From the NCBI GenBank assembly GCA_021161995.1, contig JAGGZO010000073.1:1-24000 (forward strand): a DNA stretch of 24,000 nucleotides, in the 5' to 3' direction. The position numbers and the translations under genes were made by a program. The notes beneath the pieces were generated by a model that did not search any database, was not told the origin of the DNA, and saw nothing but the letters and a program-made list of their open reading frames with translations. Within the stretch, counting starts at the first letter, position 1; each line of letters opens with the position of its first letter. Below are positions 1-24,000 of this stretch, in pieces. This stretch comes from Candidatus Aenigmatarchaeota archaeon. Lineage in GTDB: Archaea > Aenigmatarchaeota > Aenigmatarchaeia > CG10238-14 > SpSt-28.

Positions 1-745
1 GATCATCTGTATTTTTCATGTTGTTTTTGATTCCGTTGTAAAAAGCTAGCTTAGCTTCCGTGAATATGTTTATTTTAGATATACCAAGCTTTATCGCTCT
101 TTTTATTTGATCATCTGGTATGCCAGAACCACCATGTAGAACAAGTGGTATTTTTACCATTCTTCTTATTTTCTTTAATCTCTTAAAATCCAAGTTGGGT
201 TTTCCTTTGTATAATCCATGAGCATTTCCTATACTTATTGCTAACATATCTACTCCAGTTTCTTCTGCAAATATTTTTGCATCCTCAGGGTCAGTCATAT
301 TGTTTTTTTCCGATTTGTTCCTTCCTATTATACCAATTTCACCTTCTACTGTTATTCTTTCATCTTTTTTCTTTGCTATTTTCACAGCTTTTTTTGTTAG
401 TTTTATGTTTTTTTCAAATGGGAATAAAGAGCCATCGAACATTATAGAAGTGAAACCGTTTTTTATCGCAATTTTTACGACTTCAAGAGATTTTCCATGG
501 TCTAAATGTAAAGCAAGTTTTGATTTAGATTTTTTTATCATTGAAATTACGCTAGGTACTATTTGTTCTGGTTTAAAATATTTTGTTAGAGTGGATTCGC
601 TCATTTGTACTAACGCAGGTGATTTAAGTTTTTCAGATGCTTCTATTACAGCAATCGTACTCTCGATATTAAATATGTTGAAACCACCAACCGCGTATCT
701 CTTCTTCATAGCTTTTTTTATGAGCTGGTTTGAATAAACTAGCAT
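1..745 (-). CDS. fba: Class II fructose-bisphosphate aldolase family protein; the C-terminus runs off the window edge
   Basis: Not in the supplied ORF track because it runs off the window. My minus-strand translation from ATG 745..743 gives MLVYSNQLIKKAMKKRYAVGGFNIFNIES...HLDHG...SIMFDGS...EGEIG...LAISIGNAHG...LHGGSGIP. These are the Zn-ligand and active-site motifs of class II FBA/tagatose-bisphosphate aldolases. The plus-strand ORFs 238..447 and 300..737 are low-complexity antisense artefacts. Confidence 0.8.
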   Translation of the reverse strand, partial: MLVYSNQLIKKAMKKRYAVGGFNIFNIESTIAVIEASEKLKSPALVQMSESTLTKYFKPEQIVPSVISMIKKSKSKLALHLDHGKSLEVVKIAIKNGFTSIMFDGSLFPFEKNIKLTKKAVKIAKKKDERITVEGEIGIIGRNKSEKNNMTDPEDAKIFAEETGVDMLAISIGNAHGLYKGKPNLDFKRLKKIRRMVKIPLVLHGGSGIPDDQIKRAIKLGISKINIFTEAKLAFYNGIKNNMKNTDD

Positions 746-780
746 AAAATAATCTATTGTTATTGCAAATTAATTGTTGC

Positions 781-2130
781 TTATTTGTTATTGGATGATA
801 ATAGTGCTACAAATATTCCTGATGAAAGTGTGTCGCCAAGGCCTACTGTTATTTTTGGGTTTTCTACCATTCTTGTCGGTAAAAATCCTATTGAATACTC
901 ATAATTTTGTCTTATTTTATTAAGCTCATTTTCTATTTTCAAACCATTTATGTTGAACGGTACTTTCATTCCAACCATAAAGTCTGATACTGAAACAATT
1001 CCGCCTAATGCCGCTTTAGTAGCTGCTAATATACTTCCAAAATTTAGTGCGTTTGTTAGTTCTGCTTCTTCATATTTTTTGCTTATTAGTAGCATGTAGT
1101 TGTATGTATGAAGTTGAATTCCTTCAAGGCTAAAAACATCTATTAAATCAATCAAATTTTTTATAACATTGCGAATATCATTTTCATCAGTTCTAGTTCG
1201 AAATACAGAATATATAACATCATTCAGTTCAACATTGTCCATTCCAACATAATCCACTACAGGGAATATTTCATCAATCATATACTTTCTTATTTCTTCA
1301 TTTGGTAGCGATGCCATTTCCATATGTATTTTTAAGCTTCTATTTTTCCTTTTTAGTTTTCTTAAGTCCTCTGAATTTTTAGAGATATAATATTCAAAAG
1401 TTAGCCCATCAGAGTATTTTTCTTTTATTGAATGAAATCCAGACACGAAAGCGCCGTCGACATGCTTTCCCAGATCTTCTAAATGATCTGAAAGTTTTCT
1501 ATCAAAACATATTCGTACTTCATCTGGTCTTGATGCCACTATAAACCTACTGGAGTTTTTTGCTATTATTTTTTCTTCATCCAAATTTATGCTAGTACCC
1601 TTTGTGTACTCAAATATCCTGTTTATTTTTGGTTTAATTTTTTCATCAGCCGCTTCTTCCACTTTTTTTAGTTCTAGCTTACCGTTTGTTATGGTTGGAT
1701 AAAAAATATTTCTTTTTTCCATTAGGTCGGTTATTTGTTTTGGTAATGGATTAGTATAAAATATTATCTTTTTTAGACACAGGACGCCCATCAAATTAGC
1801 TACTATTCCAGCCTGTCCACCAATTCTCTCGTAACCAGTTCCTATGAATGAATCAAACCATTCATTTAGTTTATCGTTTCCTAATGGTATTTCCTTTGGT
1901 TTGCCTTCTTTGAATGCAGAAAGAAAAGCTGCAACAAAATCTTCCTTAGTCCTTATCGTTTTTATGTTAAATTCCATCAATCGCTTGACTTTTTCTTTAT
2001 CTACATTATCTATTATTCTTTGGATTTCACTTTTACTCAAGTGTTTTATTGAATCTATGTTTGCATTGAATGCAACAAGTAATGAAAGATTTGCTACCTG
2101 GTTTAATGTTTCATAAAAACTTCTTAGCAT
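781..2130 (-). CDS. ADP-dependent sugar kinase (ADP-dependent phosphofructokinase/glucokinase family)
   Basis: 449 aa. Contains GGQAGIVANLM, VGMDNVEL and a C-terminal TVGLGDTLSSG (GxGD) motif, as in the archaeal ADP-PFK/GK ribokinase-like family. The start lies 1 nt after the tpiA stop. I cannot decide PFK versus GK specificity by eye. Confidence 0.8.
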   Translation of the reverse strand: MLRSFYETLNQVANLSLLVAFNANIDSIKHLSKSEIQRIIDNVDKEKVKRLMEFNIKTIRTKEDFVAAFLSAFKEGKPKEIPLGNDKLNEWFDSFIGTGYERIGGQAGIVANLMGVLCLKKIIFYTNPLPKQITDLMEKRNIFYPTITNGKLELKKVEEAADEKIKPKINRIFEYTKGTSINLDEEKIIAKNSSRFIVASRPDEVRICFDRKLSDHLEDLGKHVDGAFVSGFHSIKEKYSDGLTFEYYISKNSEDLRKLKRKNRSLKIHMEMASLPNEEIRKYMIDEIFPVVDYVGMDNVELNDVIYSVFRTRTDENDIRNVIKNLIDLIDVFSLEGIQLHTYNYMLLISKKYEEAELTNALNFGSILAATKAALGGIVSVSDFMVGMKVPFNINGLKIENELNKIRQNYEYSIGFLPTRMVENPKITVGLGDTLSSGIFVALLSSNNK

Positions 2131-2131
2131 T

Positions 2132-2812
2132 TTATACTCCTTTTATCGTTTTGATTATTTTTTCGAGGAACGATTTTTTATTTCTTGATTTGACAAATGC
2201 ACTGGCAATCAAGACACCTTCAGTTCCCAATTCTAAAGCAGCTTTTACGTCTTCAGCTGAAGATATACCAGCCCCACATAGAGGAATCGCATCTGAATTC
2301 CTCTTCACTATATTGACGAATTTCTTAACATCATTTGACTTTGCTCTGGAGATTGGTATACCAGTCCCTATTAGTTTTGGGTCTTCGAATGCTATGTATG
2401 TTGGACTTAATTTAGCAATCTTTTTGGCTTCTTTTAAGTTTTCGACACACACAAGGGATTTTAACGAAAATTTGTTAAGAATTTCTATCACATTTTTTAT
2501 CTCCTGTAGTTTCATTCTATCTTCTGAGTGATTTATTATACTACCCTTTACACCAATTTTTTTCAGATAGTAAGGAACAATTTTCCCTGTGCTCTTGCCC
2601 GGTTCAACAGGATCTACATGTTGTGAAAAAAGCTTAGTGTTTTTAAGATATTCTGAAACACATTTCAAATCTAAAGTGTTCGGGGCTAGAATAAATTCAG
2701 CGTATCGCTTATGTTTTTTGGCAGTGATTTCAACTGTTTTTGCTATAGAAAGAGAATTTTCCATTGACGATTTTTTATAAGTTTTTAGGTTTAGTGCTAT
2801 TATTGGCTTCAT
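2132..2812 (-). CDS. tpiA: Triosephosphate isomerase (short archaeal type)
   Basis: 226 aa. It has the N-terminal IALNLKTY motif, the IINHSE catalytic region, IGTG and CGAGISS. The length is typical of archaeal TIM. Confidence 0.85.
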   Translation of the reverse strand: MKPIIALNLKTYKKSSMENSLSIAKTVEITAKKHKRYAEFILAPNTLDLKCVSEYLKNTKLFSQHVDPVEPGKSTGKIVPYYLKKIGVKGSIINHSEDRMKLQEIKNVIEILNKFSLKSLVCVENLKEAKKIAKLSPTYIAFEDPKLIGTGIPISRAKSNDVKKFVNIVKRNSDAIPLCGAGISSAEDVKAALELGTEGVLIASAFVKSRNKKSFLEKIIKTIKGV

Positions 2813-2847
2813 GAAAAAAATTAGTTTATGATAAAGAAATTCTTTAA

Positions 2848-3699
2848 GTGAGACTGAAAGATTTGCTCAAGGATAAAATTCCAGACAAACTTTTGAGTAA
2901 AGTACCCGGTAGTTTTGAGATTGTTGGTAGTAGGGAAAAAGCTGTAGCAATTGTTGAAATAGGCGATGAATTAGATATTTACAAACATGAAATAGGAAAG
3001 GCTATAGCTCAGATAAACAAAAATGTCAAAATTGTCTTAAGAAAAACCAGCGAGAGAATAGGTGAATTTAGGATAAGAAAATACGAAAGAATATATGGAG
3101 AAGGTGATACTGAGGTTATCCATAAAGAGTATGGATATTTGATAAAAGTAGATCCCACTAAAGCGTATTTTTCTTCGAGAGAGTCTGCAGAAAGACAGCG
3201 AATAGCTTCAATGGTTAAACCGGGTGAAAGAATACTTGTGATGTTTTCTGGTGTTGCACCTTTTGCAATAGCAATAGCAAAAAAGCAGCCATTTGTTAGA
3301 GAAATTGTTTGTGTTGAGAAAAATCCTGATGCGCACAGATATGCAATAGAGAATGTTAGGCTAAACAAGCTTGAAGATAAAGTAAAATGCATCAATGGAG
3401 ATGTCAATGAGATATGTCCTAAATTTGGAGAGAAATACTTTGATCGAATCTTAATGCCTTTGCCTAAAGGTGCGTATGAATTTTTAGATATAGCAATTCC
3501 ATCGATCAAAAAGCATGGTATATTACATTTCTATTATTGGGGTGAAGAGCCAATAGAAAAAACCATAGAAAGAGGCTTTGAACTAATAAAAAATGCAGCA
3601 AACAAAATTTCTAGGAAGGCTAATTTAATTTCGGGTAAAAAAGTATTGCCTTATGCTCCTAGAGTTTGGAAAGTTGTAATAGATGCAGAAATCGTTTAA
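2848..3699 (+). CDS. trm5: tRNA (guanine37-N1)-methyltransferase Trm5 / Met-10+ family class I SAM methyltransferase
   Basis: 283 aa with a GTG start. It contains YFSSRESAERQRI, the SAM-binding loop ILVMFSGVAPFAI and DRILMPLP, which are characteristic of archaeal Trm5/Taw22. Confidence 0.75.
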   Translation: MRLKDLLKDKIPDKLLSKVPGSFEIVGSREKAVAIVEIGDELDIYKHEIGKAIAQINKNVKIVLRKTSERIGEFRIRKYERIYGEGDTEVIHKEYGYLIKVDPTKAYFSSRESAERQRIASMVKPGERILVMFSGVAPFAIAIAKKQPFVREIVCVEKNPDAHRYAIENVRLNKLEDKVKCINGDVNEICPKFGEKYFDRILMPLPKGAYEFLDIAIPSIKKHGILHFYYWGEEPIEKTIERGFELIKNAANKISRKANLISGKKVLPYAPRVWKVVIDAEIV

Positions 3700-3729
3700 T
3701 TATGTTTTAATTCAAAATATCTTTAGTTT

Positions 3730-3815
3730 GCGGGGGTGCCCGAGCATGGTCGAAGGGGGTGGGTTCAGGCCCCACTGCCGTAGCGGCTCCCTGGGTTCAA
3801 ATCCCAGCCCCCGCA
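3730..3815 (+). tRNA. tRNA-Leu(CAG), class II with a long variable arm; no intron and no encoded CCA
   Basis: Hand-folded cloverleaf. Acceptor GCGGGGG/CCCCCGC. Anticodon stem GTGGG/CCCAC with loop TTCAGGC. Variable arm GCCG-TAG-CGGC. T-arm CTGGG-TTCAAAT-CCCAG. Discriminator A. It is a GC-rich island in AT-rich DNA. Confidence 0.9.
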
Positions 3816-3893
3816 TAGAATAGTATTTCAGCTATTTGTGAAAAAGAAAGAGAAAGCAAACAAATACAAGTGGGAGGTGCTTCTGTCATTCAC

Positions 3894-3998
3894 TTAAAGT
3901 TCTTCTTCGTCTTCCCATTCTTCCTCTTCTTCATCCTCCCAGAGGTCTTCTTCTTCTTCGTCTTCCCATTCTTCCTCTTCTAGCCAGAGGATCTTCAT
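3894..3998 (-). CDS. Hypothetical 34-aa hyperacidic Trp-repeat peptide (MKILWLEEEEWEDEEEEDLWEDEEEEEWEDEEEL)
   Basis: Below the ORF-track size cutoff; I translated it by hand. An ATG start is preceded by GAGGTG (4011..4006), 7 nt upstream, which complements the archaeal anti-SD. An AT-rich TATA-like element lies about 40 nt upstream, and a T-rich tract follows the TAA stop on the minus strand. There is no homology evidence. Confidence 0.4.
   Translation of the reverse strand: MKILWLEEEEWEDEEEEDLWEDEEEEEWEDEEEL
3900..3990. repeat. Tandem direct repeat: a 31-bp perfect copy at 51-bp period, plus a conserved CCAGAGG tail
   Basis: ttcttcttcgtcttcccattcttcctcttct occurs at 3900-3930 and again at 3951-3981. 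Each copy is followed by ccagagg (3939-3945 and 3984-3990). The repeat encodes the duplicated EEEWEDEEEE...LW unit of the small ORF. Confidence 0.9.
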
Positions 3999-4030
3999 GA
4001 AAGAGCACCTCAGTTAGATTTTGTACGTTG

Positions 4031-4050
4031 GGGATATATATATTTTACCT
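4031..4050. promoter_or_regulatory. Putative shared, near-palindromic TATA element for SRP RNA (+) and the small acidic ORF (-)
   Basis: gggatatatatattttacc lies about 25-35 nt upstream of the SRP RNA 5' end at 4071, and about 25-30 nt upstream of the expected minus-strand transcription start just above the SD at 4011. Confidence 0.4.
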
Positions 4051-4070
4051 TTTATGCAAAATACAATTTA

Positions 4071-4352
4071 GGTGGGGCCAACGGCGGGGGGTTAGGCCTC
4101 CCCTCTGGTCTTGTGCCAGGGCAAACGGTCTATACGGCCGCCGTAGTCCGGGAGCGGTCTTAGCCCTCTCAGGAACCCCCATGGAGCCTGAGAAGCTCTC
4201 TACCACAGGGCCGGTGCATCAGTGAACCGGGTCAGATCGGGAGCGAAGCAGCCCTAAGCTGATGTACCGGTGCTTGTGGTTTTGGGAGTGGAGGTATTCC
4301 ATGGGGATAAATTCCCGAGGGGGTTGAGATCCATCCCGGACATGCCCCACCT
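4071..4352 (+). ncRNA. Signal recognition particle RNA (archaeal 7S/SRP RNA)
   Basis: A GC-rich island of about 280 nt. The 5' GGTGGGGC pairs with the 3' GCCCCACC. An internal CCGGGTCAGATCGGGAGCGAAGCAGCC resembles the universally conserved helix-8 motif (compare E. coli 4.5S CAGGUCAGGUCCGGAAGGAAGCAGCC). A T-rich tract follows the 3' end. The 65-aa ORF 4028..4225 is an artefact inside it. The ends are approximate, within a few nt. Confidence 0.8.
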
Positions 4353-4391
4353 CTCATTTATTTTAAATTATTAACATCGTAATGGATTTCT

Positions 4392-5195
4392 ATGAAAAAG
4401 ATTTACATGAAAAAAGATGCTCAAAGCATACTTGTTTTTACCCTGATTGTTTTGATCATGATTAATACGTTTGCTGTGGTTTACACTTTTGTGTATTTGC
4501 AAAATCTGGAAAGAAATTATTCATTTGTTAGAAAACCTATTTTTGAAATAAAACAAGCACAGAAACCAAAAGAAATCAACTTAACTGGAGAACATGTCGT
4601 TGAAATATTTGTACCAGCTGTCGATAATGAAGGCAGGGGATCTATGGTCAAAATTAGGGTTGAAGCACAACCAGGTCATGGTAGAACCTTAGTAAATGTT
4701 GATAATCTCTTGTTCTGGGTTGATACACAGCACTCCATAAGGGTAGCTAAAAAGGTCGCTGAGCAAATAACTGGTATTGATACTTCTAGTGTTGACCTTA
4801 TATATACTGTTGAAAGCAATGCTAGTGTAGTTGAAGGACCATCTGCTGGAGCAGCTATTACTATAGCAACAATTGCTGCATTGGAAAACAAAACAATAAG
4901 CAAAAACGTGACAATAACTGGAACGATAAATCTTGATGGTAGTATTGGACCCGTTGGTAGTGTTATAGAAAAAGCAGAAGTTGCCAAGGAATACGAATTC
5001 AACCTTTTTTTAGTTCCACTAGGCCAAGGAACAACAGTTTATTATGAACCTCATGTTACTTGTGAAAAATACGGTATGGTAGATTTTTGTACTACCGAAT
5101 ACAAACCGAAAAGAATAGATGTAGGTAATCAAACAGGAATAAAAGTTATTGAAGTTGGTAGTATAGAAGAAGCGTTAAAATACTTTCTTCAGTAA
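4392..5195 (+). CDS. Membrane-anchored S16 peptidase (Lon C-terminal proteolytic domain only, no AAA+ module)
   Basis: 267 aa. It has an N-terminal TM helix (ILVFTLIVLIMINTFAVVYTFVYL), then VEGPSAGAAITIATIAAL (catalytic Ser) and ITGTINLDGSIGPVGSVIEKAEVAK (catalytic Lys region). Confidence 0.7.
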   Translation: MKKIYMKKDAQSILVFTLIVLIMINTFAVVYTFVYLQNLERNYSFVRKPIFEIKQAQKPKEINLTGEHVVEIFVPAVDNEGRGSMVKIRVEAQPGHGRTLVNVDNLLFWVDTQHSIRVAKKVAEQITGIDTSSVDLIYTVESNASVVEGPSAGAAITIATIAALENKTISKNVTITGTINLDGSIGPVGSVIEKAEVAKEYEFNLFLVPLGQGTTVYYEPHVTCEKYGMVDFCTTEYKPKRIDVGNQTGIKVIEVGSIEEALKYFLQ

Positions 5196-5205
5196 ATGTT
5201 AATTG

Positions 5206-5757
5206 ATGAGCTTATTCAGTGAAAAAGAAGCATTACAGATTATAGTTGCTTCCATATTTGTTGGTCTGATTTTTTCTTATCCGTCATTTGAATCGGTAGA
5301 AATAGTTAAGTATACATTATTTTATCTTGTCGCTTTAACAGGAAAAACTCTTATAATGAAGAGAATAGCTTTTCTGAATGGTTTAGGAACTGAATTCAAA
5401 ATTTTCATTCCATCCATGATTTTTTCTTTATTTTTGCTTCTTTATGGCCTTAAGATACCGATTCCAGGATACTTTTCGTTTGGTTCATTCAAATTTGGTA
5501 GGTTCAAGTTTTTTAGTAAGTATCCAAGCGTTAATGAAGTTGGCAGAGTTGTGACTAGGGGCATATTTTTTAATATACTCCTGGCTTTCTTTGGAGTTGT
5601 TTTTAACTCAAGGGAATTTATAGTAATAAATATCTTGCAGGGTTTAACTTCATTAATACCGTTCTTGCCTTTTGAAGGTGGAGCCGTGTTTTTCTACGAC
5701 TATTTTATATGGCTAGCTTTGATGATGCTTAGTTTAATAATTCTGATTTTTGGTTAA
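5206..5757 (+). CDS. Polytopic membrane protein, possibly a degenerate site-2-protease (M50)-like protein that lacks HExxH
   Basis: The track starts it at TTG 5203; the ATG is at 5206. The C-terminal INILQGLTSLIPFLPFEGGAVFF resembles the M50 motif NxxLxxFNLLPxxPLDGG. No HExxH is present at the expected place (TGKTLIMKRIAFLNG instead). The family assignment is a by-eye inference. Confidence 0.35.
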   Translation: MSLFSEKEALQIIVASIFVGLIFSYPSFESVEIVKYTLFYLVALTGKTLIMKRIAFLNGLGTEFKIFIPSMIFSLFLLLYGLKIPIPGYFSFGSFKFGRFKFFSKYPSVNEVGRVVTRGIFFNILLAFFGVVFNSREFIVINILQGLTSLIPFLPFEGGAVFFYDYFIWLALMMLSLIILIFG

Positions 5758-5762
5758 TTATT

Positions 5763-6212
5763 ATGAGTTTACCAAAGTGGTTTGTTCATGATGTTATGCA
5801 TTTTATGGTTGGTCTATTGGTATTTCTACTTCTTTGGATCGCTGAAGACCCTTACAATTATCACTACAAGCTTAGATACTTGATATTAACGGTATTCTTA
5901 GGAGCTTTTATGCCAGATATAGATCATCTTATCTATCTAAAAATTCATAGATTCAAGAGTTTTGGTGAGTTTATAGAAAGAAACATTAAGAGTGATAGGT
6001 TGAGAAGAGGATTCCTCGTTTTTCACAACATATTTTTCATGTCATTTTTAATGTCTTTCATTCCAATAGTTTACTTGATTAACCCTCTAACTAGCTATTT
6101 TTTTCTGGGTTTTCTCGCACATTTGATACTAGATTTTATGGATGACAAACTTCTCATAAATACCGTAGAGCACTGGAAAAACATCAAAAAATTTCTGAAA
6201 AACGTTGCGTAG
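5763..6212 (+). CDS. YdjM-like membrane-bound metal-dependent hydrolase (DUF457-like)
   Basis: 149 aa with multiple TM helices and His/Asp motifs: VHDVMHF, MPDIDHL, FHNIFF, LAHLILDFMDD. Confidence 0.5.
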   Translation: MSLPKWFVHDVMHFMVGLLVFLLLWIAEDPYNYHYKLRYLILTVFLGAFMPDIDHLIYLKIHRFKSFGEFIERNIKSDRLRRGFLVFHNIFFMSFLMSFIPIVYLINPLTSYFFLGFLAHLILDFMDDKLLINTVEHWKNIKKFLKNVA

Positions 6213-6248
6213 AATTTTTAATTTGATTACTAAAACAATTCTATTATT

Positions 6249-6319
6249 GGGCCCGTAGTCTAACGGTAGGACGCTGCCCTCACACGGCAGAGAACCCGGT
6301 TCAACTCCGGGCGGGCCCA
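6249..6319 (+). tRNA. tRNA-Val(CAC)
   Basis: Acceptor GGGCCCG/CGGGCCC. D-arm GTCT-AACGGTA-GGAC. Anticodon stem CTGCC/GGCAG with loop CTCACAC. T-arm CCCGG-TTCAACT-CCGGG. Discriminator A. ORF 6129..6323(-) is an artefact across it. Confidence 0.9.
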
Positions 6320-7153
6320 TCATTCTCTGTAATACAAAAACAGTTTAACATCTCTTATGTCATAAAATGCTTCTCCATTAACGTAAAACTCTATAGTATT
6401 GTCACCAGCTTTTATTACAGATTTATCTATTTCTATTTCATTTGTTCTACTGAATGGTCTCTTATTGTAAATAATTTTATCGTTTATTTCAATTACCAGA
6501 TTGGATGTTTCCAAAGAAGGAAATTTCTTGAACGATAATTCTGCTAGTTCAGACTTTTCTAGAATGTTTTTATCTACATAGAACGAAAATTCCTCCTCTT
6601 CAGTTTCTGTTGTAGTTGTTATTGTTTTTGCATAGTCTAGCAGGTAAACAGCTCTCATCCAGAACTTCCATCCAGGATTTGTTGCTTTTATCTTCACATA
6701 GTTGCTTTCTTGTTTTAAGTAACTAAGAGGTATTTTTATGGTGTATATACCTGGTTCTGCTCTTTTTGACCAAAGTTTTACATCATTCACGTATATCTCC
6801 AAATTGCCTGCGTTGTTAGTATCTCTAACTAAAAATTCTAACATTACTTCTTTGGTTTGATTTGTTTTATCTGGTAGAATTAAACTTATGCTTTTCTCTG
6901 AAAAATAACCTTTCTCTACACTAACAGAGTTCACCTCATCAATTGTCTTAGTTTCGTTTGATAAAGATATGTTTACCTGAGCTGCTATGAAAACAGAAAA
7001 TTTGGATAATTTTTCAGAAATATCAGTTTTGTTAGTAATCTTTTCTGGAGTTGTGACTTCTTGTTGGGTAAAGTAAATGGCTAAAACCATTATGAATATC
7101 ACAGATCCTAATAGTATGAATGCAAATTCATCCAGTGTTTTTTGACCTTTCAT
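6320..7153 (-). CDS. Hypothetical secreted or membrane-anchored protein with an internally duplicated beta-rich domain
   Basis: 277 aa. It has an N-terminal signal-anchor FAFILLGSVIFIMVLAIYF. Two related segments are present: NLEIYVNDVKLWSKR...YVKIKA and NLVIEINDKIIYNKR...NTIEFYV. Several N-x-S/T sequons occur. I recognise no family. Confidence 0.6.
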   Translation of the reverse strand: MKGQKTLDEFAFILLGSVIFIMVLAIYFTQQEVTTPEKITNKTDISEKLSKFSVFIAAQVNISLSNETKTIDEVNSVSVEKGYFSEKSISLILPDKTNQTKEVMLEFLVRDTNNAGNLEIYVNDVKLWSKRAEPGIYTIKIPLSYLKQESNYVKIKATNPGWKFWMRAVYLLDYAKTITTTTETEEEEFSFYVDKNILEKSELAELSFKKFPSLETSNLVIEINDKIIYNKRPFSRTNEIEIDKSVIKAGDNTIEFYVNGEAFYDIRDVKLFLYYRE

Positions 7154-7190
7154 ATCAATAATTAAGTTTTAGTGTTCACAAAATTTATTT

Positions 7191-7877
7191 GTGTCTTGTA
7201 GAACAGATAAAGAATCAAAGGAAGTGGATTGCTACATAAAGAACTGGTTATCAGTAATTTTTATCTATAAAATCCTTCAAAAAGGCGATATAATAACAGC
7301 TAAAACCATTAGGAACGTCTTTGTGTGGAAAAATGGTAAAAAAGTTAAGGTTGGTAGGAAAGAGGGTATTGTGGACTTAAAAATAGAAAAGATTACTTTA
7401 GATTCTATGAAAAAAGCTATACGTGTTAAAGGTGTTATTGTAGACGGACCGGAAGATTTTGAGAGGGGATATCATAGCATAGATGTCAAGATTGGAGATA
7501 GGATAAAAATTAAGAAGAAGGAGTGGAGTAACAGAATAGAGAAACTTTCAAGATTGTTTTCTGATAGAAATATTACAACTAACTATTCTGAATATTTGAG
7601 CAAGTTTTTTGAGCATTTCAATAAGGATGATGGCTTAGTTGCTTATGGAGGCGATGTAAAAGAAGTTGTTGCCTATGGCATAGTAAAATTTCTGATTGTA
7701 CCGGATGACGTACTTTTTGATGAAAGCATCATAGAATTAGTTAGCGAAGCCCTATCAAAAGGCAGTAAAATCGTGCTTGTTGATGTTAATAGTGAAGAAG
7801 GTAGAAAATTCAAGAAAAATTTTGGTTTAGCTGCTCTCCTTAGATTTAGCTACAAGACTAGCTATATATCCAGCTAG
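7191..7877 (+). CDS. Pelota/Dom34-like mRNA surveillance protein, shortened; the central domain is apparently absent
   Basis: 228 aa with a GTG start, which is the first in-frame start after stop 7170-7172. The N-domain-like part reads QKGDIITAKTIR...IRVKGVIVDGPEDFERGYHSIDVKIGDRIKIKKKEW. The eRF1-domain-3-like C-terminus reads GLVAYGGDVKEVVAYGIVKFLIV...GSKIVLVDVNSEEGRKFKKNFGLAALLRF. Confidence 0.55.
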   Translation: MSCRTDKESKEVDCYIKNWLSVIFIYKILQKGDIITAKTIRNVFVWKNGKKVKVGRKEGIVDLKIEKITLDSMKKAIRVKGVIVDGPEDFERGYHSIDVKIGDRIKIKKKEWSNRIEKLSRLFSDRNITTNYSEYLSKFFEHFNKDDGLVAYGGDVKEVVAYGIVKFLIVPDDVLFDESIIELVSEALSKGSKIVLVDVNSEEGRKFKKNFGLAALLRFSYKTSYISS

Positions 7878-8024
7878 TATATTTCTTAGCTTTTTTGATC
7901 TTATTCTAAGTATTTGTTTTAAAGTCTCCTTGTTTTTGCTAAAGTCATCAGTAAACTTATCTCCATATTTTTCTACCAAATTCTTTGCCATTTTTTTGGT
8001 CATTAGGGTTCTTACTCTTCCCAT
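7827..8024 (-). CDS. rps17e: 30S ribosomal protein eS17 (S17e)
   Basis: MGRVRTLMTKKMAKNLVEKYGDKFTDDFSKNKE...SKKLRNILAGYI matches the eS17 signature (MGxVRT...FTxDFxxNK...LRNxIAGY). The track ORF begins at 8072, but AGGTGAT (SD) sits just before the tandem ATG ATG at 8027/8024, so I take the shorter start. Confidence 0.85.
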   Translation of the reverse strand: MGRVRTLMTKKMAKNLVEKYGDKFTDDFSKNKETLKQILRIRSKKLRNILAGYIASLVAKSKESS

Positions 8025-8114
8025 CATATCACCTAAAAATAATTTGGCATAAAAAATATATTGATAATCCAATAGTAACAGCTTTTAAAAGCATTTTGGC
8101 AAATATCATTTTTT

Positions 8115-9290
8115 ATGAACAATCTAATGATAACTAAAAGGAGAAAAGAAGAACCGCTAGTTGAGATAGTAGAAAGAAAAGGAATTGGACACCCAGATAC
8201 AATCTCAGATAACATAGTAGAGAAAATCTCAGTTAATCTAGCAAATCTTTATCTGAAAGAGGTAGGTCAGATATTACATTACAATATAGACAAAGCCTTT
8301 TTGATAGCTGGTGAATCACAAACAAAGTTTGGTGGTGGTAAACTAGTAAAGCCAATGAAATTCGTCATTGGGGATAGAGCTACTATGGTAGTTGGTGACA
8401 AAGAGATACCCGTTAATGAGTTAGTCGAAAAAACTGTTATCGATTGGTTTAAAGAAAACATGAGATTCGTAGATAAAGATCATGTTATAATTCAGAATGA
8501 AATAAAAAGAGGCTCACAATCTTTAACAACCATATTCAAAGGAGAGAAGCAAAAATTCATGCCTGCAAACGATACTAGTGCTTTAGTCGGTTTTGCACCT
8601 TTAACAAAGCTGGAAGATGCTGTGTACAAAATAGAGAGATTCATAAATTCTCCTGATTTTAAAAAGAGGCATCCAGAGAGTGGTGAGGATGTTAAGGTAA
8701 TGGGTCTTAGAATGAAAGACCATTATAGATTTACTATTGCAATAGCTTTCGTTGACAGGTTCATTGAAAATGAGACAAACTATTTCAGGAAGAAGGATGA
8801 AGTTTTTGAAGAAATCAAAAACTATGTGAACAACGATTTAGGAATAGATGCTGAAATACTCGTTAACACACTAGACACAAAAGGTTTAGGTGAAGATGGT
8901 TGTTATCTTACTGTTTTAGGTACTAGTGCCGATAGCGGAGATAGCGGCGAAGTTGGTAGAGGAAATAGGGCAAACGGTTTAATTTCATTGAATAGACCTG
9001 CCGGTAGTGAAGCAGCTGCTGGTAAAAACATGGTTAGTCATGTTGGTAAGATATACAATTTGTTAGCGTTCAAGATAGCAAGGGAAATTCATGCTGAAAC
9101 TGGTAAGGAAAACTATGTTTGGTTGCTTAGCCAAATAGGTAAACCGATAAATGAACCAGTTGCTGTTTCAGTTGAGGTAGTTGATCTAGAAGATGAAAGA
9201 CCTATGATAGAAGAGGTTGTTGCCAGAAATTTCGAGAAATTGGATGAGTTCATAAGTGATTTGATAAAAGGTAAGTATACCGTAGCCTAA
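8115..9290 (+). CDS. mat: Archaeal-type S-adenosylmethionine synthetase (MAT)
   Basis: 391 aa. [13 protein letters not shown], the [17 protein letters not shown] loop and the overall length are typical of the archaeal AdoMet synthase family rather than bacterial MetK. Confidence 0.9.
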
Positions 9291-9350
9291 ACTCTTTATT
9301 TTTTGTTTATTTATTCGACTATTTCTTATCTGATTAGTATAAGAAAGTAG

Positions 9351-10062
9351 TGGGGCGGGTGGGATTTGAACCCACGACCTACCGGTCTTCAGCTTCGGCT
9401 GGGAAGAGACCTAATATACTCTTTGCTATTTTATATTTATAACTATTTGAAAATCCTATAGTATTCATCCATTTCTTGAGATTTTCTCTTCCATATAAAG
9501 CCAGTTTAAAACTGGCTGTATTAGATTTTTTACTAAAGCTTTTCCTTACTTTACCAGTTCTAAATCCTAGTTTTATTAAAATGTCTCTTATTTGATCGAG
9601 AAGCTTTCTACTAGAACTTGTAAATTCTAGTGTTGGATAATTTTTTACTCCTTTTTTGTCTGAAGTGAATATAGATCCATCTGTATCCATTATGCCTCTT
9701 ATTACTTGTTTAGCTATCTCAATATCCTCGAGTGCAACCTTTGGTAATGCGACTTTCAAATGTTTGCCAAAACCTATTGGTATTCCAGTCGATGAAATCA
9801 TTTGAAAGAAATGTTTTGATGTTATTCTTAATCTTATTGCATTTTCCCTCTTTCTAACTTTGACAAATACACCAAACTGTTTTTCTATGTTTTCCTTTAG
9901 ATATTTAAAATATTCTTCATCTTTTTCTTGGTGACCTGTTAGTTCCACTCTATAATGAGAATTTTTCGAGTATAGATTACCGTCTCCTATTATAGCCCCA
10001 ACAAGTTCCCAGAAGAATGGTCTCTTCCCATCGGCCGCTCTCCCGGACTGAGCCACCGCCCC
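9351..10062 (-). tRNA. tRNA-Phe(GAA) gene with a 638-nt intron between positions 30 and 31
   Basis: The 5' exon is 10062..10032: GGGGCGG TG GCTC AGTCCGGGA GAGC G GCCG. The 3' exon is 9393..9351: G CTGAAGA CCGGT AGGTC GTGGG TTCAAAT CCCAC CCGCCCC A. Joined, they give a perfect 74-nt cloverleaf with a 7-bp acceptor stem, all stems paired and anticodon loop CUGAAGA. Confidence 0.85.
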
Positions 10063-10083
10063 ACTAATTGTTATTTTTAGCAT
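9379..10083 (-). CDS. Double-motif LAGLIDADG homing endonuclease, intron-encoded; the true start codon is unresolved
   Basis: The ORF is 234 aa. Motif 1 is WELVGAIIGDGNL and motif 2, about 100 aa later, is IRGIMDTDGSIF, the spacing of monomeric I-DmoI-like enzymes. The ORF as drawn starts 21 nt upstream of the tRNA, reads through the 5' exon, and ends at a TAG inside the 3' exon. The biologically used start is unclear. Confidence 0.75.
   Translation of the reverse strand: MLKITISGAVAQSGRAADGKRPFFWELVGAIIGDGNLYSKNSHYRVELTGHQEKDEEYFKYLKENIEKQFGVFVKVRKRENAIRLRITSKHFFQMISSTGIPIGFGKHLKVALPKVALEDIEIAKQVIRGIMDTDGSIFTSDKKGVKNYPTLEFTSSSRKLLDQIRDILIKLGFRTGKVRKSFSKKSNTASFKLALYGRENLKKWMNTIGFSNSYKYKIAKSILGLFPAEAEDR
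9394..10031 (-). mobile_element. Archaeal bulge-helix-bulge (BHB) intron carrying a LAGLIDADG homing endonuclease gene
   Basis: Hand-folded BHB. A 4-bp helix pairs CGGC (10037..10034) with GCCG (9399..9396). It is flanked by 3-nt bulges CG|A (10033..10031) and AA|G (9395..9393). It is closed by a perfect 12-bp helix, TGGGAAGAGACC (10030..10019) with GGTCTCTTCCCA (9411..9400). Cleavage after the second bulge nucleotide gives exactly the exon ends needed for the tRNA-Phe cloverleaf. Confidence 0.8.
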
Positions 10084-10102
10084 TTAATCATTTATAAAGT
10101 TT

Positions 10103-11209
10103 TCATGGTAGGAAATCCTCTTCTTTCAACTTCTGAGGTAAATACTTCTCTGACAAGAATTTCAATCCCTTTGATGCCAATGCCTCGATTTCGGCTTTTC
10201 TCTTCGTTTTCAGGAACTTCTTTATTTCTTTTTGCCATTTTGGATGCTTGAACCATTCATAGTTCATTAATTCCTTAGCTCTTTTTAGGTCAAACTCTTT
10301 TGCTTTGATCGTCCAGTTTTGTAGCTTATATCTTTCTATATCAGTCATCGATACACCAATAAATTTAGCCTCAGGCGTACCAAGTCTGTCGGAAACGTGG
10401 GCCAAGTTAATTGAACCATATTTGATTACTGAATATATGTACCAACCGTATGGGTCAGCATCAGTCAACACATAAACAGGTAGACCTAACTCTTGATTCA
10501 ACCTTTGTATAAATCTTCTCGCACCTCTTGCTGCCTGGCCTTTTGTACCAATTAGTATAGCATTCCATTTCTTCCAGAACATATGTGCATTAAGTCTTTC
10601 CCATGCAGCGTTCTTCTCTATGACTATAACCTTGTCAGCATTTACTTTTTTGAACTCTATGTGTTCTACGTTACTTGGAATTGCCCAGCCACCTAAACCT
10701 AATTTTGAAAGATTTATCTCATGTCCGAACAGCGAATCTTTTATGACAATGTTACCAACAACATTACCTTTTGGATCAGCACCTATATTCAATCTCTCCC
10801 TTATAACATCAAGTATAAGTTCAACATCCACTAAAGCAGCATCTGACTCTCTCTGTTCATCGAATGTGTTTTCTTTAGAATTTGGTAAAGTTCTTTTGAG
10901 ACTGTAAAACATTTCTCTCAGGCTGACTCTTTCATCCTCTTCTAGCAATGTCTTACAAAATGATAACACGAGCAAAGTTTGCATGAATCTTTTGGAGTGA
11001 GCAACATTTAGGAAATATCTCTTGGCAATCTTTTCACCGAGTATCAACTTCTTGTTTTCTTTATCAAAAACGATGTTTGAAAGTCTTCTTATAGGAATTT
11101 CTAAATATATACCTTCACCCTTTTCTATTTTCTTGAGTAGTTTCAATCCAATTTCTTTAATCTTCTTTAATGAAACTTCTTCATATTTTATTTTCTTTTT
11201 TGCACTCAT
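10103..11209 (-). CDS. top6A: DNA topoisomerase VI subunit A (Spo11 homologue)
   Basis: 368 aa. It has the Toprim region VYVLTDADPYGWYIYSVIKYGS and an N-terminal winged-helix region. Its start overlaps the top6B stop by 4 bp. Confidence 0.9.
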   Translation of the reverse strand: MSAKKKIKYEEVSLKKIKEIGLKLLKKIEKGEGIYLEIPIRRLSNIVFDKENKKLILGEKIAKRYFLNVAHSKRFMQTLLVLSFCKTLLEEDERVSLREMFYSLKRTLPNSKENTFDEQRESDAALVDVELILDVIRERLNIGADPKGNVVGNIVIKDSLFGHEINLSKLGLGGWAIPSNVEHIEFKKVNADKVIVIEKNAAWERLNAHMFWKKWNAILIGTKGQAARGARRFIQRLNQELGLPVYVLTDADPYGWYIYSVIKYGSINLAHVSDRLGTPEAKFIGVSMTDIERYKLQNWTIKAKEFDLKRAKELMNYEWFKHPKWQKEIKKFLKTKRKAEIEALASKGLKFLSEKYLPQKLKEEDFLP

Positions 11210-12834
11210 TCTTCCTCACCTTTTGTTTTATTGTTAATTTCAACAAATTTTTTGTTCAATAAATTCTCAATCATTTTTTTGATTTGATCTTCTTTTTTGT
11301 CAGTTATTTTTGCAATGCTGCTAACAACTTCAGGTAAATATCTTTCGAATATTTGTCTTTTTCGTTTCTTTTCAATTTCCCTCCTCTTTTTGTTCATGAA
11401 TACTTTCAAATTTCTTCCAAGTTCTTGCAATGCAAGCTTTATTTCTTTTAATATCTCAGGATATTGCGCTATAGCTTCTTTTCCTTCACTCTTATATGGA
11501 ATCCAAACAGATAGAAAATCTACAAGAATTATCATTGGCGCTTGCGGTATAGAACCTTCGGATTGTGAAACACCGTAAGACCTCCAGTTTGTTTCTGATA
11601 CAGCTTTTGTGATTACACAATCTGATTGATTATACAGCAAAGGTGTGTGGTTTGCTAATCTTATAAGTTTGGCTGAACTTACTCCCAATTCATCACCATA
11701 AACAATGGCAGCTTCTACTTGGAATGGATAACCTCTGTATACCGTCGGCTTTCTTATCACAGCATGAAAGAATTCAGCGTTTGGGTATTCCCTTTTCAAT
11801 GCTTCTATGAGGTAATTTGGGTTTATTGGAGAAAGACAATCCATTGGAGGAGATAGTAGTTTAACCATTGTCATAGCTTTATGTAGTTTTTCTATTTGAT
11901 TGTGTACAAGCTTATGTGGATCAGTTTTAGGATCTATTTTTGCTAGCTTGCAAATTTTCAGTGCACTATCTCTTCCAACCCTAGAAAATTCATTCATCAA
12001 AAAGTTTAGAACCGTTGTAGATTTTGTCATTTTCAGCATTCTTTTTAATCTACCGAGCTCCACACCATATGGATGTGGTTTTATTTCTCTTGGTAGCTTT
12101 GGTAGTTTTGGCATTACTCTTTTGAATTTTAACACTCCATTTGGACCATCAAAAGTTATAGTAACATAAGGATTTGCTATGGAAATCAGTTTTAGATATT
12201 CTGGGATCGATTGCCTTTTTTCTATGTATCTACCTTCAACAATTACCTCTATCTTTGTTCCATGCCACTTTTTAGGATTTTCTCTGACTTCATGCTTTAG
12301 TATTATTGGTTCGTTTTTTAGGACATCTATCATCAACTCAAAATAATGTATTTTATCGTTTCCGGTACTCGTTTCTACTTTAGCTGATTTACCTGTTGTG
12401 AGTTGCGCATACAATATGGCACCTTTTGCACCTATGCCTTGCGTGCCTATACTTTGTCTTAATCTATAGAACTTAGAACCCACAAGGAATTTAGCAAATG
12501 CGATCGGAACTTTTTTTGGATGAATACCAGGACCATTGTCTTCTACTTTAACTCTGTATCTATTTTCGCTAACTTGTTTCACCAAAACTTTTATCGTCGG
12601 TAGTATTCTAGCTTCTAAGCATGCGTCTATAGAGTTATCTACAAATTCTTTCACTACTGTAAACAAGGACTTAACAGGATTTTCATAGCCTAATAAGTGT
12701 CTATTCTTTTCAAAGAATTCAGCAATACTAACTTCCCTAATTTTTTCTGCTAATTCTTCGCCAGTTAAAATCCTTCCTTCTATGTTGTCCATACCTAAAC
12801 CATTCTCATTTATATTAATAAAATTTACATCCAA
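11206..12834 (-). CDS. top6B: DNA topoisomerase VI subunit B (GHKL ATPase)
   Basis: 542 aa. Bergerat-fold motifs are EFVDNSIDA, DNGPGI and GTQGIGAKGA. It lies directly upstream of top6A. Confidence 0.9.
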   Translation of the reverse strand: MDVNFININENGLGMDNIEGRILTGEELAEKIREVSIAEFFEKNRHLLGYENPVKSLFTVVKEFVDNSIDACLEARILPTIKVLVKQVSENRYRVKVEDNGPGIHPKKVPIAFAKFLVGSKFYRLRQSIGTQGIGAKGAILYAQLTTGKSAKVETSTGNDKIHYFELMIDVLKNEPIILKHEVRENPKKWHGTKIEVIVEGRYIEKRQSIPEYLKLISIANPYVTITFDGPNGVLKFKRVMPKLPKLPREIKPHPYGVELGRLKRMLKMTKSTTVLNFLMNEFSRVGRDSALKICKLAKIDPKTDPHKLVHNQIEKLHKAMTMVKLLSPPMDCLSPINPNYLIEALKREYPNAEFFHAVIRKPTVYRGYPFQVEAAIVYGDELGVSSAKLIRLANHTPLLYNQSDCVITKAVSETNWRSYGVSQSEGSIPQAPMIILVDFLSVWIPYKSEGKEAIAQYPEILKEIKLALQELGRNLKVFMNKKRREIEKKRKRQIFERYLPEVVSSIAKITDKKEDQIKKMIENLLNKKFVEINNKTKGEEE

Positions 12835-13361
12835 AACATAGCTCTTTTAGATTTTTCTATTTCTAGAAATCTCATTACACTTGTGTGCATCCTACCTTCT
12901 AGTAACATTTCAACAGCCCTTCTTGCTATTTGAACATCTTCTAGTTTACCTATTATTGAAATTGTTTTACCGTATACAGAGATTTTTGTGTGTGTCATGT
13001 CTTCAATCATTTTCTTTGACTTACCTTTTTCACCTATTACTCTACCTTTTAGCTCTATCTGTCTATTTCTGGAGTTTGCATAATCTTTGACGTTTATTAT
13101 ATCAAGAACATAATCGTCATCTAGCAATAATAGTGCAGTCTCCGGATCAAAGCCCCTACCAAAAGCAACAATTATTTGTTCTGCTTTCATCAACTTCAGG
13201 CCATCATCACCTTCTATTGATATGCCATCTTCTTTACTTATACCGATTTTTACATTAAGCTCTTTTTGAATCTTTTCTATCATTTCTTTGTTTTTTTCTA
13301 ATAACCTAAGCCTCTCTTCTGGTATCTTCACGTATTTTTTAAACATCATACTTATCACCAA
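12825..13361 (-). CDS. KH-domain RNA-binding protein (archaeal Dim2/Pno1-like)
   Basis: 178 aa. The GxxG-type KH signature VIGEKGKSKKMIE is present. It occupies the conserved archaeal position downstream of aIF1A and the Rio kinase. Confidence 0.7.
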   Translation of the reverse strand: MVISMMFKKYVKIPEERLRLLEKNKEMIEKIQKELNVKIGISKEDGISIEGDDGLKLMKAEQIIVAFGRGFDPETALLLLDDDYVLDIINVKDYANSRNRQIELKGRVIGEKGKSKKMIEDMTHTKISVYGKTISIIGKLEDVQIARRAVEMLLEGRMHTSVMRFLEIEKSKRAMFWM

Positions 13362-14061
13362 CTATTTCTTCGTACAAATTCTCCAGAGGTATTATATCTG
13401 TAAATTTCTTGAAAAAACTGTTTAAATTTTTTAAGTCTCTCTTGAGAAAGTCCAGGAATAATGGGTGGTTGTCTCGAACACCTTGGCTAAAATCTATGAA
13501 AAACGGTTTTTTATCATGATAGAGTATATTAAACGCGCTTAGATCACCATGCACAAGTCTATTTTCGAATAATTTTTTGACTTGTTCAATAGACGTTTTG
13601 TATAATTTATCTGGATTCTCTAAATCATCCACTTCTGATAATCTCAGTGCTGGCTTACCATCTTTACCGATAAACTCCATTATTAGTATGTTGTTAAAGA
13701 ATGCTATCGGTTTCGGTGAGAATATTTTTGCTTTTTCATATGCAATCTTCATGTTCCTAAATTCTCTTTTACACCAATTGAATATTACTGATTTTCGATC
13801 TTTTTTTGTACTTAAGAATCTTGGGTCGGCTATCAAGTATTTCCACATACTTTTAAAATCACAATGGAAAATTCTGTATATCTTAATGGCCAGCCAATTT
13901 CCCTCTTTGTCTTTAGCAGAGAACACAACACTTTCTTTACCTTCTTTTACTATAGATTCAAGTATATCAAAATATTGTTTATTAGAGAGTTTCCATAAAC
14001 CAAAAATAGTTATTTCATCGAGTACTTTTCTATAAACCTTAAAATCTTCTTTTTTCATCAA
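13339..14061 (-). CDS. rio1: RIO-type serine/threonine protein kinase
   Basis: 240 aa. Motifs are the KEGKESVVF nucleotide loop, AIKIYR, the catalytic LVHGDLSAFNILY and FIDFSQ. Confidence 0.85.
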   Translation of the reverse strand: MMKKEDFKVYRKVLDEITIFGLWKLSNKQYFDILESIVKEGKESVVFSAKDKEGNWLAIKIYRIFHCDFKSMWKYLIADPRFLSTKKDRKSVIFNWCKREFRNMKIAYEKAKIFSPKPIAFFNNILIMEFIGKDGKPALRLSEVDDLENPDKLYKTSIEQVKKLFENRLVHGDLSAFNILYHDKKPFFIDFSQGVRDNHPLFLDFLKRDLKNLNSFFKKFTDIIPLENLYEEIVGDKYDV

Positions 14062-14381
14062 AAAAGGTAGTAGATTTCTAGATTTTTAATGTGTCCATTC
14101 TTTTTTAGCCAGTTTGCTTGTGTTCTGGTATAAACATGGATAACATCCCCCCTACCCTTTTGATATTTCCATGGTCTAACAAGTATCAAATCACCAACTC
14201 TTATCCACACTCTTTTTCTTAGTCTTCCTGGTATTCTACATAATCTTTCTTCTCCGTCATCACAAATAACTCTCATTTTATCTCCACCAACAAACATTTC
14301 CACTATTCCTAGTATCTCACCTTCTTGTGGAATCCTAACTTTACTAGATTCTTGTTGTTCACCTTTTTTCTTTTTACCCAT
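14058..14381 (-). CDS. eif1a: Translation initiation factor aIF-1A
   Basis: 107 aa with an S1-like OB fold sequence: GEILGIVEMFVGGDKMRVICDDGEERLCRIPGRLRKRVWIRVGDLILVRPW. Confidence 0.9.
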   Translation of the reverse strand: MGKKKKGEQQESSKVRIPQEGEILGIVEMFVGGDKMRVICDDGEERLCRIPGRLRKRVWIRVGDLILVRPWKYQKGRGDVIHVYTRTQANWLKKNGHIKNLEIYYLF

Positions 14382-15054
14382 CTTCCCACCTCTTTCTCAT
14401 CGTTATCGTATCAAGATAAACCCTTTTTCCGTCTTTCAATCCCATCAATCTTCTAGATATCCTTGTTTTAATTTCGATTTTTGACTTTATCAATTTTATT
14501 AGCTCATATGCAACTTTTTTAGATCCTATATACATATCTATACCATCCTTAGTTCTTTCTATTTTCGAAATGAACGACAATGGATCACTTCTATTCCTTT
14601 TCTCTACGTATCTAAAGATTTCATCCATGAGTTCATTATCTGGGTTAAATCTTAGTTGGATTATGGCTTGTCTATACCCACTTAACATCATCTGACAATA
14701 TTGGCATTTGAAAGGTTTTACTCTAATCTTGAATTCTCTTTCGTAAAAAGTTTCATTATCTTTAACCCATTTTACTTTGAGTGTTTCTCCGTTAAACTCA
14801 TAAACCCTCTTGAAATTACTTATTTTTAGTTCTTTGTTATGCCTAACAAAATGACCTATTGCTTCTTCTAATGTTGAAAAAACATGTTTTTTGTTGAATG
14901 AGTACTTTCCACATATTTTACATCTATAAAGCACTATGTAGTTTCTCTTTAGTCTTTCACCAAAAACCTCTTTTACATAACAATCTTTACATAATCCATT
15001 GTAGAATTTTTTCGATTCTTTCCCACATCTTGGGCAAATTTTCTTGAGTGTCAC
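14374..15054 (-). CDS. NMD3-family zinc-ribbon protein (ribosome biogenesis related)
   Basis: 226 aa with a GTG start. The N-terminus has CPRCG...CKDCY...CKICG cysteine pairs like the NMD3 N-domain. It is the first gene of the overlapping minus-strand gene chain. Confidence 0.5.
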   Translation of the reverse strand: MTLKKICPRCGKESKKFYNGLCKDCYVKEVFGERLKRNYIVLYRCKICGKYSFNKKHVFSTLEEAIGHFVRHNKELKISNFKRVYEFNGETLKVKWVKDNETFYEREFKIRVKPFKCQYCQMMLSGYRQAIIQLRFNPDNELMDEIFRYVEKRNRSDPLSFISKIERTKDGIDMYIGSKKVAYELIKLIKSKIEIKTRISRRLMGLKDGKRVYLDTITMRKRWEDG

Positions 15055-15277
15055 AATTCAAGAATGTATTTAATTTATTAAACATGTTTGTTGGAATATG
15101 CTTGCTCTATTTTTTCATCAATCTTTTAGGTATATTTCCGTTAACTCTTCTCTTTGAAAAAACCCGGTATAACCATTCACGTGAAGTATTATCTTCAAAG
15201 GCTTGTTTATCTCTGTTATCACAATCGTATCTTACCAAAAAAATAAAAAGAATTTTATACTATCAAATTTTGTAAAC

Positions 15278-15391
15278 GCCCCGGTAGCTCAATGGAAGAG
15301 CGCCCGGCTTGTATGCCGCCTCCTGGTATATTGATACTAAGATGAGAGCAAGGATACCGGGAGGTTGTGGGTTCAACTCCCACCCGGGGCT
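15278..15391 (+). tRNA. tRNA-Thr(UGU) with an intron of about 42 nt at the canonical 37/38 site (about 15314..15355)
   Basis: Acceptor GCCCCGG/CCGGGGC. D-arm GCTC/GAGC. Anticodon stem CCCGG/CCGGG with 5' loop CTTGTA. T-arm GTGGG-TTCAACT-CCCAC. Exon CTTG pairs with intron CAAG to form the central BHB helix. The exact 3' junction is uncertain by 1 nt. Confidence 0.85.
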
Positions 15392-15426
15392 TTTATATTT
15401 TTGTTCTAGAAGAAAATTCTATTAGA

Positions 15427-15540
15427 GGGGCCGTAATCTAGCCAGGCAGGATGGCGGGCTCCAGAAACGGGTTTTTGGAGCGTGGATAAAAGATGACAGG
15501 GAGAAACCCGTTAACCGGGGTTCAAATCCCCGCGGCCCCA
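15427..15540 (+). tRNA. tRNA-Trp(CCA) with a 41-nt intron at 37/38 (15465..15505)
   Basis: Acceptor GGGGCCG/CGGCCCC. Anticodon stem GCGGG/CCCGT with loop CTCCAG|...|A. T-arm CGGGG-TTCAAAT-CCCCG. In the BHB, CTCC pairs with GGAG, flanked by bulges AG|A and AA|A. Confidence 0.85.
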
Positions 15541-15636
15541 TTCTCAACAAAAACTTTTTCTTGTTGCCTTGCGAAAAAGCTAGAAATAACCTTGACCTTG
15601 AGAAATCAAAAAAGAATAAAAGAAAAGGCTACTGCC

Positions 15637-15930
15637 TTACTTTGTGAGTGTTATGTCGATTGTTGATACGTAAGTCTTTTTACCTTCTACTTCCCTTTCT
15701 TCTGTGTCTATCTTAACTTCCTTTATGGAGACTTCGTTTATGAACCTTCTTCTTACTATCTCTGCTACATCTACAGCCTTACTGATTGCTCTACCCCTTG
15801 CTTTTACATGTACCTCCTTTTGTCCAGCACCGAACTGAGTGATTACTGCTAGTACATAGCTCATTAGCGGCTTTTTACCTACGTATATTACGTTTTCTGC
15901 CTGATTGCTTTCTTCTTTCTTTTCTGCCAT
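15637..15930 (-). CDS. albA: Chromatin protein Alba (Sac10b family DNA/RNA-binding protein)
   Basis: 97 aa. [21 protein letters not shown]...[24 protein letters not shown] is the Alba signature. AGGTGAT (SD) lies 4 nt upstream of the ATG. Confidence 0.9.
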
Positions 15931-16019
15931 GCTATCACCTGTGGCTACATATTTATTAATAGTAAACTTTTAAAGCATGAAACAGTTAGTTAAAATGGTT
16001 TAGGGAATAATCATATTTT

Positions 16020-16520
16020 ATGGTATTGCAGCCAAACGAGCTGATATTTTCCATCGTAGTCCCTTTTTTGATATATTATGTATTATTGTTTGGTATTCTT
16101 GAACGAATACGTCTTTTCAACAAGCGTACAAACAGTTTACTTAGTCTGCTAATAGGGATTCTTGGGACATATTCGCTTTATAAGATAGGTTTATCCGGTA
16201 TTCTACCCTCTCTGGCTGCGATATTCATAGTATCAATATTCGGAGCTATTTTCTTTTTTGGGGCAGGTAAAAAATCGCTAGAGTATGCTAATAAGGCAGT
16301 ATCTCAACAAAATTCTCGAGATAAAGATAATTTAAAGCTAGAAATATTGTCTATTTGTTCTAAAATACTCAATGCTATGCAAGAAGGTGATACGAATAAA
16401 GTTACTGAATTGAAACAAGAATTTTTGTCTAAGATGAACTATTTGAGAACAATAGTCTCTCAGCAGGAATACGAAGAATTCAAAAAATCTCTGCCTCAAG
16501 AATGTCAGACTTTAATTTGA
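16020..16520 (+). CDS. Membrane protein, paralog family member P1 (TM N-half plus coiled-coil C-half)
   Basis: 166 aa. The N-terminus VVPFLIYYVLLFGILERIRLFNKRTNSLLSLLIGILG shares the motif described in the findings. The C-terminal 70 aa are charged and helical. Confidence 0.6.
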   Translation: MVLQPNELIFSIVVPFLIYYVLLFGILERIRLFNKRTNSLLSLLIGILGTYSLYKIGLSGILPSLAAIFIVSIFGAIFFFGAGKKSLEYANKAVSQQNSRDKDNLKLEILSICSKILNAMQEGDTNKVTELKQEFLSKMNYLRTIVSQQEYEEFKKSLPQECQTLI

Positions 16521-16536
16521 AGCGTGAAAATAAATT

Positions 16537-16908
16537 ATGGAGTTTATCGATGTCATAATGTTCGGTTTTAAACCATTCTTGATATCAACAATAATAATTT
16601 ACAGCCTCTTGATCAAAACCAAAATTTTTGGTGGTGATAAAGCAGGCAAGAAAGTAAGTGCGATAATAGCTGTAACTATCTCTATGTATATATTCCTTGG
16701 TTTCTTGGAGAATGCTAGCATGATACTGAAAACGTTTTTGGTATTTCCATTACTAATACTGCTTATATTTGTTGGTTTTGTTGCATACAAAACTCTTGTT
16801 GAGATGAAAATTCATGAACCAAAGAAGAATAGAGAGAAAATTCTACTTTTTGTTGTCGTTTTGTTACTTACGATCTTTCTTTCGTTATACATCTTTACTA
16901 AGCTATAA
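16537..16908 (+). CDS. Membrane protein, paralog family member P2
   Basis: 123 aa. FKPFLISTIIIYSLLIKTKIFGGDKAGKKVSAIIAVTISMYIF aligns with P4 and P5. It has 3-4 TM helices. Confidence 0.6.
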   Translation: MEFIDVIMFGFKPFLISTIIIYSLLIKTKIFGGDKAGKKVSAIIAVTISMYIFLGFLENASMILKTFLVFPLLILLIFVGFVAYKTLVEMKIHEPKKNREKILLFVVVLLLTIFLSLYIFTKL

Positions 16909-16934
16909 ATATAAGCTTAGACATTTAATTTATT

Positions 16935-17840
16935 ATGAGAGAGGAAATTCTAAAGTTCTATTTACTCGCATTACTACTGGCAATTCCACTTACAAACGCT
17001 GCTAGTGTAGTTCAACTGGGGATGTCCGATACAATCATGAGTGTTATAGTTATTTTGGGCTTTGTTGGTATACTATTGTATCTAGGAGGAGTAATAAAGT
17101 TTTCCGGTGCTGGTTCATGGAAAAACAAAATTCCAACTAGCTTCATTGCATTTGCAATATTTTTGATAATAGTATTCGTTGTTCCAATGTTCGTTAAATA
17201 TCCATCATACATAAGAGTCGACCCAACCTGGCAAAGTTCACCTCTACCGTCTACTGTTGGAAAAATATTTATAATGCTTGGTTTACCAGAGGACTGGATG
17301 TATGTTCCAGCAATAATATATCTGTTTATTATTCCATTTGCAGCTATCTATACTTTGGTGTGGGCGTTTCTCAATGATCTAGGCGTCTTCAAAAATGTTA
17401 GTAACAAGAGGATAAACATAGTATTAGCATTTTTAATTGCTTTTTCGACAATACCACTAGGATACTTCACCAAACTTGTTCATGTGTTATTTGCATTCCT
17501 TGGTGGGTATTCAGTTGCAATGTTTGCTGCTATGATGATAGTCGGCATATTTGGTAAGGGATATGGATATGCTGTAAATGCTTATGCTAAAACAGCAATT
17601 GCAAAACAGTCAGCTAAGATAAAGGTGTTGCACCAGAACGTGAAGAATTTGTTAGCCGAAGTACAAAAAGCAAGAGATGATGGCGCAGCAAGAGCAGTCC
17701 TAATGACACCAGCAGCACAGGCCATGTTAAGAGAATATGGTAACATGACTGGTAGACCGATGGAGATAGAAGCCATACTAGCGAACTTAAATGGTATGAG
17801 TAAAAGTCAAATAATAGATGCATTGAAAAAACTCGTCTAA
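16935..17840 (+). CDS. Polytopic membrane protein (signal peptide, about 6-7 TM) with an embedded copy of the paralog motif (P3) and a helical C-terminal tail
   Basis: 301 aa. The signal-like N-terminus is LLALLLAIPLTNAAS. The internal motif is FIIPFAAIYTLVWAFLNDLGVFKNVSNKRINIVLAFLIAFST. Its stop codon overlaps the convergent ATPase stop codon (ctaa at 17837-17840). Confidence 0.6.
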   Translation: MREEILKFYLLALLLAIPLTNAASVVQLGMSDTIMSVIVILGFVGILLYLGGVIKFSGAGSWKNKIPTSFIAFAIFLIIVFVVPMFVKYPSYIRVDPTWQSSPLPSTVGKIFIMLGLPEDWMYVPAIIYLFIIPFAAIYTLVWAFLNDLGVFKNVSNKRINIVLAFLIAFSTIPLGYFTKLVHVLFAFLGGYSVAMFAAMMIVGIFGKGYGYAVNAYAKTAIAKQSAKIKVLHQNVKNLLAEVQKARDDGAARAVLMTPAAQAMLREYGNMTGRPMEIEAILANLNGMSKSQIIDALKKLV

Positions 17841-20080
17841 CCCTTCCCTATTCTTTTTCTAAACCATCCATCCCATCTTTTAAATATTTCTTTTGAATCT
17901 AGTGTACCAGTTTCATTTTTAACTTCTTCACTGAAATAATGAAACATGTCATTAGCTTCTACAACATAATCCGCTTCCAAAATTTCCGGCGTGTCATACT
18001 TTTCAGAGTAATCGACCATCGCTTGTTTTATTTTAGCTCTTAGCATGATATTGTCCCAAACAAGATCCCAATTACCATAGAATTCCCTCACCCTCTTTGC
18101 TATTTCGTTTATTACAAAACTTTCTCCATGTATCAAAGTGTCTGCTGGCTGTAGTTCATCTTTTTTCGAATTATAAACTAACAACGGAACAAATGCATTT
18201 TCTTTCAAAGGATCTTTGCTCCAATGTTTTCTTATCTCTGTAACTTCTACAACTCTTTTGAATCTTCTTAGACCATCTGCTGTTTTTAAGTTTGCTGTTA
18301 AAACTATTAGATCAGCTGCTTTGAAACTTGTTGTTGGTACACCTAAATCATTAACAACTCTATCAAAAACGCCATATGCTGATTCACCATGGATAGTTCC
18401 AGCTACCGTATGTGCTAACGCACCTATACGCATAGCCTCGAATAAAGCAAGAGCTTCTTTTGATCTAATTTCTCCTATTATCAAAACAGAGTCTCCAAGC
18501 CTTAGTGCTGTTCTTAACGCTTCTTCTGCCGGTAATTCTGATTCAACTCTTGTTATCACACTTCTAGCTTTCAATCTTGTTATGTTATACCCAAGTTTTC
18601 TGAAATAAGGAACGGGTATTTCAAGTGTATCTTCGATGACAACTATTCTGTATTTTTTCATTATCTCTAGCATCATTGCTGTTAATAAAGAAGTTTTACC
18701 TGAGCCTCTACCACCAGCAATCAATAAAGATCTACCACCATCTACAATAAAACTGAGTAACCCAGCAAATAATGGATTTATCATTTTGTACTTTATGAAC
18801 AATGGCAGTGTCCATGGTTTATCTCTATGTCTTCTGAACGCAAAACCCAAGCCTTCTGGTGATAAACCTTTTGTGATTGCAGCAACTCTTGCTCTACCAC
18901 CTGGAACTATTAGTTCTGTGTCTAATACGGGATTAGCTTCGTCCAAAGGCCTGCCAGAGTATAACCTGAATTTTGTCGCCCAGCCTTCAGCATCCTCTTT
19001 ACTAGGATAAAGATTAGTTTCACATTCTTCAAAATCAGCATGCTGGATAAATATTGGGGTTGAACCAACAGGAGAGTTTATGTAAATATCGGTTATTTTT
19101 TCGTCTGCTAATAATAACTCGAGTAACCCAAAACCAGCTGTGTATCTGACTAAAATGTTTGTTAATTGTTCTATTTTATCTCCTGTTAAGTATATTCCAG
19201 ATTCGCTAGCTATCCTTTCTATTGTTTCCTTTCCGAGTTTGTAGAAAAAATCTCTTGATGCTTCTAAGTCCAAATTCTCTGTTTCTGGTGGTCTGTTTTC
19301 TGCAATAAAAACTCTTGCTCTTTGCAGTATCATATTTTCTTCTTCATTCAAGAAGAATTCTGGTGCTTTGAGATAGTAAACCAGTCTAATCTTTCCAGGT
19401 ACTTTGTAAATCTCAACCTCTATCCCTTTTTGAATCTCATACCTTTCTATTCTTATAGACCCTCTTGGCGGTAAAACAAAGAACTTTGAATCCATGAAAA
19501 CAGGTCTTATAATAGGTCTGAAAATTTTTCTGTATGATGTTCTATCTCCAGGTTTTATCAAATTTATTTCATTGACGAACTCTTGTATTATTTTAGATTT
19601 CTTCAACTCAGATATAATTTTCTCTACATGGTTTTGTAAAAGACTTTTTGTAAGACTATCTTTCTTTTTATCGAGTTCTATTTGCAAAAGAATTCTCATT
19701 CTTTTTGCTTTCTTGAATGCATATATAGGATCCCTTCTTATCAACTTCAATATTTCGGAAAACTTTTCTAGTTTTTGTGATATACTGGCATGATTTCTTA
19801 ATTCTATATCGTTAACTGGCTGATCAACTCTAAACCTTCTTGTTAACCTTTTGTGTATATCTGCGATTTCATATAACAACTTAACTTGATCATAATCGTA
19901 TTCATAGTCTCTACCCTTAGTTATTACGATCGACTCTACAGTTTTAATTTGAGATAATCTGTCTATTATGAACTCCATCATATCCGCAGAATCTTCGATA
20001 GTAAAGAAAGTGACATCCATACCTGAGCAATTTACCAATAATTTATTCTCTGAGATCTCATACGGGAAATTGAAAACCAT
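17837..20080 (-). CDS. Type II/IV secretion-system-family ATPase (FlaI/PilB/VirB11/GspE-like) with a long N-terminal extension
   Basis: 747 aa. It has Walker A LLIAGGRGSGKTSLL, Asp box IVVIEDTLEI, Walker B DSVLIIGEIRSKEA and His box GTIHGES. More than 300 aa precede the ATPase core. Confidence 0.85.
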   Translation of the reverse strand: MVFNFPYEISENKLLVNCSGMDVTFFTIEDSADMMEFIIDRLSQIKTVESIVITKGRDYEYDYDQVKLLYEIADIHKRLTRRFRVDQPVNDIELRNHASISQKLEKFSEILKLIRRDPIYAFKKAKRMRILLQIELDKKKDSLTKSLLQNHVEKIISELKKSKIIQEFVNEINLIKPGDRTSYRKIFRPIIRPVFMDSKFFVLPPRGSIRIERYEIQKGIEVEIYKVPGKIRLVYYLKAPEFFLNEEENMILQRARVFIAENRPPETENLDLEASRDFFYKLGKETIERIASESGIYLTGDKIEQLTNILVRYTAGFGLLELLLADEKITDIYINSPVGSTPIFIQHADFEECETNLYPSKEDAEGWATKFRLYSGRPLDEANPVLDTELIVPGGRARVAAITKGLSPEGLGFAFRRHRDKPWTLPLFIKYKMINPLFAGLLSFIVDGGRSLLIAGGRGSGKTSLLTAMMLEIMKKYRIVVIEDTLEIPVPYFRKLGYNITRLKARSVITRVESELPAEEALRTALRLGDSVLIIGEIRSKEALALFEAMRIGALAHTVAGTIHGESAYGVFDRVVNDLGVPTTSFKAADLIVLTANLKTADGLRRFKRVVEVTEIRKHWSKDPLKENAFVPLLVYNSKKDELQPADTLIHGESFVINEIAKRVREFYGNWDLVWDNIMLRAKIKQAMVDYSEKYDTPEILEADYVVEANDMFHYFSEEVKNETGTLDSKEIFKRWDGWFRKRIGKG

Positions 20081-20117
20081 ATAATTTAATATTATTGATT
20101 AACATTAAATTATATTT
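20081..20117. promoter_or_regulatory. A 37-bp divergent intergenic region with a 9-bp perfect inverted repeat (putative crossed TATA elements)
   Basis: TAATTTAAT (20082-20090) and ATTAAATTA (20104-20112) are separated by 13 bp. Each arm lies about 24-36 nt upstream of the start codon of the gene it faces across the repeat, which is consistent with leaderless transcripts. Confidence 0.35.
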
Positions 20118-20525
20118 ATGGCGAAACAACAGAGGAGTTCCTCAGATTTATCTAGAATACAACTCTCTATGAATGATTTGTTGAATAGAATAAGAGTTTT
20201 GGAACAGCTAACTGAAAAAATGGATATTTTGATTTCTTCTTTAGAAAAAGAAGTTCGCGATACAGAAAAAAGATTATTGAACAGAATAAACGAAATAGAC
20301 GAATCTATCGAAAAAATGGATTCTCGCTTAAGACAGGTTGAAGTTTCTCTGGATAAACTCAAAAGCGAGGTTGACAAAAAGGCATCTAAGATGGAAGTTA
20401 AAGAACTGAGCTCATTGTTAGAGTTATTCAGTCCCATAAAATCAGTTTTTGTGACCAAGGAGCAAGTCAAAATGATTGTAGAAGAAATTTTGGAAAAGAA
20501 GAAAAAGGTTGAAACGAATATATAA
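20118..20525 (+). CDS. Coiled-coil protein (hypothetical)
   Basis: 135 aa. Heptad-like charged repeats run throughout (LLNRIRVLEQLTEKMDILISSLEKEVRDTEKRLLNRINEIDESIEKMDSRLRQVEVSLDKLKSEV). The gene is divergent from the ATPase. The antisense ORF 20105..20470 is rejected. Confidence 0.65.
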   Translation: MAKQQRSSSDLSRIQLSMNDLLNRIRVLEQLTEKMDILISSLEKEVRDTEKRLLNRINEIDESIEKMDSRLRQVEVSLDKLKSEVDKKASKMEVKELSSLLELFSPIKSVFVTKEQVKMIVEEILEKKKKVETNI

Positions 20526-20562
20526 TTACCAAAGAAATTAAAGATTATTGGTAAGTGGTAGC

Positions 20563-21264
20563 ATGTTGTTTAGTAAGAAAAAATCCACATCTGTAGGAAA
20601 AGGGTTTGTACCAACAGATAAAGTAAAGGAGCTTTTTTCCAAAGGTTTCTCAGAGGTTGAAATAATAGATATACTAAGGAAAGAGGGTTTTTCTCCAGAA
20701 GAAGTCGACAAAGCATTGACGGAAGCTCTGAAATCAGAGATAAACAAAGTTAAGTTACCAACAAAGAAGGATATAGAAGAATCTGTTAAAGAAGAAGCAA
20801 AACCTTCTCAACCTCTTACTCAACAACCTGATCAGCAGACTCAGCCAGTTCAGCAAGCCACTCAGCAAATCCAACAACCTCAATCGGTCCAACCCGTCAA
20901 TCCAGTACAGCAAGAAGTTGCTGAAGAAGAATACGCATATGTTACACCAGAAGAGTATGTTGAATATCTTATAAGAGAAAAGATGCAAGATTTGAATACA
21001 AGATTAATGGAATTTAACATGAAATATAAGGAGCTAGAAAACAGAATAGCTGATTTGACAGAGAGATTAGATAATTTCTGGAAATCAAGAGAAGATGAAT
21101 ATCAATCAATACTCAGAAGGATAGAAACTTTAAAAGATTCTCTGGATGAAATGAACACAAGAATTGCTACACTAGAAAGAGCATTCAAAGAAACATTTCC
21201 ATCATTGATAGAAGGGATAAAGCTTCTGAGTGAAGTAGTTCAAAAGCTAAAAAAGGAAGCTTAG
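20563..21264 (+). CDS. Hypothetical protein: small N-terminal helical domain, Q/P-rich linker, C-terminal coiled coil
   Basis: The track starts it at TTG 20548; the first ATG is at 20563 (MLFSKKKSTS...). The N-terminal domain reads KVKELFSKGFSEVEIIDILRKEGFSPEEVDKALTEAL. The linker reads QPLTQQPDQQTQPVQQATQQIQQPQSVQPVNPVQQ. The coiled coil reads MEFNMKYKELENRIADLTERLDNF...IATLERAFKE. Confidence 0.65.
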   Translation: MLFSKKKSTSVGKGFVPTDKVKELFSKGFSEVEIIDILRKEGFSPEEVDKALTEALKSEINKVKLPTKKDIEESVKEEAKPSQPLTQQPDQQTQPVQQATQQIQQPQSVQPVNPVQQEVAEEEYAYVTPEEYVEYLIREKMQDLNTRLMEFNMKYKELENRIADLTERLDNFWKSREDEYQSILRRIETLKDSLDEMNTRIATLERAFKETFPSLIEGIKLLSEVVQKLKKEA

Positions 21265-21275
21265 AATAATTATTT

Positions 21276-21848
21276 ATGAATGTTTTTGAAAACGTAGCGC
21301 AGCAACTCGCTGAAGCGGGATTTTTTACATATTTTTTACCTTTCATAATTTTCACTGCATTCGCTTATGCATTGCTTAAAAGATCGAAAGTATTTGGGGA
21401 TTCTGTTGTATTGAATGGTGTTCTGGCGTTTTCGCTTGGTTTACTTGTTTTTGGGTCACCATTTCTTTTGGGGATCGATTTATCGAGAGCTCTTTCATTG
21501 TTTTTTGTTCAAGCATTTTCTTTTTTGTTAGTATTCTTCATAGGTATACTGATTTCAGCATTATTCTATCCAGACTTGCTTAAAGTACTGGAGGAAACAA
21601 TGAAAAGAAGGACAACAATGTATGCAATGATAGCACTGGGTTTAGCTTTATTCATAATAAGCGGACTTTTTTCCATAACTTATGAACCAGGCAACCAATC
21701 TGTTTCTACTGAAAATGGTGGAGGTTCTGGTTATATAAGTGAACAGAAAAGTAATTTAAGAGGTTTGTATATACTTACCACTGTTTTAATAATTTTTATT
21801 GTGATAATATTAATCGCTGGGTATGTTGCTAAAGGGGGTGGTGCATAA
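21276..21848 (+). CDS. Membrane protein, paralog family member P4
   Basis: 190 aa. AEAGFFTYFLPFIIFTAFAYALLKRSKVFGDSVVLNGVLAFSLGLLVF is followed by further TM helices and a G-rich loop, ENGGGSGY. Confidence 0.65.
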   Translation: MNVFENVAQQLAEAGFFTYFLPFIIFTAFAYALLKRSKVFGDSVVLNGVLAFSLGLLVFGSPFLLGIDLSRALSLFFVQAFSFLLVFFIGILISALFYPDLLKVLEETMKRRTTMYAMIALGLALFIISGLFSITYEPGNQSVSTENGGGSGYISEQKSNLRGLYILTTVLIIFIVIILIAGYVAKGGGA

Positions 21849-22412
21849 GTGTCAGATCCATTCACAATAATGGTTCAAAGATTAGACGAACTTGGATTTT
21901 TTACCTTTCTTTTACCGTTCATTCTTTCAACTACTATAATCTATGCGTTACTAAGAAAATCGAAGATTTTTGGTGATCCAAAAGAGAATGTTACTGTTAA
22001 TGCAACTATTGCTATAACAATTTCTATGATGGTGCTAGCTGCACCTATACTAGCCGGTATTGATGTTAAGCAATCGTTAGCAAAGTTTTCAGTTTACTCA
22101 TTAATAATGTTTGTAATAATAATGTCTTCGTTGTTTGCGCTTGCTTTCATTGCACCAGAAGGTGATATCAGTAAACTTCTCAGCTCCGAAATAGGTGGTG
22201 GGAATAAAAAAGTAAAATTATTGAGTATAGTTGCTCTCTTGATTGGTATTTTTGTTATAGCTGTTTTATTTTCTAGCGGTATAATGTCTGTTTTATTTGG
22301 CGATAATCTTGGTAAAGGTTTATCCGGTTTGGATGAAACTATAAAGTCTGTGATAACTTTCATTGTTATAATTGGTTTTATTATCGGAGTTATTGTTTTT
22401 GTTAGTAAATAA
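21849..22412 (+). CDS. Membrane protein, paralog family member P5
   Basis: 187 aa. The GTG start immediately follows the P4 stop, with GGGGGTGGTG upstream (SD-like). LDELGFFTFLLPFILSTTIIYALLRKSKIFGDPKENVTVNATIAITISMMVL is closely similar to P4 and P2. Confidence 0.65.
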   Translation: MSDPFTIMVQRLDELGFFTFLLPFILSTTIIYALLRKSKIFGDPKENVTVNATIAITISMMVLAAPILAGIDVKQSLAKFSVYSLIMFVIIMSSLFALAFIAPEGDISKLLSSEIGGGNKKVKLLSIVALLIGIFVIAVLFSSGIMSVLFGDNLGKGLSGLDETIKSVITFIVIIGFIIGVIVFVSK

Positions 22413-22415
22413 AAT

Positions 22416-23123
22416 TCATAGTATGATTACTGATGGTAGTTCAAAATCTTCTTTGAGAGCATTTTCTATACTACCTTTGAAAATCTCAGACGAGCCCCCA
22501 ACATCAGAAAAAACGATTATCTGATCTAGCCTAGATACAACTTTTTCATTGAATTTTTCTTCCAAATTCAATAAAATTTTTAAGGCGTCACTCACAGAGA
22601 GGAATTCATCATTTTCTATATCGATGTCTAATAGACAAAGAGTTTTTAATTTCCTTTTTCTGTTTTCTTTTATTGCTTCGTAAACAGATTTAGGCAATTT
22701 TCCCATTGTTCTTTTTGGTAATGGTATTGTTATTGTTTGTCCGAGCTGTGTAATTCTTATACCAGTTTCACATATTGCTGAAAATATCGATGATGCATGA
22801 ATGACTTTTGTTTCAATCCCAATCCCCTTTGCTTCTTCCAATATTGCGTAATGTGATGTTGCAACCAGTGGGTCTCCAGGAACTAATATAGCAACATTGA
22901 TAATTTTTGCTTCTTCTAATATTTTTTGGATTTCATTTTCCAAATCTTTTCTTTTAACTTTTATTATTTCTTTACCGGTTAGTTCTTCTAGTTTTTTAAT
23001 ATCACCTTTCCATAAGTTCGTGTACACTTCCGCATAAACTTTGCCCGATTTTTTTATTTGTTCTAATCCTTTTAGAGAGATATCCATTTCGTCATGTAAA
23101 CCTAAGCCAACAAGGACTAACAT
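22416..23123 (-). CDS. dphB: Diphthine synthase
   Basis: 235 aa. The N-terminus MLVLVGLGLHDEMDISLKGLEQIKKSGKVYAEVYT and the PGDPLVATSH motif belong to the tetrapyrrole-methylase-fold Dph5/DphB family. Confidence 0.85.
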   Translation of the reverse strand: MLVLVGLGLHDEMDISLKGLEQIKKSGKVYAEVYTNLWKGDIKKLEELTGKEIIKVKRKDLENEIQKILEEAKIINVAILVPGDPLVATSHYAILEEAKGIGIETKVIHASSIFSAICETGIRITQLGQTITIPLPKRTMGKLPKSVYEAIKENRKRKLKTLCLLDIDIENDEFLSVSDALKILLNLEEKFNEKVVSRLDQIIVFSDVGGSSEIFKGSIENALKEDFELPSVIIL

Positions 23124-23138
23124 AAACTTATATTGAGA

Positions 23139-23993
23139 CTAAAGCATTATTCTTTTTTCTTTGCCGTTTTCTATTATCAGAAAGCCAGCTTTTTTATTGT
23201 TATATACTTTTGTTGAGAACACAGTTAAAATTCTTCCCTCATGATTCTCTTTGAAACCATCGCAAACTTCATGTCCTCTGACAATTTTTTCAAAACCAGT
23301 AATCTCGATGAACTTTTTTGTTATATCAGGTCCAAATGTATAACCTAAGTTTCTGTACACATTTTCCTTGTAGCCGTTCTCTTCCATTGGATCATTCCAT
23401 AAAAATTGGAGAATGATTTCATCATCCGGTTTTATTATTTGTTCTTTACTTTCTATGTTGATTGGTAAACCACCATGAACAAAAAATATTTTGTTGTATG
23501 AAGTTGAATATGGCAGCAAATCCCATAGCTTTCTGAATTTTTCATATAGTTCTTGTGCTTTGTGGTATCCGAATGATTTTAGTAGCGATCTTGGAAAATC
23601 GTGTGGTATGGTTTCATAACCGTTAAAAATTTCATGATTACCTCTGAGCAGAATTGTTCTGCCTTTTAGCAGTATTTTCAATGTTAGTATTGTGAAGTAT
23701 GTTTCTACTTGGTATAGTCCTCTGTCTCCATAGTCCCCTAAGAATAAAATAGTCGAATTTTTATTTGAAATGAAATCAGATTTTTCAATAATCGTTAGCA
23801 AACTATCTAAGTCTCCGTGTAAATCACCTACGACTATCAATTTTTCTGCTTTCTTTATTTTCACGTGAGGGAAAAATTCTTTTTCTAATATTTCTATGGA
23901 TTTCTCGACAGCTTCATCCATTTCATGGTAAAGGATTTTTCCTACCTTTTCCCTAAAAATCTCTAGATTTGGCTTCATATACATAATATTCAC
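23139..23993 (-). CDS. PPP-family serine/threonine protein phosphatase (metallophosphoesterase)
   Basis: 284 aa. Motifs are GDLHGDL, GDYGDRG, LRGNHE, HGGL and RGHE. Several methionines lie near the N-terminus, so the exact start is uncertain. Confidence 0.85.
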   Translation of the reverse strand: MNIMYMKPNLEIFREKVGKILYHEMDEAVEKSIEILEKEFFPHVKIKKAEKLIVVGDLHGDLDSLLTIIEKSDFISNKNSTILFLGDYGDRGLYQVETYFTILTLKILLKGRTILLRGNHEIFNGYETIPHDFPRSLLKSFGYHKAQELYEKFRKLWDLLPYSTSYNKIFFVHGGLPINIESKEQIIKPDDEIILQFLWNDPMEENGYKENVYRNLGYTFGPDITKKFIEITGFEKIVRGHEVCDGFKENHEGRILTVFSTKVYNNKKAGFLIIENGKEKRIML

Positions 23994-24000
23994 CTTTGAA

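What the first reader, a model, noticed from the sequence alone, without database searches (positions are those of the whole stretch)
9351..10062. tRNA-Phe(GAA) split at non-canonical position 30/31 by a 638-nt BHB intron that encodes a LAGLIDADG homing endonuclease
Two GC-rich segments 638 nt apart join into a flawless 74-nt tRNA-Phe cloverleaf. The junctions sit in a textbook bulge-helix-bulge motif: a 4-bp helix CGGC/GCCG, 3-nt bulges CG|A and AA|G, and a perfect 12-bp closing helix. The cleavage register is the same one that produces the canonical 37/38 junction in the tRNA-Trp of this window. The intervening sequence encodes an apparently intact two-motif LAGLIDADG enzyme. To my knowledge, archaeal LAGLIDADG-bearing BHB introns are described mainly in rRNA genes, while archaeal tRNA introns are normally tens of nt long and ORF-less. 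If confirmed, an endonuclease-carrying tRNA intron at a non-canonical site would be a direct candidate for an actively mobile tRNA intron. It would also offer a mechanistic explanation for how tRNA introns spread to non-canonical positions.
Basis: partly seen in the sequence, partly recalled or inferred. Interest (0 to 1): 0.9.

Follow-up and report, generated by a model that had tools for sequence, protein, structure and literature searches.

The report
Endonuclease-carrying intron inside archaeal tRNA-Phe
The only phenylalanine tRNA gene in this stretch of a tiny (DPANN) archaeon's chromosome is interrupted, at an unusual spot, by a protein-spliced intron that carries a gene for a DNA-cutting "homing" enzyme. 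Related genomes suggest that this enzyme family repeatedly colonises tRNA-Phe genes, which may explain how such odd tRNA introns spread.

Summary
On the minus strand, 10062-10032 (31 nt) and 9393-9351 (43 nt) join into a 74-nt tRNA-Phe(GAA). The 638-nt AT-rich insert (10031-9394) lies between tRNA positions 30 and 31. It sits in a bulge-helix-bulge motif: CGGC/GCCG, bulges CG|A and AA|G, and a 12-bp closing helix. The insert encodes a two-motif LAGLIDADG enzyme with a confident I-DmoI/I-Tsp061I-like fold.

Three species-representative genomes (Nanoarchaeota, Undinarchaeota, Desulfurococcales) carry the same arrangement at the same site. A sister strain (flanks 89-93% identical) has identical exon sequence on both sides of position 30/31 and no intron there, so a natural empty site exists.

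About 60 of 81 homologous endonuclease genes are free-standing and lie next to a tRNA-Phe gene. That gene usually has a 15-47-nt ORF-less intron at the same 30/31 site. The motif helices covary strongly.

One caveat: in this window the ORF has no start codon inside the intron. The intron's 5'-terminal AUG is out of frame by one nucleotide, so present-day endonuclease expression is uncertain.

I found no paper describing an endonuclease gene inside an archaeal tRNA intron. Verdict: real, and a new variant of a known kind (known until now from archaeal rRNA introns).

The parts
10091..10098 (-). TATA-like box TTTATAAA, 36-29 nt upstream of the mature tRNA 5' end; the presumed promoter of the tRNA-Phe gene
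   Evidence: all six RNA genes of the window (tRNA-Leu, SRP RNA, tRNA-Val, tRNA-Thr, tRNA-Trp, tRNA-Phe) have an A/T box at about -36..-28. The same box is conserved in sister strain L088. Promoter function is inferred, not shown.
10032..10062 (-). tRNA-Phe exon 1 (31 nt; Sprinzl positions 1-30 with 17a): acceptor 5' strand, D arm, and positions 26-30 of the anticodon stem
9394..10031 (-). 638-nt bulge-helix-bulge intron between tRNA positions 30 and 31, almost entirely filled by the endonuclease ORF
   Evidence: best solution: intron after position 30, central 4 bp, inner 12 bp, outer 2 bp. No group I or II intron signal.
9351..9393 (-). tRNA-Phe exon 2 (43 nt; positions 31-73): G31, anticodon loop CUGAAGA, 3' anticodon stem, variable loop, T arm, acceptor 3' strand, discriminator A73. 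No CCA is encoded.
10034..10037 (-). Central 4-bp helix of the motif, 5' strand CGGC (tRNA positions 25-28)
   Evidence: It covaries with the intron's 3'-terminal tetramer across 26 genes.
10031..10033 (-). 5' three-nucleotide bulge CG|A; predicted cleavage after G30
10019..10030 (-). Closing helix, 5' strand TGGGAAGAGACC (also codes for residues GKRP of the ORF)
9400..9411 (-). Closing helix, 3' strand GGTCTCTTCCCA (also codes for residues GLFP at the ORF's C-terminal extension)
9396..9399 (-). Central 4-bp helix, 3' strand GCCG (intron nt 633-636)
9393..9395 (-). 3' three-nucleotide bulge AA|G; predicted cleavage before G31
9379..10083 (-). Open frame of 234 codons encoding a LAGLIDADG_3 endonuclease. 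The part homologous to the family runs from about 10032 to about 9415. The frame is open through exon 1, and the TAG stop (9381-9379) lies in exon 2 (tRNA positions 43-45).
9979..10005 (-). LAGLIDADG motif 1 (LVGAIIGDG, residues 27-35; acidic D34)
   Evidence: G29, G33 and G35 are invariant in the family, and A30, I32 and D34 are at least 90% conserved
9676..9705 (-). LAGLIDADG motif 2 (VIRGIMDTDG, residues 127-136; acidic D135)
   Evidence: R129, G130, D133, D135 and G136 are invariant
10054..10056 (-). GTG at tRNA nucleotides 7-9: the only in-frame start codon expected to lie within the tRNA transcript
   Evidence: The ATG at 10083-10081 lies at -21, between the TATA box and the expected transcription start.

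Best explanation
This is a working tRNA-Phe(GAA) gene of a Candidatus Aenigmarchaeota (DPANN) archaeon. It is interrupted between positions 30 and 31 by a protein-spliced (bulge-helix-bulge) intron that carries a LAGLIDADG homing-endonuclease gene.

Proposed mechanism:
1. The gene is transcribed from its own TATA box.
2. In the precursor, tRNA positions 25-28 pair with the last tetramer of the intron, and a 12-bp helix closes the intron. This presents two 3-nt bulges separated by 4 bp.
3. The archaeal splicing endonuclease cuts in both bulges and RtcB-type ligase joins the exons into a 74-nt tRNA. CCA is added afterwards.
4. At the DNA level the intron belongs to a homing element. The endonuclease is expected to cut uninterrupted tRNA-Phe genes around GAGCGGCCG^GCUGAAGACC, and repair then copies the intron in.

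This copy is the rare 'fused' state of a family in which the endonuclease gene normally sits just outside a tRNA-Phe gene that carries a small ORF-less intron at the same site.

Shown here: sequence, structure, covariation, fold, site conservation and an empty-site allele. Inferred: splicing, cleavage specificity and homing. Whether this particular copy still makes its enzyme is open, because it has lost an in-intron start codon.
For: The tRNA:
- ARAGORN cloverleaf.
- 51-bit tRNA-Phe-specific HMM score.
- G20, the GAA anticodon and A73 are present, read directly from the sequence. I know these as tRNA-Phe identity elements from my own knowledge.
- The TATA box has the same geometry as the other RNA genes of the window.
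- The surrounding genes are housekeeping genes.

The motif:
- Exact 3-4-3 geometry with a 12-bp helix.
- Across 26 tRNA-Phe genes with a 30/31 intron, 98.3% of cells pair, against 69.6% in shuffles and 29-38% with slid partners. Eight of 11 pairs show double-sided changes; for example the central helix reads CGGC/GCCG, CGCA/TGCG, CACC/GGTG, CAAT/GTTG.

The endonuclease:
- Pfam LAGLIDADG_3 at 1.5e-13.
- All family-invariant residues are kept.
- The structure model has pLDDT 90.6, and its best PDB matches are PI-PfuI, I-Tsp061I and I-DmoI.

Same arrangement elsewhere:
- L008 (Nanoarchaeota), L037 (Undinarchaeota) and L074 (Desulfurococcales) all have a 630-662-nt intron after position 30 of tRNA-Phe.

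Empty site:
- L088, with flanks 93% and 89% identical, has tRNA positions 10-73 (including both sides of the 30/31 junction) identical to the window and contiguous at 30/31. Position 9 differs (A versus G).

Family link to tRNA-Phe:
- 59 of 81 non-redundant homolog loci have a tRNA-Phe within 200 nt, and a few more are found by other methods.

Not an artefact:
- A second assembly agrees without indels.
Against: - The ORF has no ATG, GTG or TTG in frame inside the intron ahead of motif 1. The intron begins AUG, but one nucleotide out of frame, giving a 13-codon peptide. In the closest relative, L008, the same AUG is in frame.
- The only usable starts are a GUG inside tRNA exon 1, or an ATG that probably lies upstream of the transcription start. 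The enzyme may therefore no longer be made.
- There are no expression data. No splicing endonuclease gene lies in the window.
- The rest of the genome could not be searched for a second tRNA-Phe gene.
- The fourth central base pair (C25-G) competes with the D stem in the minimum-energy fold.
- In my covariation set, the 5' junction was picked among nine offsets by best pairing, which biases the paired fraction upward.
Confidence: 0.85

Rival explanations
1. The intron is spliced normally, but it is a stranded relic. The endonuclease gene has just lost its start (a one-nucleotide frame slip relative to the intron-terminal AUG), so this copy can no longer home and is at the 'decay' stage of the homing cycle.
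For: - The window is the only one of the four intron-borne copies without an in-intron start. L008 has ATG at intron nt 1, L037 has GTG at nt 6, and L074 has ATG at nt 56.
- The two strands of the 12-bp helix and an independent assembly agree on the sequence, so the frame offset is real.
- Decayed copies with internal stops exist in the family: L035, L038 and a split copy in L077.
- The exon-encoded residues 1-20 are disordered in the model.
Against: - The 217 downstream codons are fully open in 31.5%-GC DNA, and every invariant residue is retained.
- In L008 and L074 the stop codon lies in exon 2. The family may therefore be translated from the unspliced precursor anyway, which would make a GUG start in exon 1 usable.
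Confidence: 0.35
2. The tRNA gene is dead. An endonuclease gene was inserted into it, and a second uninterrupted tRNA-Phe elsewhere does the work.
For: - Standard tRNA finders do not call the gene.
- The rest of the genome was not available.
Against: - Both exons are flawless and a promoter-like box is retained.
- The insertion is flanked by an exact splicing motif whose helices covary across 26 genes.
- The same arrangement is kept in four lineages from different phyla.
- Archaeal genomes generally carry one gene per tRNA species (PMC4307357 abstract).
Confidence: 0.05
3. The insert is a self-splicing group I (or group II) intron carrying a LAGLIDADG gene, as in bacterial tRNA genes and some archaeal rRNA genes.
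For: - Group I introns carrying LAGLIDADG genes do exist in archaeal rRNA genes (PMC6125680).
Against: - No Rfam intron family matches, even at E up to 10.
- About 610 of the 638 nt are coding, which leaves no room for a ribozyme core.
- The junctions fit the protein-spliced motif exactly.
Confidence: 0.01
4. The arrangement is an assembly chimera or a chance juxtaposition of GC-rich segments.
For: - The sequence comes from a metagenome-assembled genome.
Against: - An independent assembly (L001) shows the same sequence with 15 SNPs elsewhere and no gaps.
- Four further genomes show the same architecture.
- The split-tRNA search gives no false hits in the window.
Confidence: 0.01

Closest known systems
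Archaeal rRNA bulge-helix-bulge introns encoding LAGLIDADG homing endonucleases (I-DmoI in Desulfurococcus mobilis 23S, I-Tsp061I, I-ApeI, I-PorI)
   Same: - Same splicing motif and same enzyme superfamily.
- Single-chain two-motif architecture of about 200 aa.
- I-Tsp061I and I-DmoI are among the best structural matches.
- The presumed life style is the same: homing into a conserved RNA gene.
   Different: - The host gene is a 74-nt tRNA, not rRNA.
- The ORF fills the whole intron, so its ends double as the closing helix and its stop codon lies in the exon.
- This copy has no start codon of its own.
- Sequence identity to the solved enzymes is only 17-24%.
ORF-less archaeal tRNA introns at non-canonical positions (Thermoproteales, DPANN, Asgard; Sugahara 2008, Fujishima 2010, Kaneta 2018 PMC5829648)
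   Same: - Same motif, and placement outside the 37/38 site.
- 30/31 mini-introns of 15-47 nt occur in many tRNA-Phe genes of the loci surveyed here.
   Different: - Those introns are tens of nucleotides long and encode nothing.
- Their proposed spread ('intron transposition') has no known enzyme.
- Here the intron is 638 nt and carries a DNA endonuclease gene.
Bacterial group I introns in tRNA genes that carry a homing endonuclease (for example I-Ssp6803I in cyanobacterial tRNA-fMet; from my own knowledge, not checked here)
   Same: A tRNA gene interrupted in the anticodon arm by an intron that encodes its own homing enzyme.
   Different: - Those introns are self-splicing ribozymes, and their enzyme is of the PD-(D/E)xK type.
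- Here splicing is by host proteins and the enzyme is LAGLIDADG.
'Collaborative homing' and endonuclease-gene invasion in phages (F-CphI beside the psbA intron; mobE with the defunct I-TevIII; PMC3984707, PMC2790892, PMC6083498)
   Same: - A free-standing endonuclease gene lies next to a gene that carries an ORF-less intron.
- Separate and fused states of the same pair coexist, which is what the survey shows for tRNA-Phe 30/31.
   Different: - The phage cases involve group I introns in protein genes, and cleavage at the intron insertion site has been demonstrated.
- Here the introns are protein-spliced tRNA introns, and no cleavage site has been measured.

Membership tests
tRNA-Phe | Cloverleaf with a 7-bp acceptor stem, D arm, 5-bp anticodon stem, 7-nt loop with U33 and purine 37, T arm, and anticodon GAA | tested here: met
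   ARAGORN on the joined exons; my own cloverleaf check
tRNA-Phe | Isotype-specific sequence similarity to uninterrupted tRNA-Phe genes | tested here: met
   HMM of nine intron-less archaeal tRNA-Phe genes: 51 bits, E 1.4e-15. tRNA-Trp scores 11.8 bits, tRNA-Val 1.0 bits, and shuffles at most 2.2 bits. A covariance-model score on the spliced sequence could not be obtained with the tools.
tRNA-Phe | Identity elements G20, G34-A35-A36 and A73 (from my own knowledge of Phe identity sets) | tested here: met
   Read directly from the sequence
tRNA-Phe | The mature spliced tRNA exists and is aminoacylated | not testable with these tools
   Needs RNA-seq or northern blots
Archaeal bulge-helix-bulge intron | Two 3-nt bulges on opposite strands separated by a 4-bp helix (definition as in PMC5829648) | tested here: met
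   CGGC/GCCG with bulges CG|A and AA|G
Archaeal bulge-helix-bulge intron | Flanking helices on both sides (h and h') | tested here: met
   h' is 12 bp and perfect. h is only 2 bp (G24-C32, A23-U33).
Archaeal bulge-helix-bulge intron | The structure is maintained by compensatory change in relatives | tested here: met
   98.3% of cells paired; 8 of 11 pairs show double-sided changes; slid controls give 29-38%. Caveat: junction choice favoured pairing.
Archaeal bulge-helix-bulge intron | Cleavage by the splicing endonuclease, ligation, and a circular intron | not testable with these tools
   No expression data; no EndA gene in the window
LAGLIDADG homing endonuclease | Significant match to LAGLIDADG profiles | tested here: met
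   LAGLIDADG_3 at 1.5e-13 and 51.3 bits, against a cut-off of 22.5
LAGLIDADG homing endonuclease | Two LAGLIDADG helices, each ending in an acidic catalytic residue | tested here: met
   LVGAIIGDG (D34) and VIRGIMDTDG (D135); D135 invariant and D34 at least 90% conserved in the 33-sequence alignment
LAGLIDADG homing endonuclease | Pseudo-dimeric alpha-beta-beta-alpha-beta-beta-alpha fold | tested here: met
   Model pLDDT 90.6, pTM 0.87. Foldseek matches PI-PfuI, I-Tsp061I and I-DmoI at E 1e-8 to 1e-10.
LAGLIDADG homing endonuclease | A complete, independently translatable gene | tested here: inconclusive
   No in-frame start inside the intron ahead of motif 1. The candidates are the GTG in exon 1, or the ATG at -21.
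LAGLIDADG homing endonuclease | Site-specific double-strand cleavage of the intron-less allele | not testable with these tools
   Needs an enzyme assay on the L088-type target
Mobile (homing) intron | Presence/absence polymorphism at one site between close relatives | tested here: met
   L088 has identical exon sequence on both sides of the site and no 30/31 intron; its flanks are 89-93% identical to the window
Mobile (homing) intron | The same insertion site in distantly related hosts | tested here: met
   The window plus L008, L037 and L074, from four phylum-level groups
Group I intron | Match to group I covariance models, and room for a ribozyme core | tested here: not met
   No hit at E up to 10; the ORF occupies about 96% of the intron

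The most novel reading that the evidence does not exclude
Non-canonical tRNA introns in archaea may be products of an arms race with LAGLIDADG homing endonucleases.

The proposed route:
1. A free-standing endonuclease gene parks beside a tRNA gene and cuts uninterrupted alleles at a family-specific position.
2. A small protein-spliced intron at exactly that position protects the resident gene and is dragged along during repair. This would be 'collaborative homing' in archaea.
3. Occasionally the endonuclease gene drops into the intron loop, giving a self-contained mobile tRNA intron such as the one in this window.

Support so far:
- About 60 of 81 homologs sit next to tRNA-Phe, and most of those genes have a 30/31 mini-intron.
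- One subclade goes with 27/28 introns, and another sits beside tRNA-Thr.
- An unrelated LAGLIDADG family is found twice overlapping the 5' end of a tRNA-Phe gene that has a 9/10 mini-intron.
Probability: 0.35. Interest if true: 0.9.

Novelty: new variant of a known kind. Interest (0 to 1): 0.78.

Why it matters
Endonuclease-bearing protein-spliced introns are textbook for archaeal rRNA genes. Archaeal tRNA introns, by contrast, are treated as short and ORF-less. A comprehensive 2014 review of tRNA introns never mentions homing or ORFs, and six full-text searches found no report.

How tRNA introns reach non-canonical positions is an open question; 'intron transposition' has no known enzyme. 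This locus and its relatives provide three things:
- a candidate enzyme;
- a defined target, GAGCGGCCG^GCUGAAGACC;
- natural filled, empty and 'separate' alleles.

Together these make the question testable at the bench.

There is also a practical point. Such genes escape ARAGORN and Rfam. This may be one reason tRNA sets look incomplete in DPANN genomes (PMC5829648), and it can distort completeness estimates for such genomes.

Tried and rejected
1. Brute-force removal of candidate introns followed by ARAGORN gave many ambiguous calls. A first strict version timed out. I replaced it with motif-scored intron candidates plus an explicit cloverleaf check. Three-intron solutions from that pipeline are unreliable: L002, L007 and L039 were mis-typed and then corrected by eye or by the GAA-loop test.
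2. Rfam covariance models cannot be run on a spliced sequence with these tools. Running them on L088 returned only a tmRNA clan artefact over the tRNA. I used a profile HMM instead.
3. A group I/II intron was tested and rejected.
4. Assembly error as the cause of the ORF frame offset was rejected. Both helix strands agree on 3 G / 3 C, and an independent assembly has no indel.
5. I considered a -1 frameshift from the intron-terminal AUG. There is no canonical slippery heptamer in AUGGGAAGAG, so I did not pursue it.
6. The minimum-energy fold of the L037 precursor does not reproduce its motif. I rely on geometry and covariation there.
7. I asked whether the intron-less tRNA-Phe genes next to free-standing endonuclease genes carry 'resistant' target sequences. 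Their anticodon stems vary, but nothing can be concluded without a known recognition site.
8. The genome collection kept only 80 of 169 relatives, so the counts are a sample.
9. The NJ tree is unbootstrapped and serves only as a rough guide.
Full report
**1. What is in the sequence**

The feature lies on the minus strand.
- Reading 5'->3', GGGGCGGTGGCTCAGTCCGGGAGAGCGGCCG (10062-10032) is followed by 638 nt of 31.5%-GC sequence (10031-9394).
- Then comes GCTGAAGACCGGTAGGTCGTGGGTTCAAATCCCACCCGCCCCA (9393-9351).
- The two GC-rich pieces are 81% and 63% GC, in a window that averages 34% GC.

Joined, they are a 74-nt tRNA-Phe(GAA).
- ARAGORN draws a complete cloverleaf.
- The sequence has G20, U33, G37 and A73, and no encoded CCA.
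- A profile HMM built from nine uninterrupted archaeal tRNA-Phe genes scores the joined sequence 51 bits (E 1.4e-15).
- The same HMM gives the window's spliced tRNA-Trp 11.8 bits, tRNA-Val 1.0 bits, and 200 shuffles at most 2.2 bits.

On the unspliced DNA, neither ARAGORN nor the Rfam tRNA model sees the gene. A simple search of my own pairs a T arm plus acceptor 3' strand with a complementary acceptor 5' strand plus D arm up to 3 kb upstream. It returns exactly five hits on both strands of the window: the four conventional tRNAs and this one. Chance is not a reasonable explanation.

**2. The splice junctions**

- tRNA positions 25-28 (CGGC, 10037-10034) pair with the last tetramer before the intron's final two nucleotides (GCCG, 9399-9396).
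- The 5' bulge is C29-G30|A and the 3' bulge is A-A|G31.
- Intron nt 2-13 (TGGGAAGAGACC) pair perfectly with nt 621-632 (GGTCTCTTCCCA).
- On the exon side, two more pairs are possible (G24-C32, A23-U33).

This is the 3-4-3 geometry that defines the archaeal splicing motif (definition in PMC5829648). The cut comes after the second bulge nucleotide on each strand. That is the same register that gives the canonical 37/38 junction of the window's tRNA-Trp(CCA) at 15427-15540.

The unconstrained minimum-energy fold of the whole 712-nt precursor recovers the following:
- the acceptor stem, D arm and T arm;
- the 12-bp helix and the 5' bulge;
- three of the four central pairs; the fourth competes with the D stem.

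Rfam finds no group I or II intron, even at E up to 10. The ORF leaves no room for a ribozyme.

**3. The ORF**

The 234-codon open frame 10083-9379 matches Pfam LAGLIDADG_3 at 1.5e-13.
- It has two motifs, LVGAIIGDG and VIRGIMDTDG.
- It keeps every invariant residue of a 33-member alignment of its relatives.
- An AlphaFold model built on that alignment has mean pLDDT 90.6.
- Only residues 1-20 (the exon-encoded part and the junction) and residues 231-234 are disordered.
- The best PDB matches are the endonuclease domain of PI-PfuI, the archaeal rRNA-intron enzyme I-Tsp061I, and I-DmoI.

The protein is therefore a bona fide single-chain LAGLIDADG enzyme.

The unexpected point is its start.
- Relatives begin about eight residues before the conserved ELVG. 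In the window that position is the codon G30|AU, which spans the splice site.
- There is no ATG, GTG or TTG in frame inside the intron ahead of motif 1.
- The intron does begin AUG, but one nucleotide out of frame, so it encodes 13 residues.
- In the nearest relative (L008, 52% identity) the same intron-terminal AUG is in frame.
- L037 has GTG at intron nt 6, and L074 has ATG at nt 56.

The frame offset is real. Both strands of the closing helix agree, and an independent JGI assembly (L001: 99.74% identical, 15 SNPs, no gaps, none in this gene) has the same sequence.

The remaining in-frame starts are two.
- GUG at tRNA nt 7-9.
- ATG at -21. All six RNA genes of the window have an A/T box at about -36..-28, so this ATG probably lies between the TATA box and the transcription start. 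This is an inference from standard archaeal promoter geometry.

The stop codon (TAG) is in exon 2. In L008 and L074 the stop is the UGA formed by U33-G34-A35 of the anticodon loop. This hints that the family is translated from unspliced precursor.

I therefore leave open whether this copy is expressed from the exon-1 GUG or has just been disabled.

**4. Source and setting**

The identical protein is annotated in a Candidatus Aenigmarchaeota MAG, and the contig recurs in JGI metagenome 3300016457.

The neighbours are housekeeping genes:
- topoisomerase VI A and B;
- archaeal SAM synthetase;
- a pelota-like protein and a Trm5/Taw2-like methyltransferase;
- triose-phosphate isomerase and ADP-dependent kinase;
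- RIO kinase and NMD3.

An SRP RNA and four other tRNAs are also present. This is chromosome, not a virus or plasmid.

**5. Relatives: the same intron elsewhere**

A scan of one genome per species returned 80 loci that encode relatives of the enzyme. My split-tRNA search found three in which the endonuclease gene lies inside a tRNA:
- L008 1024-1749 (Nanoarchaeota B33_G15);
- L037 2501-3204 (Undinarchaeota);
- L074 2388-3123 (Desulfurococcales).

In all three the tRNA is tRNA-Phe(GAA). The intron (652, 630 and 662 nt) follows position 30, and the 3-4-3 motif is present.

The central helix differs in each locus, and both strands change together:
- CGGC/GCCG in the window;
- CGCA/TGCG in L008;
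- CACC/GGTG in L037;
- CGCC/GGCG in L074.

**6. Relatives: mostly outside the tRNA, and next to tRNA-Phe**

The other homologs are free-standing, but they are not randomly placed.
- By motif-guided splicing, by Rfam and by an HMM recount, 59 of 81 non-redundant loci have a tRNA-Phe with a GAA loop within 200 nt of the endonuclease gene.
- L039 and L066 are added by the motif method, and L042 has one at 219 nt.
- In most cases the tRNA lies 30-75 nt downstream on the same strand. Some are tail-to-tail or head-to-head.
- Eight loci of a distinct clade sit beside tRNA-Thr instead.

Roughly 35 of these neighbouring tRNA-Phe genes carry a 15-47-nt ORF-less intron at the same 30/31 site. Each is essentially the motif plus a hairpin. 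One subclade goes with 27/28 introns, and about nine loci have no intron.

I aligned the junction regions of 26 tRNA-Phe genes with a 30/31 intron:
- 98.3% of cells pair, against 69.6% in shuffles and 29-38% when partners are slid by 1-3 columns;
- 8 of 11 pairs show changes on both sides.

One caveat applies. My script chose each 5' junction among nine offsets by best pairing, which inflates the paired fraction somewhat. The double-sided changes in the central helix do not depend on that choice, because the spliced products must also form a tRNA.

A rough NJ tree puts the four intron-borne enzymes in at least three places, with the window and L008 as sisters. The gene has therefore moved into or out of the intron more than once.

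**7. A natural empty site**

An exact-match scan of metagenome contigs with 35 nt of exon 2 found one contig, L088.
- Its flanks are 93% (topoisomerase VI A) and 89% (towards SAM synthetase) identical to the window, so it is a sister population.
- Its tRNA-Phe is identical to the window's from position 10 to position 73; position 9 differs (A versus G).
- Positions 30 and 31 are contiguous...GAGCGGCCGGCTGAAGACC....

This is the intron-less allele that a homing model requires.

L088 is not simply 'empty', however.
- A different LAGLIDADG_3 gene (225 aa, about 22% identical) starts 23 nt after the same TATA box.
- That ORF runs into the tRNA and ends at a TAA inside a 17-nt motif-bounded mini-intron at position 9/10.
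- Its only detectable relative (37% identical, L089) shows the same layout: the ORF stop spans T8-A9-intron nt 1, and there is a 20-nt 9/10 mini-intron in tRNA-Phe.

The tRNA-Phe locus is thus a hot spot that different endonuclease lineages occupy, each paired with an intron at its own position.

**8. Most likely mechanism**

- Shown: a structurally perfect tRNA-Phe; an exact and covarying splicing motif; an intact-looking LAGLIDADG fold; the same site occupied in four phylum-level groups; and filled and empty alleles in sister strains.
- Inferred from established knowledge of archaeal splicing (EndA cleavage at 3-4-3 motifs, RtcB ligation) and of LAGLIDADG homing (I-DmoI and related rRNA introns): the precursor is cut at the two bulges and ligated to give tRNA-Phe. 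The element spreads by cleavage of uninterrupted tRNA-Phe genes near 30/31, followed by repair-mediated copying.

The family-wide pattern parallels two phage scenarios reviewed in PMC3984707 (see also PMC2790892 and PMC6083498). These are 'collaborative homing' and 'endonuclease-gene invasion', in which a free-standing endonuclease and an ORF-less intron converge on one site and sometimes fuse. On that reading the window shows the fused state. I give this extended reading about 0.35. The alternative is that endonuclease and intron are linked only through shared descent of host genomes, and no cleavage site is known.

**9. Comparison with what is known**

- Archaeal rRNA introns with LAGLIDADG genes are classical.
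- Archaeal tRNA introns at non-canonical sites are well documented, but as short ORF-less elements.
- Bacterial tRNA genes can carry group I introns with endonuclease genes (from my own knowledge).

I found no report of an endonuclease gene in an archaeal tRNA intron.
- Six full-text searches found nothing.
- The 2014 review of tRNA introns contains neither 'homing' nor 'ORF'.
- The library lacks many subscription papers, so absence of a report is not proof.

Kaneta et al. note that incomplete tRNA sets in DPANN and Asgard genomes imply undiscovered disrupted tRNA genes. Genes like this one are an obvious candidate.

**10. Verdict**

The finding is real and correctly interpreted in its essentials. 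It is a new variant of a known kind: a homing-endonuclease-bearing protein-spliced intron, but in a tRNA and at position 30/31. It is not unique to this genome. It comes with an informative natural series of alleles. The main uncertainty for this copy is whether the endonuclease is still translated.

Noticed in passing
L088 493-1246 (also L092 2229-2982) and L089 1501-2367: A second, unrelated LAGLIDADG_3 family (225-260 aa; 37% identical between the two loci; about 22% to the window's enzyme). It is free-standing immediately upstream of tRNA-Phe. Its ORF overlaps tRNA nt 1-9 and ends at a TAA that spans the 5' splice site of a 17-20-nt bulge-helix-bulge mini-intron at position 9/10. In L088 the ATG lies 23 nt after the TATA box shared with the window, so the mRNA may be leaderless with the tRNA in its 3' part.
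   Followed up: partly
L002 2075-3826 (same in L003-L005, L009); also L027, L059: A tandem array: LAGLIDADG gene, then tRNA-Lys(CUU) with 30/31 and 37/38 introns, then a second LAGLIDADG gene, then tRNA-Phe with 30/31 and 37/38 introns. The pairing of endonuclease and intron-bearing tRNA is therefore not limited to Phe and Thr.
   Followed up: partly
L008 and L074, first nucleotides of exon 2; L037, last nucleotides of the intron: In L008 and L074 the endonuclease ORF ends at the UGA formed by U33-G34-A35 of the tRNA-Phe anticodon loop. In L037 it ends at the TGA inside the central-helix strand GGTGAA. A stop codon in the exon implies translation of unspliced precursor, or a non-stop or extended product from the excised intron.
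   Followed up: partly
window 15278-15391 and 15427-15540 (+): Two adjacent intron-bearing tRNAs, found by Rfam but missed by ARAGORN. The second is tRNA-Trp(CCA) with a 41-nt intron at 37/38. The first reads by eye as tRNA-Thr(UGU) with a 43-nt intron at 37/38 and discriminator U. My strict motif pipeline failed on the first, so its motif is probably relaxed.
   Followed up: partly
window: 60 nt upstream of 3730, 4070, 6249, 15278, 15427 (+) and of 10062 (-): All RNA genes of the window have an A/T-rich TATA-like box at about -36 to -28 from the mature 5' end, which implies very short leaders.
   Followed up: partly
L035, L038, L077: Endonuclease homologs with internal stop codons or split reading frames sit next to tRNA-Phe genes that have 27/28 introns. 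They look like decaying copies.
   Followed up: no
L016, L036, L064: These contigs are labelled Saccharibacteria, Dojkabacteria and Acidoferrum (bacteria). They carry the archaeal endonuclease family next to tRNA-Phe genes, two of which have archaeal-type spliced introns. They are probably mis-binned archaeal contigs.
   Followed up: no
L001 5822-6205 versus window 6494-6877: The end of the JGI contig repeats a nearby segment in inverted orientation (100% identity), which looks like an assembly fold-back artefact at a contig end.
   Followed up: no
window 2848-3699 (+): A Trm5/TYW2-family methyltransferase gene (an enzyme class acting on G37, including wyosine synthesis in tRNA-Phe) lies 6 kb from the tRNA-Phe gene. 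This is probably coincidental.
   Followed up: no
L012 4191-5576 (-): One free-standing homolog lies about 1.1 kb from a 23S rRNA gene rather than beside a detected tRNA. I did not examine whether it is related to an rRNA intron.
   Followed up: no

Follow-up and report, generated by a model that had tools for sequence, protein, structure and literature searches.

As far as is known, the endonuclease reading frames of archaeal rRNA introns carry their own start and stop codons. These introns (I-DmoI, I-PorI, I-Tsp061I) are removed at a bulge-helix-bulge (BHB) motif by the tRNA-splicing endonuclease and ligase of the host, their ORFs encode monomeric enzymes with two LAGLIDADG motifs and nearly fill the intron, and their distribution is sporadic. 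The locus described here agrees with them in splicing motif, fold, ORF extent and distribution, whereas its host gene is a tRNA gene instead of an rRNA gene and its intron holds neither a start nor a stop codon. Many rRNA introns have been reported to encode such LAGLIDADG enzymes (PMC4496867), and the term "homing endonuclease" is absent from a review of tRNA introns (PMC4090602). Maturase or endonuclease ORFs in mitochondrial group I introns likewise continue the reading frame of the 5' exon and can use a start codon beyond the intron. For Physarum rDNA, Muscarella et al. are reported to have described in 1990 an I-PpoI ORF that runs on into the rRNA exon preceding it, where there is an alternative AUG. 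Since the start codon can lie outside the intron in such exon-fused ORFs, as it would here, translation needs the unspliced RNA. The mitochondrial exons are protein-coding and the fusion protein is processed; in our case the frame is open from 10083 through an exon that is translated in no host protein, and because this exon consists of tRNA nucleotides 1-30, the locus falls outside the mitochondrial class and is alike in logic only. Mitochondrial group I introns and I-PpoI also depend on ribozyme splicing, in contrast to the protein-catalysed BHB splicing here, in an archaeon whose transcription and translation are coupled. Collaborative homing, in which endonucleases invade ORF-less introns, is described for phage T4 mobE/I-TevIII and cyanophage F-CphI/psbA (PMC3984707, PMC2790892, PMC6083498). 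It resembles our case in the free-standing endonucleases near tRNA-Phe, the ORF-less introns at the same site and the repeated entry into introns, but concerns phage group I introns, while those studied here are archaeal protein-spliced BHB introns of predicted mobility, with endonucleases of predicted cleavage specificity. Neither an archaeal tRNA intron with a homing endonuclease nor translation of a pre-tRNA was found in the literature searched, and the start-codon question appears to be new. To our knowledge, a few eukaryotic rDNA introns are the only cases in which the expression of a protein gene within a stable-RNA gene has been explained.

The window analysed is a 24,000-nt stretch of contig JAGGZO010000073.1 from Candidatus Aenigmatarchaeota, in which a tRNA-Phe gene is interrupted by a long intron (Table 1). 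The split gene was called directly by ARAGORN when introns were allowed, and the joined exons gave a clean tRNA-Phe(GAA) of 75-76 nt with a canonical fold, which shares 82-93% identity with the intronless tRNA-Phe genes found in 17 genomes of the family. Since this is the only tRNA-Phe gene that ARAGORN found in the genome, its splicing must work. Both enzymes required are encoded by the host: a splicing endonuclease (one multi-unit ORF of 397 aa with two PF01974 matches, 1.8e-23) and an RtcB ligase (PF01139, 2.7e-180). The junctions form a BHB motif, with bulges CG^A and AA^G, the central helix CGGC/GCCG and an adjoining intron helix of 12 bp. On the 5' side, the central-helix strand C10037-C10034 is followed by the 3-nt bulge C10033 G10032 ^ A10031 and the intron helix strand 10030..10019; on the 3' side, the helix strand 9411..9400 is followed by the central-helix strand G9399-G9396 and the bulge A9395 A9394 ^ G9393. 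The unconstrained minimum free energy (MFE) fold of the 713-nt precursor recovered the 12-bp helix, the 3-nt bulge and three of the four central pairs, the fourth being in competition with the D-stem pair G10-C25. This fold also contained both the acceptor stem and the D arm. The same BHB layout was found in the relatives L001, L027 and L066, and homologous introns of 630-662 nt occupy the same site in L001/L111-L113, L027 and L066. The TATA-like boxes of the tRNA genes in this genome start mostly between -31 and -38, with modes at -33 and -36. From the box upstream of tRNA-Phe, transcription is predicted to start near 10068, that is, downstream of the upstream ATG, as had been proposed in the earlier note on this DNA.

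Table 1 Features of the interrupted tRNA-Phe locus (window coordinates)
Feature	Position	Strand	Remarks
Maximal ORF, 234 aa, two-motif monomeric LAGLIDADG homing endonuclease	9379..10083	-	ORF list, Pfam, AlphaFold2, Foldseek
tRNA-Phe 5' exon (tRNA positions 1-30)	10032..10062	-	tRNA 5' end = G10062
Bulge-helix-bulge intron at tRNA position 30/31	9394..10031	-	638 nt = 3x212+2; 31.5% GC
tRNA-Phe 3' exon (positions 31-73)	9351..9393	-	Anticodon GAA 9390..9388; discriminator A at 9351
Splicing motif, 5' side	10019..10037	-	MFE fold of 713-nt precursor
Splicing motif, 3' side	9393..9411	-	MFE fold
TATA-like box TTTATAAA	10091..10098	-	Start -36; last base 29 nt from tRNA 5' end
In-frame ATG 21 nt upstream of tRNA	10081..10083	-	19 nt past stop of topoisomerase VI subunit A gene
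In-frame GTG from tRNA nucleotides G7-U8-G9	10054..10056	-	Favoured candidate start; exists only with G9
ATG at intron nt 1-3	10029..10031	-	Out of frame here; opens 13-codon ORF
TAG stop of endonuclease frame	9379..9381	-	Within tRNA variable loop

The intron is filled by a frame of 212 codons that has no stop and no canonical start. Each of the other two intron frames contains at least 30 stops, so the ORF is not a chance feature. Its product matched Pfam LAGLIDADG_3 (PF14528) at 1.5e-13. The catalytic Asp residues of motif 1 (...GAIIGDGNL) and motif 2 (...GIMDTDGSI) stand in columns invariant across 25 homologues, and all other invariant residues of the family are also kept. Although phmmer with the single protein returned no match against PDB sequences, the family profile matched a V-ATPase intein endonuclease (1.4e-8) and I-DmoI (3e-4). 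The AlphaFold2 model (pLDDT 90, pTM 0.86) contains two copies of the alpha-beta-beta-alpha-beta-beta-alpha fold, and its Foldseek matches, at E values of 1e-10 to 1e-8, were I-Tsp061I (2.5e-10), I-DmoI (about 1e-8) and PI-PfuI. On sequence and modelled structure, the intron carries an intact I-DmoI-like LAGLIDADG homing endonuclease, for which cleavage activity is predicted.

The maximal ORF is made up of seven upstream codons, the 5' exon, the intron, and four codons and a stop in the 3' exon. The earlier note had read this frame as open from the upstream ATG through both the 5' exon and the intron, and the same extent was recovered here. The exon is read as G-A-V-A-Q-S-G-R-A-A-(D), where the D codon bridges the 5' splice site (G10032 with A10031 and T10030). 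The 3' splice site is crossed on a codon boundary, between GAA and GCT, with the anticodon read as Glu ahead of the variable-loop TAG, again as described before. The in-frame intron codons ahead of the LAGLIDADG helix are (G)AT GGG AAG AGA CCA TTC TTC TGG, and this listing bears out the earlier claim that no ATG, GTG or TTG lies between the 5' splice site and motif 1. The intron before the first catalytic helix offers no such codon in the enzyme frame in either linear or circular form. When the intron is circularised, the frame that continues into the enzyme meets stops at 9445..9431, in rough agreement with the "about 9440-9455" given before, and contains no ATG, GTG or TTG between the last stop and the junction. 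In the AlphaFold2 model, residues 1-20 and 231-234 are disordered and the first LAGLIDADG helix begins at residue 23, five codons into the intron. With a start-less intron, a fold from residue 23 and a disordered stretch before it, a functional protein must start in the exon or upstream.

Two candidate in-frame start codons are available there. The GTG is in frame because this tRNA-Phe has G at position 9. No recognisable Shine-Dalgarno sequence precedes it, and its distance of about 12 nt to the predicted 5' end of the transcript fits neither a leaderless nor a Shine-Dalgarno-led start. The upstream ATG falls within the stretch from the TATA-like box to the tRNA and precedes the point where tRNA transcription is predicted to begin; it would be usable only if transcripts of the operon before it read through. 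As for the ATG at intron nt 1-3, it was confirmed to be out of frame; its ORF ends after 13 codons and reads MGRDHSSGNLLGL before the stop. A GGAG in the D arm lies 8 nt upstream of this ATG, in the Shine-Dalgarno register of the genome (the anti-Shine-Dalgarno was deduced from upstream motif statistics only, as the 16S rRNA 3' end was not found in the assembly). This context is better than that of the GTG, and the out-of-frame ATG would compete with the exon start. Termination-reinitiation after the 13-codon ORF was rejected, since the next in-frame start would remove motif 1, and the use of alternative splice sites would leave the reading frame in the DNA unaffected.

The nucleotide that creates the GTG is rare. 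A9 was found in all 17 intronless tRNA-Phe genes of the same family, in 136 of 137 pattern matches among 371 same-class genomes, and in every tRNA-Phe adjoining a member of the endonuclease family. The only other "TG" match in the class, in genome G320, was rejected as a true G9; it is an intron junction in a multi-intron gene. The G9 of the host tRNA-Phe is unique when set against about 180 other continuous tRNA-Phe genes examined. It could also be the result of drift, or a target-site or co-conversion marker.

The intron was absent from all 17 same-family genomes with a tRNA-Phe match, so that tRNA-Phe is continuous in 17 of 18 genomes, a presence/absence polymorphism of the kind expected for a mobile intron. 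This absence indicates that the invasion was recent and the enzyme recently active. No close homologue of the enzyme was found within the family, the nearest enzymes coming from other lineages. A search of the same order (118 genomes) and family gave no closer intron-borne copy, and the best matches there (39-43% identical) were free-standing. The window's own variant was not returned by the metagenome scan, which gave only L001-type and more distant copies. Most members of the endonuclease family are free-standing genes beside tRNA-Phe: among 80 loci, 32 have the gene upstream of tRNA-Phe in the same orientation, in 17 the two genes are convergent, and just three copies are intron-borne. The tRNA-Phe next to free-standing members is itself often interrupted at the 30/31 site by a short intron that has no ORF, and the tree places at least two origins of intron-borne copies. 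Taken on its distribution and sequence, the locus is a recently acquired mobile tRNA intron, with mobility as a prediction.

Comparison of homologous introns, which the earlier note had suggested, revealed that the position of the start differs among relatives. The closest relatives, of the L001 type, use the ATG at intron nt 1-3 as an in-frame start; the reading holds in three metagenome variants and the protein is under selection. The exon of L001 has an in-frame stop (T8-A9-G10). In P0002, a Met directly precedes the Trp, where the window copy has TTC. The exon of L027 has no start codon, and an exon start was seen in none of the relatives. Three lineages (the window copy, P0098 and L027) share an ORF that continues the frame of the 5' exon, an agreement that is not significant for three of five. 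The stop codon is supplied by the 3' exon in three of the five intron-borne lineages (the window copy, the L001 type and L066, the last using the TGA of the anticodon loop), so termination in these lineages requires either an RNA with the 3' exon still attached or a circle. Exon-borne translation signals also fit the clade, as the L001-type ATG is accompanied by the D-arm GGAG. The window copy is an outlier in a clade with a shifting start codon and is not representative of the whole family.

We propose that the endonuclease is translated from the unspliced, probably nascent, tRNA precursor, a reading whose chances of being right and wrong we judge to be about equal. The gene in this lineage would have no start or stop codon of its own, and the enzyme would be made from the precursor before splicing. 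Translation may take place on nascent RNA while the polymerase transcribes the 638-nt intron, before the acceptor stem or the splicing motif can form; this timing we infer. Initiation would occur in the 5' exon, most likely at the GUG of tRNA nucleotides 7-9, which would be the product of the rare A9-to-G change, or alternatively at the AUG that precedes the tRNA by 21 nt, if transcripts of the topoisomerase VI operon read through. The ribosome would pass through the rest of the exon, giving the disordered N-terminal tail, then through the intron from end to end, and after four more codons in the 3' exon terminate at the UAG in the variable loop. The RNA would then fold, and the splicing endonuclease and RtcB ligase would excise the intron to give tRNA-Phe. 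The most specific version, in which an A9G change supplies the GUG, the nascent precursor is translated to the variable-loop UAG, the host tRNA gene has taken over the start and stop codons of the selfish enzyme, and one and the same molecule is contested by tRNA maturation and endonuclease synthesis, is put forward tentatively, as a possibility that is more likely wrong than right.

The earlier note had left three outcomes open, namely a start within the tRNA exon, a non-canonical initiator, and an enzyme no longer expressed. The exon start gains support from the uniqueness of G9, the purifying selection described below, the fold from residue 23 and the 3'-exon stops in three of five lineages, while lost expression is weakened to an outcome that we consider unlikely but still within reach. 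Under lost expression, the ancestral start (the ATG at nt 1-3 or an ATG before the Trp codon) would have disappeared recently, the intron would persist through host splicing, the ORF would be a young relic and G9 would be unrelated. The in-intron starts of the sister lineages (L001 type and P0002) and the exon GTG with no Shine-Dalgarno sequence before it favour such a history, and endonuclease function is expected to decay after fixation in the life cycle of homing elements. However, P0097, a second natural variant from another metagenome contig and 94% identical to the window copy, shares both the 234-aa ORF and the N-terminus read from the exon. None of its 15 amino acid differences touches the 66 columns in which conservation reaches at least 70% (hypergeometric p=0.003), and they lie in weakly conserved columns (mean conservation 0.33 vs 0.57, permutation p=2e-5). 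This avoidance of conserved positions argues that the protein stayed under purifying selection; the test uses protein sequences only and dates selection just to the time since the window copy and P0097 split. Also difficult to reconcile with a relic are the 212 codons at 31.5% GC without stops or indels, the retention of every invariant residue of the family, and the recent invasion by a recently active enzyme that follows from the intron's absence in the 17 same-family genomes. The earlier note had named an ORF disrupted and free of constraint in close copies as evidence against its view, and P0097 gives the opposite picture.

P0097 also bears on the possibility of an assembly or sequencing error, in which a 1-nt indel located after the ATG at nt 1-3 and before the Trp codon would account for the missing start. 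With one added base in the 17 nt after this ATG, it would be in frame and the N-terminus would have its typical length. But the same 234-aa frame and exon-derived N-terminus occur in this independent contig from another data set, and the helix partners of the first 13 nt of the intron pair perfectly, by which an error is largely refuted and has only a very slight probability. Nor did the frame tracking itself, which the earlier note had flagged as a possible source of error that could hide a conventional intron start, give any discrepancy when all coordinates and frames were verified. Judged from these comparisons, the start-less architecture is real and the protein appears to have been under purifying selection since the variants split. 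A non-standard start inside the intron is improbable, though less so than an error. It might consist of initiation at the AUG of nt 1-3 followed by a -1 shift within 13 codons, of a start at the near-cognate AAG (intron codon 3), or of a circular intron read from an AUU upstream of the junction. That AUG is retained with its GGAG, and the closest member of the clade does use it as its start. Archaeal BHB introns can circularise, and the circle would provide a stop 13 codons beyond the junction. Against these routes, no slippery heptamer and no nearby downstream structure were found, and -1 frameshifting was rejected for want of a slippery site; AAG is among the poorest near-cognate starts; and circular-intron translation was rejected as the main model because the circle frame after its last stop lacks a canonical start. 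No archaeal precedent for any of the three was found in the literature searched.

For annotation, the locus implies that gene callers miss the tRNA or call a 234-aa "hypothetical protein" across the tRNA-Phe gene. With a protein under selection and an intron that has neither start nor stop codon, either nucleotides of the tRNA exons must join in translation or a non-standard route exists. If translation from the unspliced precursor is true, a pre-tRNA can serve as an mRNA in archaea, and tRNA position 9, which is otherwise invariant, can be altered by a selfish element. Translation would then also run ahead of tRNA folding, in a kinetic window opened by long tRNA introns.

The tRNA-Phe gene in the window was missed by ARAGORN at default settings; with introns allowed, a tRNA-Phe(GAA) gene was called at 10062..9350 (-) with a 638-nt intron, and the boundaries were assigned by hand. 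The joined exons gave a canonical cloverleaf, and the exon-intron junctions formed the archaeal splicing motif, with a central helix CGGC/GCCG between the bulges CG^A and AA^G. This central helix is adjoined by a perfect intron helix of 12 bp (10030..10019 with 9411..9400). When the entire 713-nt precursor was folded without constraints, the MFE structure showed the acceptor, D and T arms together with the 12-bp helix and the bulge on the 5' side. Of the four central pairs, three formed; the remaining one competes with the D-stem pair G10-C25.

Exons and intron of the tRNA-Phe gene in the window
Feature	Coordinates	Strand	Basis
tRNA-Phe 5' exon	10062..10032	-	assigned by hand
tRNA-Phe intron	10031..9394	-	assigned by hand
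tRNA-Phe 3' exon	9393..9351	-	assigned by hand

ARAGORN, with introns allowed, found no other tRNA-Phe gene in this genome, which belongs to a DPANN-type archaeon (0.71 Mb, 89 contigs, 33.6% GC). The genome encodes RtcB and a tRNA-splicing endonuclease, the latter as one 397-aa ORF with two catalytic-domain matches (match at C35:13409-13888). This multi-unit enzyme is similar in size to the three-unit, broad-specificity splicing endonuclease of ARMAN archaea (PMC3239211), and such broad specificity would be suited to introns at non-canonical positions. On two other contigs, introns were also called in a 'tRNA-SeC(tca)' and a 'tRNA-Stop(tta)' gene (C23:189-303 and C52:563-675); these are probably mis-typed intron-containing tRNAs and not suppressors.

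A single frame fills the intron, with 212 codons and no stop, against at least 30 stops in each of the other two; its ORF was assigned to LAGLIDADG_3 in Pfam. Both LAGLIDADG motifs and their Asp lie in invariant columns of a 25-sequence alignment. The AlphaFold2 model of residues 21-226 had a pLDDT of 90 and a pTM of 0.86, and its Foldseek neighbours were two archaeal intron enzymes, I-Tsp061I and I-DmoI, and an intein enzyme, PI-PfuI, a placement with which the sequence profile of the family agrees. In the 234-aa ORF, residue 23 is where LAGLIDADG helix 1 begins, five codons inside the intron; residues 1-20 (upstream codons and exon) and 231-234 (3' exon) were predicted to be disordered.

The earlier note had described this frame as having no start in the intron, and this was borne out: no in-frame ATG, GTG or TTG occurs from the 5' splice site to motif 1, the ATG of intron nt 1-3 lies out of frame by one base and meets a stop after 13 codons, and a circularised intron offers no in-frame canonical start past the last stop. 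The frame was indeed open across the 5' exon as far as the ATG at 10083, with the GTG at 10056..10054 included, and it passes the 3' splice site between two codons and stops at the TAG at 9381..9379. The TATA-like box proposed as promoter (10098..10091) also held up, as its start at -36 is the usual spot for tRNA genes of this genome; the tRNA transcript would therefore be expected to start at about 10068, downstream of the ATG. Furthermore, the AUG at 10083 follows the stop of the topoisomerase VI A gene after 19 nt, and the upstream genes of this operon overlap. Because the spacer between this stop and the tRNA 5' end (10103-10062, -) is only 40 nt, contains no oligo-T run longer than 3 and has the tRNA promoter box within it, transcription is likely to run from the topoisomerase VI operon into tRNA-Phe. 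At least 8 of the 36 tRNA genes (on contigs C5, C15, C18, C23, C24, C41 and C42) have TTTGATGAAA in the 5' flank, ending exactly at the mature 5' end, and several further flanks end in TTGA or TTGAA; TTTGATGAAA may be an initiator element, a processing signal or a UGAUGA resembling box C.

A second natural variant of the enzyme, P0097, is a fellow member of its 90% cluster and comes from a separate contig (11.9 kb, JGI). The two proteins are equal in length and share the N-terminus MLKITISGAVAQSGRAADGKR..., which excludes an assembly artefact, so that a start missing through assembly error can scarcely be credited, and the start-less state, being present in both, must be older than their split. 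Conservation across 24 homologues reaches 70% or more at 66 positions, and the 15 differences between the two spare every one of them (hypergeometric p=0.003); the columns in which they do occur are weakly conserved (mean 0.33 vs 0.57; permutation p=2e-5). This avoidance of conserved positions points to purifying selection on the protein in its start-less layout. Of 18 genomes of the same family, 17 have a continuous tRNA-Phe gene, 82-93% identical to the joined exons. The family has no close homologue of the enzyme, and the best match in the order was 43% identical. The intron and enzyme appear to be a recent arrival in this lineage.

How the enzyme could be expressed was considered on this basis. 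Translation from the unspliced precursor, with a start in the 5' exon or upstream, has about an even chance of being correct, and the GTG at tRNA positions 7-9 as the start itself is a more doubtful proposal. While the 638-nt intron is being transcribed, the 5' exon would have no acceptor-stem partner and the splicing motif could not form. Archaeal ribosomes can load onto RNA that is still being transcribed. A ribosome would initiate at the GUG, or at AUG 10083 instead on read-through transcripts of the overlapping operon, and would terminate at the UAG in the variable loop, with folding and then splicing of the RNA to follow. The weak points are that no Shine-Dalgarno sequence was found before the GTG, while (G)AGGTG at 5-7 nt spacing is used by about a quarter of the long ORFs of this genome, and that the out-of-frame AUG has the better start context. 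Recent silencing of the gene is unlikely, and a non-standard start route inside the intron is quite improbable; a small share of the probability is given to none of these readings.

The GTG was made precisely by G9, which turned an in-frame GTA into GTG. All 17 of 17 family tRNA-Phe genes read GTAGCTCA where the window reads GTGGCTCA, and A9 was found in 136 of 137 matches to the continuous tRNA-Phe pattern in 371 same-class genomes, as well as in every tRNA-Phe adjoining a member of the enzyme family. The one TG match was rejected as a true G9, being an intron junction in a tRNA-Phe gene with several introns (L152, G320:C100, ~7150-7330). That gene carries inserts close to position 8/9 and within the T arm, and has no homologue of the enzyme within 2 kb. 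Of the 93 single changes possible in the 5' exon, about 6 would create an in-frame start, so mere chance is possible but not likely. Alternatively, G9 may represent drift, or a target-site or co-conversion marker. The other exon difference of the window, G27, completes the central helix of the splicing motif.

Five intron-borne lineages of the enzyme were distinguished.

Start and stop codons of the intron-borne enzyme lineages
Lineage	Start	Stop
L001 type (L001/L112, L111, L113; 50-52% identical)	in-frame ATG, intron nt 1-3, D-arm GGAG 8 nt upstream	anticodon-loop TGA, 3' exon
P0002/P0098 (49% identical)	ATG immediately before Trp codon	apparently within intron, judged from protein C-terminus only
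L027 (Undinarchaeota)	GTG, intron nt 6-8	TGA one base inside intron
L066 (Desulfurococcales)	ATG near intron nt 64	anticodon-loop TGA, 3' exon
Window and P0097	none in intron	TAG in variable loop, 3' exon

In the L001 type, 16 changes separate the three variants, 9 of them synonymous and 7 non-synonymous; 11 are at third positions, and there are no indels. This copy is therefore under selection from its ATG. The long gene call of P0098 opens with the translated tRNA 5' exon (...GTVAQPGRATD...), so P0098 is intron-borne in the same phase as the window; L027 shares the exon phase as well. P0002 has its ATG before the Trp codon where the window has TTC. In a quick protein tree, the window, P0097, L001 and P0002 formed a supported clade of intron-borne copies (SH-aLRT 97), and L027 and L066 were placed among free-standing genes, which implies at least two intron invasions. 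Within this clade the start codon is mobile (nt 1, ~nt 15, and no intron start in the window). The 3' exon supplies the stop in three of the five lineages, in which termination is possible only on RNA retaining the 3' exon, or on a circle.

About 100 homologues of 200-220 aa were found in DPANN, Bathyarchaeia and other archaea. In a set of 80 loci drawn from species-representative genomes, the enzyme gene lies just upstream of tRNA-Phe on the same strand in 32, faces it in 17, lies within its intron in 3 and otherwise adjoins it in 4; no tRNA-Phe signature was found within 380 nt of the gene in the other 24. The tRNA-Phe beside a free-standing gene often has a short ORF-less intron at tRNA position 30/31, the site of the intron in the window; for phage group I introns this layout is known as collaborative homing (PMC3984707). 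In two Bathyarchaeia loci (L040:629-645 and L047:2336-2352), 17 nt of the 5' end of tRNA-Phe recur ~165 nt upstream of a free-standing enzyme gene, which is thus a cassette flanked by a repeat of the tRNA start. In six Woesearchaeota/Pacearchaeota-type loci (L023, L026, L062, L114, L115, L121), a small AbrB/SpoVT-like ORF (...AINIPSEIVKLLKIKEGDFLRVEIEKI) is directly 5' of the enzyme gene, stop and start nearly abutting. The contigs of L008 and L026, with archaeal enzyme and tRNA-Phe, were binned as CPR bacteria (Saccharibacteria, Dojkabacteria) and are probably mis-binned archaeal contigs.

Homing endonucleases have been described in archaeal rRNA BHB introns (PMC4496867; PMC6125680), and the term 'homing endonuclease' is absent from the main tRNA-intron review (PMC4090602). 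No report of translation of a pre-tRNA was found in the literature searched. Mitochondrial exon-fused intron ORFs and I-PpoI, for which an exon AUG is reportedly available as a start, follow a similar logic, but the exon here is a tRNA. For the window, the case for a start in the exon is built on circumstantial evidence from sequence and is directly testable.

Follow-up and report, generated by a model that had tools for sequence, protein, structure and literature searches.

The locus described here raises the question of whether an ATPase of the secretion superfamily, encoded among small membrane proteins and coiled-coil proteins, drives a reduced or novel membrane machine, as the original prediction proposed, or belongs to a type IV filament system. 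The window analysed is a 24-kb stretch of DNA from an Aenigmatarchaeota archaeon, and the locus occupies its positions 16020-22412. All eight predicted ORFs are present, with coordinates and strands as predicted. Three genes (A, B and C) run on the plus strand towards the ATPase gene on the minus strand, from which four plus-strand genes (E, F, G and H) diverge across an AT-rich spacer of 37 nt (20081-20117). The operon-like spacing is also confirmed: same-strand neighbours are separated by 16, 26, 22, 11 and 0 nt, the zero gap lying between the stop of G and the start of H, and the convergent C and ATPase genes overlap in their stop codons (TAA at 17838-17840 for C, TAG at 17837-17839 on the minus strand for the ATPase). 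This arrangement is far beyond chance, since all eight genes recur in the same order in a relative (ATPase identity 81%) and the core recurs across several DPANN phyla. The synteny check called for by the prediction thus revealed a strongly conserved neighbourhood.

The ATPase (747 aa; 17837-20080, minus strand) is of the hexameric type and matches the T2SSE family PF00437 above the Pfam cut-off, with an E-value of 1e-18. The Walker A motif GGRGSGKTS (aa 456-464; 18689-18715), the Asp box, the Walker B-like motif LIIGEIRS (aa 533-540) and the His box GTIHGES (aa 561-567; the last two within 18380-18484) are all intact. Across 23 orthologs, G456, G457, R458, S460, G461, K462 and S464 of Walker A, L533, I534, G536, E537, R539 and S540 of Walker B, and G561, T562, I563, H564, E566 and S567 of the His box are invariant, and G565 is nearly so. 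Judged by these motifs, the protein is an intact secretion-superfamily NTPase of the FlaI/GspE/CpaF type, in line with the predicted FlaI/PilB/VirB11 family. The core spans residues ~208-690 and is flanked by a conserved N-terminal extension of ~207 aa and a C-terminal one of ~55 aa. The best NCBIfam match is the FlaI model, which covers residues 214-691 and reaches 142 bits where the cut-off is 550; the TadA-family model TIGR03819 matches with an E-value of 1e-37, at 130 bits against a cut-off of 373. Among solved structures, the nearest is Archaeoglobus fulgidus GspE (2OAP, E-value of 1e-37, residues 208-643), followed by CpaF (8RKD, 9E24) and then FlaI. Relatives occur in at least 562 GTDB species-level genomes, from which we kept 80 loci anchored on the ATPase, matching it at 48-59% identity over essentially the full length. 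Full-length orthologs, assigned by source name to Aenigmat-, Nanohalo-, Nano- and Woesearchaeota, are 50-60% identical.

The five small membrane proteins were predicted to be paralogs, and sequence comparison bears this out: A, B, C, G and H are by similarity true members of one unannotated family, here termed M. BLAST connects G with H (9e-19), B with H (4e-8), A with C (1e-6) and B with G (0.004), and C aligns to the M profile with an hhalign probability of 91% (E-value of 1e-6). Iterated HMMs seeded separately from each of the five recovered sets of similar size, between 129 and 148 ORFs spread over 50-52 loci, with a union of 148 ORFs; the HMM seeded from A found 146 in 52 loci. The whole family comprises 2,481 cluster representatives at 50% identity (E<=1e-3). 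G (190 aa; 21276-21848, plus strand) and H (187 aa; 21849-22412, plus strand) are type 1 members with five transmembrane (TM) helices. An AlphaFold2 model of H built from 139 sequences (pLDDT 84.4) starts with an amphipathic helix, which is followed by five long helices, and counting K+R along the type 1 alignment puts the C-terminus and loops 1 and 3 on the inside. H is thus predicted to cross the membrane five times with its N-terminus outside and its C-terminus inside. The signal-like hydrophobic N-termini of the members P0137-P0142, which precede the core together with about 40 further residues, fit an outside N-terminus. A (166 aa; 16020-16520, plus strand), whose type 2 assignment was read from an alignment and whose topology is inferred from the type 1 counts, has a three-TM core and a C-terminal coiled-coil tail predicted to be cytoplasmic. 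B (123 aa; 16537-16908, plus strand) is a short form, and a close relative encodes a gene of 123 aa at the same position. C (301 aa; 16935-17840, plus strand) has an N-terminal signal-like segment, extra TM helices, an M core at ~128-211 and a C-terminal helical tail.

M has no Pfam match, no PDB or BFVD fold match, no similarity to T2SSF and no relative of known function detectable by profile and fold searches. The original prediction had named two outcomes that would make this an ordinary archaellum or pilus operon, and both came out negative. C is not a FlaJ/TadC platform, as it lacks a Pfam T2SSF match and aligns to the platform profile with an hhalign probability of 0.7%; the small membrane proteins match neither known pilins nor the archaellum accessory proteins FlaC/D/E, F and G in Pfam, NCBIfam and profile searches.

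E (135 aa; 20118-20525, plus strand) and F (238 aa; 20548-21264, plus strand) contain no hydrophobic or TM segment, signal peptide or class III signal. The E profile and the coiled coil of F match only coiled-coil structures in the PDB, and the two coiled coils align with each other at an hhalign probability of 94%. E carries a conserved C-terminal NPIxSxFVT motif. F begins with a conserved domain of ~45 aa (GKGxxP..GFSExEIIDxLRxEG(F/Y)SPxEIDxAL), predicted to form a small helical bundle, whose profile matches designed helical miniproteins; a Q/P-rich low-complexity linker follows, and the C-terminal coiled coil ends in LEKAFKExLPxLIESVR. E and F are therefore probably cytoplasmic coiled-coil proteins, as the prediction had them. 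Hamm et al. 2024 suggested another reading, in which such proteins are extracellular attachment fibres resembling reovirus sigma-1 and exported to bind the host. Our profiles do reproduce the published similarity to sigma-1 (6GAO; 5e-7 for F, as its best PDB match, and 6e-6 for E). However, GCN4 fusions, designed coiled coils, keratin and spike HR1 score similarly, indicating that the sigma-1 signal is that of a generic coiled coil. Since both proteins also lack any export signal or TM segment, and the small helical domain and Q/P-rich linker of F are usual in cytoplasmic adaptors, we consider the fibre reading very improbable.

What the ATPase works with is suggested by its relatives. In most orthologous loci it is directly followed by a diverged T2SSF (TadC/FlaJ-like) platform of 650-730 aa, in at least 45 of the 64 loci whose sequence reaches far enough downstream. 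This platform is a single large protein in which two T2SSF-like halves are predicted; 40 of 51 match PF00482 (best E-value 4e-9), and the strong divergence of the platform accounts for the many members that fall below the Pfam threshold. Prepilin-like (class-III-like) N-termini are found in 116/257 ORFs downstream of the platform (45%) versus 17/662 elsewhere (2.6%). On the other side, genes for both coiled-coil proteins and for one to eight M proteins lie upstream of the ATPase in the relatives and diverge from it, giving the order M (one to several copies), F and E, then the divergent ATPase and platform. The same order is seen in an independent, platform-anchored metagenome set, where the ATPase gene immediately precedes the platform in 36 of 44 loci as counted from gene maps. 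These results do not support the proposal of a machine outside type IV filament systems.

The window nevertheless departs from the common order. Neither the eight locus proteins nor eleven other ORFs scanned in the window match T2SSF, peptidase A24 or FlaH/KaiC, and the 24 kb hold no clear pilin operon. The predicted lack of these type IV filament parts in the window thus stands. One ORF outside the locus (6320-7153, minus strand) has a prepilin-like N-terminus. In a neighbor-joining tree, the window ATPase groups with those of L001/L063 and L005, all with the split arrangement. The window therefore belongs to a small derived Aenigmatarchaeota clade whose platform and pilin genes no longer lie next to the ATPase gene. 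No clade member examined (the window, L001/L063, L005 and L084-86) has a platform beside the ATPase. In the window and L084-86, the usual position of the platform is taken by three M genes, A, B and the ~300-aa C, all pointing towards the ATPase gene; L001/L063 and L005 have a single C-like M gene of ~300 aa there, in the same convergent orientation.

Such a clade could have lost its platform and pilins, leaving the ATPase, M and coiled-coil proteins as a reduced, pilus-independent machine for secretion, DNA or lipid transfer or host-contact membrane remodelling, with the enlarged C or M oligomers in place of the platform. The absence of an adjacent platform throughout the clade, the M genes in its position and the single prepilin-like ORF in 24 kb are all consistent with this. 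However, the window ATPase remains 57-59% identical to platform-linked orthologs, nothing points to relaxed or shifted constraint, and M bears no resemblance to T2SSF. Reciprocal splits exist as well, in other genomes: L162 has five M genes, F, a platform and pilin-like genes with no ATPase, and seven further platform loci of the metagenome set have no upstream ATPase, evidence that the two halves need not be neighbours in the genome. Stand-alone pilin or platform genes at a distance from the ATPase are common in archaeal type IV pili (Makarova et al. 2016, PMC4858521). We therefore regard such a reduced machine as unlikely.

A different concern is that E, F and M might form a separate envelope or membrane-organisation module that stays near the ATPase because the region is old and rarely rearranged. 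Some passive synteny does exist, as the housekeeping gene dph5 is kept near 24 of 82 loci in two phyla; five other window neighbours are found near 0-4 of 82. The orientation of M relative to F also varies by lineage, with M on either strand, so that co-transcription of M and F is not universal, and E, F and M carry no sequence feature that connects them with any known pilus protein. Yet no other neighbours on the non-platform side are linked as tightly as these three: 56/74 assessable loci have a divergent E no more than 1 kb from the ATPase gene and 40/52 have at least one M gene, far above the housekeeping genes. The linkage spans phyla with only about 50% identity between their ATPases, E shares the short divergent spacer with the ATPase gene, and L162 keeps F and M with the platform and pilins even where the ATPase is absent. 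An independent module is thus distinctly improbable.

The locus type itself is already known. Hamm et al. 2024 (Nat Commun, PMC11291902, Fig. 4) reported that cluster-2 DPANN archaea share conserved type IV pilus-like loci encoding CpaF, TadC and coiled-coil proteins, and detected the coiled-coil proteins in the proteome of Ca. Nanohaloarchaeum antarcticus. Our loci share with theirs the phyla (Aenigmarchaeota, Nanohaloarchaeota and others), the CpaF/FlaI-type ATPase with adjacent coiled-coil proteins, their sigma-1 similarity and, in most members, TadC beside the ATPase, and the nanohaloarchaeal versions were recovered directly (L069, L071, L053 and L080). The window differs in that its ATPase has no adjacent TadC or pilin genes. 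The main text and preprint of that study contain neither 'transmembrane' nor 'membrane protein', and no multi-copy polytopic membrane family.

Archaeal type IV pili are assembled by a PilB/GspE-like ATPase, TadC/PilC and class III pilins (Makarova, Koonin and Albers 2016, PMC4858521). The locus resembles them in the ATPase core fold family and catalytic motifs, and orthologous loci hold platform and prepilin-like genes in one operon-like block. Subclade 4F, with an ATPase that is found in nanoarchaea, is also reported to have a cytoplasmic coiled-coil accessory. Unlike these systems, the locus ATPase has both terminal extensions, and its relatives' platform is strongly diverged. No counterpart of E, F or M was found in the arCOG-based census of the same study, leaving aside arCOG07564 for E and F. 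From the bacterial Tad/Flp pilus, which shares the TadA-family match, the second-ranking CpaF structures and a T2SSF-type platform (in relatives), the locus differs in its below-cut-off TIGR03819 score, in the single large platform of its relatives instead of a TadB-TadC pair, and in that RcpA, TadZ and TadD-type partners were not detected in the window. The archaellum shares a FlaI-like ATPase and possibly a membrane-anchored coiled-coil scaffold: FlaX is reported to combine an N-terminal TM helix with a coiled coil in the cytoplasm that forms a ring around FlaI/FlaH (PMC5019145). However, the FlaI model scores below its cut-off, FlaH, FlaF/G, FlaC/D/E and archaellins were not detected among the locus proteins in Pfam and NCBIfam searches, and M proteins, with three to five TM helices, are unrelated in sequence. 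By this comparison, the resemblance to the archaellum is one of functional analogy only.

Together, our results suggest, with a probability of roughly 70%, that the locus encodes the motor ATPase and lineage-specific accessories of a type IV pilus-like machine of cluster-2 DPANN archaea. In the searched literature, this locus has not been connected by experiment with a filament in any DPANN archaeon. We propose the following model. The platform and pilins would be encoded elsewhere in the genome, beyond the 24 kb covered here, and act in trans. The ATPase hexamer would dock on the platform and drive the assembly of pilin-like subunits, some of which may be large adhesin-like proteins. From linkage, predicted topology and analogy, we infer that E, F and M may surround the ATPase with a membrane-anchored scaffold or ring, in which M would be the small polytopic membrane component, the type 2 members A and C would place their coiled-coil tails in the cytoplasm, and contact might be made through the conserved 207-aa N-terminal extension of the ATPase. 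Such a scaffold would be analogous, not homologous, to FlaX/ArlCDE of archaella or PilM/N/O of bacterial pili. The M family, with ~2,500 clusters, is found here as an undescribed part of this locus, and the surface filament assembled by the machine would serve contact with a host cell or surface.

The locus comprises eight ORFs, all of which were found where the original prediction had placed them. The plus-strand genes A (16020-16520), B (16537-16908) and C (16935-17840), which encode membrane proteins, converge on the minus-strand gene of a 747-aa ATPase (17837-20080), and the stop codons of C and the ATPase gene overlap. On the far side of the ATPase gene, across an AT-rich 37-nt spacer, lie the plus-strand genes for two coiled-coil proteins, E (20118-20525) and F (20548-21264), and for two further membrane proteins, G (21276-21848) and H (21849-22412), with gaps of 22, 11 and 0 nt between E and F, F and G, and G and H, respectively. 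The G+C content of 0.30-0.38 across most of the window is that of a low-G+C archaeal chromosome. Neighbouring genes encode topoisomerase VI A and B, Alba, NMD3, eIF1A, RIO kinase and diphthine synthase, and the SRP RNA and intron-containing tRNAs are also present. Two 114-nt Rfam tRNA matches (15278-15391 and 15427-15540, plus strand), which ARAGORN did not call, sit just upstream of Alba and the locus and are presumably intron-containing archaeal tRNAs. A free-standing LAGLIDADG endonuclease-like ORF (9379-10083, minus strand; PF14528, E 1.5e-13) lies directly downstream of the topoisomerase VI subunit A gene. Elsewhere, a 184-aa polytopic membrane protein (5203-5757, plus strand), without a Pfam match at E<=0.01 and without an obvious GxGD aspartyl-peptidase motif, is flanked by a membrane-anchored Lon-C-like protease and a YdjM-like protein.

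The ATPase matches the T2SSE family PF00437 with 67.7 bits (cut-off 24.9). Its best NCBIfam matches are FlaI (NF058587; 142 bits versus a cut-off of 550) and the TadA family (130 versus 373), and the VirB11 and TrbB models score 62-72 bits, below their cut-offs of 250-305. Since PF00437 is passed and the NCBIfam cut-offs are missed, the protein falls inside the superfamily but in no curated equivalog. Walker A, Asp box, Walker B and His box are all intact, and their core residues are invariant across 23 orthologs. The nearest solved structure is Archaeoglobus GspE (2OAP, E 1e-37, query residues 208-643), followed by CpaF and then FlaI. No known domain covers the ~207 N-terminal and ~55 C-terminal residues; within the clade both extensions are conserved, and residues invariant in the same 23 orthologs are spread along their whole length.

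Homologs that match over the full length, at 53-61% identity, are plentiful; their source names are Aenigmatarchaeota and, for some, Nanopusillaceae or 'Micrarchaeota'. When one genome per GTDB species was scanned, at least 562 genomes proved to encode an ATPase relative, among them the complete nanohaloarchaeal CP012986 and CP046106 as well as MAGs of Nano- and Woesearchaeota. Identity between Nanohaloarchaeota and Aenigmatarchaeota is ~50%, and the ATPase is among the best conserved non-housekeeping proteins over several DPANN phyla. About one in twelve orthologs is enlarged to 910-1290 aa and carries intein domains (PF14890; most also LAGLIDADG PF14528): P0032, P0042, P0056, P0066, P0077, P0079, P0084 and P0116, with loci L095, L108, L114, L126, L132 and L166 among the carriers. 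The inteins are in keeping with a highly conserved and probably important protein.

Gene maps of 83 related loci reveal a conserved order, in which one to eight genes of the membrane-protein family of A, B, C, G and H (here named the M family) are followed by F and E, and, divergently from E, by the ATPase gene and the gene of a polytopic protein of 650-730 aa. Where the flanking sequence is long enough to tell, this large protein is encoded directly downstream of the ATPase in at least 45 of 64, E diverges within 1 kb of the ATPase gene in 56 of 74, and at least one upstream M gene is present in 40 of 52 (mean 2.3). PF00482 is matched by 40 of 51 members of the large-protein family (best E 4e-9; single sequences E ~0.1), and the family profile has one informative PDB match, a weak one to GspF (E 0.6). 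The large protein belongs with the T2SSF platforms, as a diverged member of TadC/FlaJ-like kind. Of the 257 ORFs downstream of the platform, 116 have a prepilin-like N-terminus (M..(K/R)G and then a hydrophobic helix), compared with 17 of 662 ORFs in other positions; these N-termini were scored with our own heuristic for class III signals, not FlaFind. In a second independent sample, JGI metagenome loci anchored on the platform, the order is the same, with the ATPase directly upstream in 36 of the 44 mapped loci that have enough upstream sequence. The complete nanohaloarchaeal genomes CP012986 and CP046106 likewise have the order E-F-ATPase-TadC.

The ATPase is thus tightly linked, across phyla, to the platform, prepilin-like genes, E and F, and multiple copies of five-helix M proteins. 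As a control for synteny, dph5 is kept in 24 of 82 loci, and the figure for five other window neighbours is 0-4. It is improbable that E, F and M form an unrelated neighbouring module. The dph5 gene (22416-23123, minus strand, in the window) is no more than 10 kb away from the ATPase gene in those 24 loci, which come from both Aenigmatarchaeota and Nanohaloarchaeota; this is an unusually old conserved neighbourhood without an obvious functional link.

The profiles of E and F (44 and 43 orthologs, respectively) match coiled-coil structures only, reovirus sigma-1 (6GAO) being the first or nearly the first of the PDB matches, and the two coiled coils match each other with an hhalign probability of 94%. 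F begins with a conserved domain of ~45 residues, GFSExEIIDxLRxEG(F/Y)SPxEIDxAL, predicted to be a small helical bundle, and continues through a Q/P-rich linker to a conserved C-terminal LEKAFK..LPxLIESVR; the conserved C-terminal motif of E is NPIxSxFVT. The resemblance to sigma-1 raises the idea that these proteins are exported as fibres. However, the coiled-coil matches are generic, neither protein has a hydrophobic segment or any export signal, and we regard exported fibres as very improbable.

Loci of this kind have been described as T4P-like in cluster-2 DPANN archaea, namely Aenigmat-, Nanohalo-, Nano-, Woese- or Pacearchaeota, with a CpaF-type ATPase, TadC and one or two coiled-coil proteins whose profile matches are of the sigma-1 (6GAO) or nucleoporin kind; proteome data of Ca. 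Nanohaloarchaeum antarcticus include the coiled-coil proteins, and the function was left open (Hamm et al. 2024, PMC11291902). Our locus resembles them in that E and F adjoin a CpaF-like ATPase, and in its taxa, the ATPase orthologs being named Aenigmatarchaeota, Nanohaloarchaea and similar, whereas the TadC platform is missing from the window. Since taxa, gene content and the 6GAO match coincide, this type of locus is already on record. The main texts of the paper and its preprint contain neither 'transmembrane' nor 'membrane protein', nor the M family. The original prediction of a possibly novel machine outside the type IV filament systems finds no support, since in most relatives the orthologous ATPase gene adjoins a T2SSF platform gene and prepilin-like genes. 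The locus is a rearranged form of a known but uncharacterised DPANN pilus-like system, and we put at roughly 70% the probability that it represents the ATPase and accessory half of such a T4P-like system.

Of the components of type IV filament systems, the T2SSE ATPase with its four intact motifs is present, and a T2SSF platform is not encoded with it in the window. The archaellum differs in that the ATPase falls below the FlaI/ArlI equivalog level (NF058587) and that FlaH, FlaJ, FlaF/G, FlaC/D/E, FlaX and archaellins are unmatched among the window proteins; none of these partners appears in the Pfam tables of the orthologous loci. In contrast to conjugative or VirB-type T4SS, the ATPase is under the VirB11 cut-off, the locus has no VirB4, VirD4 or TrbL-like protein, and it sits in a chromosomal housekeeping context conserved across phyla. 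Subclade 4F of a previous classification includes a coiled-coil accessory protein, arCOG07564, and an ATPase also found in nanoarchaea 'without cognate pilins' (Makarova et al. 2016, PMC4858521). The secretion complex predicted by Makarova in 2015 (arCOG01314/arCOG02884) is unrelated to the locus.

In a neighbour-joining tree, the window ATPase clusters with those of loci L001/L063 and L005, and in all of these the platform is not adjacent; a ~300-aa M-family ORF converges on the ATPase gene instead. A relative whose ATPase is 81% identical keeps all eight genes, in unchanged order, in the interval from Alba to dph5. Since the platform-linked order is found in nearly all other ATPase branches, the split arrangement is derived. 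No T2SSF platform was found in the 24-kb window, no prepilin peptidase (A24, PibD/FlaK/EppA) among its scanned ORFs, and no class III signal peptide among the eight locus proteins. Prepilin peptidases are often encoded apart from pilus loci. The window does contain one prepilin-like ORF (6320-7153, minus strand), which encodes 277 residues with a CBM-like beta domain; its N-terminus reads MKG followed by QKTLDEFAFILLGSVIFIMVLAIYF, and the weak beta-sandwich match (PF14683, E 1e-5) is just under the cut-off. This product is possibly a pilin-like adhesin that serves the machine as a substrate.

One way to read these absences is that the window's clade has a truly reduced machine without a platform. 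A reciprocal split is found in L162 (Ga0065719_106588, 1-13818), where the order is dph5, five M genes, a 354-aa gene without known identity, F, the platform and about seven prepilin-like genes, and where the ATPase and E are missing between F and the platform. Seven more platform loci have no upstream ATPase, and, together with the reciprocal split, they indicate that the halves of the locus can be encoded apart. A truly reduced machine is therefore rather unlikely, and we favour an ATPase and accessory half whose platform and pilins would act in trans in the same genome. At another stand-alone platform gene (L107), a 1,422-aa ORF (1610-5878, plus strand) lies directly upstream. The clade ATPase profile does not recognise this ORF at E 1e-50, and its product may be another ATPase, an intein-laden one or something else.

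The M proteins are the undescribed element and the real point of interest of the locus. All-versus-all BLAST links G to H (9e-19), B to H (4e-8) and A to C (1e-6), HMMs iterated separately from the five proteins each recover 129-148 ORFs from 50-52 related loci (union 148), and C matches the M profile with an hhalign probability of 91%. On these grounds, A, B, C, G and H belong to one family. They share a core of an amphipathic N-terminal helix, TM1 with the motif GFFxF-LPF-x(8)-YGLLxKSKIFG, and two further TM helices, to which type 1 members (G and H) add two more TM helices and type 2 members (A and C) a coiled-coil tail; B is a short form. AlphaFold2 with 139 sequences predicts five long helices for H (pLDDT 84); this model replaced one from 25 sequences (pLDDT 68). 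The K+R content per loop over the alignment (3.3, 0.2, 2.6 and 0.6, with 2.4 at the C-terminus) points to an outside N-terminus and an inside C-terminus. Some members have a hydrophobic, signal-like N-terminus before the core, in agreement with this orientation. Since the core is shared, the type 2 tails would be cytoplasmic.

An exhaustive search of representatives gave 2,481 clusters (50% identity, E<=1e-3); it replaced a word-index search, which was saturated by hydrophobic words and returned 15 proteins. All members named in their sources are called 'hypothetical protein'. A Pfam scan of 139 members yielded scattered weak matches only (DUF2070 in 22, DUF350 in 11), which we treat as hydrophobic-composition noise. 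Three other identities were considered and rejected. C is not a hidden FlaJ/TadC, with no T2SSF match and an hhalign probability of 0.7% against the platform compared with the 91% against M, and the family as a whole is not a split or miniature T2SSF (1.7% against the platform). The near-invariant glycine before a hydrophobic helix and the multi-copy pattern suggested pilins; the five TM helices, the K+R-rich loops that place the N-terminus outside, and the signal-like N-terminus before the core in some members rule this out.

Together, these results suggest a model in which the ATPase hexamer, acting through the platform, would drive pilin-like subunits to assemble into a filament on the cell surface that is used for contact. 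In this model E, F and M may build a membrane-anchored scaffold around the motor, with the cytoplasmic type 2 tails and the ATPase's conserved N-terminal extension as likely contact points, in a role that would be analogous to that of FlaX/ArlCDE or PilMNO; we offer this specific role only tentatively. Similarly tentative is the idea that M, E and F and the ATPase extension constitute a new DPANN-specific scaffold or stator that would convert an ordinary pilus motor into a specialised host-contact organelle of these ultrasmall symbionts; in the window's clade, it might even work without a canonical platform.

DPANN archaea need physical contact with their host cells, and we know of no molecular apparatus for this contact. 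The locus is not an orphan novel machine; the composition of its module is now fixed as an ATPase, a diverged TadC, pilin-like genes, two coiled-coil proteins and one to eight copies of an unnamed five-TM protein. Numbering about 2,500 clusters, the M family represents a concrete and testable candidate component.
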